Shown here: positions 1 through 58,135 of the stretch, in pieces | Position numbering within the stretch: position 1 is the stretch's first letter | Layout of the letters: each line of letters starts with the position of its first letter | Source: a virus | Taxonomy: Duplodnaviria > Caudoviricetes | Virus record (IMG/VR): IMGVR_UViG_3300042526_000572 | Coordinates: 1-58,135 of that record | DNA length: 58,135 nucleotides | Direction: 5' to 3' (one strand) | The notes under the pieces: model-generated | What the model saw: only the letters and a program-made list of their open reading frames with translations | What the model was told of the DNA's origin: nothing | Databases searched by the model: none | Program-made: the position numbers and the translations under genes

Positions 1-396
1 GTAACGTATTCAATAGACAAAGAATCTCTAGGTATGGATTTTACAAACGTAGGCGCACCAAATAATAATGTAGATACTTACTTTGTTGCTACAGGAACAA
101 TACCTAATAGTTGGGGAGATGAAGAAGGAACAGACTATAATACTCTTTCATATGACATAGGAGCACCAGTAGTGACAGTGTTACAAAATACTATTGGGCA
201 TATTTGGTGGGGTACTAATTCTGCTCTCAAATTAAATTATATTAACTCTGATAATTTATTCACACAAGATAAAACTTTTGTAACCTTAATACCAACTACT
301 AACAATAATAATACTAGCCTTATACAATTTATTAGAGCATCTAATAGATTAGCAGGTAATACTGTTAGTCCAATCGAAATAAGAATTTATAATTAA
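1..396 (+). CDS. C-terminal fragment of a probable tail fibre/structural protein (5' end outside window)
   Basis: Frame is open from base 1 (VTYSIDKESLG-MDF...). Asn/Thr-rich, beta-prone sequence ending ...PIEIRIYN. Confidence 0.5.
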   Translation, partial: VTYSIDKESLGMDFTNVGAPNNNVDTYFVATGTIPNSWGDEEGTDYNTLSYDIGAPVVTVLQNTIGHIWWGTNSALKLNYINSDNLFTQDKTFVTLIPTTNNNNTSLIQFIRASNRLAGNTVSPIEIRIYN

Positions 397-406
397 AATA
401 ATCAAT

Positions 407-769
407 ATGAAAACACTAGTAGAAAAGTCAATCAAGATTACAGGAGTACCGAAGTTAAATACTAAAACAGTATTTAATCTAAATCAAATTCCAACTTTAT
501 TAGAAGATGCTACTGAAGAACAGAAAAGAAATGTTAGGGAAAAAGAACTTGAAAACAAGAAAATTCTTAGTGATGGAAGTTTTATTTCTTTAACTAAAAT
601 CAAAGGTCGTAGATTGGTAATAGAGTTTGAATCTGAAGAAAATGGTGTAATAATAAAAGATAAGATATTGCTTTATATTCCAACAACTGAATCTGAAGAA
701 GAGATTAAAACCTTTATTGTAAGTGAGATTTCTGAGATTTTAAATCCAACAGAAGTTCCGCAACCTTAA
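407..769 (+). CDS. hypothetical protein (possible fibre chaperone)
   Basis: 120-aa Glu/Lys-rich ORF with A-rich leader, directly after the fibre fragment. Confidence 0.5.
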   Translation: MKTLVEKSIKITGVPKLNTKTVFNLNQIPTLLEDATEEQKRNVREKELENKKILSDGSFISLTKIKGRRLVIEFESEENGVIIKDKILLYIPTTESEEEIKTFIVSEISEILNPTEVPQP

Positions 770-780
770 AGTATAAAACC

Positions 781-788
781 TATTTTTG
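781..788 (+). promoter_or_regulatory. Bacteroidota sigma-A -7 element (TATTTTTG) upstream of the lysis cassette
   Basis: Matches TAnnTTTG; intergenic, about 25 nt upstream of the ATG at 814. Confidence 0.5.
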
Positions 789-813
789 TAACAAGAAAAT
801 AAACCCTAAACCT

Positions 814-1074
814 ATGCTCCTACAAATCCAAGAAGTTATCGAAACTGCTACATCGGTTAGTTTAATGACTCCTATGGCAATTATGACATTGGTAGCAATT
901 GGTGGAATATACATTGCAAATGTTCTTAGGAAAGAAAACAAAACACTTCAAGAATCAATACTATCAAAATCTGAAGCAAATACTGTTAAGATGGTTGAGG
1001 TAGCGATTGAATCTAAAATAGCTTTTGAAAAAATTTCAGAACAATTAGATAAGCTTAAATGCCACGGAAAATGA
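814..1074 (+). CDS. putative holin/membrane lysis protein
   Basis: One hydrophobic segment (LMTPMAIMTLVAIGGIYIANVL) then a charged coiled-coil tail; lies upstream of the endolysin. Confidence 0.55.
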   Translation: MLLQIQEVIETATSVSLMTPMAIMTLVAIGGIYIANVLRKENKTLQESILSKSEANTVKMVEVAIESKIAFEKISEQLDKLKCHGK

Positions 1075-1325
1075 GGTTAGCAACACGAAGAGCAATAGAC
1101 GATACAAGCTGTATAGATGCACTTGACGACCTATTATGCTCAATAAGAAAGGTAAGTCGGCCTGAACAACTCCAAGAAGAAAAGCTTGTTGAGTATAATT
1201 CAAACAGACAGGAAATAGAAAAAGCATATCAAGTATCTATGTTTTACCTTCCGAAGATGACAACAGCAAGAATGGTGGTAGACCTTGCTACATTAGGAGT
1301 ATTTACTTCATACCTTTACAAATAA
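1071..1325 (+). CDS. hypothetical protein in lysis cassette
   Basis: ATG at 1071 overlaps the upstream TGA (ATGA coupling); weakly hydrophobic C-terminus. Confidence 0.5.
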   Translation: MRLATRRAIDDTSCIDALDDLLCSIRKVSRPEQLQEEKLVEYNSNRQEIEKAYQVSMFYLPKMTTARMVVDLATLGVFTSYLYK

Positions 1326-1438
1326 TGAAAAAGCAAGTAACAGGTGGAAACCACCAAGTAAGGGTTAAAAGAAAACTTCGGAGACACAGAAAGTACCGGG
1401 GCAAAGGATTTAAATCATACAGAGGACAAGGCCGATGA
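1325..1438 (+). CDS. 37-aa highly basic peptide MKKQVTGGNHQVRVKRKLRRHRKYRGKGFKSYRGQGR (not in the ORF track)
   Basis: Translated by hand. TAATG overlap with the upstream stop and ATGA overlap with the endolysin start; fills the gap exactly. Confidence 0.7.
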   Translation: MKKQVTGGNHQVRVKRKLRRHRKYRGKGFKSYRGQGR

Positions 1439-1878
1439 GTAAACCTAAGTACTTTGCAATAGCAGAACTCGCAGACCCTAAAATCATCTCTAGAATTGGA
1501 GAAGAAGAAACCTGGGGATTGCTAGACCCTAAACTCTTCCCAGCACTTGATTGGTTGAGAGAAAAGTTTGGACCACTCCTTATTAATGGAAAAGGATATT
1601 CTGAGTCAGGTCTTAGAGACCCTAACACTTCAACAGGCAGCCCTAAGTCAGCTCATAAAAAGGGGCAAGCCTATGACATCAAACCTCTCACAAAAGGTGT
1701 AACTGTCCAAGAAATGTATTCCTTTGTTCTGGCTAATAAGGAAGAGTCATTAAAGCATGGTATCACTGAAGTAGAAGACATCAGAGATACAACCACTTCA
1801 AATATCTACGGAGGATGGTTACACATAAGTTGCAGACCACATTCAATACCAAATACAATCAGAGTAATCAGACCTTAA
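1435..1878 (+). CDS. endolysin, peptidase M15 family (Zn peptidoglycan peptidase)
   Basis: SGLR...SAHKKGQAYD...WLHIS fits the M15 R, SxHxxGxAxD and WxH pattern. Confidence 0.85.
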   Translation: MSKPKYFAIAELADPKIISRIGEEETWGLLDPKLFPALDWLREKFGPLLINGKGYSESGLRDPNTSTGSPKSAHKKGQAYDIKPLTKGVTVQEMYSFVLANKEESLKHGITEVEDIRDTTTSNIYGGWLHISCRPHSIPNTIRVIRP

Positions 1879-1883
1879 TTCAA

Positions 1884-2645
1884 ATGTTCACTTCAATCAT
1901 TGCATCCATTACTTCATCATTACCATTCATCAAAGAGAATTATAAGCAGATTATTTTCGGACTACTATTCATTTGGGTTGTAATATGCTCTTTAACACAC
2001 TGTAGACACATCTCTTCGTGGGATGATCATAGTACAACTACAGTTCAAGTAGATACCTTTTACGTTTATCCTGACACAAACGCTATCTTTGCACTGCACG
2101 GATTTGATACTCTCCCAAAATATGTACAGCAACTTCAATCCCGAACCAGATTTCAACCCAAGACTCCTGACTTTGCTGGCAATGGTGGTTGCCGCGACTC
2201 TCTTGCTACTCTGTGGGCTGTTTGCAATGAAATAACTCAAATGACTCTCCTATGTGATTCCATGTATGGAGATGCAGTTGCAATACGTTCCTATTCAGAT
2301 TCACTAAGAAATGATTCCATTGTTATGTACGCAGCGTTTGATGTAAGTGGTAGATTGATTGGAGAACCTAAATTTGAATACAAGTACTTAGCCCCAAGAG
2401 AAGTCATTAGAGAAGTCCACACAGTAAACCACGCAGCAAAAGTTTACAGAAAACTCTATGCTGAATTAGCTATTGGTCCAAGATTACTTTGGAAACAAAA
2501 TGAACTTACAACCGCAGTAGCAACTATTGGAGTTGGATTTACCAGTAAAGAAGATTGGTCATACGGAATTGTAGCAGATTTCTCTGATACAGACTACGCT
2601 GTAAAGTTCGCTATAAGAAAAAGCGTAAGCATAGGTTCAAGGTAA
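1884..2645 (+). CDS. membrane-anchored lysis accessory protein (spanin-like)
   Basis: N-terminal TM (IIFGLLFIWVVICSL) and C-terminal amphipathic beta strands; follows the endolysin. Start 1884 preferred to 1815. Confidence 0.45.
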   Translation: MFTSIIASITSSLPFIKENYKQIIFGLLFIWVVICSLTHCRHISSWDDHSTTTVQVDTFYVYPDTNAIFALHGFDTLPKYVQQLQSRTRFQPKTPDFAGNGGCRDSLATLWAVCNEITQMTLLCDSMYGDAVAIRSYSDSLRNDSIVMYAAFDVSGRLIGEPKFEYKYLAPREVIREVHTVNHAAKVYRKLYAELAIGPRLLWKQNELTTAVATIGVGFTSKEDWSYGIVADFSDTDYAVKFAIRKSVSIGSR

Positions 2646-2694
2646 ACAATTTTTGTCTACTATTGCATAATTATAACCTGTCACAATTCTTTGC

Positions 2695-3714
2695 ATGGGT
2701 GTTCCAACTATAATAGGTACAGTTACGCTAGAAATGTTGGAGAAGTTTCCCAACTTACCAAGCCAAACACTTGCAAAGAAACTGTTTGCTGACTGCCCTG
2801 AAATCTATAATACTATTGATAGTGCAAGATGTGTTGTTCGATACTATCGAGGTCAGATAGGTAAAAACAATAGAAAAAATATACGCATGGAAGAAAAACC
2901 ACAAGCAGGAAGTTTTGCAAATGCAATGGGAATACCCAATCCTTTTTACTTGCCTGATTCAGATGAAGTAGAATGGGAACCGTACATTATCCCACCAGCA
3001 GTAACAAGACTCTTAATTCTATCTGACATACATATTCCTTATCACAATGTCAATGCTTTAACTCTAGCCATTCAATATGGGAAAGACAAGAAAGCAAATG
3101 GTATTATGCTTAACGGGGATATACTTGACTTTTATGGATTGTCTTCATTTGAGAAAGACCCAAGGAAAAGAAGATTCTCTTCAGAACTTGAAATGGGTCG
3201 ACAGTTTCTACAGACAATTAGAAAAGAGTTTGACGGTGTACCAATATATTACAAATTAGGTAACCATGAGGAAAGGTACGAGCGTTACCTAAGAATTAAA
3301 GCTCCTGAGTTGTTAGATGTTGCAGAGTTTAGAATGGATGTCCTATTAAAGTTTGGAGAAATAGGTGTACAACTTATAGATGATAAACGCATCATAAAGT
3401 TTGGTAAGCTAAACATTATGCACGGTCACGAGTTTGGTAATTCAGTATTTTCCCCAGTAAATCCTGCAAGAGGTTTATACATGAGAGGAAAAGAAAACTG
3501 TATTGCAGGACATAATCACCAAACAAGTAGTCACGTTGAACCTACTATGAATGGGCATGTAATAAATACATGGTCAACAGGTTGCCTTTGTGAGCTTCAC
3601 CCGTCCTATCTCCCCATAAATCGTTGGAACTTAGGATTTGCCTATGCTGAACGTGAATTGAATGATGAATTTACAGTGCATAATCACACTATTGTAAACG
3701 GAAAAGTCCGGTAA
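2695..3714 (+). CDS. calcineurin-like metallophosphoesterase
   Basis: Motifs SDIH, NGDILD, GNHE, HGH and GHNH in the expected order. Confidence 0.9.
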   Translation: MGVPTIIGTVTLEMLEKFPNLPSQTLAKKLFADCPEIYNTIDSARCVVRYYRGQIGKNNRKNIRMEEKPQAGSFANAMGIPNPFYLPDSDEVEWEPYIIPPAVTRLLILSDIHIPYHNVNALTLAIQYGKDKKANGIMLNGDILDFYGLSSFEKDPRKRRFSSELEMGRQFLQTIRKEFDGVPIYYKLGNHEERYERYLRIKAPELLDVAEFRMDVLLKFGEIGVQLIDDKRIIKFGKLNIMHGHEFGNSVFSPVNPARGLYMRGKENCIAGHNHQTSSHVEPTMNGHVINTWSTGCLCELHPSYLPINRWNLGFAYAERELNDEFTVHNHTIVNGKVR

Positions 3715-3716
3715 GT

Positions 3717-3896
3717 ATGACAAAACAAGAAGCCACACTTTTTGCGAAAGATATGTATCAGTCATTCAATACTATGGACAGAAATTCTTGGCGTGAAAAC
3801 GTACGGAATGAAGCCAGGAAAAAGGGGGAAGATGAGGGATGGGTATTTGCAGCAACTACTTGGTTGGAACAAATGTTTTCTATCTACAGAAAATGA
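3717..3896 (+). CDS. 59-aa hypothetical protein MTKQEATLFAKDMYQ...LEQMFSIYRK (not in the ORF track)
   Basis: Translated by hand. Starts 2 nt after the phosphoesterase stop and overlaps the next gene by ATGA. Confidence 0.65.
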   Translation: MTKQEATLFAKDMYQSFNTMDRNSWRENVRNEARKKGEDEGWVFAATTWLEQMFSIYRK

Positions 3897-4108
3897 GTTT
3901 ACGTTATGAACAAGAGGCATCTTTGTTGATGACTCGTGAGTTTCTATTGGACTTACTGAATACAACTACTAGACCAAAGACCGTAAAGGAATTGAAGGAA
4001 CGGGCGCGAAGGTGTCTAAGGCATTACCCACCATTGGATGTGGATGGCAGTCCTATCTTTTCAAAAGATACTTTCAACCGTCTGGAAAAATCGGACAGTT
4101 CAATTTGA
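3893..4108 (+). CDS. small conserved phage protein (BPSL0761-like)
   Basis: TREFLLDL...RARRCLRHYP pattern; start at 3893 inferred from ATGA coupling. Confidence 0.55.
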   Translation: MSLRYEQEASLLMTREFLLDLLNTTTRPKTVKELKERARRCLRHYPPLDVDGSPIFSKDTFNRLEKSDSSI

Positions 4109-4120
4109 ATGTTAAATCAT

Positions 4121-4242
4121 ACCTTAACGGGTATATCATTCTTGAATGTAGGGTATTTCATGCGTTTTTTGACCTTATCGGGTATAAATAAGTCAGTTTA
4201 TAGCCTGACTTATTTGGTTAGAAAGTCAGTTCATAGGCTTAC
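4121..4242. repeat. cluster of short direct and inverted repeats
   Basis: ACCTTAACGGGTATA (4121-4135) / ACCTTATCGGGTATA (4172-4186); perfect inverted repeat AAATAAGTCAG (4186-4196) / CTGACTTATTT (4205-4215); 17/20 direct repeat 4190-4209 / 4223-4242. Confidence 0.7.
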
Positions 4243-4248
4243 ATTCAC

Positions 4249-4256
4249 TATCTTTG
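4249..4256 (+). promoter_or_regulatory. Bacteroidota -7 promoter element TATCTTTG (ncRNA 1)
   Basis: Exact TAnnTTTG followed by CA; intergenic. Confidence 0.7.
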
Positions 4257-4260
4257 CATT

Positions 4261-4392
4261 AACAGTACCCGAACGCTTACCGTAGACCAGCGTACCAGTC
4301 ATGGGTCGTTTACCCAGCTAACGGATAGTATCCAATGGCCGACCCACTGCTTTAGGATTGGGATTTCCCAGTCGGCAGTGGGTTTCTTTTTT
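4261..4392 (+). ncRNA. putative structured small RNA 1 (~130 nt)
   Basis: GC-rich non-coding stretch between a promoter and a terminator (ACCCACTGC 4342-4350 / GCAGTGGGT 4375-4383 plus T-run); stems ACCC/GGGT and ACGCT/AGCGT. Confidence 0.6.
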
Positions 4393-4400
4393 TATCTTTG
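4393..4400 (+). promoter_or_regulatory. Bacteroidota -7 promoter element TATCTTTG (ncRNA 2)
   Basis: Exact TAnnTTTG immediately after the RNA 1 terminator. Confidence 0.65.
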
Positions 4401-4404
4401 TATC

Positions 4405-4497
4405 AATCAAACTTGACACGCCTCTGATTCAAGCGCACTTTGTCGGGTCTTTTCAGCCAGTCGTAAGGTTTGTGGTGACCCTTACGGCTGGCTTTGT
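4405..4497 (+). ncRNA. putative structured small RNA 2 (~90 nt), paralogous to RNA 1
   Basis: Stem ACTTGACA (4411-4418) / TGTCGGGT (4441-4448) with G-U pairs; 14-bp hairpin AGCCAGTCGTAAGG (4455-4468) / CCTTACGGCTGGCT (4480-4493) followed by TTGTT. Confidence 0.6.
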
Positions 4498-4688
4498 TAA
4501 TTCTTAAAACCACACTTGTTAATTCACAAAAAGTTAAACTCCATTAGCCTTCAACTACTTAACTGCTTTTTTGTTAAATGTTGAACATGAAGTTTTCAAG
4601 TGCACCAGTTAGGTAGTGCAGTACACTACCCCCTAAACAATTAATTTTATTTAAGGATTTTTTACATATCACAATTAGATATTGTATT

Positions 4689-4696
4689 TATCTTTG
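4689..4696 (+). promoter_or_regulatory. Bacteroidota -7 promoter element TATCTTTG for the groES-terminase operon
   Basis: Exact TAnnTTTG about 27 nt upstream of the ATG at 4724. Confidence 0.7.
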
Positions 4697-4723
4697 TACC
4701 CGAACTTAAATACAAAAATAGTT

Positions 4724-5026
4724 ATGGTACAAGCAATAGGAACATGGGTACTCCTTAAAGACCCTCGTGAGAAGAAAGCAAAATTGGATTTAATTGTGCC
4801 TTCTGCATACAAAGAAAGTCAAGCTGCACAAGAGTTAGAGACCATTTCTCATATACTTGAAGTAGTAAGCGTAGGTGATTTAGTTCGTGACCAAAATCTA
4901 AAGATAGCTAAAACAGTTATGATCGACACAAGAGCACAATTTACAGCTATTAATACTGTAAAAGATGGGGAGGAAGAGTTTGTAATTGTTCTTCAGGAGA
5001 ATCAAATAGTAGCTGTACTCAGTTAA
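4724..5026 (+). CDS. groES: co-chaperonin GroES/Cpn10-like protein
   Basis: QAIGTWVLLK...LIVP...EVVSVG...VIVLQENQIVAVL follows the Cpn10 pattern; ~100 aa from ATG 4724. Confidence 0.75.
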   Translation: MVQAIGTWVLLKDPREKKAKLDLIVPSAYKESQAAQELETISHILEVVSVGDLVRDQNLKIAKTVMIDTRAQFTAINTVKDGEEEFVIVLQENQIVAVLS

Positions 5027-5027
5027 G

Positions 5028-5261
5028 ATGAATGGCACTGTAACCATATCCCTTGTAGATTTCAAAACCTTAGAGGAAAAAGCAGCCTTGAGTGAAAAGG
5101 CCAATCTTTTACTCATAGAAGTAGCTGCAGATGTAGCTACAATCTTAGATGAGATGGAGAAAATAGGGGATATGGAGAAAGTGGCAAATAGGTATAACGA
5201 AAAGGGTAGGAATACTGTAATTAAATTGAAAGGTGACGGATGGAGACTAATCAAAAAGTGA
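5028..5261 (+). CDS. hypothetical protein
   Basis: 77-aa ORF tightly packed in the operon. Confidence 0.6.
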   Translation: MNGTVTISLVDFKTLEEKAALSEKANLLLIEVAADVATILDEMEKIGDMEKVANRYNEKGRNTVIKLKGDGWRLIKK

Positions 5262-5566
5262 TTATCAGAGTGAGGTTCGGCACTACTGTTGATCGCCTAA
5301 GGTTCTGGAATGGTCCTATAGGATTATCTAATAAAGAGTTAGAGGTCCTAGGGGCTATTCTAGATTCTAAAGGAGAGTTTCTTGGCACACACAATAGAAG
5401 ACAGGCAGCTGCACAACTTGGGGTATCTAAAGAGGTTCTAAATACGTACATACAAAGGCTTAAAACAAAAAAAGCAGTAATTTTGAAAGATGGAGTATAC
5501 AGACTCACGAACATTTTCGTTAACAACCCCCATGTGGAAGTCATCATGCATGGCAGATCCGAATGA
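5240..5566 (+). CDS. winged-helix/HTH DNA-binding protein
   Basis: LSNKELEVL...RRQAAAQLGVSKEVLNTYIQRLKTKKAV, MarR-like wHTH; start may be the GTG at 5258. Confidence 0.65.
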   Translation: METNQKVIIRVRFGTTVDRLRFWNGPIGLSNKELEVLGAILDSKGEFLGTHNRRQAAAQLGVSKEVLNTYIQRLKTKKAVILKDGVYRLTNIFVNNPHVEVIMHGRSE

Positions 5567-5678
5567 TATTCAAAGTAAAGAGCATGTATCTCAAGTATTT
5601 TGGGAAATGCGTTCTGGATTATCAATTTTAATTATGTATACACCAAAAGGTAAATTAGTAGTAGTAGAACATGGCTAA
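5550..5678 (+). CDS. small hypothetical protein (MADPNDIQ...)
   Basis: Bridges the HTH gene and the next gene with short overlaps; start 5550 preferred. Confidence 0.4.
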   Translation: MADPNDIQSKEHVSQVFWEMRSGLSILIMYTPKGKLVVVEHG

Positions 5679-5973
5679 GAAAACACTAGGAGAAATGGTT
5701 TGGGGGTTTGCAACAGAGCTTGCTACTCATGCAAAAGGAGGGTTTGCGCATGTAGACCCAGTAACTTACTCACGAAGAATATCTACTTGCATGGATTGCC
5801 CTTTATTTGCAATAGCTACTCCACATTGCACAAAGTGTGGGTGTAATATGGAGGTAAAAGCTAAATGGGCAACCTCACGGTGTCCGCTAAACCCCCCACT
5901 ATGGGACAGAGAAACCAAAGAAAATGATTCGAACCAAAACGGAGATAATCCAACTATTAGCGACCAAGTATAA
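5671..5973 (+). CDS. Cys-rich zinc-binding protein (DUF6171-like)
   Basis: RISTCMDC...CTKCGC...K...CP...W pattern. Confidence 0.6.
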   Translation: MAKKTLGEMVWGFATELATHAKGGFAHVDPVTYSRRISTCMDCPLFAIATPHCTKCGCNMEVKAKWATSRCPLNPPLWDRETKENDSNQNGDNPTISDQV

Positions 5974-6160
5974 TCTCTCTTTAAGAGAGATAACCAAAAT
6001 CGTAAACTCTCAATTTGCAGTTGTAGCTTTAACTATGAAAGCAAAAGAGTATGAATCTGTTCGTCTCCCTATGTTTGGGGTGTTCAAAGTACGTCCTGAG
6101 TCAATATACAATGCCAATTTGCACAAGCATAAAACTAAAGTTAGGAAACACAGATGCTAA
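5924..6160 (+). CDS. HU/IHF-like DNA-binding protein
   Basis: TKTEIIQLLA...VRLPMFGVFKV HU signature; such genes sit near the terminase in crAss-like phages. Confidence 0.75.
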   Translation: MIRTKTEIIQLLATKYNLSLREITKIVNSQFAVVALTMKAKEYESVRLPMFGVFKVRPESIYNANLHKHKTKVRKHRC

Positions 6161-6672
6161 GAGAACGCCTTTTACAATTAGATGGAGCTTATGAAGTAAC
6201 CCCATCACCTTATACCATGTCTATCCCAGCTTTTAAGGCTGTTGTAGATACTCATAAGGTAACTAAAGGCGCTAAAATCTTAGCTTACGTGTATTTTATG
6301 CGGGATCCAAGGTCTATCTACATGTCTTATGATGATTCTCAAAGACATGCAGAGGTTTCTAAAGTCCTATTCAAAGAGGAAGGATTCAAACCAGACAAAG
6401 TCACTAAAGATGCCCTTGAAGAGTACACAAAAACTGCTTCATCTGCAGCACTTTTACTTGAAGCTGCAATTGAGAGTATCAGTAAGATTAAAACATGGTT
6501 GAAGAACCTTGATGTAGAGTCTGAAGAGTATGATGCTGTAAAACACATGCGCATTCTTGGAGATATGGGGAAAACCATTAATGGTCTTAAGGATTTAGAG
6601 GAAGCAGTGCAAAAAGAGTCCCTTGTAAACGATACTTATGGGGGAATAACTGTAAGTAAGTATAATGAATAG
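6154..6672 (+). CDS. putative terminase small subunit
   Basis: Helical 172-aa protein overlapping the terL start; called on synteny. Confidence 0.5.
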   Translation: MLRERLLQLDGAYEVTPSPYTMSIPAFKAVVDTHKVTKGAKILAYVYFMRDPRSIYMSYDDSQRHAEVSKVLFKEEGFKPDKVTKDALEEYTKTASSAALLLEAAIESISKIKTWLKNLDVESEEYDAVKHMRILGDMGKTINGLKDLEEAVQKESLVNDTYGGITVSKYNE

Positions 6673-8689
6673 GCACTTTGTAAATACTAAGAGGCTATCT
6701 CCTGCAGGAAACGAGTTTACAAAGACTGGGAGGTACTGCCAGTATCCTAAAAACACAGCTTTGTACTATGAGTTTTGGGATGAAGAGAAAAGAAGATGCC
6801 TTGAGGGATTTACAACAGATGAGGGGGATATAACCATTACAGGTTTCCACTATTTCTACCTCAACTATACAAGAATACAAAGAGTTAAGAGCACCACAAG
6901 ACCTGATGGGACTATTCACTCAGAACGTGTAGAAGGATTCCCAGCATTCTACGATACCGACTTTCATTACTACCAAGCAGTTGAAACCTGCAGAGCAACT
7001 GGCAAACATTTAGCAGTTCTTAAGGCCCGAAGAAAGGGTTTCTCTTACAAAGCTGCGAGTATGATGAACAGGAACTACTTCTTAGTTCGTCACTCCAAGA
7101 ACTTTGTATTTGCATCCCTCAAGGAATACTTGACAGGTGTCGATGCCATCCTTACAAAGACTTTCGAAATGATGGCCTTTATAGATGACAACACAGCTTG
7201 GTCTCAACCTCGTTCTTTGGATAGACCTATGGAAAAAACTTCAGGGTACAAGAAAAGAGTAAATGGACAATGGGTTCAGAAAGGATTCTTAAGTTCTATC
7301 GCTGGAGTTTCATTGAAAGATGACCCTGAGAAAGTAAAAGGTAAAGCCGGTGAATTGATTTTCTTCGAGGAAGCAGGTTCTTTCCCTGAACTTCAAGATG
7401 CATGGGCTTATGCTATGCCTACAATGCGTCAAGGAGATAGGACATTGGGAACCATGATTGCTTTTGGTACAGGGGGAACATCAGGCTCAGGGTTTGAATG
7501 CTTAGATGAATTGTTTTATCACCCTGAAGCTTATGATTGCTTATCATTCCCAAATGAATGGTCGGATTCTTCTTTAGGTACTGAGTGTGGATTTTTTGTC
7601 CCAATTTACCACATCCTTGAAGGCTTCATAGATGCAGACGGGAATTCTAATGCGGAATCTGCAAGAGATTTTGAGATATTAGAGAGAAATAAAAAAAGAC
7701 AAGGTAATGACCCGAAAGCTTATGACACATATATTGCAGAGCATCCTTTCAGTCCTGAGGAAGCTACATTACAGGTAAGTGCAAATATCCTAAATCAAGC
7801 CACCTTAAAAGAGCAGTATGATAGGGTTAAGGTGCACAACCTTACAACTTTAGGTGTCCCAGGAGAACTTGTTCCGCATAATGGGAAGGTGAATTTTCAA
7901 CCTAATTGGGAACTGAAACCAATCATAAGATTTCCTCACAGAAAAGGAGATGATATTACAGGGTGTGTAATTGTTTATGAGAAACCTTTCACTCAAAATG
8001 GAGAGGTTCCTGATGGATTGTACTTTATCTGCCATGACCCTTACGCGCAAGACCAAGCAACCTCAACATCTTTAGGTGCAGCATACGTATTGAAAAGACC
8101 GAACAAGTATTCCCAACCTGATGATATGATTGTGGCTAGTTATGTTGGGAGGCCAGCAACTCAGGACATTTACAACTACACCTTATTCAATTTAGCCAGT
8201 TTTTACAATGCTAAAATTGGATTTGAAAATGACCGAGGAGATGTGATAGGTTACGCTAAAAGATTTAGGAGATTAAATCAGCTACAACCTCAATTTGAGA
8301 TGCTTCAGAACAAAGACCTTCAATCTAAAACTGTAGATAGGGGTTTTGGTATGCACATGACTGAGCAAAGAAAGAACCAAGGGATATTATCATATCGAGA
8401 TTGGTTGGATTGTAAGCGAGGACGAGCATTAGATGACACCTTTACTCTTAATGTGCACAAGATTTATGACCCAGCACTTTTACAAGAGAGTATGAAGTTC
8501 AACAACAAAGGAAACTTCGATAGAGTCATGGCTCTGTTAGTAGGTATGTACATGATGCAGGAGATGTACAACACAACTGTTCGTCCTAAAGTCACACAGG
8601 CTCACGGAGAGTGGTTTGATAGAGTTTATGATGGGTCTTTCAATCCTCAAGAAGATGACATAATAGGAGGGGAGGTAATTTCCATTTAA
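6665..8689 (+). CDS. terL: terminase large subunit
   Basis: Walker A LKARRKGFSY, Walker B IFFEEAG, motif III FGTGG, nuclease motifs HDPY and NFDRVMA; crAss-type. Confidence 0.93.
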   Translation: MNRHFVNTKRLSPAGNEFTKTGRYCQYPKNTALYYEFWDEEKRRCLEGFTTDEGDITITGFHYFYLNYTRIQRVKSTTRPDGTIHSERVEGFPAFYDTDFHYYQAVETCRATGKHLAVLKARRKGFSYKAASMMNRNYFLVRHSKNFVFASLKEYLTGVDAILTKTFEMMAFIDDNTAWSQPRSLDRPMEKTSGYKKRVNGQWVQKGFLSSIAGVSLKDDPEKVKGKAGELIFFEEAGSFPELQDAWAYAMPTMRQGDRTLGTMIAFGTGGTSGSGFECLDELFYHPEAYDCLSFPNEWSDSSLGTECGFFVPIYHILEGFIDADGNSNAESARDFEILERNKKRQGNDPKAYDTYIAEHPFSPEEATLQVSANILNQATLKEQYDRVKVHNLTTLGVPGELVPHNGKVNFQPNWELKPIIRFPHRKGDDITGCVIVYEKPFTQNGEVPDGLYFICHDPYAQDQATSTSLGAAYVLKRPNKYSQPDDMIVASYVGRPATQDIYNYTLFNLASFYNAKIGFENDRGDVIGYAKRFRRLNQLQPQFEMLQNKDLQSKTVDRGFGMHMTEQRKNQGILSYRDWLDCKRGRALDDTFTLNVHKIYDPALLQESMKFNNKGNFDRVMALLVGMYMMQEMYNTTVRPKVTQAHGEWFDRVYDGSFNPQEDDIIGGEVISI

Positions 8690-8694
8690 GATTG

Positions 8695-8702
8695 TAATTT
8701 TG
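8695..8702 (+). promoter_or_regulatory. Bacteroidota -7 element TAATTTTG upstream of portal
   Basis: TAnnTTTG followed by CA in the short terL-portal gap. Confidence 0.55.
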
Positions 8703-8724
8703 CAAGTACCTATCTCACAGAAAA

Positions 8725-11019
8725 ATGTATAGTAGTATTCCCGATCAACGCATACCATTAGCCGAAAAAGATAAGGCTTGGAAGAAGAAAACAATGGATG
8801 CTTATTTGAACCTTTCCGAGTACACAAGAAGTATTCGTAAAAGGGAATTGCAAAGACTCTACGACTACTACAATGGAGTTATGTATCCTGAGGATTATGA
8901 CTATGTTCTTAAGCCATACGGAAAATCTAGGAAAGCATTCCCATCTAAAATGCGGAATTATCCTATCATAAAACCTACAATTGATTTACTCTTAGGGGAA
9001 AAATCTCGTAGACCTTTTAACTACTCTGTAATTGCAATAAATGCTGATGCAGTAGATAGGAAAGAAAAAGCTAAGATGGATTTCATTAATGAACAGGCAA
9101 TGCAGATGTTCACGAATGAATTGAATGCAATGGGTATAGACACAGGAGAAGAGTCTAAGCCTGTTCCTCCACCTGACAATCTTCAACAACAATTCGAAAG
9201 AACTTATGTAGATCATGTAGCTGTTCTGGGCCAAAAAGGATTGACATATATTCTTCAGCATCAAGAGATTCACGAAAAGATGCAAAAGGGATGGTTTCAC
9301 TTCTTAGTTGCAGGAGAAACCTTCTCTGAAAGAACCATTCGAAACAATGAAGTAATTTATGAAGTTCTAAATCCATTGGATGTAGACTACGATTTAGATC
9401 CTGACTTGGATTACGTAGAGGATGGTGATTGGGCAAAGGTTACTAAGTATATGGGACCTACAAGTATCCTTAAAAATTGGGGACAATTCTTAGATAAAGA
9501 CCAATACAATAAAATCATATCTGATTCAAATTTTGATTCTGGAAATCTCTTTATAAGTTCAAGAGAGAATACAAATAACTCTAGACTGATTAGAGTTCAA
9601 ATACTGTACTGGCAATCCATGAAACGCACTGGATTCTTTACATCGGTAAATCCTGAAACAGGAATGCCTGAAACAGTTGTTGTAGAAGATGGGTTTAAGA
9701 TTCCACAAGAAGCTAAACTTTATGGGGAAACTTCATTGGAATGGATTTATGACAACTCCCCTTGGCAAGGTATTCGAATCGGAGAAGATTTAGATATAGA
9801 TGTAAGACCTGTAACAGAGGAGAGAGTCTCCCTGGACAACTTAAGTAATACTAAACTTCCTATCAATGGGAAAAGATACTCAGACATAAACTCTGAGAAT
9901 ATTTCTTTAGTAAAACTTGGGGTACCATTTCAAGTCAACTACAACATTTACAAGTACCGGTTAGAAACAGCCATAGCTAAGTCTAAAGACATCATTGCTC
10001 AATTGGATATAAACCTAATCCCTAAGAAATGGGATATGGATAAGTTCATGTACTTTGTAGAAGGTACTGGCATTGCATGGGTAGACTATGACAAGGAAGG
10101 TGTACGATTAAGTCCTCAGCATCAAACTGTAATGGACTTAAGTATCAAGACTATAGGCATGTATATGGACCTCCTTAATTCTATTCAAGCTGAATGGGAG
10201 AATGTTTCAGGGGTAAACAATCAAAGGAGAGGTGATGTAGGTCAGTATCAAGGTAAAGCTATGGGTCAGCAAGCAATTATTCAATCCTCGCATACAACTG
10301 AAGATACTTACAGAAAGTTTGCAGGGTTTGAACGTAGAGATTTACAAGCTTGTATAGATTTAGCTAAACATGCTTGGATAAATGGGAAGAAGGGTATGTA
10401 CATCATGCCTGATGGGTCTCAACAGTTCTTAGACGCTCCTGAGGGTATTCCAATCAATGCAGATTTAGGAGTATTTGTAACAGATGCAACCTCTGAGGTT
10501 GAAAAATTCAACTTTGCAAAAGAGCTTGCACAATCTATGGTTCAGAAAGGTGGTCGTGTTTCTACAGCCCTTGACATGATTGAGGGGGACAGCTTTATAA
10601 TCCTTAAAGAGAAAGTAAAGAAGGCTGAGAAGATGCAAGATGAACTTCAACAAGCTCAAGCTCAAGCTGAACAAGAACAATTGCAAGCTCAACAAGAACA
10701 ACAACTTCAAATGCATCAAGAACAGTTAGCTGATAAGGAAGCTGACAGAGAACTTGAGCGCTCTGAAGGAGAAGCGGATAGACAGAATAAGATTACTCTT
10801 ATGAAGATGCAACTTGAAGCTAAACCTCAAGTGATTGTTCCAGATGAAAATCGTAAACTTAGTCTTGAAGAAAGAAAAGTAGACGAAACTCGTAGAGCAA
10901 CTGAAAGTGCAGAGAGACAAAAAGATAAAGAACTTCAATTAAAGAGTTCAGAGATGCAATTGAAAGCTGCAACTGAAAAGTATAAAGTGGATAACAAACC
11001 TAAACCTTCTGCTAAATGA
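8725..11019 (+). CDS. portal protein
   Basis: Follows terL; YPIIKPTIDLLLGE and SGVNNQRRG...AIIQSS motifs; long Gln/Glu coiled-coil barrel at the C-terminus. Confidence 0.9.
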   Translation: MYSSIPDQRIPLAEKDKAWKKKTMDAYLNLSEYTRSIRKRELQRLYDYYNGVMYPEDYDYVLKPYGKSRKAFPSKMRNYPIIKPTIDLLLGEKSRRPFNYSVIAINADAVDRKEKAKMDFINEQAMQMFTNELNAMGIDTGEESKPVPPPDNLQQQFERTYVDHVAVLGQKGLTYILQHQEIHEKMQKGWFHFLVAGETFSERTIRNNEVIYEVLNPLDVDYDLDPDLDYVEDGDWAKVTKYMGPTSILKNWGQFLDKDQYNKIISDSNFDSGNLFISSRENTNNSRLIRVQILYWQSMKRTGFFTSVNPETGMPETVVVEDGFKIPQEAKLYGETSLEWIYDNSPWQGIRIGEDLDIDVRPVTEERVSLDNLSNTKLPINGKRYSDINSENISLVKLGVPFQVNYNIYKYRLETAIAKSKDIIAQLDINLIPKKWDMDKFMYFVEGTGIAWVDYDKEGVRLSPQHQTVMDLSIKTIGMYMDLLNSIQAEWENVSGVNNQRRGDVGQYQGKAMGQQAIIQSSHTTEDTYRKFAGFERRDLQACIDLAKHAWINGKKGMYIMPDGSQQFLDAPEGIPINADLGVFVTDATSEVEKFNFAKELAQSMVQKGGRVSTALDMIEGDSFIILKEKVKKAEKMQDELQQAQAQAEQEQLQAQQEQQLQMHQEQLADKEADRELERSEGEADRQNKITLMKMQLEAKPQVIVPDENRKLSLEERKVDETRRATESAERQKDKELQLKSSEMQLKAATEKYKVDNKPKPSAK

Positions 11020-11414
11020 GAACTCCATTCGAAGTAATGTTAGAGGCGTATGCTAATAACTATCAAGGTTCTATTTCAGACCTTATGGAACAAGAAGCTA
11101 TGGCCGGGGAAGCTGCTCCTGCTGAACAAGCCAATACTCCTGAAGAAAAGCGAGTGGGGATGAGTAATGGGCCACGACCTATTCAGTTTAATAATGTTCA
11201 AGGGGAACCATTTAATACAATGGAAATGGGAGATACTCCAATTAATATGGATATGTATAAGGGAGAGGAATTGGTAAAGTCTTATCAAGATGTTCAACCT
11301 GGCGTACCTCACATAGATACAGCAGGTGCAGATACAGTTATTGAAACACCATCCTTTAAGTTAGGAGGTTCTATGGCAGATAAGTTAAGGAATTCTAAAT
11401 ACTTCAGAGGATGA
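11016..11414 (+). CDS. probable virion cargo protein
   Basis: ATGA-coupled to the portal; carries TVIETPSFKLGG. Confidence 0.6.
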   Translation: MRTPFEVMLEAYANNYQGSISDLMEQEAMAGEAAPAEQANTPEEKRVGMSNGPRPIQFNNVQGEPFNTMEMGDTPINMDMYKGEELVKSYQDVQPGVPHIDTAGADTVIETPSFKLGGSMADKLRNSKYFRG

Positions 11415-13960
11415 AAAAGTCTAAATGTTCAGTTTGTCCTGACGACATAAGTTCTACTCCTAAGGACTTAAAGAAGTATCAGACAGGCAGTAAATCAAAA
11501 GATGTTTTGTACAACATAGACAGAGCAAGAGAACTTGGATATGAGCCAGACGGAACAGGTCATTTACCTTCTGTCGATTCTGAAACTGGAATGTGGTTGA
11601 AGTCCAAGAAACATCCTACTGCTAGTAAAGAATTAATGGCTTACACTTTAAATCTTGACTTGCAAAGGCAATTAAAGCATCCAATTGTGAATCAAGAGGG
11701 GTACTTTGGAGACGATCAACTTCAATACCAAGAAAAAACCTTACCTAAAGATTTAAAGAAGTATCAGACAGGCACTTCAACTTACTCTGGAGGCATGCTT
11801 CCTATGGCAACAGTTTCTTCTCCTATGTCTGAAAGTCCTATAGCTAGAAACTTGAGAGTTAAAAAAGCTTTACAAGAAGGTAGAGATGTCAATACAGCTA
11901 AGACTGCAAAAGAAAGAGAGTTTGAAAATACTGTAAAGGAACTCTCAGGAGCAGGGTCTGCGGAACGTATTTACAACAATCCTAAAAAGACTGCTGTAGG
12001 AACTGCAAAAGCGCTTGCAAACATTGCGGCTCTTCCAGTTGGAGTAGGTCAAGGACTTTCAGAAGTTGTAAGAGGAAAAGAGTTTAATATGGGAAATAAT
12101 CCTCTTACGGGTGGAAAATACTCTGAAGGATTTAATGAAGCATTAGATGTTGCAACAGTACTTCCTGCAGTAGGGCTTTTAGGTAAAGGTGTAAGAGCTG
12201 GTAAAGCAGCTATTGAAACAAGTAAAGATGTTGGTTTATTATCTAATGCTCATAAATTAAATCCTTTAGCATTTAAGCCTAATAAATCAAATTGGTACAG
12301 ACAGGTTGGTAAGTCCGCAATAGATGATGCTTTAAAAACGGGAGTAATTAGAGAAGCTGGTGAAGAAGTTTCTCCAAGAATGTTGCAAGAGTTTCAAGAT
12401 CAATTAGTAAGAATGCAAGGAAATGGAATGGAAGCAGCTTTAGCTTCTAGAAGACCAGCTTCTCCATTTTTTGGAAAAGGGGAGTTATTTTATCCTATGA
12501 ATAGAAAACCTGTAATAAATAAAAAAACAGGTAAATTAAGTAAAAATCCAGCAGGAGCTGGATCTGCCGATCATTTGATTGAAACATCTTTACCAAATGA
12601 GTCTTTTCAACCAGCTTATGTAAAAGGTATGGGGTTAGGTGTGCCAACAGAAGTTGGGCAAACTGCTATTCTTAAACCAGATCCTAATTTAAGAAATCTT
12701 GAAAATTTTAATTTGTACAAAAAAGATTGGTTACAAGGATATAAAAAAGAAAACTTAAAAAAGTATCAATTGGGAACCGTGTTTGTAAATAGTGCACAAG
12801 ACCCAAGAAATCTTGCATTTATTGATTCTACAGAAGTTGGTAGGAAGTCTATGCAATATTTGCAACAAAAAATTAAAGAAGGTAGTCTTCCAAATGTAAC
12901 AGATTCTGGAAGACCTGTAAGAAGAATTGAAGATTTGTTAGACATAGATTCTAGCAAAATACGGTCTCAAGGTGTTACAAATTTTGGAGTTGTGGGTGTA
13001 AAGTCTTTTCCAAAAGGAGACCCTGCTGCTAAAAATGAACGTATGCCTAGAACTGGGTTACCTAATAAACCTGCAATAGTTATAGAGGGACCTTACTCAA
13101 TTAGAGAAGATTTGCATCAAATGCCAAAGCAAGAAGTTGTAGTAAGACCTAGACCTACCTACACTTCAGTGCCTATAATTAATCCAAATATTTCTGCAAA
13201 TTTTGCAGAAAATGATGCATTGCCAACTACAACTAAAATTCCTAACTCAATTTCTTTTGCAAAAAGTCGAGGTTCTTTTAATGCCAAAGGTCTTTCAAGG
13301 TTTAATAAAGAAACTAATGAGTGGGAAAAAATACCTGAAGGTTGGTTTAATAAGGGAGAGGGGAAAGGAATAGAAAACTTACCTAAGTTTGAATTAGGTG
13401 GGGCACCTCCTGAGAGGAAGCCAAGGGTTATCACTAACTTAAAAGATTTTAAAGTAGCAGAAGAGGCTTACAATGACAGCCTAACCTTGCATAATTATGG
13501 AGAAAATACAATTAAACTTATAAAAGCAGCAACTAAATATATTCCAGGAAAAGCTCCTGGATTTGAAGTTGCGCAAAAAGCTTTTAAGAGTTTAGAGGAT
13601 TTGAACGGAGTTGCGCCAAGTTCATTTGATCAATATTGGAAAAGATGGAGATATTCTGATGGGCGTTCAGAGAGTATGTCGGCAGGACATTTTACAAAAC
13701 CAGTGCAGCCAGTAATATATAAACCCGTTGTTGATACGACTCCAAAACCTCCAAAACCTCCTACCAAAGAGTCAGCAGTAATCCAAAAGAAAGTTGAACA
13801 GACTCCAGGCACTATTCCACCATCTATTACTGCACCAACTCCAATTGTAAAAAAGGATATAGAAAAACTAATGATGCCATCAGGAAGCTACATGCAAAAA
13901 GATGACTTTATTAAAAAGTATGGGGAGAGTGCTTGGAGGAGAGCTTCGGGACAAAAGTAA
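11411..13960 (+). CDS. 849-aa modular putative virion cargo protein
   Basis: Four segments each opened by KKYQTG, KKYQTG, KKYQLG or PKFELGG; one segment is ART-like. Confidence 0.7.
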   Translation: MKKSKCSVCPDDISSTPKDLKKYQTGSKSKDVLYNIDRARELGYEPDGTGHLPSVDSETGMWLKSKKHPTASKELMAYTLNLDLQRQLKHPIVNQEGYFGDDQLQYQEKTLPKDLKKYQTGTSTYSGGMLPMATVSSPMSESPIARNLRVKKALQEGRDVNTAKTAKEREFENTVKELSGAGSAERIYNNPKKTAVGTAKALANIAALPVGVGQGLSEVVRGKEFNMGNNPLTGGKYSEGFNEALDVATVLPAVGLLGKGVRAGKAAIETSKDVGLLSNAHKLNPLAFKPNKSNWYRQVGKSAIDDALKTGVIREAGEEVSPRMLQEFQDQLVRMQGNGMEAALASRRPASPFFGKGELFYPMNRKPVINKKTGKLSKNPAGAGSADHLIETSLPNESFQPAYVKGMGLGVPTEVGQTAILKPDPNLRNLENFNLYKKDWLQGYKKENLKKYQLGTVFVNSAQDPRNLAFIDSTEVGRKSMQYLQQKIKEGSLPNVTDSGRPVRRIEDLLDIDSSKIRSQGVTNFGVVGVKSFPKGDPAAKNERMPRTGLPNKPAIVIEGPYSIREDLHQMPKQEVVVRPRPTYTSVPIINPNISANFAENDALPTTTKIPNSISFAKSRGSFNAKGLSRFNKETNEWEKIPEGWFNKGEGKGIENLPKFELGGAPPERKPRVITNLKDFKVAEEAYNDSLTLHNYGENTIKLIKAATKYIPGKAPGFEVAQKAFKSLEDLNGVAPSSFDQYWKRWRYSDGRSESMSAGHFTKPVQPVIYKPVVDTTPKPPKPPTKESAVIQKKVEQTPGTIPPSITAPTPIVKKDIEKLMMPSGSYMQKDDFIKKYGESAWRRASGQK
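11459..11774 (+). repeat. 31-bp direct repeat (29/31) flanking module 1
   Basis: CCTAAGGACTTAAAGAAGTATCAGACAGGCA (11459-11489) vs CCTAAAGATTTAAAGAAGTATCAGACAGGCA (11744-11774). Confidence 0.9.
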
Positions 13961-14040
13961 GTATAGTGCTTTACTTATAATAGAAACACATAAAATGCAC
14001 CTTACTATCTTTAATCAGTAAAAAATCTTAAAAAACAACT

Positions 14041-14048
14041 TAAATTTG
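14041..14048 (+). promoter_or_regulatory. Bacteroidota -7 element TAAATTTG for scaffold/capsid genes
   Basis: TAnnTTTG followed by C, only 5 nt before the ATG at 14054. Confidence 0.6.
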
Positions 14049-14053
14049 CCACC

Positions 14054-15118
14054 ATGAATATTGAAGACAATTCTAATTCTGCAGGTCTAGACATCGAGTT
14101 TGACCTATTTGCTATGGATACTCCAGCTCCAGTTGAGGAAACTCCTGTTGCTGCAGTTGAGGCTGCACCTGTTGCAGCAAAAGCAACTTCTACTTTAGAA
14201 GATATTGAAACTCCTTCTGCAGTTGTAATCCCTACAGAAGTACAAACTCCTGAATCTACAGTTGTAACCCAAGATGATTCTCTTATCTCTGAGGTTATGT
14301 CTAAACTTGGTTATGATTTTGGAGAAGAGACTTTCGAAGATACCACAGAAGGTATTCTTGAACTTACTCGTAGTGCAGCTGAAAAGATTTCCACTGAAAC
14401 TTTGGACAATATTTTTAACGCTCACCCATCTTTGAAAGAACATTTTGAGTTCTTGCAAAATGGTGGGAGGTCTGAGGATTATGTTCAAATGAATTCTGAA
14501 CCTGACTTTGCAAACTTGGATATATCTGGAAACAGTGATATTCAAAAGCAACTTTTGACCGATTACTTTTTAGCTAAAGGAGAGGACGAAGCATTTGCTC
14601 AGGACATGATAGAATCCTACGAAGATAAAGGAACTCTTGCACAGAAAGCCGAGGCTGCCAAGGCAGCTTTCGCTAGAGTGCAGACTGATCGTAGGAATGA
14701 ATTGTTGACCACTCAAAGAGAAGCAGCTGAAGCTAAACGTCAAGCTACAATTGAAACTTGGAATACTGTAAAAGCTACAGTATCTAAAGCAACTGAATTC
14801 TCTGGTATTGCCATCCCTGAAAAAGACCGTAACAAGTTTATGGAGTACATATCTGCACCTGTAGATAAAGATGGGAGGACTGCAAGAGATTTAGCTGCAA
14901 GTAAATTGACTCTTGAGCAACAACTTACTTTGGATTATCTTTTGTTCAAAGGAATGAATGTAGGTGCTATGGTTGGGGCAAAAGCTCAAACTATTGCAGC
15001 TAATAACCTAAGGACTAGGTTGAAGACTACAGCATCTCCTGTAAGAGGAGGTTCTATAGTTCGCAGTCAATCTTTGGGTAACGGAGATGAAATCGCATTT
15101 GACGACATCTTTAAGTAG
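14054..15118 (+). CDS. putative capsid scaffolding protein
   Basis: Acidic, disordered N-terminus plus helical body; immediately upstream of the MCP. Confidence 0.7.
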   Translation: MNIEDNSNSAGLDIEFDLFAMDTPAPVEETPVAAVEAAPVAAKATSTLEDIETPSAVVIPTEVQTPESTVVTQDDSLISEVMSKLGYDFGEETFEDTTEGILELTRSAAEKISTETLDNIFNAHPSLKEHFEFLQNGGRSEDYVQMNSEPDFANLDISGNSDIQKQLLTDYFLAKGEDEAFAQDMIESYEDKGTLAQKAEAAKAAFARVQTDRRNELLTTQREAAEAKRQATIETWNTVKATVSKATEFSGIAIPEKDRNKFMEYISAPVDKDGRTARDLAASKLTLEQQLTLDYLLFKGMNVGAMVGAKAQTIAANNLRTRLKTTASPVRGGSIVRSQSLGNGDEIAFDDIFK

Positions 15119-15181
15119 TACGAGTACCTTAAAATTGAATTTCATCGGGAGCCGAACCACCCCGTGTAATTATAAATAAAA

Positions 15182-16639
15182 ATGATAACAGGACCAATAG
15201 GCGGAACTAACATTTCCGTACAGAGAACAGTTTACAATGATAGCCAGATGACTGACATGAACAGTCTCTCTAATGCCTTGCTATCGAATCCAACCCAGCT
15301 ATCCCCCATCATCACGCATCTTGCGGGTAAGGAGGATATGCGTTTCCCACTCTCTTTCCTTTCCGAAGGATTGAGTAATTCTACTTCAATTGAAGGATTT
15401 GAATATGAGTATCGTATTCAGACTCGTAAATTGATGACCCGTCCAATCTCAGTTACAAACAGTACTGCAAACCTTGGACAAGGTGGTTCTACATTCGTGT
15501 TGACCTTCCCTGACAAATGGTTTGTATTTCCATACGTTCTAGTAAACTCTGATGGCGCACTTGCACGTATTATGAAAGAACCTGAAGCTGCTCCTGGTGG
15601 CACTGGTTATGAGTATACTATGCAATTGGTTAATCCATCAAACGCAGCTGTACTTGCTACAGGTTTTACTGCAGGTGATTTGTGGGCACAAATGTTTGCT
15701 CCAGTAGGTGTAGATTTCTCTCGTGGAAATGCTTCTAACTGGTCTGCTCCAGGTAAAGTTCGTAATAAGCTTACAACTATCCGTAAGTCTTATAACATGT
15801 CAGGTAATGCCAAAGATTTTGTTGCTGAGTTTACTCTTCCAAAATCAGGTGGCGGAACTACTAAATTGTGGATGGATTACGAAGAATACCAACACATGCT
15901 TTCTTTTAAAGAAGAGTGTGAGATGTACTACTGGTACGGTCAACGTACTTATGGTTCTGACGGTGTAATCAACATGGTTGATGAAAACGGACAGCCTGTA
16001 ATCATCGGTCCTGGTCTTCTTGAGCAAATCGTAAACCAAGAAACTTACGCAGCTCTTACAGAGAATCAATTGATGAATGTTATCGGTGACTTGTTCTACG
16101 GAATGACCGATGCTTCTAAGAAGATTGTAACTCTTTACACAGGTACAGGTGGTATGCGTGAGTTTGACCGTGCAATGAAGAACTTCTTCGGAGCAGCTGC
16201 AAATGCATGGCAGGTATCTGGTGAATCTCGTTTCATCACAGGTTCTGGTCGTTCACTTGGCTTGACAGGTTACTTCAAGTCTTACGAGCACATTGATGGT
16301 CACACTGTAAACGTAGTTAAAGTTCCATTGTTTGATAATGGTCCAGTTGCTGCTGCAAGCGCTCTTCACCCTATCAGCGGATATTCGCTAGAGTCTTATC
16401 GTATGGTTTTTGTAGACCAAAGCTCTTACGATGGTGTGAGCAACGTACGCATGATCAACAAAAAGAACCGTGAGTTCCTTCGTTGGTGTGTAGCTGGTTC
16501 AGTAGTTCCAAAAGGATTTGATTCTTCTTCTTCTCGTGCATCTGATGTCGATGGAGCAAGTGTTCACATGCTTAAGACTGCTGCAATCTGTCTTGGTCGT
16601 TTCGACACAAGCCTTGACTTCCGTTGTGTAGCTGCATAG
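15182..16639 (+). CDS. major capsid protein
   Basis: 485 aa; crAss-type MCP motifs (NKLTTIRKSY, GPGLLEQI, LYTGTGGMREF); strongly biased codon usage; strong terminator downstream. Confidence 0.9.
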   Translation: MITGPIGGTNISVQRTVYNDSQMTDMNSLSNALLSNPTQLSPIITHLAGKEDMRFPLSFLSEGLSNSTSIEGFEYEYRIQTRKLMTRPISVTNSTANLGQGGSTFVLTFPDKWFVFPYVLVNSDGALARIMKEPEAAPGGTGYEYTMQLVNPSNAAVLATGFTAGDLWAQMFAPVGVDFSRGNASNWSAPGKVRNKLTTIRKSYNMSGNAKDFVAEFTLPKSGGGTTKLWMDYEEYQHMLSFKEECEMYYWYGQRTYGSDGVINMVDENGQPVIIGPGLLEQIVNQETYAALTENQLMNVIGDLFYGMTDASKKIVTLYTGTGGMREFDRAMKNFFGAAANAWQVSGESRFITGSGRSLGLTGYFKSYEHIDGHTVNVVKVPLFDNGPVAAASALHPISGYSLESYRMVFVDQSSYDGVSNVRMINKKNREFLRWCVAGSVVPKGFDSSSSRASDVDGASVHMLKTAAICLGRFDTSLDFRCVAA

Positions 16640-16658
16640 TAAGCTGAACATAAAATTC

Positions 16659-16691
16659 AAAGGGGGGTGAAGTGATTCACCTCCCTTTTTT
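16659..16691 (+). terminator. intrinsic terminator after MCP
   Basis: AAAGGGGGGTGAA-gtga-TTCACCTCCCTTT followed by a T-run. Confidence 0.85.
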
Positions 16692-16775
16692 ATTTATACC
16701 TTTACAACCGTTAATTTTTAGGAGTATTCTTATCCTAGATTTTAATTTAAACCTAAAAACTAAGAACCCAATAAA

Positions 16776-17666
16776 ATGGAAGCAATGGAAGCAGGAGCAG
16801 GTCCTAAAGAAAAAACTGCAAAATCACCAGTAATTCGTCCAAGTGAAATTGGAACTAAGAAAGTTTTCCTTCGCAGACGAGTAGTAGAAAGTCACCTCCC
16901 AAAAGAAGTTCGGGAGAATGCAGTATCAAAATTGGCAAGTGTATTTAAAGACCGTCAACCCCTCAGAGGATTTCCTGTAGGTTCACCTGACGAAAAGAAA
17001 TACCTTAATGGTCTTCTTGATGTAGGCCCTGAAAGTTTAGAGTGGGAAAAGCATGTACGTTCTTTTTGGCTTGAACTTAGAATTCCTGTAGGATTTACTG
17101 GTACTCCTCTTGAAATAGGATTGGATGACATTGGAGAACCACTTTCAGTGGAAGACTTTGTAAAGTACAGTTGGATTAAAAAACACCCATTGGTTGCAAA
17201 TTCAGAGGCAGAGATGCTTAAGAACCCAAACCTTCGTTTCTACATCCTTGACCCAGCTAAAGAAGGTCAAAAGAAGAATGCAAGTGTTCAAACAGCTAAA
17301 TTGGCAGACAGAGAATTCATCAAAATGTCTGACAACACAGTTCGTATGAAGAATGTACTTCAAGTCCTTGGAAAGGGTAAACTTGAAACAACTTCTGCTG
17401 AAGCAATTGAGAACATGCTTTTTGATATTAAACAAGTAGACCCAAAACGATTCTTGGAAGCTGCTACAGACCCTGATATTGACATCAGAGCTGAGATTGC
17501 ATCGTTTGTATCTGCAGGAACAATTATCAAGTTCGGAAATTCATTTGTACATGGCAATGATACTATTGCAAACAGTGAAGAAGAAGCTGTTGTGTTCTGG
17601 AAGAATGCTAAAAACTCAGGATTGTTAAACATAATGCGCACAAAATATAAAGAGCAGATTCGATGA
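16776..17666 (+). CDS. conserved crAss-like protein following MCP ('gene 75'-type)
   Basis: Synteny; FW...HPLVA...FYILD pattern. Confidence 0.6.
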   Translation: MEAMEAGAGPKEKTAKSPVIRPSEIGTKKVFLRRRVVESHLPKEVRENAVSKLASVFKDRQPLRGFPVGSPDEKKYLNGLLDVGPESLEWEKHVRSFWLELRIPVGFTGTPLEIGLDDIGEPLSVEDFVKYSWIKKHPLVANSEAEMLKNPNLRFYILDPAKEGQKKNASVQTAKLADREFIKMSDNTVRMKNVLQVLGKGKLETTSAEAIENMLFDIKQVDPKRFLEAATDPDIDIRAEIASFVSAGTIIKFGNSFVHGNDTIANSEEEAVVFWKNAKNSGLLNIMRTKYKEQIR

Positions 17667-18772
17667 CCGTACTTGAAATGCATATTGCCTTGAAACAACA
17701 GGTGGACAGAGTAAATTCTCTCCGAGCAGACAATCTTCGTCCTGAAGAAACTGACTTGGAGTTGAATAGGGCTCAAATGCGTTTCATTAATCAACACTAT
17801 GGGATAAATAACATCTACAGGAAGGGCTTTGAGGGCAGTCAAAAAAGAATTGATGAACTCAGAGTCCTTCTTACAGAATATTCTGCCCCTGTAACCTTTA
17901 AAGAAGAACTTATCCCCAATAAAATATGGGTTGATGAGTTTATTTTCCCTTCAGATTACATGTACTTGGTGAATCAGGCTTCGAGGATTTACCATAACAA
18001 TTGTTTACCTGTTGCTTTTACCACAGTACAAGCTCAAGTATTCTTTTCGCAATTCAATTTTGCACAAACGATGGTGAATGGGAACCAATTTGTAGAGGGC
18101 ATTAGATTGCAAAACACATCTTTTGGGACTATACCTACAATTCAAGCTACAATTTGGGAACCTTCTGCAAGTTTAGTGGATTCTGGATACACAATATCTC
18201 AATACCCACAATTGACTCAAGAAGTCATAACTGATATGCTTGATAATCCTGGTCCTGGATTTACAATTACTTACAATGCTGGACTTTTTAGAGTTGTTGT
18301 AGATACCGCAATGCATCCTTGGTTTGTTCCTGGAACTTCTACGATAGTTACCTATGATAATAATCAACAACAGATAAATTATTTGCTTGTACGAAGTCGA
18401 CCTCTTAGACCAGAAAGAAGACCAGTACTTCAAAACTTACCTAAGACTACAGTTTTGAATAGGTTTTCTCAGCAGGATGATATTTATCGGTTATTAGATG
18501 ACCCATTCAATGTAACTTATAAGGATGAACCCCTTACAACCATACGAGATAGGTCGATAGATGTGTACTCAAGTGCTCTATTTATAATAGAAAGCATTAA
18601 AATCACATATCTTAGAAAACCTTTGAATATTTCTCTATCTTTGGGGAGTGATTGTGAGTTACCAACTCATACTCACAACGAAATAGTTGCAATGGCAGCA
18701 TCTGCAATCTTGGAGCAAATAGGAGATCCTAGGTACAAGACACAGATGGGTGAAATGGCAGCAAGAGAGTAA
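17663..18772 (+). CDS. head-tail connector/ring protein ('gene 74'-type)
   Basis: ETDLELNRAQ...GFEGSQKRIDEL...ITYLRKP...CELPTHTHNEIVAMA. Confidence 0.7.
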   Translation: MTVLEMHIALKQQVDRVNSLRADNLRPEETDLELNRAQMRFINQHYGINNIYRKGFEGSQKRIDELRVLLTEYSAPVTFKEELIPNKIWVDEFIFPSDYMYLVNQASRIYHNNCLPVAFTTVQAQVFFSQFNFAQTMVNGNQFVEGIRLQNTSFGTIPTIQATIWEPSASLVDSGYTISQYPQLTQEVITDMLDNPGPGFTITYNAGLFRVVVDTAMHPWFVPGTSTIVTYDNNQQQINYLLVRSRPLRPERRPVLQNLPKTTVLNRFSQQDDIYRLLDDPFNVTYKDEPLTTIRDRSIDVYSSALFIIESIKITYLRKPLNISLSLGSDCELPTHTHNEIVAMAASAILEQIGDPRYKTQMGEMAARE

Positions 18773-18830
18773 AGTTTAAACAAGTAATCATTTATCAACC
18801 AAATAGTTTCACAATCAACACTAAATTAAG

Positions 18831-19751
18831 ATGAGAAAACTTCTCGTATCAACCGGAGTAACCCCTGTCTACACAGCAGGAGTACTTTCTGCAGGTTCTG
18901 TAGACATTCTTCAAAAGCCAGTTGCAGGTCAAGCAACCCCATTTAATCCTCTTCTTGCAGGACAGGATATTTCAGATTCAGATTCTATCTGTTTCATACA
19001 AGGTACTGCAGCTGGAGTAAACATCCAAACACCTTGGATTCCTGCACGAGACATCGTACGTTGGACTGGACGGGCTACTACTCCTCAAGTAGCTCAAGTT
19101 ACTACAGTGACTTTTGCTACTGTTCCGACTGTAGCTGGAACAATGTCTTTGAAACTTATTTCTGTGGGCATAGGACAAGAGCAATATGAGCGTAAAACTT
19201 ATGAGATTCAAGTTCCTGCAAACCATCCTATTGCAAATGTTGTAATTGATTTTGCTGCAGCTATTAATGCAAACCTCCCTGACTTCTTGGCATCTGCAAC
19301 AGCAGGTGCAACAACAGTAGTTTTGACAGGTAAAATTTCTTCTTCTGTTACAGGACAAGTGATTACTTCTTTCCAAACTATCTCTCCAGAAGGATTGGAT
19401 GGTTCAAATGGAACTACCATAACAGTTACAGCTACAGCTCCAGACCAAGGCTCTGGTGATGGTGATTTGCTTGTAGATTTCGAAAAGCAATTGCAAGGTG
19501 ACCGTGGTTTCTACAACCGTATCACTCAGCCAAATACTCCAGTAAGTTACATTGTTCCTGCTACTAACTACGATTTGTACTCTTTGACTTTTCTTACAGG
19601 TCCTGTAGGTCAAATCAAAGGTGTAGACAACAAACGTGAGATAATCATAGCTTTTGATTCTACTGCAGCTGCTGGTAAACTATTGTTTGAGTCTATAATC
19701 AATCCGTATCTAGCCACTGCTCCTGGAGCTTTTGCTACAATTTCTCTCTAA
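18831..19751 (+). CDS. structural protein (auxiliary capsid protein-like)
   Basis: Ala/Thr/Gly-rich beta protein with MCP-like codon bias; synteny. Confidence 0.55.
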   Translation: MRKLLVSTGVTPVYTAGVLSAGSVDILQKPVAGQATPFNPLLAGQDISDSDSICFIQGTAAGVNIQTPWIPARDIVRWTGRATTPQVAQVTTVTFATVPTVAGTMSLKLISVGIGQEQYERKTYEIQVPANHPIANVVIDFAAAINANLPDFLASATAGATTVVLTGKISSSVTGQVITSFQTISPEGLDGSNGTTITVTATAPDQGSGDGDLLVDFEKQLQGDRGFYNRITQPNTPVSYIVPATNYDLYSLTFLTGPVGQIKGVDNKREIIIAFDSTAAAGKLLFESIINPYLATAPGAFATISL

Positions 19752-19773
19752 TCAATCTTAAACAACTCATACA

Positions 19774-20250
19774 ATGTCTAAAAATCCTTTTTTAAATAAA
19801 CGTGTTGTTAAGGCAACGCTTGATATCCCAAATCACCCTTCTTTTGCAGTAGGTGCTCTTGTTGCTGGTTCTTACTCTCCGAATAGTGGAAAAGTAACTC
19901 TACCTGTAGGTGCAGTTGTAACTGATGCTTACTATGTAGTTGAGACTACTTGTGTAACAGCTGGTGCTGACGCAGGTACTTTGGCACTTGGTTGGACAGG
20001 TTCTACTGGAGCAATCAAAGCTGCAATTGCAGTAAGTGCTGCAGGAGATGTGTATGATGCAGGTATCCGTGGTGGATTGATTGGTCAACAAGCTCTTGAT
20101 GGCAATGCCCTTACAGCAATTGCAAGTGCTGCTGCTGTAGCTGCTACCAAAGTACTTATTGCCTCTACTCCAAAGAATGTCCTTTTCACTATCGCTACAC
20201 AAAGCTTTACAGCTGGAAAGATTCACCTATACGTAGAATACGTAATCTAA
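19774..20250 (+). CDS. structural protein (head decoration/fibre-like)
   Basis: TLPVGAVV...AGKIHLYVEY small beta-sandwich pattern; biased codons; terminator follows. Confidence 0.5.
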   Translation: MSKNPFLNKRVVKATLDIPNHPSFAVGALVAGSYSPNSGKVTLPVGAVVTDAYYVVETTCVTAGADAGTLALGWTGSTGAIKAAIAVSAAGDVYDAGIRGGLIGQQALDGNALTAIASAAAVAATKVLIASTPKNVLFTIATQSFTAGKIHLYVEYVI

Positions 20251-20271
20251 CGTAGTTTACTTTATCGTTCT

Positions 20272-20312
20272 AAAGCCGAGGGAGGAAGTGTATTCCCACC
20301 CTCGGCTTTTTT
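20272..20312 (+). terminator. intrinsic terminator
   Basis: AAAGCCGAGGG (20272-20282) / CCCTCGGCTTT (20299-20309) followed by a T-run. Confidence 0.85.
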
Positions 20313-20326
20313 ACTAAAACATATCA

Positions 20327-20827
20327 ATGGCAGCATATTCAACTATAACAGGAGATTGTGGGTTTATAAGTATTGTTGCAAGTGGAGCAGCTGGAACAGC
20401 TACTGTTGCCATTCGTAATGGAAATCTATCTTACAATACCACACTTGTTCTTCCTACAGGGAATGGAACAGCTAATCTTGTATTAAACACTCAATCCACC
20501 GTAGGTGCCATAGATGGTGTCTTCGATGTAAAGGTTACAGATTCCGCAGGTGTGATTCATTCTACTGCTGTTCTGGGCAAATGTGCCCTTATGTGTTGTA
20601 TTGCAAAGAAATTGGACTCTCTCCTTGGATGTGATTGTGGTTGTGTAAAGTGCAACTCAGACTTACTACAAGCAGAAAGAGTGAACCTTTTAATACTTTC
20701 CATTGAAACCTCTTTGGCCCAAGTAGGTCAATACCAACCAAGTGACGTTGCTTTAATAACCAATGCAGAACGTAAGTACCAAAAAGCTTTGGAACTTTGC
20801 TCTGATAACTGTGGATGTAGTTGCTAA
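20327..20827 (+). CDS. Cys-rich tail hub-like protein
   Basis: MCCIAKK...CDCGCVKC...LELCSDNCGCSC; position at the start of the tail module. Confidence 0.5.
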   Translation: MAAYSTITGDCGFISIVASGAAGTATVAIRNGNLSYNTTLVLPTGNGTANLVLNTQSTVGAIDGVFDVKVTDSAGVIHSTAVLGKCALMCCIAKKLDSLLGCDCGCVKCNSDLLQAERVNLLILSIETSLAQVGQYQPSDVALITNAERKYQKALELCSDNCGCSC

Positions 20828-23800
20828 TGGGACAGAAACATTTAATAGGAGTTATAAGTAATATAGCAGGAAACGCTAATCTTTTAGTTTCTTTTTGTAC
20901 TGAGTTTGGATATGACTCTGTAATCTCTATTGAAGATGTTACAGATGATTCCAAGTACACTCAAATCTTCTCTAAAAGAAACAGTAGGAGAGAAATAATA
21001 CTTTCTTATGCTTCTACTATATCTGGGGCACGTACTCTTAAGGTTTACTTTTCTTCTGGAGAAGTTAAAACTTTGAATGTACTTTTTCCTAAAGGTTCCG
21101 TCCCAAGTTATTATTCTGAATTTGAATATGAACTTGCAGTTGATGGAAATTGGAATGACAACTCAGCTATATTAAACGTATTCAACCCTTTAAGAAAGCA
21201 AGAAGAGTTTTCAATTGCTGCACTTCCAATCTTAGACCCTCTTAAAAGGTTTAATTCACAAGAGGTAGTTAAAGTTGAAGGCTTATCTATCAATAAAAAT
21301 ACCTTTGGAACTGTTGCTCCAATAGCTGCCACTCAATTTGTAAATTTCTTTTTGAGTCAAGGAGACTTTAACAGTCCTGCAGAAGTTTTAAATTCAACTC
21401 TTGCTTCTGATGCTTCAAGTGCCACATGTTTTATATGGGCAGAAGGATTAAAAGATGTAAAAGACTCTTCACCAAAATTTGAGGTATGTCTTGACCCAAC
21501 ATCTTCTACTTACTATTTAACATCAGGAGATGACTCTTATGGAAGTCCAATCCCAGATATTTATTTAGAGGGTAGTGCAGAAGCAATTTTTACATCTGGA
21601 GTTTGTAATGTTGGAAGTAAAGAGTTTAACTTTTTAGTTGCTCCATCAAAAACAGTTGTAGGAGGAGATGCTTCAGTTACACTTTTTGTAGCAGGCATAA
21701 AAGCATCCCCAAAACAAGACCCTTGGATTGAGTATGACCCATTATTAAACAAGAATAAAACATCTTATCCTGATATTTCAGGATTAAGTTTTGAGTTTAA
21801 ACTTGTAAAGACAACAGGAACAATAGTTACAAGTGGAGTTATTGGTAAAAACTCTTATACTTTCACAGGTTTACCAGCATCTAAACTTCCTTATGAAGCT
21901 ATAGCCATAGACCAGGACTCAGGAGAAACTACTAAGATTAAATTCTTGATAGGTGATAAAACTTTTGGGTCTTTTACTTCTACTTCTACTTCTAATCAAG
22001 CTGCTAAGAACTGCAGATGTACCATTCTAGCTGCATTAAACTCTGCAAACACAGGGGCAGAAGCAGAAGCAGACCCTTGCCGTATTTGCTACACATGTAA
22101 CTCTGCTGGCAATCTTCTTTTAGGGGGCACAGCAACTGCTTACAACCTATTAGATTTCACTACGACTTTAGCTTACAATGCAAGTTCTCCTACTACTGCA
22201 GATGGTTCTGTAACAGCTGGATGGGTTTTAAACCAAAACTTATCTCAAGATGTAGCTTTAGGTTTAGCCGGGGCTACTTACGATATATCTCTGTTTAAAT
22301 CAAACAGTCAAACAGGTCCATTTACCTCTCAAGTAGGTGCTACAGTAGTTGCACATACTTTGCCATCTTACACAATTTCAAGTTTAACTCCTGGGTTGTG
22401 GTATCAAATGCAAGTGAAAGTAAATGGTAAAACTTGCATAAGTTACTACACATTCTTTATTGGACCAGAAGAGGAGAGAGTTATAACAGATTGTCTAGCA
22501 ACTGTTGACTATACTATTGACCCTTGTACTGGAGCTTTAGGAATAGAAGTTTTAGAGTCTGCTGTATCTACGATTGCACAGTACATAGTTTACATAAATC
22601 AAGTTGCAGTAAGTGCTCCTTATCCTAATGTAAATGTAGGAGACTCAATCTTAGTGAAGATACAATTAGAAGAATGTAAAGACCTTGTTGTAGATTTATA
22701 TGATGTAACTGAGGCAGATTTAAATTGCCAAGAAGAGCCTCACTTCCCTACAGGATGTATGGACCCTGGAGCTGTAAACTTTGACCCAACAGCCATAATT
22801 GATAATGGAACATGTGTCTATGGAATTGTAGGTTGCATGGATGCCTTATCCACAAACTACAATCCAAATGCAACTATCTCTGATGGAAGTTGTATTGACT
22901 TATGTTCTGAGGATGTAGTTGTAAGTGTTACAGTCACAAACAATATCCCTACAACTACATTTATAGTTCCACAAGTAAACTACAGTCTTACCTACTACTC
23001 TCCTGTTTCTGGATTCATAGAAACTATATACGATCTCCCCACAGGTCCATTTCTAGAAGATGGTGTGTATATCGTAACATTCATGTCGTCCCTGGGATGT
23101 ACGGAGGAGACTGTAGTAGCTGTAAATACAGATATAAACTACGGTTGTACAGACCCATTTGCAGAGAATTTCTCAGCATTTGCCAATTTACCTATGAGTT
23201 ACTGGACTAATGTTTCCTCAGGAAATGTTGGGGAAGAGTGTACATACTCAATTGTACTAAGCCCTTGCGTCCCAAAAGAAATAGATGCTCTTCTAAAGGG
23301 CATAGATAAATGTTTGGCAATACAATTAGATAAGTACTTCAATATGATTCGTAGAGGTAATGCAGAGAACTGCGCTACTAAGGACATAAAGAAGGCAATA
23401 CTTATCAGAACTCTTATGCGGTCTAGGGGTTTAAAGTGCTTGTACAATTGTGCAGACTCCCTCTCTTTACCTTACTCCCCAATTTCTTGCAATCAGAAAT
23501 GGTTGGATGGTGGACCATCAGGTTCTGAACTCATCTTTGACATAACCCTCACATATTCTTATGGAGATATAGTAAAACATGAGTCAGGATACTTTTATAC
23601 CTTTACAGGATTAACTCCGACTGCTGGCGATGACCCTGAACTATACTCTCTCGAAACTTTCTGGACTAGGTGTACAGAACCTAGTGTTTTTGATGTATCT
23701 GTTAATAGACTTGATTCTTACTTAGAGTTCTTAGATGGAGTATGTTCTACATGCAACATCAATATCAAAGAAAGTTCTAGGGAACCAGTGTCTGTGGCCT

Positions 23801-23868
23801 TATCTCTAAATGCTACAGATAAAGGAGAAATTACAATAGGAGGAGAACAATTAGACCTTAACATATAA
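20827..23868 (+). CDS. large Cys-rich tail/fibre-hub protein with GC(M/T)D repeats
   Basis: TAATG-coupled start at 20827; beta-rich domains, three GCxD..N(F/Y) repeats and a carbohydrate-binding-like YSYGDIVKH segment. Confidence 0.6.
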   Translation: MGQKHLIGVISNIAGNANLLVSFCTEFGYDSVISIEDVTDDSKYTQIFSKRNSRREIILSYASTISGARTLKVYFSSGEVKTLNVLFPKGSVPSYYSEFEYELAVDGNWNDNSAILNVFNPLRKQEEFSIAALPILDPLKRFNSQEVVKVEGLSINKNTFGTVAPIAATQFVNFFLSQGDFNSPAEVLNSTLASDASSATCFIWAEGLKDVKDSSPKFEVCLDPTSSTYYLTSGDDSYGSPIPDIYLEGSAEAIFTSGVCNVGSKEFNFLVAPSKTVVGGDASVTLFVAGIKASPKQDPWIEYDPLLNKNKTSYPDISGLSFEFKLVKTTGTIVTSGVIGKNSYTFTGLPASKLPYEAIAIDQDSGETTKIKFLIGDKTFGSFTSTSTSNQAAKNCRCTILAALNSANTGAEAEADPCRICYTCNSAGNLLLGGTATAYNLLDFTTTLAYNASSPTTADGSVTAGWVLNQNLSQDVALGLAGATYDISLFKSNSQTGPFTSQVGATVVAHTLPSYTISSLTPGLWYQMQVKVNGKTCISYYTFFIGPEEERVITDCLATVDYTIDPCTGALGIEVLESAVSTIAQYIVYINQVAVSAPYPNVNVGDSILVKIQLEECKDLVVDLYDVTEADLNCQEEPHFPTGCMDPGAVNFDPTAIIDNGTCVYGIVGCMDALSTNYNPNATISDGSCIDLCSEDVVVSVTVTNNIPTTTFIVPQVNYSLTYYSPVSGFIETIYDLPTGPFLEDGVYIVTFMSSLGCTEETVVAVNTDINYGCTDPFAENFSAFANLPMSYWTNVSSGNVGEECTYSIVLSPCVPKEIDALLKGIDKCLAIQLDKYFNMIRRGNAENCATKDIKKAILIRTLMRSRGLKCLYNCADSLSLPYSPISCNQKWLDGGPSGSELIFDITLTYSYGDIVKHESGYFYTFTGLTPTAGDDPELYSLETFWTRCTEPSVFDVSVNRLDSYLEFLDGVCSTCNINIKESSREPVSVALSLNATDKGEITIGGEQLDLNI

Positions 23869-23872
23869 GACT

Positions 23873-25252
23873 ATGGCAGAAGTAATATCTTTCGCAACAA
23901 TAGACAAGACCAACTTAACTTCCTCTAATTACATACCTGTAACTGGGAATAAGAAACTTCTTGCAACAGCTCTTTTACCAACATTGGCTACATCTGGAGC
24001 ATCAGGTGTGTCAATTTACAGTGGAATTTCAAACGGTAACCAATTGAATTTCAGGTCGGTAATCTCCACTACATTGACTATGTTGTCTGTCACAAACGCT
24101 TCGAATGTGATAGGGTTTGCAGTACTTCCAGCAGGCATAGATTTAAGTTTATGTAACAACACCACATCTTTGTTTCTAAGCACTGTAAACTTAGCATCAA
24201 ATGTCACAGGTGTTTTACCTATGGTAAATGGGGGGACAAACCTTTCAAGTGTAGCTAAAGGCTCTGTTCTTTATGCTTCTGCTGCAAACACTTGGGCTGC
24301 ATCTACTCCTATGAGCACCAATGGAACTCTGTTAATTGGAAATAATTCTTCAGGAATCCCTACCCTTGCAACTCTTACAGCTGGTACAAACATAGCCATT
24401 ACAAATGGAGCAGGTTCAATTTCAATTGCAGCCAATCTAAGTACACTTACAGCAACCTTAAACTGTGACATTTACAATGTAAACTTGAACTTTGCAGCAG
24501 GAGCAAGTTGGTTGTCAGGTGACGGTACCGCTGAAGGTATTACTGTAGATGCTTCAGGTCGAGTATTTATAGGTGATAGTATCCCAACTCTTTACAGCTT
24601 AAGTGCACAATTGACTCTTGGAGGAAATGCTTCCAATGCTATCGTAATTGGTAATACAAATACGTACGGAAACAAAGTCATAAAGATGCTTGATGCAGCT
24701 GCAGGTGTTGTAGGAGCAAATTTAGATATAGTAGGGGCTAATGCTACAGGTGGAAACTTTGATGGTGGAGATATAGACATAAAAGCTGGACAATCTTCAG
24801 GGTCAGGAAGAAGTGGGAATGTAATTATAGAAGCAGGAGGAACAGCTACAAGCGTAAATGGGTCGGTTCAATTAAAAACTTACAATTCAGCTGGAACTAT
24901 AAAACTTGGATTGCAAGTAACTGAAGATCAAGAAGTAAAAATACCTAGTGGAAATCTCCTTTTAACTTATGCTGCACAAACTTTAACAGGTCCTGGGGCT
25001 GTATCTTTAACTACACCAACAACTCACATTGTCACTACAGGTGCAAACGCTCTTACCTTAGCTGATGGAGTGCACGGACAAAGTAAGTTTATTGTAATGC
25101 AAACTCATGTTGGAAATGGAACATTGACCCCTACAAATTTAGCTGGAGCAGATACTACAATTACTTTTACAGCTGTAGGGAATAGTGTACATTTGTACTT
25201 TACAAATTCTTCTTGGCATATCATGGGTAGCCGAGGAGTTACAATTGCATAA
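23873..25252 (+). CDS. tail fibre protein
   Basis: Gly/Ala/Thr/Asn-rich; GVLPMVNGGT, LTAGTNIAITNG and LTLADGVHGQ fibre-type motifs. Confidence 0.7.
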   Translation: MAEVISFATIDKTNLTSSNYIPVTGNKKLLATALLPTLATSGASGVSIYSGISNGNQLNFRSVISTTLTMLSVTNASNVIGFAVLPAGIDLSLCNNTTSLFLSTVNLASNVTGVLPMVNGGTNLSSVAKGSVLYASAANTWAASTPMSTNGTLLIGNNSSGIPTLATLTAGTNIAITNGAGSISIAANLSTLTATLNCDIYNVNLNFAAGASWLSGDGTAEGITVDASGRVFIGDSIPTLYSLSAQLTLGGNASNAIVIGNTNTYGNKVIKMLDAAAGVVGANLDIVGANATGGNFDGGDIDIKAGQSSGSGRSGNVIIEAGGTATSVNGSVQLKTYNSAGTIKLGLQVTEDQEVKIPSGNLLLTYAAQTLTGPGAVSLTTPTTHIVTTGANALTLADGVHGQSKFIVMQTHVGNGTLTPTNLAGADTTITFTAVGNSVHLYFTNSSWHIMGSRGVTIA

Positions 25253-25284
25253 AAGTGAAATCATAAACCAATCAAATCAATAAA

Positions 25285-25719
25285 ATGGAAGTAGTTAGTA
25301 ATGAATCAGCAGTATCCTCAGAACAGGAATTAAAAGTTCAAGTGTATGTTAATCTTTGTGCAGCATTGTATGAAGTGCAGAACCTACCTGGGTTGAAATT
25401 TGCCCTTAAGGTTGCAGAGAACATCAAGACTTTGGAAGAACGTCTTGCACCACTTAATACAGTATTAACCCCATCTCCTGAATTCCTTGCTTTTGCAAAG
25501 AGAGTTCACGAAGAAGCTGGGAATGACACTGAAAAGATTAAAGCTCTTGAAGAAGAGAATAAAGAACTTGTAGAAGCAAGATTGGCTCAAATGGATTTGG
25601 CCACAGAACTTTTGCAGAATACAACTCACATTCAATTGCGTAAGATTCGTACAGAGGAACTCTCCAAAGAGATCACAGCTGCACAAATTAAAGCGCTTGA
25701 CCTAATCATTCAATCTTAA
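25285..25719 (+). CDS. hypothetical helical protein (possible fibre chaperone)
   Basis: Glu-rich helical ORF after the fibre gene. Confidence 0.5.
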   Translation: MEVVSNESAVSSEQELKVQVYVNLCAALYEVQNLPGLKFALKVAENIKTLEERLAPLNTVLTPSPEFLAFAKRVHEEAGNDTEKIKALEEENKELVEARLAQMDLATELLQNTTHIQLRKIRTEELSKEITAAQIKALDLIIQS

Positions 25720-25723
25720 TTCA

Positions 25724-26080
25724 ATGGCTTCAGTTAGATTCAGAATAAACATAAAAAGTTCTACTACTTCAAGTGATCTTTTAGACTTTACAATAGAAAG
25801 AAATACTTTAGTAATTCCTCCGTTTAAAGCTCTTTCTAGGGAGACTGCAGTAGCAGCTACACCTCTTGTAATTCTACCAAATACCAATGCAAGGTGTATG
25901 TTCTATTTCAAGAATCTAGATGTAACTAATTATGTTGATATAACAAATACAGCAGGACATGTTCTTTCAAGAGTAAGTCCTGGGGCCTTTTGCTTACTAT
26001 CTGTAAAAGAAGCTGTTGGAGTATCATTCCTTGCAAATGTTGGTAATTGTTTAACTGAGTACGGATATTGGACCGTATAA
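25724..26080 (+). CDS. small structural protein
   Basis: Beta-rich 118-aa ORF with FYFKNLD...VSPG, within the tail module. Confidence 0.5.
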   Translation: MASVRFRINIKSSTTSSDLLDFTIERNTLVIPPFKALSRETAVAATPLVILPNTNARCMFYFKNLDVTNYVDITNTAGHVLSRVSPGAFCLLSVKEAVGVSFLANVGNCLTEYGYWTV

Positions 26081-26084
26081 TTTT

Positions 26085-26783
26085 ATGCTCAATGTTAATG
26101 GAAATAACGTATCTATTACAGGCTATGCAGATACAACTGTAGCCCGTAAAACTGCGTGGCCAGGAGCATCAATTCGACCACTACCTAGTAGTAAAACTGA
26201 ATTTCTTATTTCTAGCTCAAGTGCCTCAGATACCTACACAGGTACTGGGGCACGAACAGTTAGGGTAACTTATTTAAACTCAGGTTTAAATCAAAAAGCT
26301 GTAGATATAACTCTCGCAGGTCAAACACCTGTGCCTTTAGGAGAACCTGCGTCTTTTGTTCAAAGTGTAGAGGTGACTTCTGCAGGAACTAGCAGAAGCA
26401 ATGTGGGAGTAATTTATTGTGGTAGTGGTGTAGTAACTGCAGGCGTACCTGCAACTATTTATGACCTTATCCCAATAGCGTATGGAGCATCACAAAGTCT
26501 TTGTCTTACTGTACCTTTAGGGAAAAAGTTTCTTTTAAAAAGTTTAAATGTAAATTCTTTGGATACTACATTAAAACTTACAACACTTGTTTGTAAAATT
26601 AAAAATTCTAATACTACAATTATTGCAGGACACGTATTTGCAGGAGAGAAACCTATTTTACATTCAGAACATGTGTTTTCACAAGCGTTTGTATTTAGTG
26701 CAGGAGAAACTATAAGTATTGAAGTTTCTGGGCATCTAGGAACTGATCCATTGTTTGCTGAATTTAACGGAGAATACCTATGA
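26085..26783 (+). CDS. structural/tail protein
   Basis: SSSSASDTYTGTGARTV motif; beta-rich. Confidence 0.5.
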   Translation: MLNVNGNNVSITGYADTTVARKTAWPGASIRPLPSSKTEFLISSSSASDTYTGTGARTVRVTYLNSGLNQKAVDITLAGQTPVPLGEPASFVQSVEVTSAGTSRSNVGVIYCGSGVVTAGVPATIYDLIPIAYGASQSLCLTVPLGKKFLLKSLNVNSLDTTLKLTTLVCKIKNSNTTIIAGHVFAGEKPILHSEHVFSQAFVFSAGETISIEVSGHLGTDPLFAEFNGEYL

Positions 26784-27493
26784 CATTAGATGAAATTGCC
26801 TACAACATTCTTAATCTGTACCGAGGAGGAAGATCTAGTCATAATGAGCATATCTCTTTAAGACAGATTAAGTTCAACATTAAGTTTTACCGTGCAATGC
26901 TCATTCGAAGAGACTATGCACGTAATCTCTTAGTATCTAGACATCACGAACAACAGATTAGTTGTATGGAACTAATCACTGTAGATGCATCTCAATGTTG
27001 TAGTTTACCTGCAGATTGTAAAGTATCTCGTACAAAGCTTAAATTGCCCAGGACTATCAGATTAAACAACTATGAGGGCATAACTCATGTAGGAGATGTA
27101 ACAGGAATTCATACAATTCCTCAAATAGATATTGTAACTGTTCAGTTTCTACCTCACGATCGTTTTACTAAAAACGCTCGTAAAGCATACATGATAGAGG
27201 ATTATCTGTATGTCTACAACCCTGATGGGATTGATGCTATCAACATAAGAGGTTTCTTTGAAGACCCAGAAGAACTTGCTGCATACGATTGTCATGGAGT
27301 AGGATGCTACGACAGAGACTCTGCTTTCCCATTGTCTATGGATTTAGTTGAAGCAATTACCACAGGACTTGTGAAAGGGACCTTCTCTTTGTTGGCTGGC
27401 ACACAGACTGATTTAGAAAATGACACAGTTCCTGGAGGAGCACAACGTATGCCACAACCTCAAGCACAAGACGATGGCGAAGGGGACCAGTGA
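26780..27493 (+). CDS. tail ring protein
   Basis: MTLDEIAY...YRAMLI...YLYV...IRGFFEDP...FPL, crAss ring-protein pattern. Confidence 0.65.
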   Translation: MTLDEIAYNILNLYRGGRSSHNEHISLRQIKFNIKFYRAMLIRRDYARNLLVSRHHEQQISCMELITVDASQCCSLPADCKVSRTKLKLPRTIRLNNYEGITHVGDVTGIHTIPQIDIVTVQFLPHDRFTKNARKAYMIEDYLYVYNPDGIDAINIRGFFEDPEELAAYDCHGVGCYDRDSAFPLSMDLVEAITTGLVKGTFSLLAGTQTDLENDTVPGGAQRMPQPQAQDDGEGDQ

Positions 27494-27965
27494 TTTCTAT
27501 AAGTTCTACTGCAATAAAAACAAGACTCCTGTAGAACCACTTCTCTTTGGAGAGATACTTAGGGATTTCAACTCTCAAATGATGGATTCCATTATAGAGG
27601 GGTATGAGTTTGACTTGGGGCATAAATTAGCAACCATTAGAGTTTCTAGGTGTCAGATGAATCCTGCCAAAGCAAGAGTAGATTGGGGAGCTTCAAATGC
27701 TTGTAAGAAAGAGATACTGGACTCTGGTGGAGAATTGTACAATGCAGAAACCAATACTGGAGAAAAGTGGTTAATCTACTTTACAAAGGAATTATTCCTT
27801 AAATTTCATTGGACAAAGACTAAGGCCCAAGTTGTAGCTAAAAAGATGTATAGATTTGATGCTGCAAGAGGAAATGATGGGAAGAGTCCTAAGGAGAAAC
27901 TTAAGGCTGTTTTATATGAAGATGATTTAGCATACCTAAGATATAAGAAAAATGTCAATCTATAA
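27474..27965 (+). CDS. crAss-type IHF-like protein
   Basis: DFYKFY...EGYEFDLGHKLATIRV...VDW...FHW; located before the tail tubular gene. Start 27474 preferred. Confidence 0.6.
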   Translation: MAKGTSDFYKFYCNKNKTPVEPLLFGEILRDFNSQMMDSIIEGYEFDLGHKLATIRVSRCQMNPAKARVDWGASNACKKEILDSGGELYNAETNTGEKWLIYFTKELFLKFHWTKTKAQVVAKKMYRFDAARGNDGKSPKEKLKAVLYEDDLAYLRYKKNVNL

Positions 27966-28920
27966 ATTCGTTTCTAGCAAACAAGTAATAAGAAAAGTGT
28001 TCAGGGATTTAAGACCCCCGAATGCTGAATTTATACATGACTCAATCGAATGGATGGGAGAGGCTATGGAGCATATTGGAGCCCCAGGACAGCTTTGCTC
28101 TAAGACTGCATTGATTACCATTACAGACCATAAAGGTTCGCTCCCAGGAGACCTATACTACATAGATGCTGTAGCTGTAAATACATGCTCTACTTCTACA
28201 AACTCAAACACCATAAACACAATTGCTCAACAGATAGCTGTTTTAAACTTAAATCTGGCTACATACTATTCTCAAGTAAACAATGCAGTTACCTTGAGTA
28301 CAAATGGGCAATACATTTCATCTTTAACACCAGCAAACTTAGAGGAGTTTGATTCTTATCACAAGACAACTTTAAATCAACTACGAGACCTAAATTCTCA
28401 GATGGCTGTTCTTAAAGACAATCAATTCTCTAACTCCCCACAATGTCTTCAACCATTAAGATATGGTACCTCTACATTTCCTTGGGGAAGTCACTGTGAT
28501 GAGTGCACAAATGCAAGTTCAAAGTACAGGGAATCATATATCATAAATTGCAATAGTATTCAAACTTCTTTCTCTGATGGACATATCTGTTTGTCTTACA
28601 AAGCGTTTATGACGGATGATGAGTGTTACCCTATGATTCCAGATGATATCTCTTACCGTGAAGCTATGTTCTGGTACATAACTAAGATGTTACTTCTTAG
28701 GGGTGATCAACTTAGAAATACAAGATTAAGTTACGAGTTTGCTGACTCCAAATGGAAACAGTATTGTACTCAAGCAAGAAATGCTGCAAATTATCCAGAT
28801 ATGGATAGGTATCAGAATTTCATGGACCAGTGGGTACGATTGGTTCCAAATATGAATAGAGACTTAAACTTCTTTGAAGGTTTAGGGGTGAGAGAAGAAC
28901 TTCAAAATGAACAATACTAA
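27952..28920 (+). CDS. tail tubular/ring protein
   Basis: IEWMGEA...LPGDLYYI...IQTSF..G.ICLSY...YPMIPD...W..YC.QA pattern. Confidence 0.75.
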   Translation: MSIYKFVSSKQVIRKVFRDLRPPNAEFIHDSIEWMGEAMEHIGAPGQLCSKTALITITDHKGSLPGDLYYIDAVAVNTCSTSTNSNTINTIAQQIAVLNLNLATYYSQVNNAVTLSTNGQYISSLTPANLEEFDSYHKTTLNQLRDLNSQMAVLKDNQFSNSPQCLQPLRYGTSTFPWGSHCDECTNASSKYRESYIINCNSIQTSFSDGHICLSYKAFMTDDECYPMIPDDISYREAMFWYITKMLLLRGDQLRNTRLSYEFADSKWKQYCTQARNAANYPDMDRYQNFMDQWVRLVPNMNRDLNFFEGLGVREELQNEQY

Positions 28921-31900
28921 TGGCAAGTGAACAAGAACAAGAAACTTCAAAGTCTGTTAGACTTATTGGAGGACTATTTAAAGATACTTCTCATGTAGAC
29001 CAGCCTTCAGGTTCTTATAGACATGCTAAGAACATGACTATAAACACAGTCTATGGAGCTAACTCTGTAGAATTTGGGATAAAGAAGATTGCAGAGGTTT
29101 CTCCTTTAGGTATTGTAATTGGGTCTATCCCTTTAGATGATGACCGAGTAGTTTATTTTGTTCTTAATGGTTCTATCTCTGAAATAGGACTTTTAGTGGG
29201 AGAAACTTACAGTACTATCTTTTCCCCTACGTTTGCACAATTATCAAATGCCAACCTAAACTTCTCCCCAAGTAATCCTATAAAGGGAACTTATAAACTT
29301 CAAGCTGACGGAGATGTATTTGTGTACTGGACGGATGATTTAAATCCTCCAAGGACTTTAAATGTAAATCGACAGTTAAATTCTTTACCAAATTTACTTT
29401 ACGGAAGAGATTCCTTAACTTCTCCAGATACAGCTTTTATAAATCAATTAAATCTGTTTCCTCATGCAGGTCCTGTGCCACATATAGATTTAGATGGAGT
29501 GTATAGTGGAGGTGGTTGTAAGACAGGAGTTTATTATCTTGCTCTAGCGTATGCAGATGACGACTTAACACCTACAAACTATGTAAGTGTAAGTAATCCA
29601 GTTTCTATTGTAGATGCTCCTGAAGGAGTGTATCCAATTGAAACATACGATGGTTCTCCCGCAAATGTTCTTACAGGAAAATCTATTATATGGGATGTAT
29701 CTAATCTAAATACAGATAAACGATACATAAAGATTAGTATTATTAAAAAGATTCTAGGCTCTTTAAGTGCAATTGATCTTCCTCTACGTGAAATAGGTAC
29801 TACAGCAAATATGCTTATAACCTATTCTGGAGAAGAAACTGAATCAGCTAGTTCCTTGAATGCTGTTCTGGTTGACAAGGTAGAGTATAAAACTGCTAAA
29901 ACTATAGAGCAGTTAGATAGTAGTTTGTACTTAGGAAATCTTACTTCTAAAACAGATTTAGGTTACCAGAAGTATGCAAACTTTATTAAGGCAGATCCCG
30001 TAACTAAATGCTTTAACAATTTTGATCCTTTTGTGATTACTGGAAATTTTCTTATGAGAAGAGATTCAGATAATTCAGTCATAGATAAAGGTTACCGTTC
30101 ACCTAAAAATATTTATGATTATAGAGGGTATCAAAGAGATGAGGTTTATGCTTTTTACATAGCATTTATCCTTAAATCTGGAAAGATGTCTTATGCGTAT
30201 CACATTCCAGGAAGAACAGATCTTGGTCCAGTTTCTAGAACTCTCTTAAAGGAAATGGATTCAGATGCTTTAGACTTAGACCCACTCAGTCCCAATTATG
30301 GTACAGTTTTGGGACCAGCCACTAATATTAAAGAGGGAGTAAGTTTATATGAGAATTGGGTTGGAGCATGGGATATTATTGGTTTAACAGGAGGAGCATC
30401 TAACCCACAAGGTTATCCTTATCAATGGTATGACTTTTCTCATTTAACTATTCCTTACGGAAGTAGGAATATGAATTACTGGAAAAACTTAAATGAATTT
30501 TACCCAGATACTGAGCATTTTGATGTTGTGGATGCAGAGTTTCCGTCAAACACTCAAACTTCTTTAAGACCTACAAATGGAGTTAAGACAAATGTTAGGC
30601 ATCATCGTTTTCCTGGGAATAAACATCGTCCATATTCAACTTTTCAAGGCAGTAATTCCGATACAGTAGCTAGTCAATTGACCAATAGCAGTTCTGCAAC
30701 TTATACTATTTATTGGTATTGGGTTGTTGCATTTAATAATTATAGTGGAGGAGGCTTTTTTGCAGAAGGCACAGTTCCTGTGTATGATTGGAGTAGAGCT
30801 AGAGAGCTACAAGAAGCAAATGGACAACCTGGTGATGATGGTCCAATACAACAAATTGAAGATGTAGGCGACCCTTGGTACTGTGACCCATCTCAAAGAG
30901 AATGGTCTGACCAAGAAATTGAAAATATTTTTATAAATTCTGGGTGTGTTATACCTCCAGGAGGAACTGCAAATGGAACTTTAGGTAATATACAATTTCA
31001 ATATTCTCCTACAGGATTGCAAACAGGAACCGATGTAGTTTTTGGTTGGAATGTACCTAATTTAGGTATGCCTACTGGAAGTTGTTATCTTGCTAGCACA
31101 CCTGGATGTTCAGCAATTGGAAATAGTGTTGTAACTAATGTAACTTCATCTGAAGTTAGTCTTGCAGACCCAAATGGTATTTGTGAATATCCCGATGTAT
31201 TTTGGGATGCACATGGTCGCGGAGGATGGATTGCTTGGGGAGTTTGTGATTATGCATTAAAAGACTTACCTGGAGAGGAAGATGATAAATTTGAACAAAA
31301 AGTTTGTGCTCTAGGGATTCAGTTTTCAGATATAAAAATACCTAAAAGTATTGCAGACCAAATACAAGGATTTAGAATTTACCATGCAAAGAGAACCCAT
31401 GAAAATAGAACCATAATTGGTCAAGCTCCTATTCACGGAATGGGAGATAGGAAAAATATGGATATTTCTGGATGTGATGGAGGTGGAACTACTCAAGGTC
31501 TTTTAGACTATTATCTTCCTGGAGGACAACCTAATGGGACATTTGCTCCTCCAGGATGGACTACAGCAGATATTGCAGCACCAAATCTTAAATCTGCAGA
31601 ATATCCAAGAGAATTGTATTCTTTTCACGATTTTTATCTTTTAAATAGAAGACCATCTCTTGCTCAAGCAACTCACCTAAGGTTGCAATATAAACTGGAA
31701 ATGTTCAATTTCAAAGGTTCTTCCTCTTACAACATTGATGGAGAACTAAGTGATAGTGAAAATGAAACATTTTCTTGTCTTAAACCTGAAGTAATAACCT
31801 CTTTTCATTTAGCTGGAGAACAAGAAAGAGTTATCAATGGAATATTTCCTGTTAAGCTTAATTGGCTTTTAAAAGATAATGCAAAAGATTATATAACAGG

Positions 31901-34286
31901 AGGTATTATACACAAAGGAGATTCAAAAGGATTTGGAGGAACTATTTATGCAATTGGTGGACAAAGTCATATTGCTCTAAGACCACTTAGATATTTGATA
32001 GAACTTCCATGTTCTTATGAAGCTTCTTGGAGAAATGTACGAGGAGATAGGTCTAAAGTAGCTTATGCAAGTTACACCACAAACAGTGCAAATTTTAATT
32101 ATGCAGCCACTCCTGGATATGATTCCGCAAAAGAAGCTTTTATGGTTTATCTTGCTAATCTTCATGCATTTAAGACTGATGTATACAATTCTGTAGAAAC
32201 TCAAAATTTAGTCTGGACAGGTTATGAAGTACTTGGAACTGACATAAATAGATTTGTTGTAGATGAAAATGGAGTTCCTATATCAAGTATTCCTACTCCA
32301 ATACAAGTTACAGATGGAACTACGTATGGAAATAATCCAGTGACTCAAGGTGGAGTTTCTGTCCCAAGCCAATGGGGTGGACCCGTGACTTATAGTAATT
32401 TTCAAACCAGTTCTATATTTGGTGGAGACACATTTATTTGCAGATATGGGTATAGAATGACTCATAGGGAAGAAGTAAATTCTATTCTTAATAGTTCTAC
32501 AGGATTAAATATGGGGTCAGTAGACCACAAATCTGTAATTATGTCTATCGTAGAATCTTCTGAAAACATTAACTTTAGACATATAGAAAATTTATCAGAA
32601 CCTTATTTTCCTGGAGACTCTCTTGCAAATGTGCTTAAGGTAAAAGCAGATACAGACTTAACTTATAATCCAGACCAAGAAACTGGAAAGATAAAATACA
32701 ATGAAGATTACTCTTCAGAGAATGATCTCAAAGTAGTTCTTCCTTTCCCTTTCTATTTAACTCAACCTGAGACGCATACTGCACGAGTAATACGTTCAGC
32801 ACGAACTACTTCAGGTTCAATTGTAGACAACTACAGGATATGGCAAGTAGACCAATCTAAAGAGTTAAACAATAAGTATGGTCGGTTGCAGAAAATTTCT
32901 GCTATGTCTAATCTTCTCTTGTTTCACATGGAGAATGGGTTGTACATCACAAAAGGCAAACAGACTATGAAAACGTCTGAAGGTGAAGCTATTGTAGGTT
33001 CTGGAGATATATTCACTCAAGAGCCAGACTTAATAGTTCATAATGATTCTGGGTACTTAGGGACACAATCTAGATTTGCAGATATTGTTACTCCTAAAGG
33101 GTATTTCTTTGTGGATATGCGTAAGCTTAAGATTTTCTTGGTAAGTAGAGGCGCTCCTACAGAACTTACAGCAAATGAATATGGCTTATCTAATTGGTTC
33201 CAAGCCAATCTTCCTTTTACTTTAAATCAATATGGGTATACAGGAGGAGAAACAAGTCATATAAATGGAATAGGTTACCATTCTGTATGGGATGAAAGGT
33301 ATCAAAGAGTCATTCTTACAAAGAGAGACCTTATTCCTACTATAGCCTTTACAAGTAATCTCCAAAAAGGTTTAAGCACACTATCAAGTCCAGGAGTAGG
33401 TATAATAATTGTAAAAGGAAGTTTCTACTCAAGAACAAATGCTTTGGATGCGTGGGAACCATTAAACCCAACTATTTATACTACTTACAACGGAGAACCA
33501 CTTTTCACTCGTTCTGGATGGACAATATCTTTCTTACCTTCTGATGAAGAAAAAGGAACTGTAGGAGTTTGGGAGAGTTTCCATGACTACATCCCTTACA
33601 TGTATTCTTATACAGGAGTAGATGTGCTTTCACATAATGACATTGGTCCATCAAACATACTCATCTTAGACCGAGGTATATACAGACATAATGATGAAGT
33701 AAATCCAGGACGATTCTATGATGTGCTTTACCCATCTGAAATAGAGGTAATTCTTAATATGGCACCAACCATTGATAAGCTTTACTCTTCACTCTCTTTC
33801 TTTACAGAAGTCTTTTCGCCCAGTACAGTAAGAAACAGGAAAGAGTTAGATGCAGGATTCACATCTTTCATCCTTTATACGGATTCTGGAATGTCTGAAG
33901 TGACTCCAATTGAGTACCTTATAAATACTCGTAGAATAGGTTCTGAGTGGAAGATAAATGAGTTTAGAGATATGTCTGCTCAAAGTGTTGACTCTTCAGC
34001 ATACTTTGTAGGTCCATATTCAGGTTCTAACTACAATGTTCCTAGTGCAAACATAATGGGAAATCAGAATACTGGGGCCCTAACTCACTTGTCTATTCCT
34101 AACTTAATTGTAGATGGAATGAGTGAAACAGCAAACCCTGCTTATATTGATTTGAACAAACCTTGGTACGAACAACGCAAGTTTACAGGTAGGTATATGT
34201 CTGTTAAATTGATATGCGATAATACTGCTAGAAATTGGGTAAATTTGCTCGCAGTTAACTCCGAAGTAAAAGCTTATATAAGATGA
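28920..34286 (+). CDS. tail stabilisation/muzzle protein
   Basis: 1788 aa; beta-propeller-like N-terminus (VYWTDDLNPPR), YQRDEVYAF, FGGDTFICRY and WESFHDYIP. Confidence 0.8.
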   Translation: MASEQEQETSKSVRLIGGLFKDTSHVDQPSGSYRHAKNMTINTVYGANSVEFGIKKIAEVSPLGIVIGSIPLDDDRVVYFVLNGSISEIGLLVGETYSTIFSPTFAQLSNANLNFSPSNPIKGTYKLQADGDVFVYWTDDLNPPRTLNVNRQLNSLPNLLYGRDSLTSPDTAFINQLNLFPHAGPVPHIDLDGVYSGGGCKTGVYYLALAYADDDLTPTNYVSVSNPVSIVDAPEGVYPIETYDGSPANVLTGKSIIWDVSNLNTDKRYIKISIIKKILGSLSAIDLPLREIGTTANMLITYSGEETESASSLNAVLVDKVEYKTAKTIEQLDSSLYLGNLTSKTDLGYQKYANFIKADPVTKCFNNFDPFVITGNFLMRRDSDNSVIDKGYRSPKNIYDYRGYQRDEVYAFYIAFILKSGKMSYAYHIPGRTDLGPVSRTLLKEMDSDALDLDPLSPNYGTVLGPATNIKEGVSLYENWVGAWDIIGLTGGASNPQGYPYQWYDFSHLTIPYGSRNMNYWKNLNEFYPDTEHFDVVDAEFPSNTQTSLRPTNGVKTNVRHHRFPGNKHRPYSTFQGSNSDTVASQLTNSSSATYTIYWYWVVAFNNYSGGGFFAEGTVPVYDWSRARELQEANGQPGDDGPIQQIEDVGDPWYCDPSQREWSDQEIENIFINSGCVIPPGGTANGTLGNIQFQYSPTGLQTGTDVVFGWNVPNLGMPTGSCYLASTPGCSAIGNSVVTNVTSSEVSLADPNGICEYPDVFWDAHGRGGWIAWGVCDYALKDLPGEEDDKFEQKVCALGIQFSDIKIPKSIADQIQGFRIYHAKRTHENRTIIGQAPIHGMGDRKNMDISGCDGGGTTQGLLDYYLPGGQPNGTFAPPGWTTADIAAPNLKSAEYPRELYSFHDFYLLNRRPSLAQATHLRLQYKLEMFNFKGSSSYNIDGELSDSENETFSCLKPEVITSFHLAGEQERVINGIFPVKLNWLLKDNAKDYITGGIIHKGDSKGFGGTIYAIGGQSHIALRPLRYLIELPCSYEASWRNVRGDRSKVAYASYTTNSANFNYAATPGYDSAKEAFMVYLANLHAFKTDVYNSVETQNLVWTGYEVLGTDINRFVVDENGVPISSIPTPIQVTDGTTYGNNPVTQGGVSVPSQWGGPVTYSNFQTSSIFGGDTFICRYGYRMTHREEVNSILNSSTGLNMGSVDHKSVIMSIVESSENINFRHIENLSEPYFPGDSLANVLKVKADTDLTYNPDQETGKIKYNEDYSSENDLKVVLPFPFYLTQPETHTARVIRSARTTSGSIVDNYRIWQVDQSKELNNKYGRLQKISAMSNLLLFHMENGLYITKGKQTMKTSEGEAIVGSGDIFTQEPDLIVHNDSGYLGTQSRFADIVTPKGYFFVDMRKLKIFLVSRGAPTELTANEYGLSNWFQANLPFTLNQYGYTGGETSHINGIGYHSVWDERYQRVILTKRDLIPTIAFTSNLQKGLSTLSSPGVGIIIVKGSFYSRTNALDAWEPLNPTIYTTYNGEPLFTRSGWTISFLPSDEEKGTVGVWESFHDYIPYMYSYTGVDVLSHNDIGPSNILILDRGIYRHNDEVNPGRFYDVLYPSEIEVILNMAPTIDKLYSSLSFFTEVFSPSTVRNRKELDAGFTSFILYTDSGMSEVTPIEYLINTRRIGSEWKINEFRDMSAQSVDSSAYFVGPYSGSNYNVPSANIMGNQNTGALTHLSIPNLIVDGMSETANPAYIDLNKPWYEQRKFTGRYMSVKLICDNTARNWVNLLAVNSEVKAYIR

Positions 34287-36334
34287 AAAAAGTTTTAAGA
34301 AAATATCAAATCGGCTCTCAAGGGTTAAATTCAACTCCTACTATTAATCCTTACACAGGATTTTCTCCATCTACGGGACTTCAAGAACCTAGTGGTGTAT
34401 TAGGAATGAGTAAACCACTTGATTATGAAAATAATAAACCTAAAACTCAACTTGCTCCAAGTTCTCCCCTTCTTAATAAACCATCTTTAAGTCCTACTCC
34501 TACTTCAGCTCCTTACACTGGACTTAATTCTAAGCCAACTGTAAGTCCTGCTTTTACTCCTACCCCATACATAGCTTCTCCACAAAGATATGCTTCTGCC
34601 TCAGTTAAACCTGAAGCAGGTCCACCTAAAACTGCGTTTGGTGCTACTAAAACTGGACTTAAAGAAACTAAACTTCAATCTTCTACTTTAACTACACTTC
34701 CTAAAACTAATACTGGGGCAAATGTTGTAGGTGGGGTGACAGCAGGATTAAATATGATAGGAGAAGGAGTTGAAACTTATAGGAAATTTAATCCTGTAAC
34801 ACCTGGACCTACTTCTATTTATAATAAAAAGGAAGAGGGTATGTTAAAAAAAATTAATAAAGAGCGCGATGCTGTAACTGCACTTTCAACTACAGCCGGT
34901 GCCCTAGGAACTGCAGCAGGAATTACAGCAGCTATTCCAATAATAGGATGGGGAGTAGGCGCAGGATTGGGAGCTGCAGCAGCTGGGACAGGAATTGCAG
35001 CAGCAGCAACAGCAGCATCTCTTGATACGCAAGAATCAAATCTTGGTAAAAGAGTTAATGCTAGAGTAGAAAGAGAAAAAAAAGAAGCAGAAGGGTTAAG
35101 AAAAACTCAAGAAATTGAGACTATGATGAATTCTTCAAACCCTTTAGATATTCAAAATGAAATAAGTGGTGAAACAGACCTTATGAGAGGAAAGTACGGA
35201 GGTAGAATGCCTGTTTATAAAATGGGAGGTTCTCGTAGTTACCAAGAACCTAACGCAGAGTTAGAGCGTGGAGAAGTAATCATGCGTAATGGAGGAGGAG
35301 TTAAAGTGATTAAAGGAGATAGGCATGAAGAAGGTGGAGAGGATGAATACCTTGCTCCTGGCGACTTCGTATGGTCTGACCACCTAAAGTATAAAGGTAA
35401 AAGTATGGCTGAACTGTACTTAATGGTAAAAAATAGCCCAGAAAAAGTAAATCAACTAAAAGATTTACAAGAAGATCTTGCAAGTAAGGAGGAACCTTCT
35501 GAATATAATGATTTACCTCAAGCGAAATATGGAGGATTGCCACAATATAAAAAAGGAACTCCAGCTGCTCCTGCACCTACAGGAGTAAATTCTAAGGCTA
35601 AAACTTGGTTCAATGAGTATGGAGAGTACATACTCCCAACTTTATCTGCTGCAGGGCAAATTGTAAATTTAGCTCTTGCAAAAGATCCTTATGAAAATTT
35701 AAGTGTTCCTAGAGCTAAAAAAGTTAGCTCGAATCAACAAATTTCTCTTGCATACACAAATGCTCAAGCGGAGTTAGATGCCAATGAGGCAGGTGCTGTT
35801 GATGCCAGAGAATCTGCTTTATATACAGGAGCTGGTCCAGGAAGTACAGCCATCTACCAAACAATTGCAAATCAACAAGCAGGTTTAAATTCTAAAGCTC
35901 AAAATGAAGCCAATAGAATAAACATGAGTATTGCTGCAGAAGAAGCTCGTCTAAATTCTGACGACAAATACAGGAGAGAAAGTTTCAATGCAGAAGCTGA
36001 AAATGAAAATGCAAAGTTGAGGTACGATAAAAATGTAAATCAAGCTGCATACAAAGCTGCGACAACTGCATCTTATGGGAATATTTTTGCAGGTATTGCA
36101 AATGATGCCCAATCTTTTATGAGGGACAAAGCTGTTGCAAGATCTATAACTAGAGGTACAAACATTGATAGGAATAGATATGCAATGAATCTCGAAGCTG
36201 TTGAAAAAGCTGCAAGAGATGAAGAAACAGCAAATGCTGCTAAAGCTAACCGAGATTTTTCTGAAGACGAGTACCAAAAGCTCAGAACAAAGAAAATTGA
36301 TGAAATAAACACCTACTTATCTAAGAGAGAATAA
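34283..36334 (+). CDS. virion cargo/ejection protein 1
   Basis: Gly/Ala hydrophobic segment (AAIPIIGWGVGAGLGAAAAG); AELERGE...HEEGG...WSDHL domain; KYQIG, KYGG and YKMGG motifs. Confidence 0.7.
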   Translation: MKKVLRKYQIGSQGLNSTPTINPYTGFSPSTGLQEPSGVLGMSKPLDYENNKPKTQLAPSSPLLNKPSLSPTPTSAPYTGLNSKPTVSPAFTPTPYIASPQRYASASVKPEAGPPKTAFGATKTGLKETKLQSSTLTTLPKTNTGANVVGGVTAGLNMIGEGVETYRKFNPVTPGPTSIYNKKEEGMLKKINKERDAVTALSTTAGALGTAAGITAAIPIIGWGVGAGLGAAAAGTGIAAAATAASLDTQESNLGKRVNARVEREKKEAEGLRKTQEIETMMNSSNPLDIQNEISGETDLMRGKYGGRMPVYKMGGSRSYQEPNAELERGEVIMRNGGGVKVIKGDRHEEGGEDEYLAPGDFVWSDHLKYKGKSMAELYLMVKNSPEKVNQLKDLQEDLASKEEPSEYNDLPQAKYGGLPQYKKGTPAAPAPTGVNSKAKTWFNEYGEYILPTLSAAGQIVNLALAKDPYENLSVPRAKKVSSNQQISLAYTNAQAELDANEAGAVDARESALYTGAGPGSTAIYQTIANQQAGLNSKAQNEANRINMSIAAEEARLNSDDKYRRESFNAEAENENAKLRYDKNVNQAAYKAATTASYGNIFAGIANDAQSFMRDKAVARSITRGTNIDRNRYAMNLEAVEKAARDEETANAAKANRDFSEDEYQKLRTKKIDEINTYLSKRE

Positions 36335-38358
36335 TGTACAATCCTATAGCTCCACCAGAATACAAGTCTGTCTATGTTGACCATAAGCTTGATGTCATCG
36401 CTCAGAATGCACGAGACCGTTATGACACAAACTTAGAGGCTAAGAATCAGTTAGACCGCGCTATAGGTGCCATGAGAGTTAATCCTGGCGACCAATATAT
36501 TGTGGATGAAGCAAAACAGAATGTAAAAGATTTCATAGGTTCTGCAAACTCTTTCGAATTGATGGGCCCTGCAGTTGATGCTGCTTTGACCAGTACAGTT
36601 TCTAATAAAGTTCTTACAGACTCTTTGGAGAGTTATAAAAACGGCCAAGAAGAGGATTTATTGAAAAGGACTTTGGCTGCAAAAAATATGTTGTACGACT
36701 TTGAAACTGTCCCTAAAGTAGATCCTACTACAGGTCTTATAGAAAAGAATCCTATAACAGGACAAAACATAATGGTGTCCAAAAGAAATAACCATAACAC
36801 AGGAAAGGAAGGAGTCTACAGTCCTTATGCGCAAGAAAAGTTGCCTTTGGAAGAAAAGATGACTTCTTTAGCTGCTCAAATAAATGCAGAGTCTTTGGTT
36901 GATGGGGATGGAATTATCTCTAAAGCAATCCTTGATGCTGATGTCTCAAAAGATCAATGGAATCATTGGTTGAAAACTCAACAAGGAGTCAGTAGTGAAA
37001 AAATTAATGCTGTTGTAGATTCTCTTATTTCTACTTTAGAAGGCACTCCTGAGGGGGATCAAATGCTAAAAGCATATCAAGAGATTATACCTACAGATGA
37101 TGGGTTGCGTTTACATACAGAAGCAGAAGCTAAGAAAAAGCTTAAAGATGCTTTTACGGCCATAGCTATGAAACATAAAGGAATAACTGCACAAATTTTC
37201 CAAAGTTGGGAACCTAGACCAGAGCCAAGAGCTGCTAAGGCAGATAAAGTGGAGACACCCTTCGTTGAAGATTTCATAGATTTACCACTGGAGTTGTCTC
37301 CAGAACCCCTGGAAACCATTAAAAGTATTAATGAAGAAGTTGCAGTAAACTTTGGCCAAGCTGGAGAGTATGTGGGAACAGGGGTTAAGGTAGACAATGA
37401 CAGAGCTTTAGCAGCATTTACAGCTGAATTGAGTAAAGCAAAGGGATTTGGTAGAATAAGTAAAGACTTTTTAGAAAGCGAAGAGGGAGCAAATGGATTT
37501 GCAGGATATATTCTAGCTGGTAACTTCGGGGACGTAGCCACTCTTAAAAGAAAAGATGAAACAGATGCATCTTTTGTAAATAGAATGAGCAATGCTTTAC
37601 AAGCTCCTACCCCAGAAACTAATCAAATAGTAGATACACCTTCTGCACGAACATTTCTACAACAGAATTTTGACAAGCATTTAATTATGCTAAATGGAAG
37701 TTTAGTTGGCATGGATGTGTTTGCAGATGAGTATGGTTCTCTATTTACTTCAGATGCTGGAGTAATATCAGGCATGAGAGAAAATTTAGCAAATGCGGAC
37801 ATTACTTTTACAAAAAGTGGTCCTAATGCAGGTCTATTTAGAGTTATTATGGAAACTGGATCAAATACTGGACTCGACAAAAAAGAAGTTTTTTACATTC
37901 AGCCTGTATCGGATGAAAGCTTTACAAAATACTTTGAGAGTGTTAGGGCTATATACAATTACAATAACACGGGCACAGTAGGTAAAGGGCAGATTGTATC
38001 AACAAATCCTGCCACCATGCAACAATATATGCCAAAGGATGAAAAGGGAAACTATCTGCCAGTACCCCCAGGGGCAGTTCTAAAGGATTTTAATGTGATA
38101 GAGAAAGATAGCAGCGGAAATCTTAGAAGAGTAACTTACAGAGATGTTGCAGTCGGCAGCAAGTCCGTAACTGGCACCACAGATGCTAGTGGAAAGTTTG
38201 TTTCTGGTAAAAAAAGATCTTTTAATTTAGCTGAAAAAACTGCTGATAGAGTAATACAGGCGGCTATAAACGGAGGTACTTCGCTAGGCAATGTACTTTC
38301 TAATTTTAATAAAACTAATCAGAAAAGACTTGGGAAATCTGAAGAAGAAGAACCTTAA
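36334..38358 (+). CDS. virion cargo/ejection protein 2
   Basis: TAATG-coupled; lies between cargo 1 and the RNAP as in crAss-like phages. Confidence 0.6.
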   Translation: MYNPIAPPEYKSVYVDHKLDVIAQNARDRYDTNLEAKNQLDRAIGAMRVNPGDQYIVDEAKQNVKDFIGSANSFELMGPAVDAALTSTVSNKVLTDSLESYKNGQEEDLLKRTLAAKNMLYDFETVPKVDPTTGLIEKNPITGQNIMVSKRNNHNTGKEGVYSPYAQEKLPLEEKMTSLAAQINAESLVDGDGIISKAILDADVSKDQWNHWLKTQQGVSSEKINAVVDSLISTLEGTPEGDQMLKAYQEIIPTDDGLRLHTEAEAKKKLKDAFTAIAMKHKGITAQIFQSWEPRPEPRAAKADKVETPFVEDFIDLPLELSPEPLETIKSINEEVAVNFGQAGEYVGTGVKVDNDRALAAFTAELSKAKGFGRISKDFLESEEGANGFAGYILAGNFGDVATLKRKDETDASFVNRMSNALQAPTPETNQIVDTPSARTFLQQNFDKHLIMLNGSLVGMDVFADEYGSLFTSDAGVISGMRENLANADITFTKSGPNAGLFRVIMETGSNTGLDKKEVFYIQPVSDESFTKYFESVRAIYNYNNTGTVGKGQIVSTNPATMQQYMPKDEKGNYLPVPPGAVLKDFNVIEKDSSGNLRRVTYRDVAVGSKSVTGTTDASGKFVSGKKRSFNLAEKTADRVIQAAINGGTSLGNVLSNFNKTNQKRLGKSEEEEP

Positions 38359-38401
38359 CCTCCTACATAGAGGTGCAAAGTTTTAACAGTACTTTTATGA
38401 C

Positions 38402-41400
38402 ATGAAAAAATATCAACTTGGAAGCCTTGTACAAAACCCTGATACAGGGGATTTGTATAAGATAGATAATTCTACAGACGCTCTAGACGGACTTACTTTA
38501 AGAGACTTTGAAAATATTTTTGGAGATGAAGAGAGGGATGATGAAATAGTTCTGCCAGATAATTTTGGCGAATCTCAGTATGATACAGAAGTTACTTCTC
38601 CAAAAGAACTAGAAAATCTAGATAATTTTAGAGCTTATTCGCAGACACCTCTGGATGCTCTTGGAAACTCCATTGTTAAGTTTGTAGGATTAACATCTTT
38701 CGGCATAGTATCTGGTACTAAAGGAGTTGCAAAAGGTTTATTAGATGCAAAAGCGGCAGTAGGTGACTACTTAGACGAAAACCAGTCTGACGAGAAGCTG
38801 ACTACTTGGGAAAAATTAAAAGGTGGGGGAAATGCTGCATTAGACGCTTTTACTGGGAATTCAGTATTTAAAGCTATGGAAGAGGATTCGGAAGAATTAA
38901 ACGAAAAATTTCCTCATTACTACTCACAAGCTGAAAGAGAAAGTGACTTTGTAAGTCAGTTGACCACTTACAATATGTGGGGGGATAAGTTTGTAAATGG
39001 CTTGAGTTTCCTAGCATCTGCAGCCATAACTGGAGGAGGTGTAAAATCAGCTGTAGAGTTAGGTTTTACTTCAATGGGGGCAGCAAAAGCTCTCTTAATA
39101 GGCACAAGACTGGCTCCAGAAGCTGTTCGTGCAGCTACTTTAACAAGTTCTATCGCTACAAGAGCTGCTGCTGCCTCTGGTGCAACTCAAAAAGCAGTGA
39201 CAATAACAGCACAAGCAATAGCAGGTTCAGGTTATGAATCTGCCTTAGAAGCGGTAGCTGTTAAGGACGCTATTATAAATGATTATTTAGAGGATGGGGT
39301 TGATGCTAGAGGCTATAAAATATCTAAAAGGTCTAAAGAATGGAGCAATCTTACAAGGGAAGAAAAACTAAAGCATCTATCCACTAAAGAATTGCAAGCA
39401 CTTATGGGCCAAGCAGCTAGTATGCATAACGCAACTTTTGGTATAAGTTTCGCAGTAACAAGTCTGAGTAACGTGTTTATGCTTGGGCAAGTATATGGCG
39501 TAGGAATTGTAAAACACAGTCAAGCCCTTAATAAACTTAAAGTTGGTACAGACAAAGCTTTAGACTCTGCATTAGGATATAAAGGAGTGTTAGGTGCTAC
39601 AGGAATAGACAGAGTAAAAGGATTTGGAAGCTGGGGGCTTAGAGCTTCCCAAGAAGCTGGAGAAGAAGCCATACAAGGCATAACTAGCAAAACAGCTACG
39701 GATTATGCTTCTAAGTCTGTACTCACAGATGCAGGATTTACAAATGAAAATGAAGATTTTGTAAAAAGTTTGGCAAGGGCTTTAAAAGACCAAGCTTTTA
39801 CAACTGAAGGTCAAACAGAAGTGTTCCTTGGATTTGCTTTAGGTGCAATGGGAATGCCTAAAAAATTTGGAGGAAGTGGATTAGCTTGGACTGGAGAAAT
39901 AGAAGAGCAAAAACGAGCAAGAGCCTCTAGAGAAAATCTTACAGAGTTTCAAACCAAGAATATTGAGCGTATGGAAGAACTTGCTAAAAAGAATCCCAAT
40001 TTTGGTAAAGGGACTATTTTAGCTATGGTTGCTGTAGAAAATATTAGAAAAAGCGAAAAAGACTTTAACGAAGCAATGGCTTCTGGAGACATAGCTACTG
40101 CAAAGTCTATTGAAATGGATAACTCCTTTGACATGTTCTTGGCCAAAGACTTGGTGGGAGAGCTTCCAAACTTAGAGGCGGAGTTTTACAAAGGATTAAA
40201 ACGCGAAGGAGAGGATTTCAAAACTGCTTTTGGGTATTCTGAGGAAATGACTAAAGCTCAGATAAATGATAGAAAGATTCAGTTGAGGTATTCTTTCGAA
40301 TCAGCTATCAAAAACTACAAAGAAGCTGTAAAAGTTGTAGACAAGGTTTATAACCTGTCTGAAGAAGATAAGTACAAGAAAATTTCTCATCCAAACTCTC
40401 CTGCATTTATACGTAGGATAATGATTCATGCTGCAGTTTCTGCTGAAAACAGAGACATGAGAGAAAAAGCAGTTATTGCTAAAGCTGCAGAAATTATAGG
40501 TGGAGATATTACATCTAAAGATGGATTAGTAGATACTATTACTATTCAAACTCCAGATGGGCCCAGAGTAATCCCTATGGGCACCATGAATGCTTTGGTT
40601 GAAGACGAGTACGGAGTTAAAAACTTTCAAACTGTAGATTTTCAACGCAGAGAAACTGCTCTTCGGTTACGTCAACTTGCTGCTGTCCCAAAAAGACAAC
40701 AAGATGCAGAGCATATAAAAAGAGTTGAAGACCTTCAAGCTTTGTTTGATGTTCTAAAAAGAGAAACAAATGGAGATAAGCCTGTTTTATCTCTGTTCTT
40801 AGAAAATGGGAATGACTCTGAAGCTAAAACTTTAGATGAGTGGATTGCTCAAGACCCTTTGCGAGCTGGAGATAGTGAAGAACTTAAGCAATTGTTGAGT
40901 GATGCACGTAGATTAAGAGCTGAACGTCACTATTTTGCCTCTTTGTTTCAAAAACTTACTACAAAAGAGGGTAAGAAAGAGATGTCTGATAAGCTAACTA
41001 AGTTACAGAAAGACTTAGTAGAAGCTCAACTAGAAGCTGGAACAAAAGAAGAAAAAGAAGCTTTAAAAAAGTTAAGTATAGATGAGCTTAAGGCTAAGTT
41101 AGCTTTATACTCTTCAGATTTAACTATTAGACTTGATGAGTTTATAGAAAATGTACAACTTAAAAAAGAGACTCTTAGAACTAATCTAGAGCTTGTAGAC
41201 ATGCTCCAACCTTTTATGGAGCAACTAACTGCTAAAGGTAAAAAGAAACTTAGGGGGGCAAACCGTAAGACTCTTGTAGACCCTAAGACTGGAAATAAAA
41301 TGGCTCTTTTGACTGTACAAGAGTATAAAACTCTTTACGAAAAAGCTGTACAAGAAATACCAGGATTAGAAAGAGAACTTGCAAATATAGATGAATCTGT

Positions 41401-44400
41401 AGAAGCTAGGATTAAATCTACAGAAGAACTTAAATATCAATTAAATGCTCTTATTGTAACTAAAACTCCTAATCCTGAAGGATATGAAGCTTACTTAAAA
41501 GCTAAAGATAAAGTAGATGCTTTTGAATACCTTAGGGAAGCTTTGAATCTGCCTGAAGACTTTAACTACGAAAGTTTTACGTATTTCTCTGAAAACGAAG
41601 AGGACATAAGAGTTTCTTTTAAAGAGGCTTTGACCTTAATGGATGATGGAATTGAAGCAATGGCTTTAGGAGTAATGTCAGCAACTGCTGAGTTAGATTC
41701 CTACAAAGCTCTTCTTGAAGGACATAGAAATGCTATGGCAAGTGTAGACTTGCTTCAAACAGCAGATACTGATGAGAATATAAAAGCTACTGTAGCAGCT
41801 TTAGAAGAACTCCTCAGAGTAGCTAATCAAAATTTAGTGGAAGCTCAAGAACGTAAAAAAGAACTTGAGAAGAACTACAATACTATACGAAGACTACAAG
41901 CATACATGAAAGCTATGGCTTGGGACGCTTCTACAGCTCACAAAGATGCTATAGGAAGTGTAGAGTTGGACCTTGAAAGTGTTATTAGTGCAAGTATACT
42001 GGACACTTCGTACACACCTGTTACAGGTGATGCAAGATTTTTACCAGATATTGCTCAAAATAAAAATGGATTCCTTAAAACTACAGGCGATAATGCTAGT
42101 AGTTTAAATAGGTACATAGAATTGTCAAAACAGATTTCTTTAACTGACAATGAAAAGAAAGATTTGAGGCAAGCTAAAAACCAAGTTATTTGGTATGATT
42201 GGTTGTCTAAATCTGAATCTGGAAAAGGTAATCCTTTAAATCCATTTGTAAAAATTTTACTTATAACTGAAAAGTCTCTTGCACATCCAGGAATTCCTCA
42301 AAGTCTTAGAGATGCTTTGTCAGGTACATTTGAGGGAAATGAGGATGTTAAAGCTGTAATTGTTAAGACTAATAAAGTAGATGGGCAAAACACTTGGGAA
42401 GCTGTGACTCATCAAGGAGGTATAGTTTTTACATCTTTAATGGATCCAGAATTAAGGACTAAGTCTGGAGAGGAAAGGTTTACAAATAAACTTGGCACAC
42501 CCAGAACAGGTCCTGAAATGCAAGGTATAGTAGAGGAGTTTGCAGCTTGGAAAAGTACTGTGCTATCTGCTAATGAACCAAGATTTGTACCTATTACTGG
42601 AAAGTCTAACGGGACAGTTGTTGTAAATAAAGCTCCAGACGCTCCTTTACTTTTTTCAGACGCTGCAGTAATGTATGGGGTAGGAGTTAAGAACACAAAG
42701 CTTATGGCTGCGGTTAAACTTACCAAAGCAGAAATTGCTACTGGAAAGAATTTAAAGCCTTCTCCAAAAAGTCCATCTGTATGGTCTAAATTGGGTATGG
42801 TATGGGCCTACGACCATGTAAGAGCAGTTCTTGTGCCAAGCGAACGTCAACGATTAAGCGCCTCTACAGCACTCACTGTATCTCGTCTTTTGCAGTTACA
42901 ACTTAAGACTATTAAAGAATACAATGATCAAGGAGAATCTCTTGGAAATGCAGTTAAAAGGTCTAAACTCCTTACTTTAATATCTACAAAAATAGATGAC
43001 CCTATTTCAATTGAAGCCAATAAAACTTCTAAGGCAAAGGTCAAACCTGCTATTAAACAAATAGATGTAAACATAACTTTACAGGACCATTTGAATGATT
43101 TAGTCATTCTTACTAGCTCTGTTGGGCCATACGCACTTGATATAAGGATTGAAGATAAAGAAGGCGTCATCATCTATGGGAATAATCCTGCAGATGGGAA
43201 ACCCTATACTATGTCTTTAGCAGACTTTGCTATCCCTGCAGCTCAAAAAAAGTTTTTAGATTTCCTGCAAACTAAATTTCACCAAGCCAATGCAAATACA
43301 ATAGACAATGCAATGGCCGAAGAATTTTCTGAGTACAAAGGGAAAGGAGGAAAGCCTGAAAAACGCTCTGAGAATAAGTTTAAACCACTTACTCCTTGGG
43401 TAAAAGTATCTATTGGAGAAGATTTAAGAATAAATCCTATTCAACCATCTACAGTATTTCACAGTTACAACCATTATTTGCTTACACCTTCTGCAAAAGA
43501 AGAAAAAGCTCCTATAATGTTTAAGACTATGCCATTTAAGAATGTCCTAGCTGTGCAAAGGACTAAAGGAGGGTACTTAACTTTTGGTAAAGGATTAAGT
43601 CAATCAGGTCAAGTTGCAACACCTTTTAGCACATTTTCTTATAAAGCAGATGCTAAAAATGCAACAACTGAAACTGTAGAGACTCCTAAAGTGCCTGCAG
43701 TCAGTCTTACTGCACCTACAGCAGAAGATTTAGGGTCAAATTGGTTGCAAACTACTTCTGAAGAAAAAGAAAATCCTTTTCCTCAAAAAGAAAATGTAGA
43801 AGGAGAAGTTCCACCATCTACTGAAGATGATGAAATAGCTGCTCAAATAGCTGCTGCAGGAAATCTTGTTGTACAAAACTCTAATCTTGAGTTACTAACT
43901 TCAACAACAAATGTTCCAGGAGATGTTCAAAATGTAGAGACTCCTATTTTAAGAGAAAACACTTTACATGAAAACATATTAGCTGTACCAGAGCTTTTTA
44001 AAACACTTAAGGCAGAGAATATATCAAAAACTTTAAATATTGGAGGTAAAGTATCTGCTTTAAGTGTTCCGGCTATCACTATAACAGTTTCTGGTAAAAC
44101 TGTTGAAATTGCAAATTATGAGATAGTTGAAGCTACAAAAGAAAATCCAAATGGAATTGAGTTGTCTTTTTTAAGAGAAGACCCTGTTCCAGATAAACTT
44201 AGAGAGGAAATATTAAAGCGCATTGCGGAAGCTATAGAAATGCCATTTTTGAATCTGTTTCAAGCAAATAATCCTCGCACTCTACAAATACTTGAAACTA
44301 TTGATGAGGAAAAAGCACGAGTTCTTGGAATGACTCCGTTGTCAATAGCTGACTCTCAAATACTCATTACATCTTTGAGTACAGAAGGAGTTGCTCAACT

Positions 44401-47400
44401 TACAGATTATGGGAAAGTATTAATAAGCAAGTTTGCTCCTGGAGGTGCTTTGTACCATGAAGCTTTCCACAACATCTCTTTGTATGTTTTATCTCCAAAA
44501 GACTCTAAATACTTGTACGACAAGGTTAGGGCAATTCCTGGGAGTATTACTACGTACCAAGGAGAAACTAAAAAGCTTTCAGAACTATCTAATAAAGAGG
44601 CTGAAGAGTGGTTGGCAGAAGAGTTTAGATACTACTTACTTGACCCATCTTACAAAGTAGCTAAGACCAGTGTAACTGACACAAGAAGTGCTATCAAAAG
44701 ATTCTTTGATTTCTTAAAGACCACTATTAGAAGATTTACAAAGACTAATGAGAACTTTGAGTTTGATAAAAATTTAAACTCAATAGAAGGTCTATTTAAA
44801 GCTATAGAAGGAGGTAAGTTCTTAAATGCTTCAAGGCATAGTGAAAAAGGATACGCTGGAATATATAATATGTCTTTAAAAGATGCGGGATTGACTGTTA
44901 AATTTCAAAGAGACTTGGTAGACATATTTATAGCTGAAATTGGCAATGCAGTAGATGGGGACAAAATAAATATGAATCTAGAAGATTTGTATATAGGTAT
45001 GACCTTAAAAGAAGAGGAGTCAAGAGTAAAAGCATTATATACAAGAGCATTTTTTGATTTAAGAGAAAAGCTTTTAATTAAAGAAGCAGAGTTTTTGAAA
45101 GCCACTGAAGGTAAAGAAAGACCTGCTGAAGAAGTTGTTTCTTATGTTCCATCTACTGTTCCTATTGCTGTTCCAGTACAAAAAGAAAATATATCTAGCA
45201 AAGGCTCTGAATTTGCCAAAAAACTTACCAATGTAGGAAATACGGTAGGATTAACTTATAAAGGTAAATCTTACGTTAACTCTGAACACGCTTATCAAAC
45301 TTGGAAATCAGGTGAATTTAATCAAGCAGGTTACGATTTAAAAGGTGGTAAAGTAAGAGGAGGTAAAATTGGAGACACCTTCTCCATAATGACAGATATT
45401 TTGACTGAAAAGTTAAAACAAAACCCTGAACTTATAGAGGGTATTAACCAAAGAGGTGGGTTGGGTTATGTTCAGCAATCCACTCACAATGTAATTGGCG
45501 ATAAGTTTTGGGAGTCAACTGGTCAAAATAAATTTATAGAGGCTCTTACTAAAGCCTATCAAAATGTGGCACCTCAAGCCACCTCTTCACCTGTTCTGGA
45601 AAAACCTGTTGCACCTAAAAAGAAACCCTCAGAACTGGCTTTAAATTTTATGAAGTTAGAGGCTGTTCAAGCGTATCTTAAAATTACAGGCAGAAGTTTG
45701 CAAGAAAGAGGTAATCCAGCAATTCTTAAAGAACTTGCAGATAAGCACTTTGCTGAAATGAAGTTTAAAGAGCCTAAAGAAGCTACAGATGAAGAAGGAA
45801 AAACTAAAGACATGTATGACAGAGAAGTTCATACAGAAGGTCCTATAAACACAGCTGAGAGCGCTATACGACTTCTTTTAGGTGGGATTACGGATCCATC
45901 ATCTATGACCACTGCGTCTTTACCAGGAACTTATCCTTTGAGTCTTCAAAAAATACATGGGGGTAAAAGCGTACATGGCATATTTAAGGTTTTGCAAGAT
46001 TGGTGTATGAATTCTACCTCTTTAGATCAGATTATAGAGACTGTCAAAAAGAAAGGTGAGATTTATGTGCCAAACACAAGAACTAAAAAGTATCCTTGGG
46101 TAAGTACTGTGCTTAAACGTATAGAGCATCTTCAATCTATAGATGATACACAAATTGTAGGTATGGACTTAACTGCTACAGCTAAGCATAACATGCTTAT
46201 ATCTATTACAGCTCAACTTACTAAAGCTAATCAACCTCCTATGCTTACTTTGCTTCAACAGCAAGGAACTGAACTAGGAGCATATAATAGGATAAGTATT
46301 TTAAATCCTACAGATGAAGCTGAAATAGGAGCTATTACAAATGAGTGGAAGAATAACCTCATTACTTTAGTAAATAGAGGGCAAGCTAAACATGTTAAAA
46401 TTATAAACAATGTGTTTCAATTTGACCCATCTGTACCAATTATCCCAAGTAATCCAAATAGTAAACTTATAAATGTTTCTTCATTAGTTGAAAAAGCTTC
46501 TATAAGAGAAATTATAGACTACTTAAAACCGTTAGGTATAGTTTTCTCTAATGAAGAACGATTAATAAATGCGTTTGAAGAGATAAATGAAGAGGGAGAA
46601 ATTGAAGAAGACTTTGAAGCTATTCAAGAATTACGAGAAAATTTAGGTAACATATTTAGTGGATTGTCTAGTCCATTAACAAGTTCAGGGGCATCTGTAA
46701 ACCTATATAGTAGGAATACATCTGAAACCGCATCTCGTATGCGTAAAATAGTTGAGTTAGAAAATAAATATGGTGACCGCATAAAAAATGCAAGTTCACA
46801 TATTCATGGAAAAGTTGAATACGATATTACTGAAGGAAATACACTTACGTTGGTTGCAAATAGTGTTTTAAGCACTCTTGCACACCTTAACCCTGCAACA
46901 GTTCCTTACAGTAGAAATAGCCTCACTGTAGCAGCTCAAACAATTAAAGTAAAAGCTGGAGAAGCTCATGCTTTACCTGTGTACCGGTCTATAGGATTAA
47001 AAGAGGACAAGTCTGGAGAAACAGGTGCCAAAACAAATAAACTTGAGGTTCCAGAGATTTTAGCAGAGAAAATTAGAACTATTCAAGAAGGATTTTCTCC
47101 TCTACCACCAGCTGCTGATAAAAATACTGTGTTGAATGTGGCTTTAGGTATATGGGAACCATTGAGTAATGGAGTTGGAAAAGTCACTTATGAAAAAAGT
47201 GAAAGCGCTCTTTTAAATTACTTAGAGGATGAAATTCTAGCAAGTGTAGTTGGTATGCGAGAACTTTCTTACATCAAAAATTACGAAACTAATATTCAAA
47301 AACTTAGGTACTTTGAAGGTATAGTTGGACCTAAGAATAATTCTTTAGTAGAAAACTACTTAAAAGACTCGAAAGAAACCAATAAGATTTACGAAGAGTT

Positions 47401-50400
47401 TAAGACCACTCAAAAAAGTCCTACTCTAGATGCATTTATGTTAAAAAACAAAGATGCTTTTACCAAATCTATAAAATCTTATGTTGCAGAAAGTGGAGAG
47501 AGATTAAAAGAAGATTTAATCTACAACCATTTAATACGTTTAGATGATAAAGGAGGAGTGTATGTTACAGGTTTAGATGCATTAGTTATTAATGCAGGTA
47601 CCACTAACAAAACTTCTTACATAAAAGACTTTCAGCTTGAAGGAATTCTAGAAGATCTTGTTCTTCGTCAAATTATAGGGAACAATGAAATATTTAAAAT
47701 TCTACTAGGAGACCCTGCATTTTACTCAGATCTTCTTAAAAGAGTTGGTGGAGCTCCAGGTCCTAAAACTTTAGGTAGCACTGATTTAGATAGTATTGCT
47801 TTCTTTGGTAAAGATGCAATTGCAAAAGGATATGTGAGTGAGACAGGCATTATAAATGGATTGACCATAGAAGAGCCAATTTTTATAAATAAAACTGTCT
47901 TAGGAGATTTAACTGAAGAGCTTCAAAAAGCTTATGAAGCTCCAATTGATATGTCAGATGGTTCCATATTCGTTCTTCCAGAAGTTTACAGATTCCTAGA
48001 AGGAATGACAAATCAATGGGGATTTGAAAAAGAGACTATGTATCATCGTTTGATGGACTCTAAAACTCCTGAAGGAAAAGAGTTTGAAAGCATTTATGGC
48101 GGAACTTTAAGTCCAAGTAAGCCACAATATTATGGTCCAGCTTTAAAAGAAGGGCAAAATGTTGTGTCAGCTTTCTTAAAAATGGCTGTATTTCCAATTG
48201 ATGACTCTATGAGTGTAATCAATGGGGTGAAGTACAAAAACATAGATACTATCTTAAAGTTTATGAGGGAAAACAACACTGGGTTTTTAGTGCTCCCCTC
48301 AGCACAAAAAGTAGGTGGGGTAGATCCTAAACAAGGGATACTACCTAAAATAAATGAAATCATTTACCAAGCAACTGGTGAAATAGTCTTTATACCTGGA
48401 AAAAAAGGTAAAGTTGACCCAAGAGCTTTTACAGGGTTTGACATAAAGTATTTTGGCGCTCAGTTAAAAACTGGAGCTGAAGCTAAAAAAAGTACAGCTA
48501 CTGCAACTCAAGCAAGAGTGCAGATGTACACAGACTTGTATGAAAATGGTCAAGTGTCTGAGTACATGTTCCCAAATCCTACAAGAAGAGCTGAAGTAGA
48601 AAGCATTTTAAGTGATTACACTGAAACCTTAAATCTTTTAACAACTAAGTCTACAAAAAAACTTCTTCAAGACCTTAAAATTCCCTACGTTCAAGATGAA
48701 TTGACAGGAGAATGGGGGTACAAGATGAGTAAAGGTTCTTACGAACAAATTTTAAAAGTTCTAGAAGCTTCTGGGTCAGACAATAGTCTTGGAGAACAAA
48801 TTATGGAGGGGATAGAGTATTTTAAAACTCTTGACGAATTCAAATTTGAACATTTTGTAGCAGGTCCAAGAATAGAAAAAATGCTTGCCTCCCACATGGA
48901 AGGTAAAGTTACAAGGTCTAAGTATAAAGGTGCAGGACTTATTCTTGCCTCTAACTTAGGGTACGAGTTTTCAGAGACACAAAACGAAGATGGTACTACA
49001 ACTATTGCAGACAAAAGATTAAAATTAGGAGTAAATCCTGAAACAAATGCGTATGAGTTAGAGGTTTTTCTCCCTCATTATTTTGAGGAGTTCTTTGGTA
49101 AAGATTTTTTGATAACAGATGAAGGTATAATTGATCCTGTTACTAAAGAAGTGTATCCTGGAAGTAAAGGACTTCTAAGTATGATTGGAATTCGTATCCC
49201 TACAGACGGATTACACTCTATAGATGTTATACGAGTAAAAGGATTCTTGCCTCAAATAATGGGACCAAGAGTAGTTGTACCAGAACTTCTTGTAAGAAAA
49301 GCAGGATCTGACTTTGATGTGGACAAATTGACCACATATTTTCAAAGTTATAAAGTTATTAAAGGAAAACTTGTACGGGAGCAAATGCGCACTGTAGAAG
49401 AATACTTTAATCAAAAATTAAAGCAATCGGAGTCAGGACTTTACACTGAAGAAGAGCTTTTAGAGTTTGAAGAGAGTGTAGAATCTGCAGAAGATATATT
49501 AGCTAGAAGAGAAGCTATTAAAAATAAAAATGCAGCTGTTATTTCTAACACAATAGAAAGGTTGACCAATGAAGAATACAAAAAGTACCATGATCAATAT
49601 GGTGCAATCTCTTTTGAGACATGGCTTTCAGAAAACCCTACAACTGTTGCAGATGTAAATACTACAGGAGCTTTGCAAAATCATATTATGGATGTGATGG
49701 CAAAACTTATTCAACTTCCTGAACGTAAGAATGCACTTATGAGCCCTGTAAATACAGACACTGCAGCTAAGGTTTCAAAAGAACTTTTAGAAGCTCACAA
49801 TCTTACTGGAAATAGATACAAGATACCTACTCTATCCAATAAAGATGCAGTAGAAGAAGTAGATGAAAATGGTAAAAAATTACCTAAAAAAACTATTCCA
49901 CTAGCGGACAGTTTAGGTATAGGAGAAGTGTCTCGTGTTCAATACGCATATTGGGAGGGAAAAAGTGTTACTGCAATAGCTGCTGTGTTTAGTACTTTTA
50001 AGATAAAAGCGCAAATAGCAGGATTACAACTTGCTCCAAACCTTTTTGGTACTGTAGATGGTTCTTCAGTTTTTGTAAAATACAATTTTGCTGAAACTGA
50101 AAATTTTGATAAAAACGCTCCAGTAGAATTAGGGAGAATAAGAGACTTAAATCTTGTTGAAGAAGATAGGGTCCATATTACCTCTATAAATAGCGAAAGC
50201 GTGAACACAGCTGTAGACACTGTAAACACCCCATATTTGCATATCCTAAATATGGGTATTAGAAATGCAAGTGCTGGACTGTCTTTGATAAATATTGGGG
50301 TACCACTTAAAAGTGTTTCAGCATTATTCAATCAACCTATAGTGAAAATATTTACGCATGAATTGAATATATCAAAGGGAAGAGTATTTAAAGCTTTTAA

Positions 50401-51769
50401 CGAACCTGTCTACGAAGGTGAAGTTGTGTCTAATGCAATTAAAGCTATATATGATAGTGGAGAGGTATCAGTAAAGGAAGGTACAGACCCTACATTCTTT
50501 ACGTACGAGCAATTAATGGAGATGATTAAAATTCCTTTGGAAGATATGACTCCTGTGCAAAGAGGGTATCAATTGCAAATACTTCAAGATTTTAGAGGGT
50601 ACACTGCTTTAGGAAATATAGTTACATCTTTAATGAGCACACAATCTTTTGATACTAAACCTCCAAGAGGAAAAGTAGACATAATGCTCAGGAATAAAAT
50701 GTACCAGGACATGTTAAATAAGAAGCAATTTATAAATGCAGAGAAAATAACTGAGTCCAGTAAGTTTTTTATAGCAGAGTTAAAGAAATTCACATTAGAG
50801 ACTCCTAAAATCTTACAAGATCTTTCTGAATCTAATAATTACGGAGAGTTGTATGAGTCTGTGATGGAAATGGCTATGAATGAAATACTTTTACCTGATG
50901 TGTTCATGTCCTACGATGATAAATTAGATTCTTTAGAAAGAGTAGACCAGTTATTTACAACTATGCTCTTTCAAAGAACTCCTGTAAAAGGTTCAAGCGT
51001 AGGAGATCAAGCACAACGTCTATTGTATGGTAAAGCATCTTTGTCTCAACAATTATTGGAAATAGCAGAGAACCCTTCTCATCCGTTGTATGAGAATTTC
51101 TACATACATCACCTTAGACCTATCATACAGACTGCTCCTATGATGAACAGAATTGGTAAGACAGTTCTTGCACCAGATTATGTTCAAGCTCAAGTTAGAG
51201 GATTGTCTGAGTTAGATCAAGCAATGCTTAATGAAGCTTTTAAAGAAATTCAAAAACATGATATTGAAACAGGAGGTCGTTTAGCTGAGGACATAATAGA
51301 CACAGCTTTACTCCAAGCTGGAGTACTGACATCTCCATTCTCTTTCTTAGATACAGTTTCTGGTGAAAGTTTTGCTAAAAAAGCCAAATCAATTTTAGAT
51401 GCATACAACGGAGATTCAAACAATATAGGTGTAGTAGGAGAAAGTGATTCTAACCAAAGACCTAAAAATGTACTATCTATGATGGTTGCAACAGGTCTTT
51501 TAAAAGCAGTTGTAGCTAAAGACAGTTCATCTAAGAGAAAGACTCACATGTTTACTCAAAAGTATACAAAGCTCAATGAAGCCTCTGCAGATGGTAAGGC
51601 TCAGTTTGCAATGGAAATGTTTAGAATAGACCACATACAAGGTTTTGCAGATGTAATTCATAAGTTGAATCTTGTGGGTAGAACTGATGCTACTTTTTTA
51701 AACTTTACAGATGCTATCTTTGACCTCAGTAGAACAACAGAGCACCCAATAAAAACAAATTGCCCATGA
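38402..51769 (+). CDS. giant virion-packaged DNA-dependent RNA polymerase polyprotein (with zincin and NADAR-like domains)
   Basis: RIPT...GSDFDVDKL catalytic motif (DFDVD 49310-49324) of the phi14:2 gp66 type; HEAFH...EEWLAEEF zincin at 44456; hydrophobic N-terminal helices. Confidence 0.9.
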   Translation: MKKYQLGSLVQNPDTGDLYKIDNSTDALDGLTLRDFENIFGDEERDDEIVLPDNFGESQYDTEVTSPKELENLDNFRAYSQTPLDALGNSIVKFVGLTSFGIVSGTKGVAKGLLDAKAAVGDYLDENQSDEKLTTWEKLKGGGNAALDAFTGNSVFKAMEEDSEELNEKFPHYYSQAERESDFVSQLTTYNMWGDKFVNGLSFLASAAITGGGVKSAVELGFTSMGAAKALLIGTRLAPEAVRAATLTSSIATRAAAASGATQKAVTITAQAIAGSGYESALEAVAVKDAIINDYLEDGVDARGYKISKRSKEWSNLTREEKLKHLSTKELQALMGQAASMHNATFGISFAVTSLSNVFMLGQVYGVGIVKHSQALNKLKVGTDKALDSALGYKGVLGATGIDRVKGFGSWGLRASQEAGEEAIQGITSKTATDYASKSVLTDAGFTNENEDFVKSLARALKDQAFTTEGQTEVFLGFALGAMGMPKKFGGSGLAWTGEIEEQKRARASRENLTEFQTKNIERMEELAKKNPNFGKGTILAMVAVENIRKSEKDFNEAMASGDIATAKSIEMDNSFDMFLAKDLVGELPNLEAEFYKGLKREGEDFKTAFGYSEEMTKAQINDRKIQLRYSFESAIKNYKEAVKVVDKVYNLSEEDKYKKISHPNSPAFIRRIMIHAAVSAENRDMREKAVIAKAAEIIGGDITSKDGLVDTITIQTPDGPRVIPMGTMNALVEDEYGVKNFQTVDFQRRETALRLRQLAAVPKRQQDAEHIKRVEDLQALFDVLKRETNGDKPVLSLFLENGNDSEAKTLDEWIAQDPLRAGDSEELKQLLSDARRLRAERHYFASLFQKLTTKEGKKEMSDKLTKLQKDLVEAQLEAGTKEEKEALKKLSIDELKAKLALYSSDLTIRLDEFIENVQLKKETLRTNLELVDMLQPFMEQLTAKGKKKLRGANRKTLVDPKTGNKMALLTVQEYKTLYEKAVQEIPGLERELANIDESVEARIKSTEELKYQLNALIVTKTPNPEGYEAYLKAKDKVDAFEYLREALNLPEDFNYESFTYFSENEEDIRVSFKEALTLMDDGIEAMALGVMSATAELDSYKALLEGHRNAMASVDLLQTADTDENIKATVAALEELLRVANQNLVEAQERKKELEKNYNTIRRLQAYMKAMAWDASTAHKDAIGSVELDLESVISASILDTSYTPVTGDARFLPDIAQNKNGFLKTTGDNASSLNRYIELSKQISLTDNEKKDLRQAKNQVIWYDWLSKSESGKGNPLNPFVKILLITEKSLAHPGIPQSLRDALSGTFEGNEDVKAVIVKTNKVDGQNTWEAVTHQGGIVFTSLMDPELRTKSGEERFTNKLGTPRTGPEMQGIVEEFAAWKSTVLSANEPRFVPITGKSNGTVVVNKAPDAPLLFSDAAVMYGVGVKNTKLMAAVKLTKAEIATGKNLKPSPKSPSVWSKLGMVWAYDHVRAVLVPSERQRLSASTALTVSRLLQLQLKTIKEYNDQGESLGNAVKRSKLLTLISTKIDDPISIEANKTSKAKVKPAIKQIDVNITLQDHLNDLVILTSSVGPYALDIRIEDKEGVIIYGNNPADGKPYTMSLADFAIPAAQKKFLDFLQTKFHQANANTIDNAMAEEFSEYKGKGGKPEKRSENKFKPLTPWVKVSIGEDLRINPIQPSTVFHSYNHYLLTPSAKEEKAPIMFKTMPFKNVLAVQRTKGGYLTFGKGLSQSGQVATPFSTFSYKADAKNATTETVETPKVPAVSLTAPTAEDLGSNWLQTTSEEKENPFPQKENVEGEVPPSTEDDEIAAQIAAAGNLVVQNSNLELLTSTTNVPGDVQNVETPILRENTLHENILAVPELFKTLKAENISKTLNIGGKVSALSVPAITITVSGKTVEIANYEIVEATKENPNGIELSFLREDPVPDKLREEILKRIAEAIEMPFLNLFQANNPRTLQILETIDEEKARVLGMTPLSIADSQILITSLSTEGVAQLTDYGKVLISKFAPGGALYHEAFHNISLYVLSPKDSKYLYDKVRAIPGSITTYQGETKKLSELSNKEAEEWLAEEFRYYLLDPSYKVAKTSVTDTRSAIKRFFDFLKTTIRRFTKTNENFEFDKNLNSIEGLFKAIEGGKFLNASRHSEKGYAGIYNMSLKDAGLTVKFQRDLVDIFIAEIGNAVDGDKINMNLEDLYIGMTLKEEESRVKALYTRAFFDLREKLLIKEAEFLKATEGKERPAEEVVSYVPSTVPIAVPVQKENISSKGSEFAKKLTNVGNTVGLTYKGKSYVNSEHAYQTWKSGEFNQAGYDLKGGKVRGGKIGDTFSIMTDILTEKLKQNPELIEGINQRGGLGYVQQSTHNVIGDKFWESTGQNKFIEALTKAYQNVAPQATSSPVLEKPVAPKKKPSELALNFMKLEAVQAYLKITGRSLQERGNPAILKELADKHFAEMKFKEPKEATDEEGKTKDMYDREVHTEGPINTAESAIRLLLGGITDPSSMTTASLPGTYPLSLQKIHGGKSVHGIFKVLQDWCMNSTSLDQIIETVKKKGEIYVPNTRTKKYPWVSTVLKRIEHLQSIDDTQIVGMDLTATAKHNMLISITAQLTKANQPPMLTLLQQQGTELGAYNRISILNPTDEAEIGAITNEWKNNLITLVNRGQAKHVKIINNVFQFDPSVPIIPSNPNSKLINVSSLVEKASIREIIDYLKPLGIVFSNEERLINAFEEINEEGEIEEDFEAIQELRENLGNIFSGLSSPLTSSGASVNLYSRNTSETASRMRKIVELENKYGDRIKNASSHIHGKVEYDITEGNTLTLVANSVLSTLAHLNPATVPYSRNSLTVAAQTIKVKAGEAHALPVYRSIGLKEDKSGETGAKTNKLEVPEILAEKIRTIQEGFSPLPPAADKNTVLNVALGIWEPLSNGVGKVTYEKSESALLNYLEDEILASVVGMRELSYIKNYETNIQKLRYFEGIVGPKNNSLVENYLKDSKETNKIYEEFKTTQKSPTLDAFMLKNKDAFTKSIKSYVAESGERLKEDLIYNHLIRLDDKGGVYVTGLDALVINAGTTNKTSYIKDFQLEGILEDLVLRQIIGNNEIFKILLGDPAFYSDLLKRVGGAPGPKTLGSTDLDSIAFFGKDAIAKGYVSETGIINGLTIEEPIFINKTVLGDLTEELQKAYEAPIDMSDGSIFVLPEVYRFLEGMTNQWGFEKETMYHRLMDSKTPEGKEFESIYGGTLSPSKPQYYGPALKEGQNVVSAFLKMAVFPIDDSMSVINGVKYKNIDTILKFMRENNTGFLVLPSAQKVGGVDPKQGILPKINEIIYQATGEIVFIPGKKGKVDPRAFTGFDIKYFGAQLKTGAEAKKSTATATQARVQMYTDLYENGQVSEYMFPNPTRRAEVESILSDYTETLNLLTTKSTKKLLQDLKIPYVQDELTGEWGYKMSKGSYEQILKVLEASGSDNSLGEQIMEGIEYFKTLDEFKFEHFVAGPRIEKMLASHMEGKVTRSKYKGAGLILASNLGYEFSETQNEDGTTTIADKRLKLGVNPETNAYELEVFLPHYFEEFFGKDFLITDEGIIDPVTKEVYPGSKGLLSMIGIRIPTDGLHSIDVIRVKGFLPQIMGPRVVVPELLVRKAGSDFDVDKLTTYFQSYKVIKGKLVREQMRTVEEYFNQKLKQSESGLYTEEELLEFEESVESAEDILARREAIKNKNAAVISNTIERLTNEEYKKYHDQYGAISFETWLSENPTTVADVNTTGALQNHIMDVMAKLIQLPERKNALMSPVNTDTAAKVSKELLEAHNLTGNRYKIPTLSNKDAVEEVDENGKKLPKKTIPLADSLGIGEVSRVQYAYWEGKSVTAIAAVFSTFKIKAQIAGLQLAPNLFGTVDGSSVFVKYNFAETENFDKNAPVELGRIRDLNLVEEDRVHITSINSESVNTAVDTVNTPYLHILNMGIRNASAGLSLINIGVPLKSVSALFNQPIVKIFTHELNISKGRVFKAFNEPVYEGEVVSNAIKAIYDSGEVSVKEGTDPTFFTYEQLMEMIKIPLEDMTPVQRGYQLQILQDFRGYTALGNIVTSLMSTQSFDTKPPRGKVDIMLRNKMYQDMLNKKQFINAEKITESSKFFIAELKKFTLETPKILQDLSESNNYGELYESVMEMAMNEILLPDVFMSYDDKLDSLERVDQLFTTMLFQRTPVKGSSVGDQAQRLLYGKASLSQQLLEIAENPSHPLYENFYIHHLRPIIQTAPMMNRIGKTVLAPDYVQAQVRGLSELDQAMLNEAFKEIQKHDIETGGRLAEDIIDTALLQAGVLTSPFSFLDTVSGESFAKKAKSILDAYNGDSNNIGVVGESDSNQRPKNVLSMMVATGLLKAVVAKDSSSKRKTHMFTQKYTKLNEASADGKAQFAMEMFRIDHIQGFADVIHKLNLVGRTDATFLNFTDAIFDLSRTTEHPIKTNCP

Positions 51770-54700
51770 CCTGCAGTGTAAAGCAAACAATAGTAGACCA
51801 GTTAGAGATAGATAAGCTTGTAGAGCACGATGGGACAGGGTTTAAGATAATTGGGGACCACAACCAAATAAATACAACTCTTGGTGATTTTACTGCTTCT
51901 CTAACACGTTCTCATGGAATTACTGAACCTCCTTTTTCTATTGGTCCTGAGTATGTGGTTCTAAACGATGAATTGCTAGATGCAATTTACGAAATAGACA
52001 ATGGAATTACTCCTCCTCCAACAGATGAAGTTGTATCTGCTGAAGAAGAACTCCTGCAGTCTGTAAACATGATTCTTACAAAACTTGGATTGACATCTAA
52101 GTCTGTAGATAAACTTCGTGACCGTGACGGAAACCCTATAAAAGGGGTTGCTGTTGCAGACATCTTAAATAGGTCTATTCAATACCTTGAAGGAAGACAA
52201 GAAGAGGTACCTGAGGAGGTTATTCACTTCTTTGTACAGGCTTTAAAAGAGTTGAATGACCCTTTGTATATCTCTATGGCAGAAAGAGTCCACAAAGAGC
52301 CAGAATACGCTGAAGTTCTCACAACTCACTCAGATTTAGGGTATAGTGAAGAAGATTTATTGGATGAAGCTATTGCTAAGGTAATTCTAAATAGAATCTT
52401 GACAACTCTTAAGTCCTCTAAACCAGGAGTACAAGAACTATTTGATTCCAATCCTGAATTATCTACTATTGGTACACAAGAACAATACTCTCAATACTTA
52501 GATAGTATATTTCCTGATAGTCAAGTAAAAGATATTGTTTATCATGGTATTACAAGTAGGTTAAAAGAGAAATTTTATAAATTTTCTAAAGAATTTATTA
52601 AATCAGGACAAGGTAGATATGGAGAAGACGGGTTTTTCTTTTCAGAAAATAAAGATGAAGTAAACAAAAATTACAATAGTTCTGGTTTAATCACAGCTAT
52701 TATTAATTTAAGAAATACAAGTAAAGATATTTACAAAAATACTTGGAAAGAAACTGTAGAATACTTAACTGAACCACAAGAACTATATGGTGGGAAAACT
52801 GATTTAGATTATTTATCTGAAGGTTATAGAGCAGCAGCTTGGAATAAAGAAGGAAATTGGAAAAAACAAGTAGAAAGATTAAAAGAAGATGGTTGGAAAA
52901 TAGAAGAAACTGCTAATTCTTATATTAAATTAGGAAAAATATCTTCTCAAGAAAAAACATATTACAGCCATTTAAAAAAGAATTTAGAAAAAGGAACGCT
53001 ACCTTTTAATGTAAATAATTCTGTAGAAGCTATAACAAAAGCAAAAAAACAAGGATTAGATGGTTTAATTTATGAAAATGTATTAGAGGAATCTTCTGTT
53101 GATAAACATAATCAATATGTAGTATTTGAACCAGAACAAATACATATATTAGGAAGTAAACAAGATATAGAAGGATTTAAAGAGTTTGTGGGGAAACCTA
53201 TTGAAGCTACAGGAGATAGAAATACAAGATGGTGGGGCAGAGTTAAAAAGAAACTAGAATCTGTATTTAATATAGACGGTTCTGACCCATTTATGGAGGC
53301 TGCAAAAGAGATGTTTCAAAACGACTTATCTCGATATGCAAATGCTATTTCTACTTCTAAACGTGAGACTATGTTTAGGTCTGTAGAAAATAGGAACGCT
53401 CAGAGTGTCATTTCAAAAAACATCATAGAGATGAATGCCTCTATGAAATTGCAGGCAGCACCAAGAGATGCTTTGGGAAAAATGCCTGACGATGCTTTTG
53501 CCATACTTTCAGCTAAAGGTGGGACAGATACTATAATGCGTTACCTAAATGTTTTAACTGGCAAGTTTGTAACTTGGAGGGGAACAGATAAAAAAGCTTT
53601 AACTAATGCTAGAAGGTATGCAGATGTTAAAATGTCTGATGCAACCATAGATAAGTCTGAGAAAATGTCTGACTATGGAACTAATTTACATGCTTTCTCT
53701 CAACTTTTAGCAATAAATTGGGCCAAGAGTGCAAAAAACTCTGGAGAAAATGGAGCTTACAAAGATATTTTGAATGTAGTTGATACAACTCAAGGAGAAC
53801 CTCAACCTACATTAGAAGAACTTCTAGAGCTACTTCAATTGGACAGAGAATCTGTAAACAGTATGAATGCAGCTGTAAAAGAGATTGTAGATGATATAGT
53901 AGATGTTCAGGCAAAAATTAATAAAAAAAATAAAAAGAGTGACAAAGTAGATTTGTACACTGAATTTAAGGTTCGTTTAGATAAAAAAGATAAAGCTGGT
54001 ACAATAGATATGATGTTTGTATTTTCAGACTCTACTGGTGCCATTTTTGATTACAAGTTTACTGCCCCTGAAGATTGGAAAACTCCAGCATTAAGGGTAG
54101 ATCCATTTAGAAATCAAATAGACTCGTTTGAAGATCAAATGGGATTCTATAAAGATGCTGTAAAAGCTTTAGGTGTAACTTCTTTAAGAAGAACTAGAGT
54201 TATACCTGGGGCTTTAAAGTTAAAAAAGAATGCTGAAGAAAAGATTATAGGTATATCTACTGTATCTATGGGGTCAAAAACAGATAAGTTCCTTAGCCCA
54301 ATTCCTTTACTTAGAGAAACAGCTGATGAAGACATTGACTTTAGTTTAGAGTCTCTAAACAATTCTCTTGCTTCTCTCAACAAACTATTAGAAGAATTGT
54401 CTGGGGATAGGCTTACCCCAGAACAGAAAAGAACAAAGCAAGCTGTTCGTCAAACTATTCGAGAATTATTGACTCGTTCAGATCTTCGTCAAACTATGGA
54501 GGATATGAAAATTTTATACGAAGATCTTCAAAGTCGTATAAATATTGAAGACCCAGAAGATCCTAGATACTTGAGCACCGTTGCAATAAATAGTGCTGTA
54601 GAAATGATTGAGATATTTAAAAGAATACCTGAAGCTATTGCAAATAGTGGGGGGCACTTAAATGATGCATCAAAAAAGACTTTAACTGAGTCCATAGGAA

Positions 54701-57303
54701 AAATTGCATTATTTGGAGACACACTTATTGGTATGTACAAATCGAGAGTTTTAGAAGACTCTGGAGTGAATTTAAGTGATATAAGTAATGCTCCTTCTAT
54801 GATGCACAAGTTTGTGTCTTTTAGAGAAAGTAACAACATTATAGTAAGTTATGTAGCTATGACCATAGATATGGCCAATGAAGCTGCTAATAATGAATAT
54901 AGAGAGTTGTTTGATAAGTGGGAGAAGTTAGATAACAATCTGGTTGAGTGGGCAAAAGCAAATGGAAAAAGTGTGCAACATGCTTACAATATGCTTCACA
55001 GAACTACTAAATCTGGTAAAAAACTTATCCGAGTTTTTAAAGAATCATTTTCTGACGAAAAGAATAAGTATTTAAAGGATTTTAGAAATGGCACTCCAGA
55101 AGAAAAAACAATTGCAAAAAACTGGTTACTAAAAAATTTAGAACTAAAACCTGATGCAAAAGTAGAATATGAAAAGAACCTAGAAGAAAAGAAAAAAGCT
55201 CTTTTAGGAGAATATGGGTCTCCAACTAATAATTCATACCAAAGAAATCTTGCATATTTTATCGCCAATAACGATGTGTTTAATAATTCAGATGCCTGGG
55301 GTTCCTACTCTTATTACAAGTATTTGCAATTTAAACCATCTGTTGTAGAGGCCAATTACAGTCCAGAGTACGCAGAGTTGAAAAAGGGGGGTAACGAGCT
55401 TCTCTTAGAATTTTACGAAGCTTGGCAAAAACAAATGCAAGATTTTGACTCAATGATTACAGGAGTCACTATCCCTTATAATATGATACCTAATGTTCAC
55501 GCAAGTCCTGTGGAAAAATGGGTGGAAGGAAAATTAGGTATTAAGTCAGTTTTGCGAGACCTTAGATTGTCTTTAACTCTTGATGTTGAAAATGAAGAGC
55601 GCTCTTCTAAAGATACAAGTAGAAGCATTCCTTTAAGGTACATGCAGCCTCTTAGAGACAATGCAGGAAACATTACCCCAGGATTTGTAAGTGCAGAGCT
55701 TACACCAGCTTTATTAGAGTTTGGAATGAGTGTTTTGAGGCATAAACATCGACAAAATATTCAAGCAGATGTTATGATGGCTCAAAGAATTCTAGAGGGA
55801 CCTAAAGCTCAAGAGTACTACGAAGAAGGAGGAGAACGTAAACTTAGGGAGGTAAGTGCTGAGACTAAAGCTACCTTAAATAAAGCCATTCAAATGAAAT
55901 TGTATGACTTAGGTTTAGGTGGAACTCCAAATGGTAAAAAGGTTCAAGCTGCTATGGGGCTGTTCAGTAAGATTGTAATGACTATTCCTATTAAGTCAGC
56001 TGCTGCAGCTTTTGTGTCTGGAGCAATATTTGGAAATAGCCAATTAAAATCTAATCCAAATTTTGGAGAGGCTTCTTTGATGGAAGCTATGAAGTTTTTG
56101 TTTACAAACAGGGAAAAAGGAAATGTCATAGCCGATTACTTTAATATTTACCAAGAAGGAGATTTAAGGATGCAATCTAGAACAATGCGCCATAACTTCT
56201 TTACACGCTGGGCAAATGATGACTACTTGTATTCTCCACTTAGGCCAACAGATGAGATGGGGGATAGACGTATGTTTATAGCCATGCTGTCCAATTATTC
56301 TATTGATGAGAAGGGATTGTTTCAAAGATTAGAAGATCTTCCAATAGGAGCCAAATCTGCCTTAGAACAGATTGAAGTTTCAAACGGAAAAATCCTTACA
56401 AAAATATTACCCTCAGAACGGACTAAAATGTCAATGATGTTTAAGGCTGAAATGGGAGCTGTTAGAGGAAGTAATACTCCTATGGACATAGCTGAGTACC
56501 AAGCTGAAATATTTGCAAGTGCAGTTATGCAATTTAAAGGGTGGATGCCAGCCATGCTTTTAGGTAGATACGGAGATGTAAAGTATGACAAGTATATGTA
56601 CAGAATGAAAGAGGGTAGAATTTCTGGAGCATATAAATCTTTAAAACTTAAGTATTCTCCAGAACAACTTCAAGATAAGACTGCTAGTTCTTTACTTATA
56701 GCAAGTGTTGCAGAAAAAACATACAATGTATTAGCAGGACTGTTAAGTGATAAAAACTACATCCTTACTAAAAGAGAGTACGAACGGTTGGAAAAGGGGG
56801 GTAAATTAAACGACAAGAAAATAGCCAACTTTGAAAAAAGAAGAGAAGCTCTTCGTAAAGAGATGGATTTTATCCGATCAAACTCTACTGACCCACATCT
56901 TGTAAATATGACTGAAGAAAGTTTTTTCAGATTAAGAGAAGCTTCTGTAAGAAGTACATTATTTGAAATGAGAGCTATTCTTGTAGTAATGCTTGCCTCA
57001 ATGCTTTTAAATGGATTAGCAGATGATGATGAAGATGAAAGTTACGCTACTCAAATGGGTGCAGTAATGCTAGACAGACTTTTGTTAGAGATAAGGATGT
57101 TCTTAAATCCTTTTGAAATCTTGAACTTAAACAATGGGATACCAGTTTTAGGTCTATTACAAATGATTCAAAGAATAGCTTTCTCTTCTGCAGATATTAC
57201 TTTCCAAGCCTTGACAGAAGATGAAGTAGATTTTTCAAGTTTTAACAAAGCTATACTGTCCCCATTACCAGGATACAGTGCTTATAAATTTGTTGCAAAC
57301 TAA
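51766..57303 (+). CDS. large virion cargo (polyvalent) protein with ART-like and PD-(D/E)xK domains
   Basis: ATGA-coupled start at 51766; YHG...GFFFS...YVVFEPEQI ART-PolyVal-like domain; E...AGTIDMM...IFDYK nuclease motif; hydrophobic C-terminal helices. Confidence 0.8.
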   Translation: MTCSVKQTIVDQLEIDKLVEHDGTGFKIIGDHNQINTTLGDFTASLTRSHGITEPPFSIGPEYVVLNDELLDAIYEIDNGITPPPTDEVVSAEEELLQSVNMILTKLGLTSKSVDKLRDRDGNPIKGVAVADILNRSIQYLEGRQEEVPEEVIHFFVQALKELNDPLYISMAERVHKEPEYAEVLTTHSDLGYSEEDLLDEAIAKVILNRILTTLKSSKPGVQELFDSNPELSTIGTQEQYSQYLDSIFPDSQVKDIVYHGITSRLKEKFYKFSKEFIKSGQGRYGEDGFFFSENKDEVNKNYNSSGLITAIINLRNTSKDIYKNTWKETVEYLTEPQELYGGKTDLDYLSEGYRAAAWNKEGNWKKQVERLKEDGWKIEETANSYIKLGKISSQEKTYYSHLKKNLEKGTLPFNVNNSVEAITKAKKQGLDGLIYENVLEESSVDKHNQYVVFEPEQIHILGSKQDIEGFKEFVGKPIEATGDRNTRWWGRVKKKLESVFNIDGSDPFMEAAKEMFQNDLSRYANAISTSKRETMFRSVENRNAQSVISKNIIEMNASMKLQAAPRDALGKMPDDAFAILSAKGGTDTIMRYLNVLTGKFVTWRGTDKKALTNARRYADVKMSDATIDKSEKMSDYGTNLHAFSQLLAINWAKSAKNSGENGAYKDILNVVDTTQGEPQPTLEELLELLQLDRESVNSMNAAVKEIVDDIVDVQAKINKKNKKSDKVDLYTEFKVRLDKKDKAGTIDMMFVFSDSTGAIFDYKFTAPEDWKTPALRVDPFRNQIDSFEDQMGFYKDAVKALGVTSLRRTRVIPGALKLKKNAEEKIIGISTVSMGSKTDKFLSPIPLLRETADEDIDFSLESLNNSLASLNKLLEELSGDRLTPEQKRTKQAVRQTIRELLTRSDLRQTMEDMKILYEDLQSRINIEDPEDPRYLSTVAINSAVEMIEIFKRIPEAIANSGGHLNDASKKTLTESIGKIALFGDTLIGMYKSRVLEDSGVNLSDISNAPSMMHKFVSFRESNNIIVSYVAMTIDMANEAANNEYRELFDKWEKLDNNLVEWAKANGKSVQHAYNMLHRTTKSGKKLIRVFKESFSDEKNKYLKDFRNGTPEEKTIAKNWLLKNLELKPDAKVEYEKNLEEKKKALLGEYGSPTNNSYQRNLAYFIANNDVFNNSDAWGSYSYYKYLQFKPSVVEANYSPEYAELKKGGNELLLEFYEAWQKQMQDFDSMITGVTIPYNMIPNVHASPVEKWVEGKLGIKSVLRDLRLSLTLDVENEERSSKDTSRSIPLRYMQPLRDNAGNITPGFVSAELTPALLEFGMSVLRHKHRQNIQADVMMAQRILEGPKAQEYYEEGGERKLREVSAETKATLNKAIQMKLYDLGLGGTPNGKKVQAAMGLFSKIVMTIPIKSAAAAFVSGAIFGNSQLKSNPNFGEASLMEAMKFLFTNREKGNVIADYFNIYQEGDLRMQSRTMRHNFFTRWANDDYLYSPLRPTDEMGDRRMFIAMLSNYSIDEKGLFQRLEDLPIGAKSALEQIEVSNGKILTKILPSERTKMSMMFKAEMGAVRGSNTPMDIAEYQAEIFASAVMQFKGWMPAMLLGRYGDVKYDKYMYRMKEGRISGAYKSLKLKYSPEQLQDKTASSLLIASVAEKTYNVLAGLLSDKNYILTKREYERLEKGGKLNDKKIANFEKRREALRKEMDFIRSNSTDPHLVNMTEESFFRLREASVRSTLFEMRAILVVMLASMLLNGLADDDEDESYATQMGAVMLDRLLLEIRMFLNPFEILNLNNGIPVLGLLQMIQRIAFSSADITFQALTEDEVDFSSFNKAILSPLPGYSAYKFVAN

Positions 57304-57310
57304 AAACCAT

Positions 57311-57373
57311 GAAAAAGGAGGGAAAATAGAAAAGAATGAGACCGAACCCATTCTTTTTTATCCCTCCTTCTTC
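57311..57373. terminator. long bidirectional hairpin terminator between convergent gene blocks
   Basis: AAGGAGGGA...AAAAGAATG / CATTCTTTT...TCCCTCCTT imperfect inverted repeat between the + and - strand stops. Confidence 0.75.
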
Positions 57374-57384
57374 ACAGTTAATAA

Positions 57385-58131
57385 TTAAATATCGTAGACA
57401 ACTCTACTGTAAGTCTCCTTCTCTAAGGTTGGACTACTCATAACTTCCTCGTGATTGTACAACTTAACTCCAAGTTGCTCTGAAAGAACTTTTTGTCGCT
57501 CTGGATCCCGCGTAAGGATAGAATGAAGGGTACTACCTTCTCCTTCCATGTGGAAACTTAGGAGCTTTACCTTATAAGCAGGTGACATAGCAGAGTACTT
57601 TCCCGATAGGAATTTGTCATAATCTTCTTTCCACTTGTCAGGGATAGAGAATATGTACATCGTAGTTACTTTACTTGTTTCTTCTGTTCTTAGGTAATTA
57701 GGATGAGCTTCAACCTCACTTTCAAATTGCAAGAAATCTTTAGTCCCTGAGAATCTGTACAATACGGCAATACATTCTTTATCAGATTCTGTTGCAATAA
57801 AGCAATTTAACAGTAATCTAGAAAAGAACATGTTTGACCTATTATCAAATATCATTGGGGTGATAAACACAGAGGCTTTGGTTCTATAAGCCATTCGTAT
57901 CTCCACATGACTATTGTTTTCCGGTCCAATCTTTGTAATGTGATTGGCTTTATAAACAATTGGTGGAGTTCCTATACTAATTTTTTGCCCTACGTTTATA
58001 GTGATTCCATTGTCAAATTCAGCTAGAACTATCTTTTCAGATTCATCCAACTTAAACTCTCCATTGCACCCAATAACTCTAAGAGCTAAAGTATCAGCAA
58101 TTTCTATTCCTTTGACTGTGTTCATCCCCAT
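57385..58131 (-). CDS. hypothetical protein, last gene of the opposite-strand block
   Basis: 248-aa ORF converging on the terminator; no overlapping + strand gene. Confidence 0.7.
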   Translation of the reverse strand: MGMNTVKGIEIADTLALRVIGCNGEFKLDESEKIVLAEFDNGITINVGQKISIGTPPIVYKANHITKIGPENNSHVEIRMAYRTKASVFITPMIFDNRSNMFFSRLLLNCFIATESDKECIAVLYRFSGTKDFLQFESEVEAHPNYLRTEETSKVTTMYIFSIPDKWKEDYDKFLSGKYSAMSPAYKVKLLSFHMEGEGSTLHSILTRDPERQKVLSEQLGVKLYNHEEVMSSPTLEKETYSRVVYDI

Positions 58132-58135
58132 AGCT

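Follow-up and report, generated by a model that had tools for sequence, protein, structure and literature searches.

The IMG/VR virus record analysed here, called the window, spans 58,135 bases, is about 67% complete by estimate, and carries two tandem small-RNA units, RNA1 and RNA2. Both RNAs are homologous to bacterial RNAs linked to AbiF, the toxin gene is absent, and both are conserved and show covariation among related phages. We consider it probable, partly by analogy with known antitoxin mimicry, that RNA1 and RNA2 are RNA decoy antitoxins through which host AbiF proteins of two clades would stay inhibited in the course of an infection; from the comparisons below we infer that the two RNAs are transcribed, bind AbiF and benefit the phage.

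AbiF is an Abi_2-family HEPN ribonuclease that acts in type III toxin-antitoxin and abortive infection and is the proposed ancestor of Cas13 (10.1101/2025.04.15.648962, PMC12737573, PMC13064643; these and the other sources are cited from their accessible parts). [quoted passage not shown] Reviews also derive the Cas13 crRNA from the AbiF ncRNA (PMC12737573). The recognition of AbiF as an RNA-antitoxin system and Cas13 ancestor dates only from 2025.

The large terminase of the window is about 40% identical to crAss-like phage terminases (Bacteroides, Flavobacterium, Cellulophaga). The region gave no match in a blastn search of 50,697 GenBank phage records, and a homologous spacer was present in one of 80 loci collected via terL (L002, the same as L120). 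Parts of the region occur in 24 sequencing runs, nearly all of lake or freshwater DNA; the sole RNA-library run among them contributed one 151-nt contig at 4658-4785, outside the cassette, and contigs cannot show absence. The two units lie in the gap between the end of a small ORF (4108) and the start of a 100-aa ORF (4724), and structural or late genes lie downstream. In L002/L120, the closest relative, two additional ORFs of 100 aa and 81 aa are inserted just 5' of RNA1 (L002 514-1058), the second with a membrane-like look, and its terminase aligns to that of the window in two blocks, suggesting that the gene has taken up an insertion.

Table 1. Features of the two-unit cassette in the window, with mean pairwise identity among 13 phage cassettes.
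Feature	Position	Strand	Basis or remark	Mean pairwise identity
Unit 1 promoter-like -7 box, TATCTTTG (TAnnTTTG type)	4249..4256	+	kept 10 nt before the core in 13/13 phage cassettes	0.91
RNA1 core, putative class-2 AbiF-type antitoxin RNA	4267..4306	+	match to bacterial-only model R1; pairing	0.91
RNA1 3' hairpin (4341-4384) and U-tract UCUUUUUU, likely intrinsic terminator	4341..4392	+	predicted fold; segment 47-129 nt long, most variable part of the cassette	0.63
Unit 2 promoter-like -7 box, TATCTTTG	4393..4400	+	identity among 13 cassettes	0.96
RNA2 core, putative class-1 AbiF antitoxin RNA (abiF motif)	4412..4448	+	RF03085 alignment; box spacing ~10-11 nt	0.86
3' hairpin of RNA2 (4455-4493) with the weak U-tract UUUGUU, a likely terminator	4455..4500	+	predicted fold
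50 nt past RNA2 core				0.74
Third TATCTTTG box, promoter-like site of next ORF (4724-5026); cassette end	4689..4696	+	position
Flanks of the cassette				0.63 and 0.56

The cassette consists of two promoter-core-terminator units (4249-4392 and 4393-4500), and the promoter-like boxes that open them are of the TAnnTTTG type, the promoter type of Bacteroidota. A preliminary description of this DNA had reported two identical boxes 144 nt apart, each followed about 10 nt on by a related core, and had read them as a pair of paralogous small-RNA units that share a scaffold and have a promoter and a terminator each. The boxes and cores were confirmed at the sites given in Table 1, and we judge the reading to be right. 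Each unit does end in a long hairpin and a U-tract: both hairpins fold, with whole-unit z-scores of -3.4 (unit 1) and -3.6 (unit 2), but the U-tract of RNA2 is weak, and a simple consensus promoter and terminator scan flagged neither the units nor the hairpins. The TAnnTTTG motif occurs 56 times in the window against 72 expected, and is thus not enriched, so that a box counts only by its position, which is kept both in bacterial AbiF loci and in the cassettes of 13 phages. Since the box is unenriched and the hairpins unflagged, the case for promoters and terminators is built on comparison across records and not on the motifs by themselves. The box of unit 1 has a counterpart at equal distance in bacterial class-2 AbiF loci, and a box at the 11-nt distance of unit 2 precedes the RNA in the Flavobacteriales loci L399 and L396. 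A tRNA/tmRNA scan was empty, as the preliminary description had predicted. It had also seen no ORF here; two mechanical ORFs do overlap the cassette (4109-4285, 58 aa; 4358-4507, 49 aa with a TTG start), but neither has support as a gene.

RNA2 is built from a 6-bp stem, an A, a 3-bp stem, an 11-nt loop (CUCUGAUUCAA), the bulge CACUUU and a closing U. No Rfam family matched the window at the gathering threshold, and in a permissive Rfam scan of 4100-4730 the core aligned to positions 1-37, the full model, of RF03085. The preliminary description had named a confident Rfam hit as the finding that would take away the novelty of its RNA family; what was found goes halfway, as the whole model is matched but at 23.8 bits, below the gathering score of 37 bits. 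The E value was 0.081 for the 631 nt against all families and 0.0017 for the whole record against RF03085 alone, RNA2 being the sole RF03085 match in the record. RNA2 has the stems, the A, the 11-nt loop, the 6-nt 3' bulge, the closing U and the covariation of the RF03085 architecture, and departs from the family in position, since no Abi_2 gene directly follows it. Judged by sequence and predicted fold, RNA2 belongs to the abiF RNA family (Rfam RF03085) although it scores below the gathering threshold. Like the RF03085 members AbiFr (of a Prevotellaceae AbiF, 8VZ6) and RCd22 (C. difficile phi027), it has a 37-nt architecture in which the loop starts with CUCU, the bulge reads CA..U. and GGGU closes the motif.

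A search pattern made of the positions common to RNA2 and the Rfam consensus recovered 81 viral and at least 120 genomic sites; among the matches listed, 173 of 201 sites have an outer stem of 6 perfect base pairs, a trait left unspecified in the pattern. Because the pattern was partly designed from RNA2, this family count is no independent test of RNA2. At the bacterial sites an ORF of about 300 aa usually begins 15-30 nt downstream, and the downstream ORFs tested were all Abi_2 (9/9). A narrower pattern for the RNA2 loop returned five genomic sites, including one Flammeovirgaceae MAG and three Flavobacteriales MAGs. The box, leader, loop and bulge of RNA2 match RNAs of Flavobacteriales and Cytophagales that precede an Abi_2 gene by 18-24 nt. 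In the Flavobacteriales locus L399, the -7 box position, the 11-nt leader and 24 contiguous core nucleotides are the same as in the window, and an Abi_2 ORF starts 24 nt past the RNA; L398/L405 and L174/L406 resemble L399 and encode full-length AbiF. The 24 contiguous nucleotides are also identical in L396. Two Flavobacteriales MAGs, L396 and L397, keep an abiF RNA and its promoter, and a genome-wide Abi_2 search of each was empty; their RNA sits 3' of the end of a putative ATP-synthase gamma gene (judged by the protein tail), and the same site in L399 holds the toxin.

RNA1 went unmatched when 4100-4730 was scanned permissively with RF03085. Its outer stem pairs ACCC with GGGU and GA with UC around a bulged AU, its inner stem pairs ACGCU with AGCGU, its loop is 11 nt long and its 3' bulge is the 5-nt ACCAG. 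An exact-core pattern found RNA1 in 16 viral records. The same pattern gave 104 sites in 185,579 species genomes, rejected as chance-like (coding, high-GC, with GGGT nearby in 2/104), and thus there is no exact RNA1 copy among these bacteria, only diverged class-2 relatives. These relatives were recovered in a protein-first sample, in which 33 of 401 Bacteroidia genomes carried Abi_2: an RNA1-like motif lies in the 200 nt upstream of the gene at 13 of 32 Abi_2 loci (L405-L436). The bacterial class-2 layout runs from the box through a leader ending in 'caacagta', a 6-bp stem, an A, CGC, a loop of 13-14 nt starting with UUCCC or UACCC, GCG, and a 6-nt bulge (e.g. CACCAG, UCCCAG, UACCAG) to the closing stem and a U, which is the plan of RNA1. 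The leader 'cattaacagtacccg' is common to the bacterial locus L412 and the window, and RNA1 retains the class-2 leader, loop (UU/UA-CC...AGA.CA) and bulge (.ACCAG); the bulge UACCAG also occurs in the bacterial loci L410 and L441. RF03085 matched none of 12 bacterial class-2 loci at E<=1 and matched both class-1 loci of the same batch. The 12 distinct bacterial class-2 copies have 100% of cells paired, with four compensatory pairs.

Model R1, built from the 12 bacterial AbiF-upstream RNAs alone, matches RNA1 at 4262-4310 with 39.1 bits (E 7.2e-11) and RNA2 with 20.3 bits (E 3e-4), and found nothing besides RNA1 and RNA2 over the 58-kb window at E<=10. All 17 cassette loci are matched by R1 as well (E<=4e-10). 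Class-1 motifs cross-match R1 at up to 35.5 bits, which indicates that the two RNA classes are related. RNA1 lacks one class-2 trait, the uninterrupted 6-bp outer stem: in 11 of 11 phage RNA1 copies this stem is 4+2 bp with a 1-2-nt 3' bulge and has one 5' nucleotide fewer than in bacterial class-2 RNAs. Such a divergent outer stem might mean that RNA1 binds AbiF differently, or does not bind it; the phage-specific bulge could be an adaptation, e.g. resistance to processing by AbiF or tighter binding. The match to R1 places RNA1 in a second class of AbiF-upstream RNA, one that is uncatalogued and escapes Rfam. A class-2 sub-pattern occurs at 33 genome loci, mostly in Prevotellaceae and other Bacteroidota with a few in Verrucomicrobiota and others, and many of these loci continue into ORFs with an AbiF-type start. 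The unrecognised ncRNA family of the preliminary description is not borne out, since RNA2 aligns to the full RF03085 model and counterparts of RNA1 and of RNA2 stand immediately 5' of Abi_2 genes in bacteria, and what had been taken for a variable, guide-like loop proves to be the conserved loops of two AbiF RNA classes.

Thirteen of the examined viral records contain the two-unit cassette, whose cores are far more conserved than its flanks (Table 1). Among 10 phage copies of RNA2, 95.6% of cells are paired, and among 11 distinct copies of RNA1 100%, against at most 36% for slid partners. RNA2 has three compensatory pairs (C-G/U-A/U-G, A-U/G-C/G-U and C-G/U-A) and RNA1 has one among the phage copies (U-A/A-U), so that covariation among homologues, which the preliminary description had looked to, is indeed present, and its remark that the closing stem survives substitutions also holds (RNA2 CUUGAC/GUCGGG, with two U-G pairs). 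The recurrence of the cassette, the conservation of cores over flanks and the kept pairing argue for a feature beyond chance, and indicate that the phage RNA copies are under selective constraint. The cassette phages share the upstream genes of the window, a metallophosphoesterase and an 89-aa ORF, at about 80% identity; the downstream genes differ, and the next ORF is preceded by a box of its own, 275 nt away. The shared upstream and different downstream genes, together with that separate box, place the cassette at a module boundary and argue against its being the leader of one gene. RNA1 stands by itself in L285 and L289 and is fused to a promoterless RNA2-like core in L290.

Searches for Abi_2 found none in the window and none in the eight other cassette records searched. 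Of these eight, three (G001-G003) are genomes with a completeness of 100% and a length of 34-39 kb, and one of the three has terminal repeats. The window and the eight records hence lack the toxin gene that a complete type III toxin-antitoxin system encodes with its RNA; they carry what defines a pseudo-antitoxin, a toxin-less phage homologue of an RNA antitoxin.

Toxin-less abiF RNAs appear to be widespread in phages. Abi_2 was detected in 5 of about 73-80 other viral records with a class-1 motif, three of the five being proviruses, and in none of 10 distinct motif-bearing viral records that are at least 90% complete. An unannotated motif is present in the cultured Salicola phage CGphi29 and in four T7-like Aeromonas phages, likewise cultured (PZL-Ah8 and three related ones). 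In the lytic T7-like PZL-Ah8 (L470), a perfect canonical abiF motif lies at 1501-1537, between the connector and scaffold genes. The cultured Synechococcus phage S-CREM1 has a motif annotated as 'abiF sRNA' within a tRNA array, and Abi_2 searches of PZL-Ah8 and S-CREM1 found none. The accessible text on S-CREM1 gives its abiF RNA an RF03085 score of 51.6 bits (Table 4 there), deems it likely functional without assigning a role, and notes that Rfam lists three further phage abiF entries (PMC9964418); a 2025 review, as far as it is accessible, calls the role of this RNA unconfirmed (PMC12197685).

The two RNA classes appear to go with different AbiF proteins. Compared with PbAbiF (8VZ6), AbiF proteins adjoining class-1 RNAs score 322 bits and those adjoining class-2 RNAs 216-217 bits. 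On a tree of 64 AbiF proteins, RNA class required 3 label changes against about 16 after shuffling, and none of 500 shuffles was as low; the tree was made by a quick method and related rows share labels. On this quick tree RNA class would seem to track AbiF clade, which provides a specificity matrix ready for testing.

How might such RNAs act? RNA2 would copy the canonical abiF RNA, and RNA1 the second class, tied to other AbiF clades. Host RNA polymerase would transcribe each RNA from its own host-type promoter, and each transcript would be ended by its own hairpin. Each RNA may then fold into the AbiF-binding scaffold and occupy the presumed host AbiF, so that the HEPN site stays blocked. 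The toxin would be kept inhibited when infection would otherwise release it, and abortive infection would fail; the stage at which the decoy would act is proposed by analogy with ToxIN. By carrying two classes, the phage could cover two kinds of AbiF. A decoy of this type agrees with the 'antitoxin mimic' that the preliminary description listed among several functions; the evidence gives no pointer to its other options, a 6S-like RNA, an RNA anti-CRISPR or a guide RNA. A 6S-like RNA or tRNA-like element was rejected, having no Rfam or ARAGORN support, as was a guide RNA, there being no variable spacer-like segment. For the broader proposal that toxin-less AbiF RNAs are widespread, unrecognised RNA anti-defence genes in the phages of several bacterial phyla, assembled here into a two-class 'antidote array' disarming two AbiF clades, we see the balance as about even.

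Other explanations have to be weighed against decoy antitoxins. The RNAs may be regulatory RNAs unrelated to AbiF, that is, sRNAs or attenuators of phage early/late transcription or of host mRNAs using a borrowed scaffold. An abiF-motif RNA of C. difficile has a further, cis-acting effect that works through premature termination (10.1101/2025.04.15.648962), the cassette of the window lies upstream of structural or late genes, and the PZL-Ah8 motif sits in the leader of the scaffold gene. However, the cassette phages differ in their downstream gene, a separate promoter box precedes the next ORF, and the parts identical to bacterial RNAs are those tied to AbiF binding in the accessible part of PMC12737573; we regard such a role as unlikely. 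The cassette could instead be a relic of a captured or phage-borne AbiF locus that has lost its toxin, leaving RNAs that are neutral leftovers or mere terminators or insulators at a module boundary. The bacterial orphans L396 and L397, which keep the RNA in genomes without Abi_2, the position of the cassette at the junction of a shared left module and variable right modules, and the strong hairpins that end both units would all fit a relic. Against this, the single-stranded loop and bulge are the best conserved parts and the terminator segment is the most variable, the promoter boxes are kept (0.91 and 0.96) and the stems are maintained by compensatory changes, two different classes stand side by side in 13 records, and the three complete genomes have no toxin remnant. 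These features make a relic quite unlikely.

It is also conceivable that the RNAs are antitoxins of a phage-encoded toxin outside Abi_2 (another HEPN protein or RNase), forming the phage's own toxin-antitoxin or superinfection-exclusion system. The few motif-bearing viral records with Abi_2 are mostly proviruses, prophage-borne AbiF is known (10.1101/2025.04.15.648962), and the window is incomplete. Yet the three complete cassette genomes contain no Abi_2 at E<=1, in a search that covered the Abi_2 family, and no conserved protein gene adjoins the cassette downstream, which leaves this explanation very unlikely. Finally, the RNAs could be anti-CRISPR or guide-like RNAs directed at Cas13-type effectors, the AbiF descendants that bind related hairpin RNAs, and Bacteroidota often carry Cas13b. 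The derivation of Cas13 from AbiF and of crRNA from the AbiF ncRNA, as stated in reviews (PMC12737573), would lend itself to this idea. Nevertheless, both RNAs are almost base for base AbiF-adjacent RNAs, promoter and leader included, and have no variable spacer-like part, their loops being class-specific and conserved; we find a Cas13 target hardly credible.

Decoy antitoxins against AbiF, our preferred reading, can be compared with the few related systems. Pseudo-ToxI of Pectobacterium phage phiTE, reportedly described by Blower et al. in 2012, is said to be an RNA that mimics ToxI, the antitoxin in the type III system ToxIN. The logic is alike, a phage-borne, toxin-less copy of an abortive-infection type III RNA antitoxin. 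Here, in contrast, the toxin would be the HEPN protein AbiF and not ToxN, and the RNA is a hairpin with a bulge and not pseudoknot repeats. Pseudo-ToxI reportedly arose in escape mutants, whereas the type seen in the window carries two classes and is fixed in many wild phages, its role being proposed by analogy. S-CREM1 is similar in being a lytic phage with an RF03085 match and no Abi_2 gene, and unlike the window it has a single class-1 motif inside a tRNA array. In relation to the RF03085 systems, the window has no toxin gene, each motif makes up a separate putative transcription unit to which a strong hairpin is added, RNA2 scores under the threshold and RNA1 falls in a class that RF03085 misses. 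Tandem motifs like those of the window occur in RCd22, which the accessible text describes as having two motifs (10.1101/2025.04.15.648962), and in the bacterial locus L424. A hairpin at the cos site of lactococcal phage sk1 protects against AbiF (Rince 2000, cited in PMC13064643); it resembles the function proposed for the window RNAs in being a phage nucleic-acid element that counters AbiF. According to the accessible part of a 2026 review, this hairpin is the only known anti-AbiF phage element and is unlike the AbiF ncRNA (PMC13064643), whereas the window RNAs are close copies of it. The literature searched contained no anti-AbiF decoy role for phage abiF RNAs and no description of a second AbiF RNA class; either could be mentioned in Zilberzwige-Tal et al. 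2025 or its supplements, which lay outside the search. A term search of the accessible text of a November 2026 update on phage countermeasures also found AbiF absent (PMC13728456).

If RNA1 and RNA2 are decoys, they would represent the second known kind of phage RNA antitoxin mimicry and the first RNA mimicry against a nuclease of the HEPN/Cas13 lineage, one that is apparently common and extends to cultured T7-like Aeromonas phages. The HEPN nuclease lineage from which Cas13 arose would then have natural inhibitors made of RNA. Such short natural RNAs might be used to inhibit AbiF-type nucleases, and as markers that predict which phages overcome AbiF.

Several minor observations concern the surroundings of the cassette and the diversity of AbiF RNAs. 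At 4689-4705 of the window the third TATCTTTG box runs straight into TACCCGAAC, with which the RNA1 core also begins (its initial nine bases), and the 100-aa ORF comes next; this sequence may be a scar left when an RNA1 unit recombined, and the same arrangement is found in L120. Just 3' of the RNA2 terminator (4495-4580), TTGTTAATTC occurs twice and TTGTTAAAT once. These repeats, kept in L141, L149 and L289, may be binding sites of a regulator. On the other side, 5' of RNA1 (4120-4245), CGGGTATA and AAGTCAGTT(T/C)ATAGGC are repeated and are kept in most cassette phages. A class-2-like motif with a class-1 motif directly after it, the order seen in the window, recurs in the unrelated phage L113 (6667-6762) and in the bacterial AbiF locus L424. 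Further AbiF-upstream RNA variants, with different bulges, with loop insertions of 20-30 nt or without a bulge, are found at L411, L417, L418, L409, L428, L413 and L430, and thus AbiF RNAs appear to form more than two classes.

Follow-up and report, generated by a model that had tools for sequence, protein, structure and literature searches.

The window, by which we mean the whole analysed stretch of 58,135 nucleotides, comes from an uncultured aquatic crAss-like phage and carries genes in the order TerL, portal, a small DUF192-like ORF, an 849-aa ORF, scaffold and a crass-type capsid protein. The capsid protein was classified by Pfam (1.8e-76) and the portal and TerL by PHROGs; ring 1, ring 2 and muzzle genes were also identified, the last through Pfam crAss_MUZ (1.4e-37). 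The 849-aa ORF (positions 11411..13960, on the + strand, as are all features given below with coordinates) lies between the portal and the scaffold/MCP genes, that is, among the virion genes, and is separated from the scaffold gene by an intergenic gap of 93 nt. Across 41 loci, this portal-scaffold slot is hypervariable, ranging from 527 to 7832 bp, and its proteins reach 2257 aa in relatives, in line with an earlier note on this DNA that had proposed an expandable array sitting between portal and scaffold. In phi14:2, a cultured relative, the portal gene is followed directly by the next head gene. Neither the 849-aa protein nor a 683-aa protein encoded further downstream found a tblastn match among 50,697 deposited phage records.

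Within the 849-aa ORF, an N-terminal leader, MKKSKCSVCPDDISST (aa 1-16; 11411..11458), is followed by four copies of a short junction peptide, hereafter the tag, which has the core signature [YF][QKE]xGG and takes the form (N/D)L(K/P)K(Y/F)(Q/E)xG(G/T/S) in this ORF. Tags 1 and 2 both read PKDLKKYQTG (aa 17-26, 11459..11488, with KKYQTG from 11471; and aa 112-121, 11744..11773, with KKYQTG from 11756), tag 3 reads ENLKKYQLG (aa 447-455, 12749..12775, with KKYQLG from 12758) and tag 4 reads ENLPKFELGG (aa 655-664, 13373..13402, with KFELGG from 13382). These four copies, as well as a direct repeat around module 1 and a shared sequence at the last two junctions, had been pointed out in the earlier note, and all are present in the sequence. 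The two copies of the repeat (11459-11489 and 11744-11774; 29/31 nt identical) flank the first module, and junctions 3 and 4 have GAAAACTTA in common, at 12749 and 13373, with 77% identity over 30 nt. In the AlphaFold model, tag 1 has a pLDDT of about 50 beside a confidently folded module, and the tags appear as low-confidence linkers. Tag 3 also contains a dnaX-like A-AAA-AAG heptamer, at which a -1 shift would run into a stop after 9 codons; the frequency of this heptamer does not exceed chance (40 found vs 43 expected).

Neither the ORF nor its sub-regions match a Pfam or PHROG family, Pfam even at E up to 10, and no recognised catalytic motif or HExxH was found in it. Module 1 (aa 27-111; 11489..11743) is a widespread domain of ~85 aa covered by 70 BLAST HSPs, with a location that varies among the proteins concerned (78-2434 aa); residues Y44, H51, S54, L63, K64 and T70 are invariant in its alignment (A5), and its model reaches a pLDDT of 80-90 over aa 31-110, with no fold match in the PDB (best E 4.4). 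The earlier note had counted four modules, which is an oversimplification: the borders at the motifs stand, but module 2 is composite and has a tagless junction near aa 262-266. Its first part, module 2a (aa 122-265; 11774..12205), combines a low-complexity part with two Gly/Ala-rich segments of moderate hydrophobicity (aa 194-222 and 240-262; hydropathy in a 19-aa window peaks at 1.2-1.3) and is common to the database proteins P0002 and P0029, both of which diverge after about aa 266. The equivalent stretch of P0029 gives a sub-threshold Pfam match to PT-TG (17.2 bits vs a cut-off of 23.5), and PT-TG (PF14449) has no match at E up to 10 for aa 179-270 of the window's protein. Module 3 (aa 456-654; 12776..13372) has no Pfam match, and its matches are limited to P0035 (89% identity over aa 447-656), P0047 and P0003. 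Module 4 (aa 665-849; 13403..13957) matches P0002 (the C-terminal 59 aa), P0050, P0077 and P0088, and its stop codon is located at a junction: P0088 extends beyond the end of this module into ...QLGGELPKYQLG and another module, and contigs of runs X9 and X10 pass position 13956 into ...QLPKQQLGGE. An Atlas search with aa 456-849 gave no usable lead (pLDDT of Atlas's own model, 0.39). In an alignment of the whole protein (A3), the shuffled modules were misaligned and coverage fell to about 1 over aa 150-375; module 1 and the core, folded separately, each gave a confident core.

The most conserved part of the protein is this core, module 2b (aa 266-446; 12206..12748), with 89 HSPs and an AlphaFold model built on 61 sequences (pLDDT 84.7, pTM 0.77). 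Among viral folds, Foldseek matches it best to an ART-PolyVal-like protein (E 2e-3 and prob 1.00, though with a TMq of 0.32); in the PDB, the TreTu ART toxin and pertussis S1 come closest, at E of 0.3-0.6 only, and the Atlas feature lead is Tox-ART-HYD1 at 0.78. The core alignment (A4) contains a nearly invariant R and E but no conserved Ser, the ART signature being R/H, S/Y, E. Sequence tests for an ART were all negative, whether run as hhalign against the ART-PolyVal domain of the window, as Pfam with E up to 10 or as a profile search of the PDB, and PDB profile searches with the alignments of the core, of module 1 and of the 132-aa carrier described below returned nothing meaningful. By fold only, module 2b may be an ADP-ribosyltransferase-like effector.

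Matches of the 849-aa ORF to 506 database proteins are confined to separate blocks, which terminate at the motifs, and at least five such blocks are independently distributed. Among 183 HSP ends, 66 fall at aa 441-450, by tag 3, and 31 at aa 101-110, while 38 starts fall at aa 31-40. When 274 internal tags in 204 proteins were considered, 83% of the HSPs stopped within 12 aa of a tag vs 28% at random positions. The leader and its tag are common to eight sequences including the window (identical leaders in P0002, P0003, P0029, P0035, P0041 and the metagenome contig L085, a diverged form in P0047), and four different continuations follow: module 1 in the window, L085 and P0041; a 'TNF' module in P0002; module 2 in P0003 and P0029, from which module 1 is absent; and module 3 in P0035 and P0047. 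Further along, P0035 ends at tag 4, P0003 and P0029 continue at the tag 4 position with a different module after LPKFQLG, and a contig of run X10 reads ...YQGGGPAPFY ahead of position 12784, in the tag 3 region. In four lake/freshwater runs, whose short contigs gave partial cover at a depth of 2-6, no joints and no contig skipping module 1 were found. The tags are borders of independently shuffled modules, as the earlier note had proposed: in relatives, the cassettes behind the leader and tag vary, and the breakpoints of gain, loss and swap fall at the motifs. The tags are not the sole junctions, however, since tagless breaks also occur, near aa 262-266, 348, 700 and 791. In homology-breakpoint clusters (n=1,676), tags are 2.8-fold enriched, yet about 90% of the clusters lie >10 aa from a tag, and in distant homologues, a tag is found within 20 aa of only 22/183 HSP ends and 29/183 HSP starts.

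A swap between close strains is captured by L085, whose portal is 99.5% identical to that of the window over 764 aa. Compared with the window's gene, nt 1-356 are nearly the same (338/356 identical, 95%), whereas only 90/323 positions agree over nt 357-679; the crossover lies inside tag 2, at the KYQ codons, and the parts downstream of it are unrelated. In this one strain-level pair, natural strains exchange cassettes exactly at the tag. The earlier note had further suggested that the motif-coding DNA serves as a recombination handle, and this holds for the 29/31-nt repeat of the present genome: both of its copies use CAG, which makes up 16% of Gln codons, and GGC, at 7% of Gly codons, and this match in rare codons indicates copying at the level of DNA. 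As a general rule, the suggestion fails, as tag-coding DNA is on average no more alike within a genome (15.6/30 nt) than between genomes (14.8/30 nt), which argues that conservation acts mainly at the protein level. Tag pairs identical at 24/30 nt or more make up 3/84 within a locus vs 1.05% of between-locus pairs.

Among the 33 ORFs of the window, the pattern [YFW][QEK]xG[GTS] occurs four times in the 849-aa ORF, three times in the 683-aa ORF, once each in the 132-aa ORF and a 1847-aa ORF, and in no other. Over 80 related loci, the 47 ORFs of the portal-scaffold gap (32,385 aa) contain 63 copies of the stricter [YFW][QEK]xGG and the 459 other ORFs (163,247 aa) contain 25, a 13-fold difference in density (1.95 vs 0.153 per 1000 aa). 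When the gap ORFs were shuffled 200 times with their composition preserved, 4.7 copies were seen on average and never more than 12. Phages that share only 47-62% portal identity still have the amino-acid pattern, and the residue after Y is Q in 52%, K in 31% and E in 17% of tags. The tag is also placed at protein ends, falling within the first 30 aa in 18/204 proteins, and W-[LIVF]-x-x-[YF] is found within the last 12 aa in 47/204 proteins, where 1.9 would be expected. Nothing relevant on the tag strings, on cleavage sites of crass cargo or on DUF192 in phages was found in the openly searchable literature.

Directly after the portal, a 132-aa carrier ORF (11016..11414) overlaps the 849-aa ORF by ATGA and ends in a tag of its own, F114-K-L-G-G118 (nt 11355-11369). 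A frameshift fusion of the two ORFs was rejected because the frame of the 849-aa ORF is open just 4 codons upstream of its ATG. By tblastn, homologues of the carrier also sit after the portal in related loci, and in the carrier alignment (A7, 20 loci) the GG of the tag is invariant and the Y nearly so; the GG at the carrier's end is kept even in cassette-free loci such as L018. All ten carrier homologues examined match DUF192 (PF02643; COG1430) over profile positions 3-80 at 15.6-26.9 bits, just below the 27-bit gathering score, and 6/37 full gap proteins match it at E up to 1e-3. The window's 132-aa ORF has no Pfam match at E up to 10, yet it aligns with these DUF192-like homologues. Pfam (E up to 10) found no MuF domain in either the 132-aa or the 849-aa ORF.

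The tag and the modules recur at a second site, behind the muzzle gene. The 683-aa ORF (34283..36334) directly follows the muzzle, at the position of crAss001 cargo protein 1, begins with the tag MKKVLRKYQIGS and contains two internal tags. Of its homologues, 6/8 open with MKK.LRKYQ.G[ST]; of the other two, one has KYLLG and the other begins at a later position. Their variable inserts begin behind an internal LPKYQxG tag. In other loci, the core module (78% identity) resides in a 1313-aa protein one ORF past the muzzle gene (L081), and module 1 in a 1191-aa protein directly after the muzzle homologue (L087). Among the proteins related by position or by module, domains of the types SLT, Pesticin-type lysozyme, GH19, LysM, PG_binding_1 and ART-PolyVal occur. 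The profile crAss_CARG1 does not match the window's 849-, 683- or 674-aa proteins and is sub-threshold in two relatives, one being P0050 (21.5 bits vs 27) and the other coming from a set of 35 relatives. The giant 4455-aa ORF (38402..51769), which has no Pfam match and no junction tag, contains the window's only HExxH, at aa 2019; by analogy, we infer from this motif only that its product is a candidate co-packaged zincin-like protease.

Sequence comparisons suggest, with a probability that we put at roughly 0.6, that the 849-aa ORF encodes a polymorphic, polyvalent-type virion cargo protein in which the tag is a protein-level loading/processing signal. The slot has one conserved element, a small DUF192-like domain ending in [YF][QKE]xGG. 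In most relatives, the variable modules are fused behind this carrier's peptide, and in the window's lineage they form a separate ORF with its own leader and tag, each further module being attached via another tag copy. The tag would be kept by selection on the protein, probably as a loading/processing signal for proteins packed into the head and ejected into the host, and it could act by docking to an assembly partner, as a cutting site of a zincin-like peptidase packaged alongside, or in both ways. The earlier note's ideas of a capsid-loading or cleavage peptide and of injected effectors are plausible on circumstantial grounds, namely the tag at the N-terminus of the protein in the cargo 1 position, the modules found again in post-muzzle genes, the cell-wall enzymes, zincin motifs and ART domains of relatives, and the tags at natural protein ends. 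As each junction would need to retain the tag, recombinants formed elsewhere would be lost, and short shared tag-coding DNA, such as the 29/31-nt repeat, may occasionally help recombination. A bolder extension is rather unlikely: [YF][QKE]xGG would be a general load/release code of environmental crass-like phages, comprising recruitment of any tag-bearing module into the procapsid by the carrier or a shared assembly partner, release at the tag by a packaged zincin-like peptidase and injection, and the portal slot and post-muzzle genes would form one plug-and-play effector array re-equipped by tag-cassette swaps.

One version of the cargo explanation, which matches the cleavage idea of the earlier note, treats the tags as protease sites and the ORF as a true polyprotein: a zincin-like peptidase, either co-packaged or itself a module, would cut between [YF][QKE] and xGG, or beside this point, after packaging, thereby freeing the effectors, with the leaders as propeptides. 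The natural C-termini counted above, of the type ...W-L-x-K-Y plus usually one residue, resemble such a cut site, proteins begin with a short leader and tag, the tags lie in low-confidence linkers, and HExxH occurs in 49/204 module-sharing proteins as well as once in the 4455-aa protein. In the available part of the literature, polyvalent proteins are described as probably processed by zincin-like peptidases (PMC5512222), phi14:2 packages the zincin-like gp65, and crass RNAP polyproteins are likewise proposed to be zincin-processed. However, the 849-aa ORF itself lacks HExxH, a Pfam scan of 33 ORFs of the window detected no protease family, and the tag is absent from the 4455-aa protein, which by literature analogy is possibly a processed polyprotein. 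A choice among Q, K and E after the Y would be loose for a protease P1 site, and cleavage is not mentioned in the available text of the crAss001 structure paper (PMC10172136), so that we regard strict cleavage at the tags as possible, if doubtful.

The position beside the portal also brings to mind an external capsid decoration, since the available text on crAss001 describes the gene after the portal as encoding an external head fibre, gp21, which is anchored to the capsid by its N-terminal part and has its binding domain at the C-terminus (PMC10172136). Here, the carrier would be the anchor and the modules would bind cell-wall or environmental ligands outside the particle, and the LysM or PG_binding_1 domains of some relatives could act as adhesins. 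We consider this improbable: the carrier profile (20-sequence alignment) is unlike gp21 (hhalign probability 0.3), post-muzzle cargo genes contain the same modules and the same tag opens the protein at the cargo 1 position, while lytic transglycosylase, lysozyme, ART and zincin-type modules, in proteins of up to 2257 aa, suit ejected proteins better. Least probable of all, and very much so, is that the motif is functionless at the protein level and is a linker or recombination scar spread with the cassettes, its DNA being a microhomology handle. The rare codons common to both repeat copies, the strain-level crossover within tag codons and the 3/84 within-locus pairs of high identity would fit such a scar, but the equal mean identity of tag DNA within and between loci, with the amino-acid pattern held, speaks against it, as do the enrichment of the tag at true N- and C-termini, where there is no junction, and the carrier's invariant terminal GG, even where no cassette follows.

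A peptide common to a portal-adjacent array and a protein at the cargo 1 position is a concrete candidate for the signal by which crass-like phages select and load their large cargo complement. Between strains of this abundant and mostly uncultured phage order, the presumed host-directed modules of the slot turn over very fast, and cataloguing whatever the tags flank offers a route to new effector domains. If the tag were sufficient for packaging, laboratory systems could use it to load foreign proteins into phage heads.

Among known systems, phage T4 uses a capsid-targeting sequence, a short N-terminal peptide on unrelated packaged proteins that is removed by the head protease, and its internal-protein locus is hypervariable, genes behind the targeting peptide being exchanged between strains. 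T4, however, has one N-terminal signal per small protein and a known prohead protease, whereas the tag described here recurs within long chains as well as at C-termini, and a prohead protease was not detected. Polymorphic toxins have a conserved pre-toxin border motif (VENN, PT-TG) at the place where cassettes are swapped. The MuF polymorphic toxins of temperate phages, as described in the available text of PMC5576092, resemble our locus in having a portal-adjacent gene with a conserved N-terminal head-associated domain and recombining C-terminal cassettes. They differ from it in that our carrier is DUF192-like and no MuF domain is present, in that there are several junctions per protein instead of one, and in that the phage is of the lytic-type crass-like kind; an immunity gene does not follow the 849-aa ORF, because the gap before the scaffold gene is 93 nt.

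Similar in kind are the polyvalent proteins, which in the available text of PMC5512222 combine several unrelated domains per polypeptide among the virion genes and are thought to be packaged with the DNA; relatives of the 849-aa ORF carry ART-PolyVal (P0012) and many HExxH motifs, and the proposed zincin processing matches as well. In contrast, the 849-aa ORF has no hallmark domain by sequence, and one recurring tag marks its junctions and is found also at protein ends and in a second cargo gene, whereas no 'linker' or conserved junction peptide was found in the available text of that paper. The cargo proteins of crAss001 differ in location, the 849-aa gene lying beside the portal and not after the muzzle, and the accessible portion of PMC10172136 was not found to describe a tag. 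Nevertheless, crAss001 is reported there to store cargo proteins in its head and tail, with C1 (gp45) and C2 (gp46) being among several proteins packed for ejection, and the likeness extends to our data, as the tagged 683-aa ORF of the window occupies the C1 position and modules of the 849-aa protein appear in post-muzzle genes of other crass-like contigs.

The record, 58 kb long with a completeness estimate of 67%, derives from a crAss-like phage. TerL (6665-8689) and the portal (8725-11019) were assigned by PHROGs and are followed by a small post-portal protein of 132 aa (11016-11414, + strand), the tag-bearing 849-aa ORF (11411-13960, +), an ORF in the scaffold position (14054-15118) and a crass-type major capsid protein gene (15182-16639; Pfam Crass_capsid, 1.8e-76). 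Tail ring proteins 2 and 1 and then the muzzle protein are encoded downstream of the latter, and ORFs of 683, 674, 4455 and 1847 aa lie in that order 3' of the muzzle gene. Upstream of the packaging genes, a 339-aa ORF (2695-3714, +) carries a calcineurin-like metallophosphoesterase domain (Pfam, 3.7e-7). Since deposited phages share less than 30% portal identity among the matches listed, the clade of this phage is uncultured. The public runs in which the window occurs are annotated as lake water or freshwater metagenomes, and the contig of one close relative carries a marine label.

Four junction peptides (tags 1-4; aa 17-26, 112-121, 447-455, and 655-664) divide the 849-aa ORF into module 1, module 2 (with its core at aa ~266-446), module 3, and module 4. 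Reading the ORF and the sequence confirmed what the earlier note had described here, namely the positions of the four motif peptides, the direct repeat around module 1 with 29/31 nt identity, and GAAAACTTA common to junctions 3 and 4. Among 33 window ORFs examined, the pattern [YFW][QEK]xG[GTS] is limited to four: it occurs four times in the 849-aa ORF, once near the C-terminus of the upstream 132-aa ORF (hereafter the carrier), three times in the post-muzzle 683-aa ORF (one copy at residues 7-11), and once in the 1847-aa ORF. Part of tag 3 is encoded by an in-frame A-AAA-AAG heptamer (12757-12763, +), at which a -1 shift would stop the protein 9 codons on, just past the junction; this heptamer is not enriched in the window (40 found vs 43 expected by chance).

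Close relatives exchange cassettes at these peptides. This is clearest in the related locus L085, whose portal is 99.5% identical to that of the window over 764 aa. The first 356 nt of its gene are nearly the same (338/356 identical), and identity falls to 90/323 immediately past the codons for K-Y-Q in tag 2, from where a 'TNF' module continues. In this pair, the check proposed in the earlier note, whether module swaps in related genomes break at the motif, gave a positive answer. The leader M(M)KK..KCSVCPDD..S.PK(N/D)LKKYQxG is common to eight sequences, in a diverged form in database protein P0047. Its tag is followed by module 1 in the window, L085, and protein P0041, by a different 'TNF...' module in P0002, and by module 3 in P0035 and P0047, of which P0035 stops where tag 4 would be. 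In P0003 and P0029 module 2 follows, giving the window architecture without module 1, which is what deletion between the window's two repeats would give. P0088 extends beyond the C-terminus of the window protein, reading ...QLGGELPKYQLG and then another module, and contigs from two other runs likewise continue through position 13956. P0003 also holds an extra block of ~340 aa between modules 2 and 3, containing HEILGH (aa ~515-525), a six-residue His-Glu...His spacing and not HExxH; Pfam gave no match.

The same borders emerge across the wider family. A full phmmer scan with the 849-aa protein returned 506 proteins at E up to 1e-3, whose matches form discrete query blocks at aa ~20-110 (module 1), aa ~247-446 (core), aa 447-656 (module 3), and the C-terminal ~60 aa. 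Among the 183 BLAST HSPs, ends cluster at aa 441-450 (66 HSPs) and aa 101-110 (31), and starts at aa 31-40 (38). We compared 204 proteins (database matches plus portal-scaffold ORFs from related loci) all against all; at their 274 internal tags, 83% of HSPs stop within 12 aa (3,319, against 682 that run across), vs 28% at random positions in the same proteins, although the counts are not independent events because the proteins are related. Only 10% of the breakpoint clusters (n=1,676) have a tag no more than 10 aa away, vs 3.6% in the null; in distant homologues a tag lies at most 20 aa away for only 22/183 HSP ends and 29/183 HSP starts; and the 849-aa ORF has junctions without a tag near aa 262-266 (seen both in P0002 and in a contig from run X10) and also near aa 348, 700, and 791. 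Tags thus account for one major class of junction, not for all. With a probability of 0.9, these results show the 849-aa ORF to be a mosaic delimited by tags, with cassettes swapped at them.

Our portal search yielded 80 loci with best-segment portal identities of 47-93%. Of these, 41 include the scaffold gene as well, and their portal-scaffold gaps measure between 527 and 7,832 bp. The conserved element of this slot is a small post-portal domain ending ...VIETPxxY(Q/K)xGG, in which the GG is invariant (20-locus alignment A7). All ten carrier homologues compared (10/10) match Pfam DUF192 slightly below cut-off; judged by these profiles, the small post-portal protein of the clade (11016-11414, +, and its counterparts in the related loci) is probably a divergent DUF192/COG1430 domain. 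Open full texts yielded no paper that connects DUF192 with phages. The carrier's tag is followed by the variable part within a single ORF in 19 distinct long ORFs (338-2257 aa); in the window and in loci L085, L005, L007, and L011-L013 the variable part forms a separate overlapping ORF, and in L018 the slot lacks any cassette. Gap ORFs carry the strict tag ([YFW][QEK]xGG) at 12.7 times the density found elsewhere in the ORFs of these loci, and its count in gap ORFs is 13 times the shuffle mean.

Either a peptide signal or a handle in the DNA could account for this recurrence. The earlier proposal that the motif DNA serves as a recombination handle holds for the window's own repeat: its two PKDLKKYQTG copies share 8/10 codons (P = 0.048 given phage codon usage), including the rare codons CAG (16%) and GGC (7%), which points to copying at the DNA level, and the L085 crossover falls within the tag codons. 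As a general account it does not hold, as tag DNA (82 instances) is no more alike within loci (15.6/30 nt) than between them (14.8/30 nt), with only 3/84 within-locus pairs at 24/30 nt or more, the window's pair being the best. The amino-acid pattern, on the other hand, is kept across distant phages, stands at the carrier end even where nothing is attached, and opens the 683-aa protein in the cargo-1 position and 6/8 of its homologues (one has KYLLG, one starts further in). It also marks termini: 47/204 proteins terminate in ...(G)GWLxKY plus about one residue (vs 1.9 expected) and 18/204 have a tag within the first 30 residues, figures to which some truncated database proteins may contribute, the L081 example described below stopping at a real stop. 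In the AlphaFold model, tags 1 and 2 are segments of low confidence (pLDDT about 50) next to a confidently folded domain (aa 31-110, pLDDT 80-90). From this persistence, from the placement at termini and at the carrier end, and from the lack of conservation of tag DNA within loci, we conclude that selection works mainly on the peptide, shared DNA being an occasional aid and not the cause.

A tag devoid of any protein role is very improbable. Among the roles that the peptide could have, an uncut docking or flexible-joint signal is a tentative possibility, and cleavage, which the earlier note had suggested, is only slightly less likely. No protease family was detected by Pfam among the 33 window ORFs scanned, and the candidate protease is limited to the HExxH motif, the window's only one, at aa 2019 of the 4455-aa ORF (38402-51769, +), which has no Pfam match and no junction tag. 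By analogy with published crass-like phages, this ORF presumably encodes a polyprotein in which the virion RNA polymerase is fused with a zincin.

Structure prediction offers a lead for one module. The model of the core is confident (pLDDT 84.7, pTM 0.77), and its best fold matches are ADP-ribosyltransferases, including a mycobacteriophage ART, a protein with a PARP catalytic domain, and an ART-PolyVal-like phage protein (E 2e-3, probability 1.00, TMq 0.32); matches to TreTu toxin and to pertussis S1 are weak (E 0.3-0.6 only). The Atlas feature lead is Tox-ART-HYD1 (0.78). Because the sequence tests (PDB profile, hhalign vs the window's ART-PolyVal domain, Pfam) were all negative, 'ART-like' stays a lead from the predicted fold and falls short of an assignment. 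In module 1, positions with His, Ser, Lys, and Thr are invariant, and its model has no fold match in the PDB; modules 3 and 4 have few close relatives only and no functional lead in BLAST, Pfam, or Atlas.

The occurrence of modules in post-muzzle genes, the domains of relatives, and the HExxH motifs together suggest that the 849-aa protein is probably packaged cargo. In L081, another crass-like contig, a 1313-aa protein encoded one ORF past the muzzle gene (7641-11582, +) unites the core module (78% identity) with an HExxH motif and other modules; this protein ends exactly with GGWLDKYQ-stop, and the next ORF begins 2 nt on. In L087, module 1 forms part of a 1191-aa protein whose gene directly follows a muzzle homologue; in L088 it is found in a pre-scaffold ORF. 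Positional relatives (n=37) contain SLT (3), Pesticin-type lysozyme (1), PG_binding_1 (1), and DUF192 (6) domains; module relatives (n=35) contain LysM (4), SLT, GH19, ART-PolyVal, Gly-zipper, PG_binding_1, and DUF192 (1 each), and a sub-threshold crAss_CARG1 (1). HExxH is present in 49/204 proteins. Domains of these types are to be expected in ejected proteins and in polyvalent proteins (PMC5512222). In the literature, crAss001 is described as storing cargo proteins encoded 3' of its muzzle gene (PMC10172136), and phi14:2 as packaging a zincin-like protein together with RNA polymerase. Against the cargo reading, the post-portal gene of crAss001 encodes an external head fibre (PMC10172136); the carrier profile has no similarity to this fibre.

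Two other large ORFs belong to the virion block. The 683-aa ORF (34283-36334, +), right behind the muzzle gene, opens with MKKVLRKYQIGS, the tag of the 849-aa ORF, and includes, besides two internal tags, a long hydrophobic region rich in Gly/Ala (aa ~200-247); its homologues carry variable inserts, from tens to about 170 aa, directly behind an LPKYQxG tag. Through its ART-PolyVal domain (aa 259-461; Pfam, 9.9e-8), the 1847-aa ORF (51760-57303, +) represents a further polyvalent-type protein of this block.

In open full texts we found no recurring junction and terminal peptide that is common to two cargo loci and combined with strain-level swaps at it. In concept, the 849-aa ORF agrees with polyvalent proteins (PMC5512222) and with portal-adjacent polymorphic toxins, and a tag common to two cargo loci with strain-level swaps is apparently a new feature of this known protein concept.
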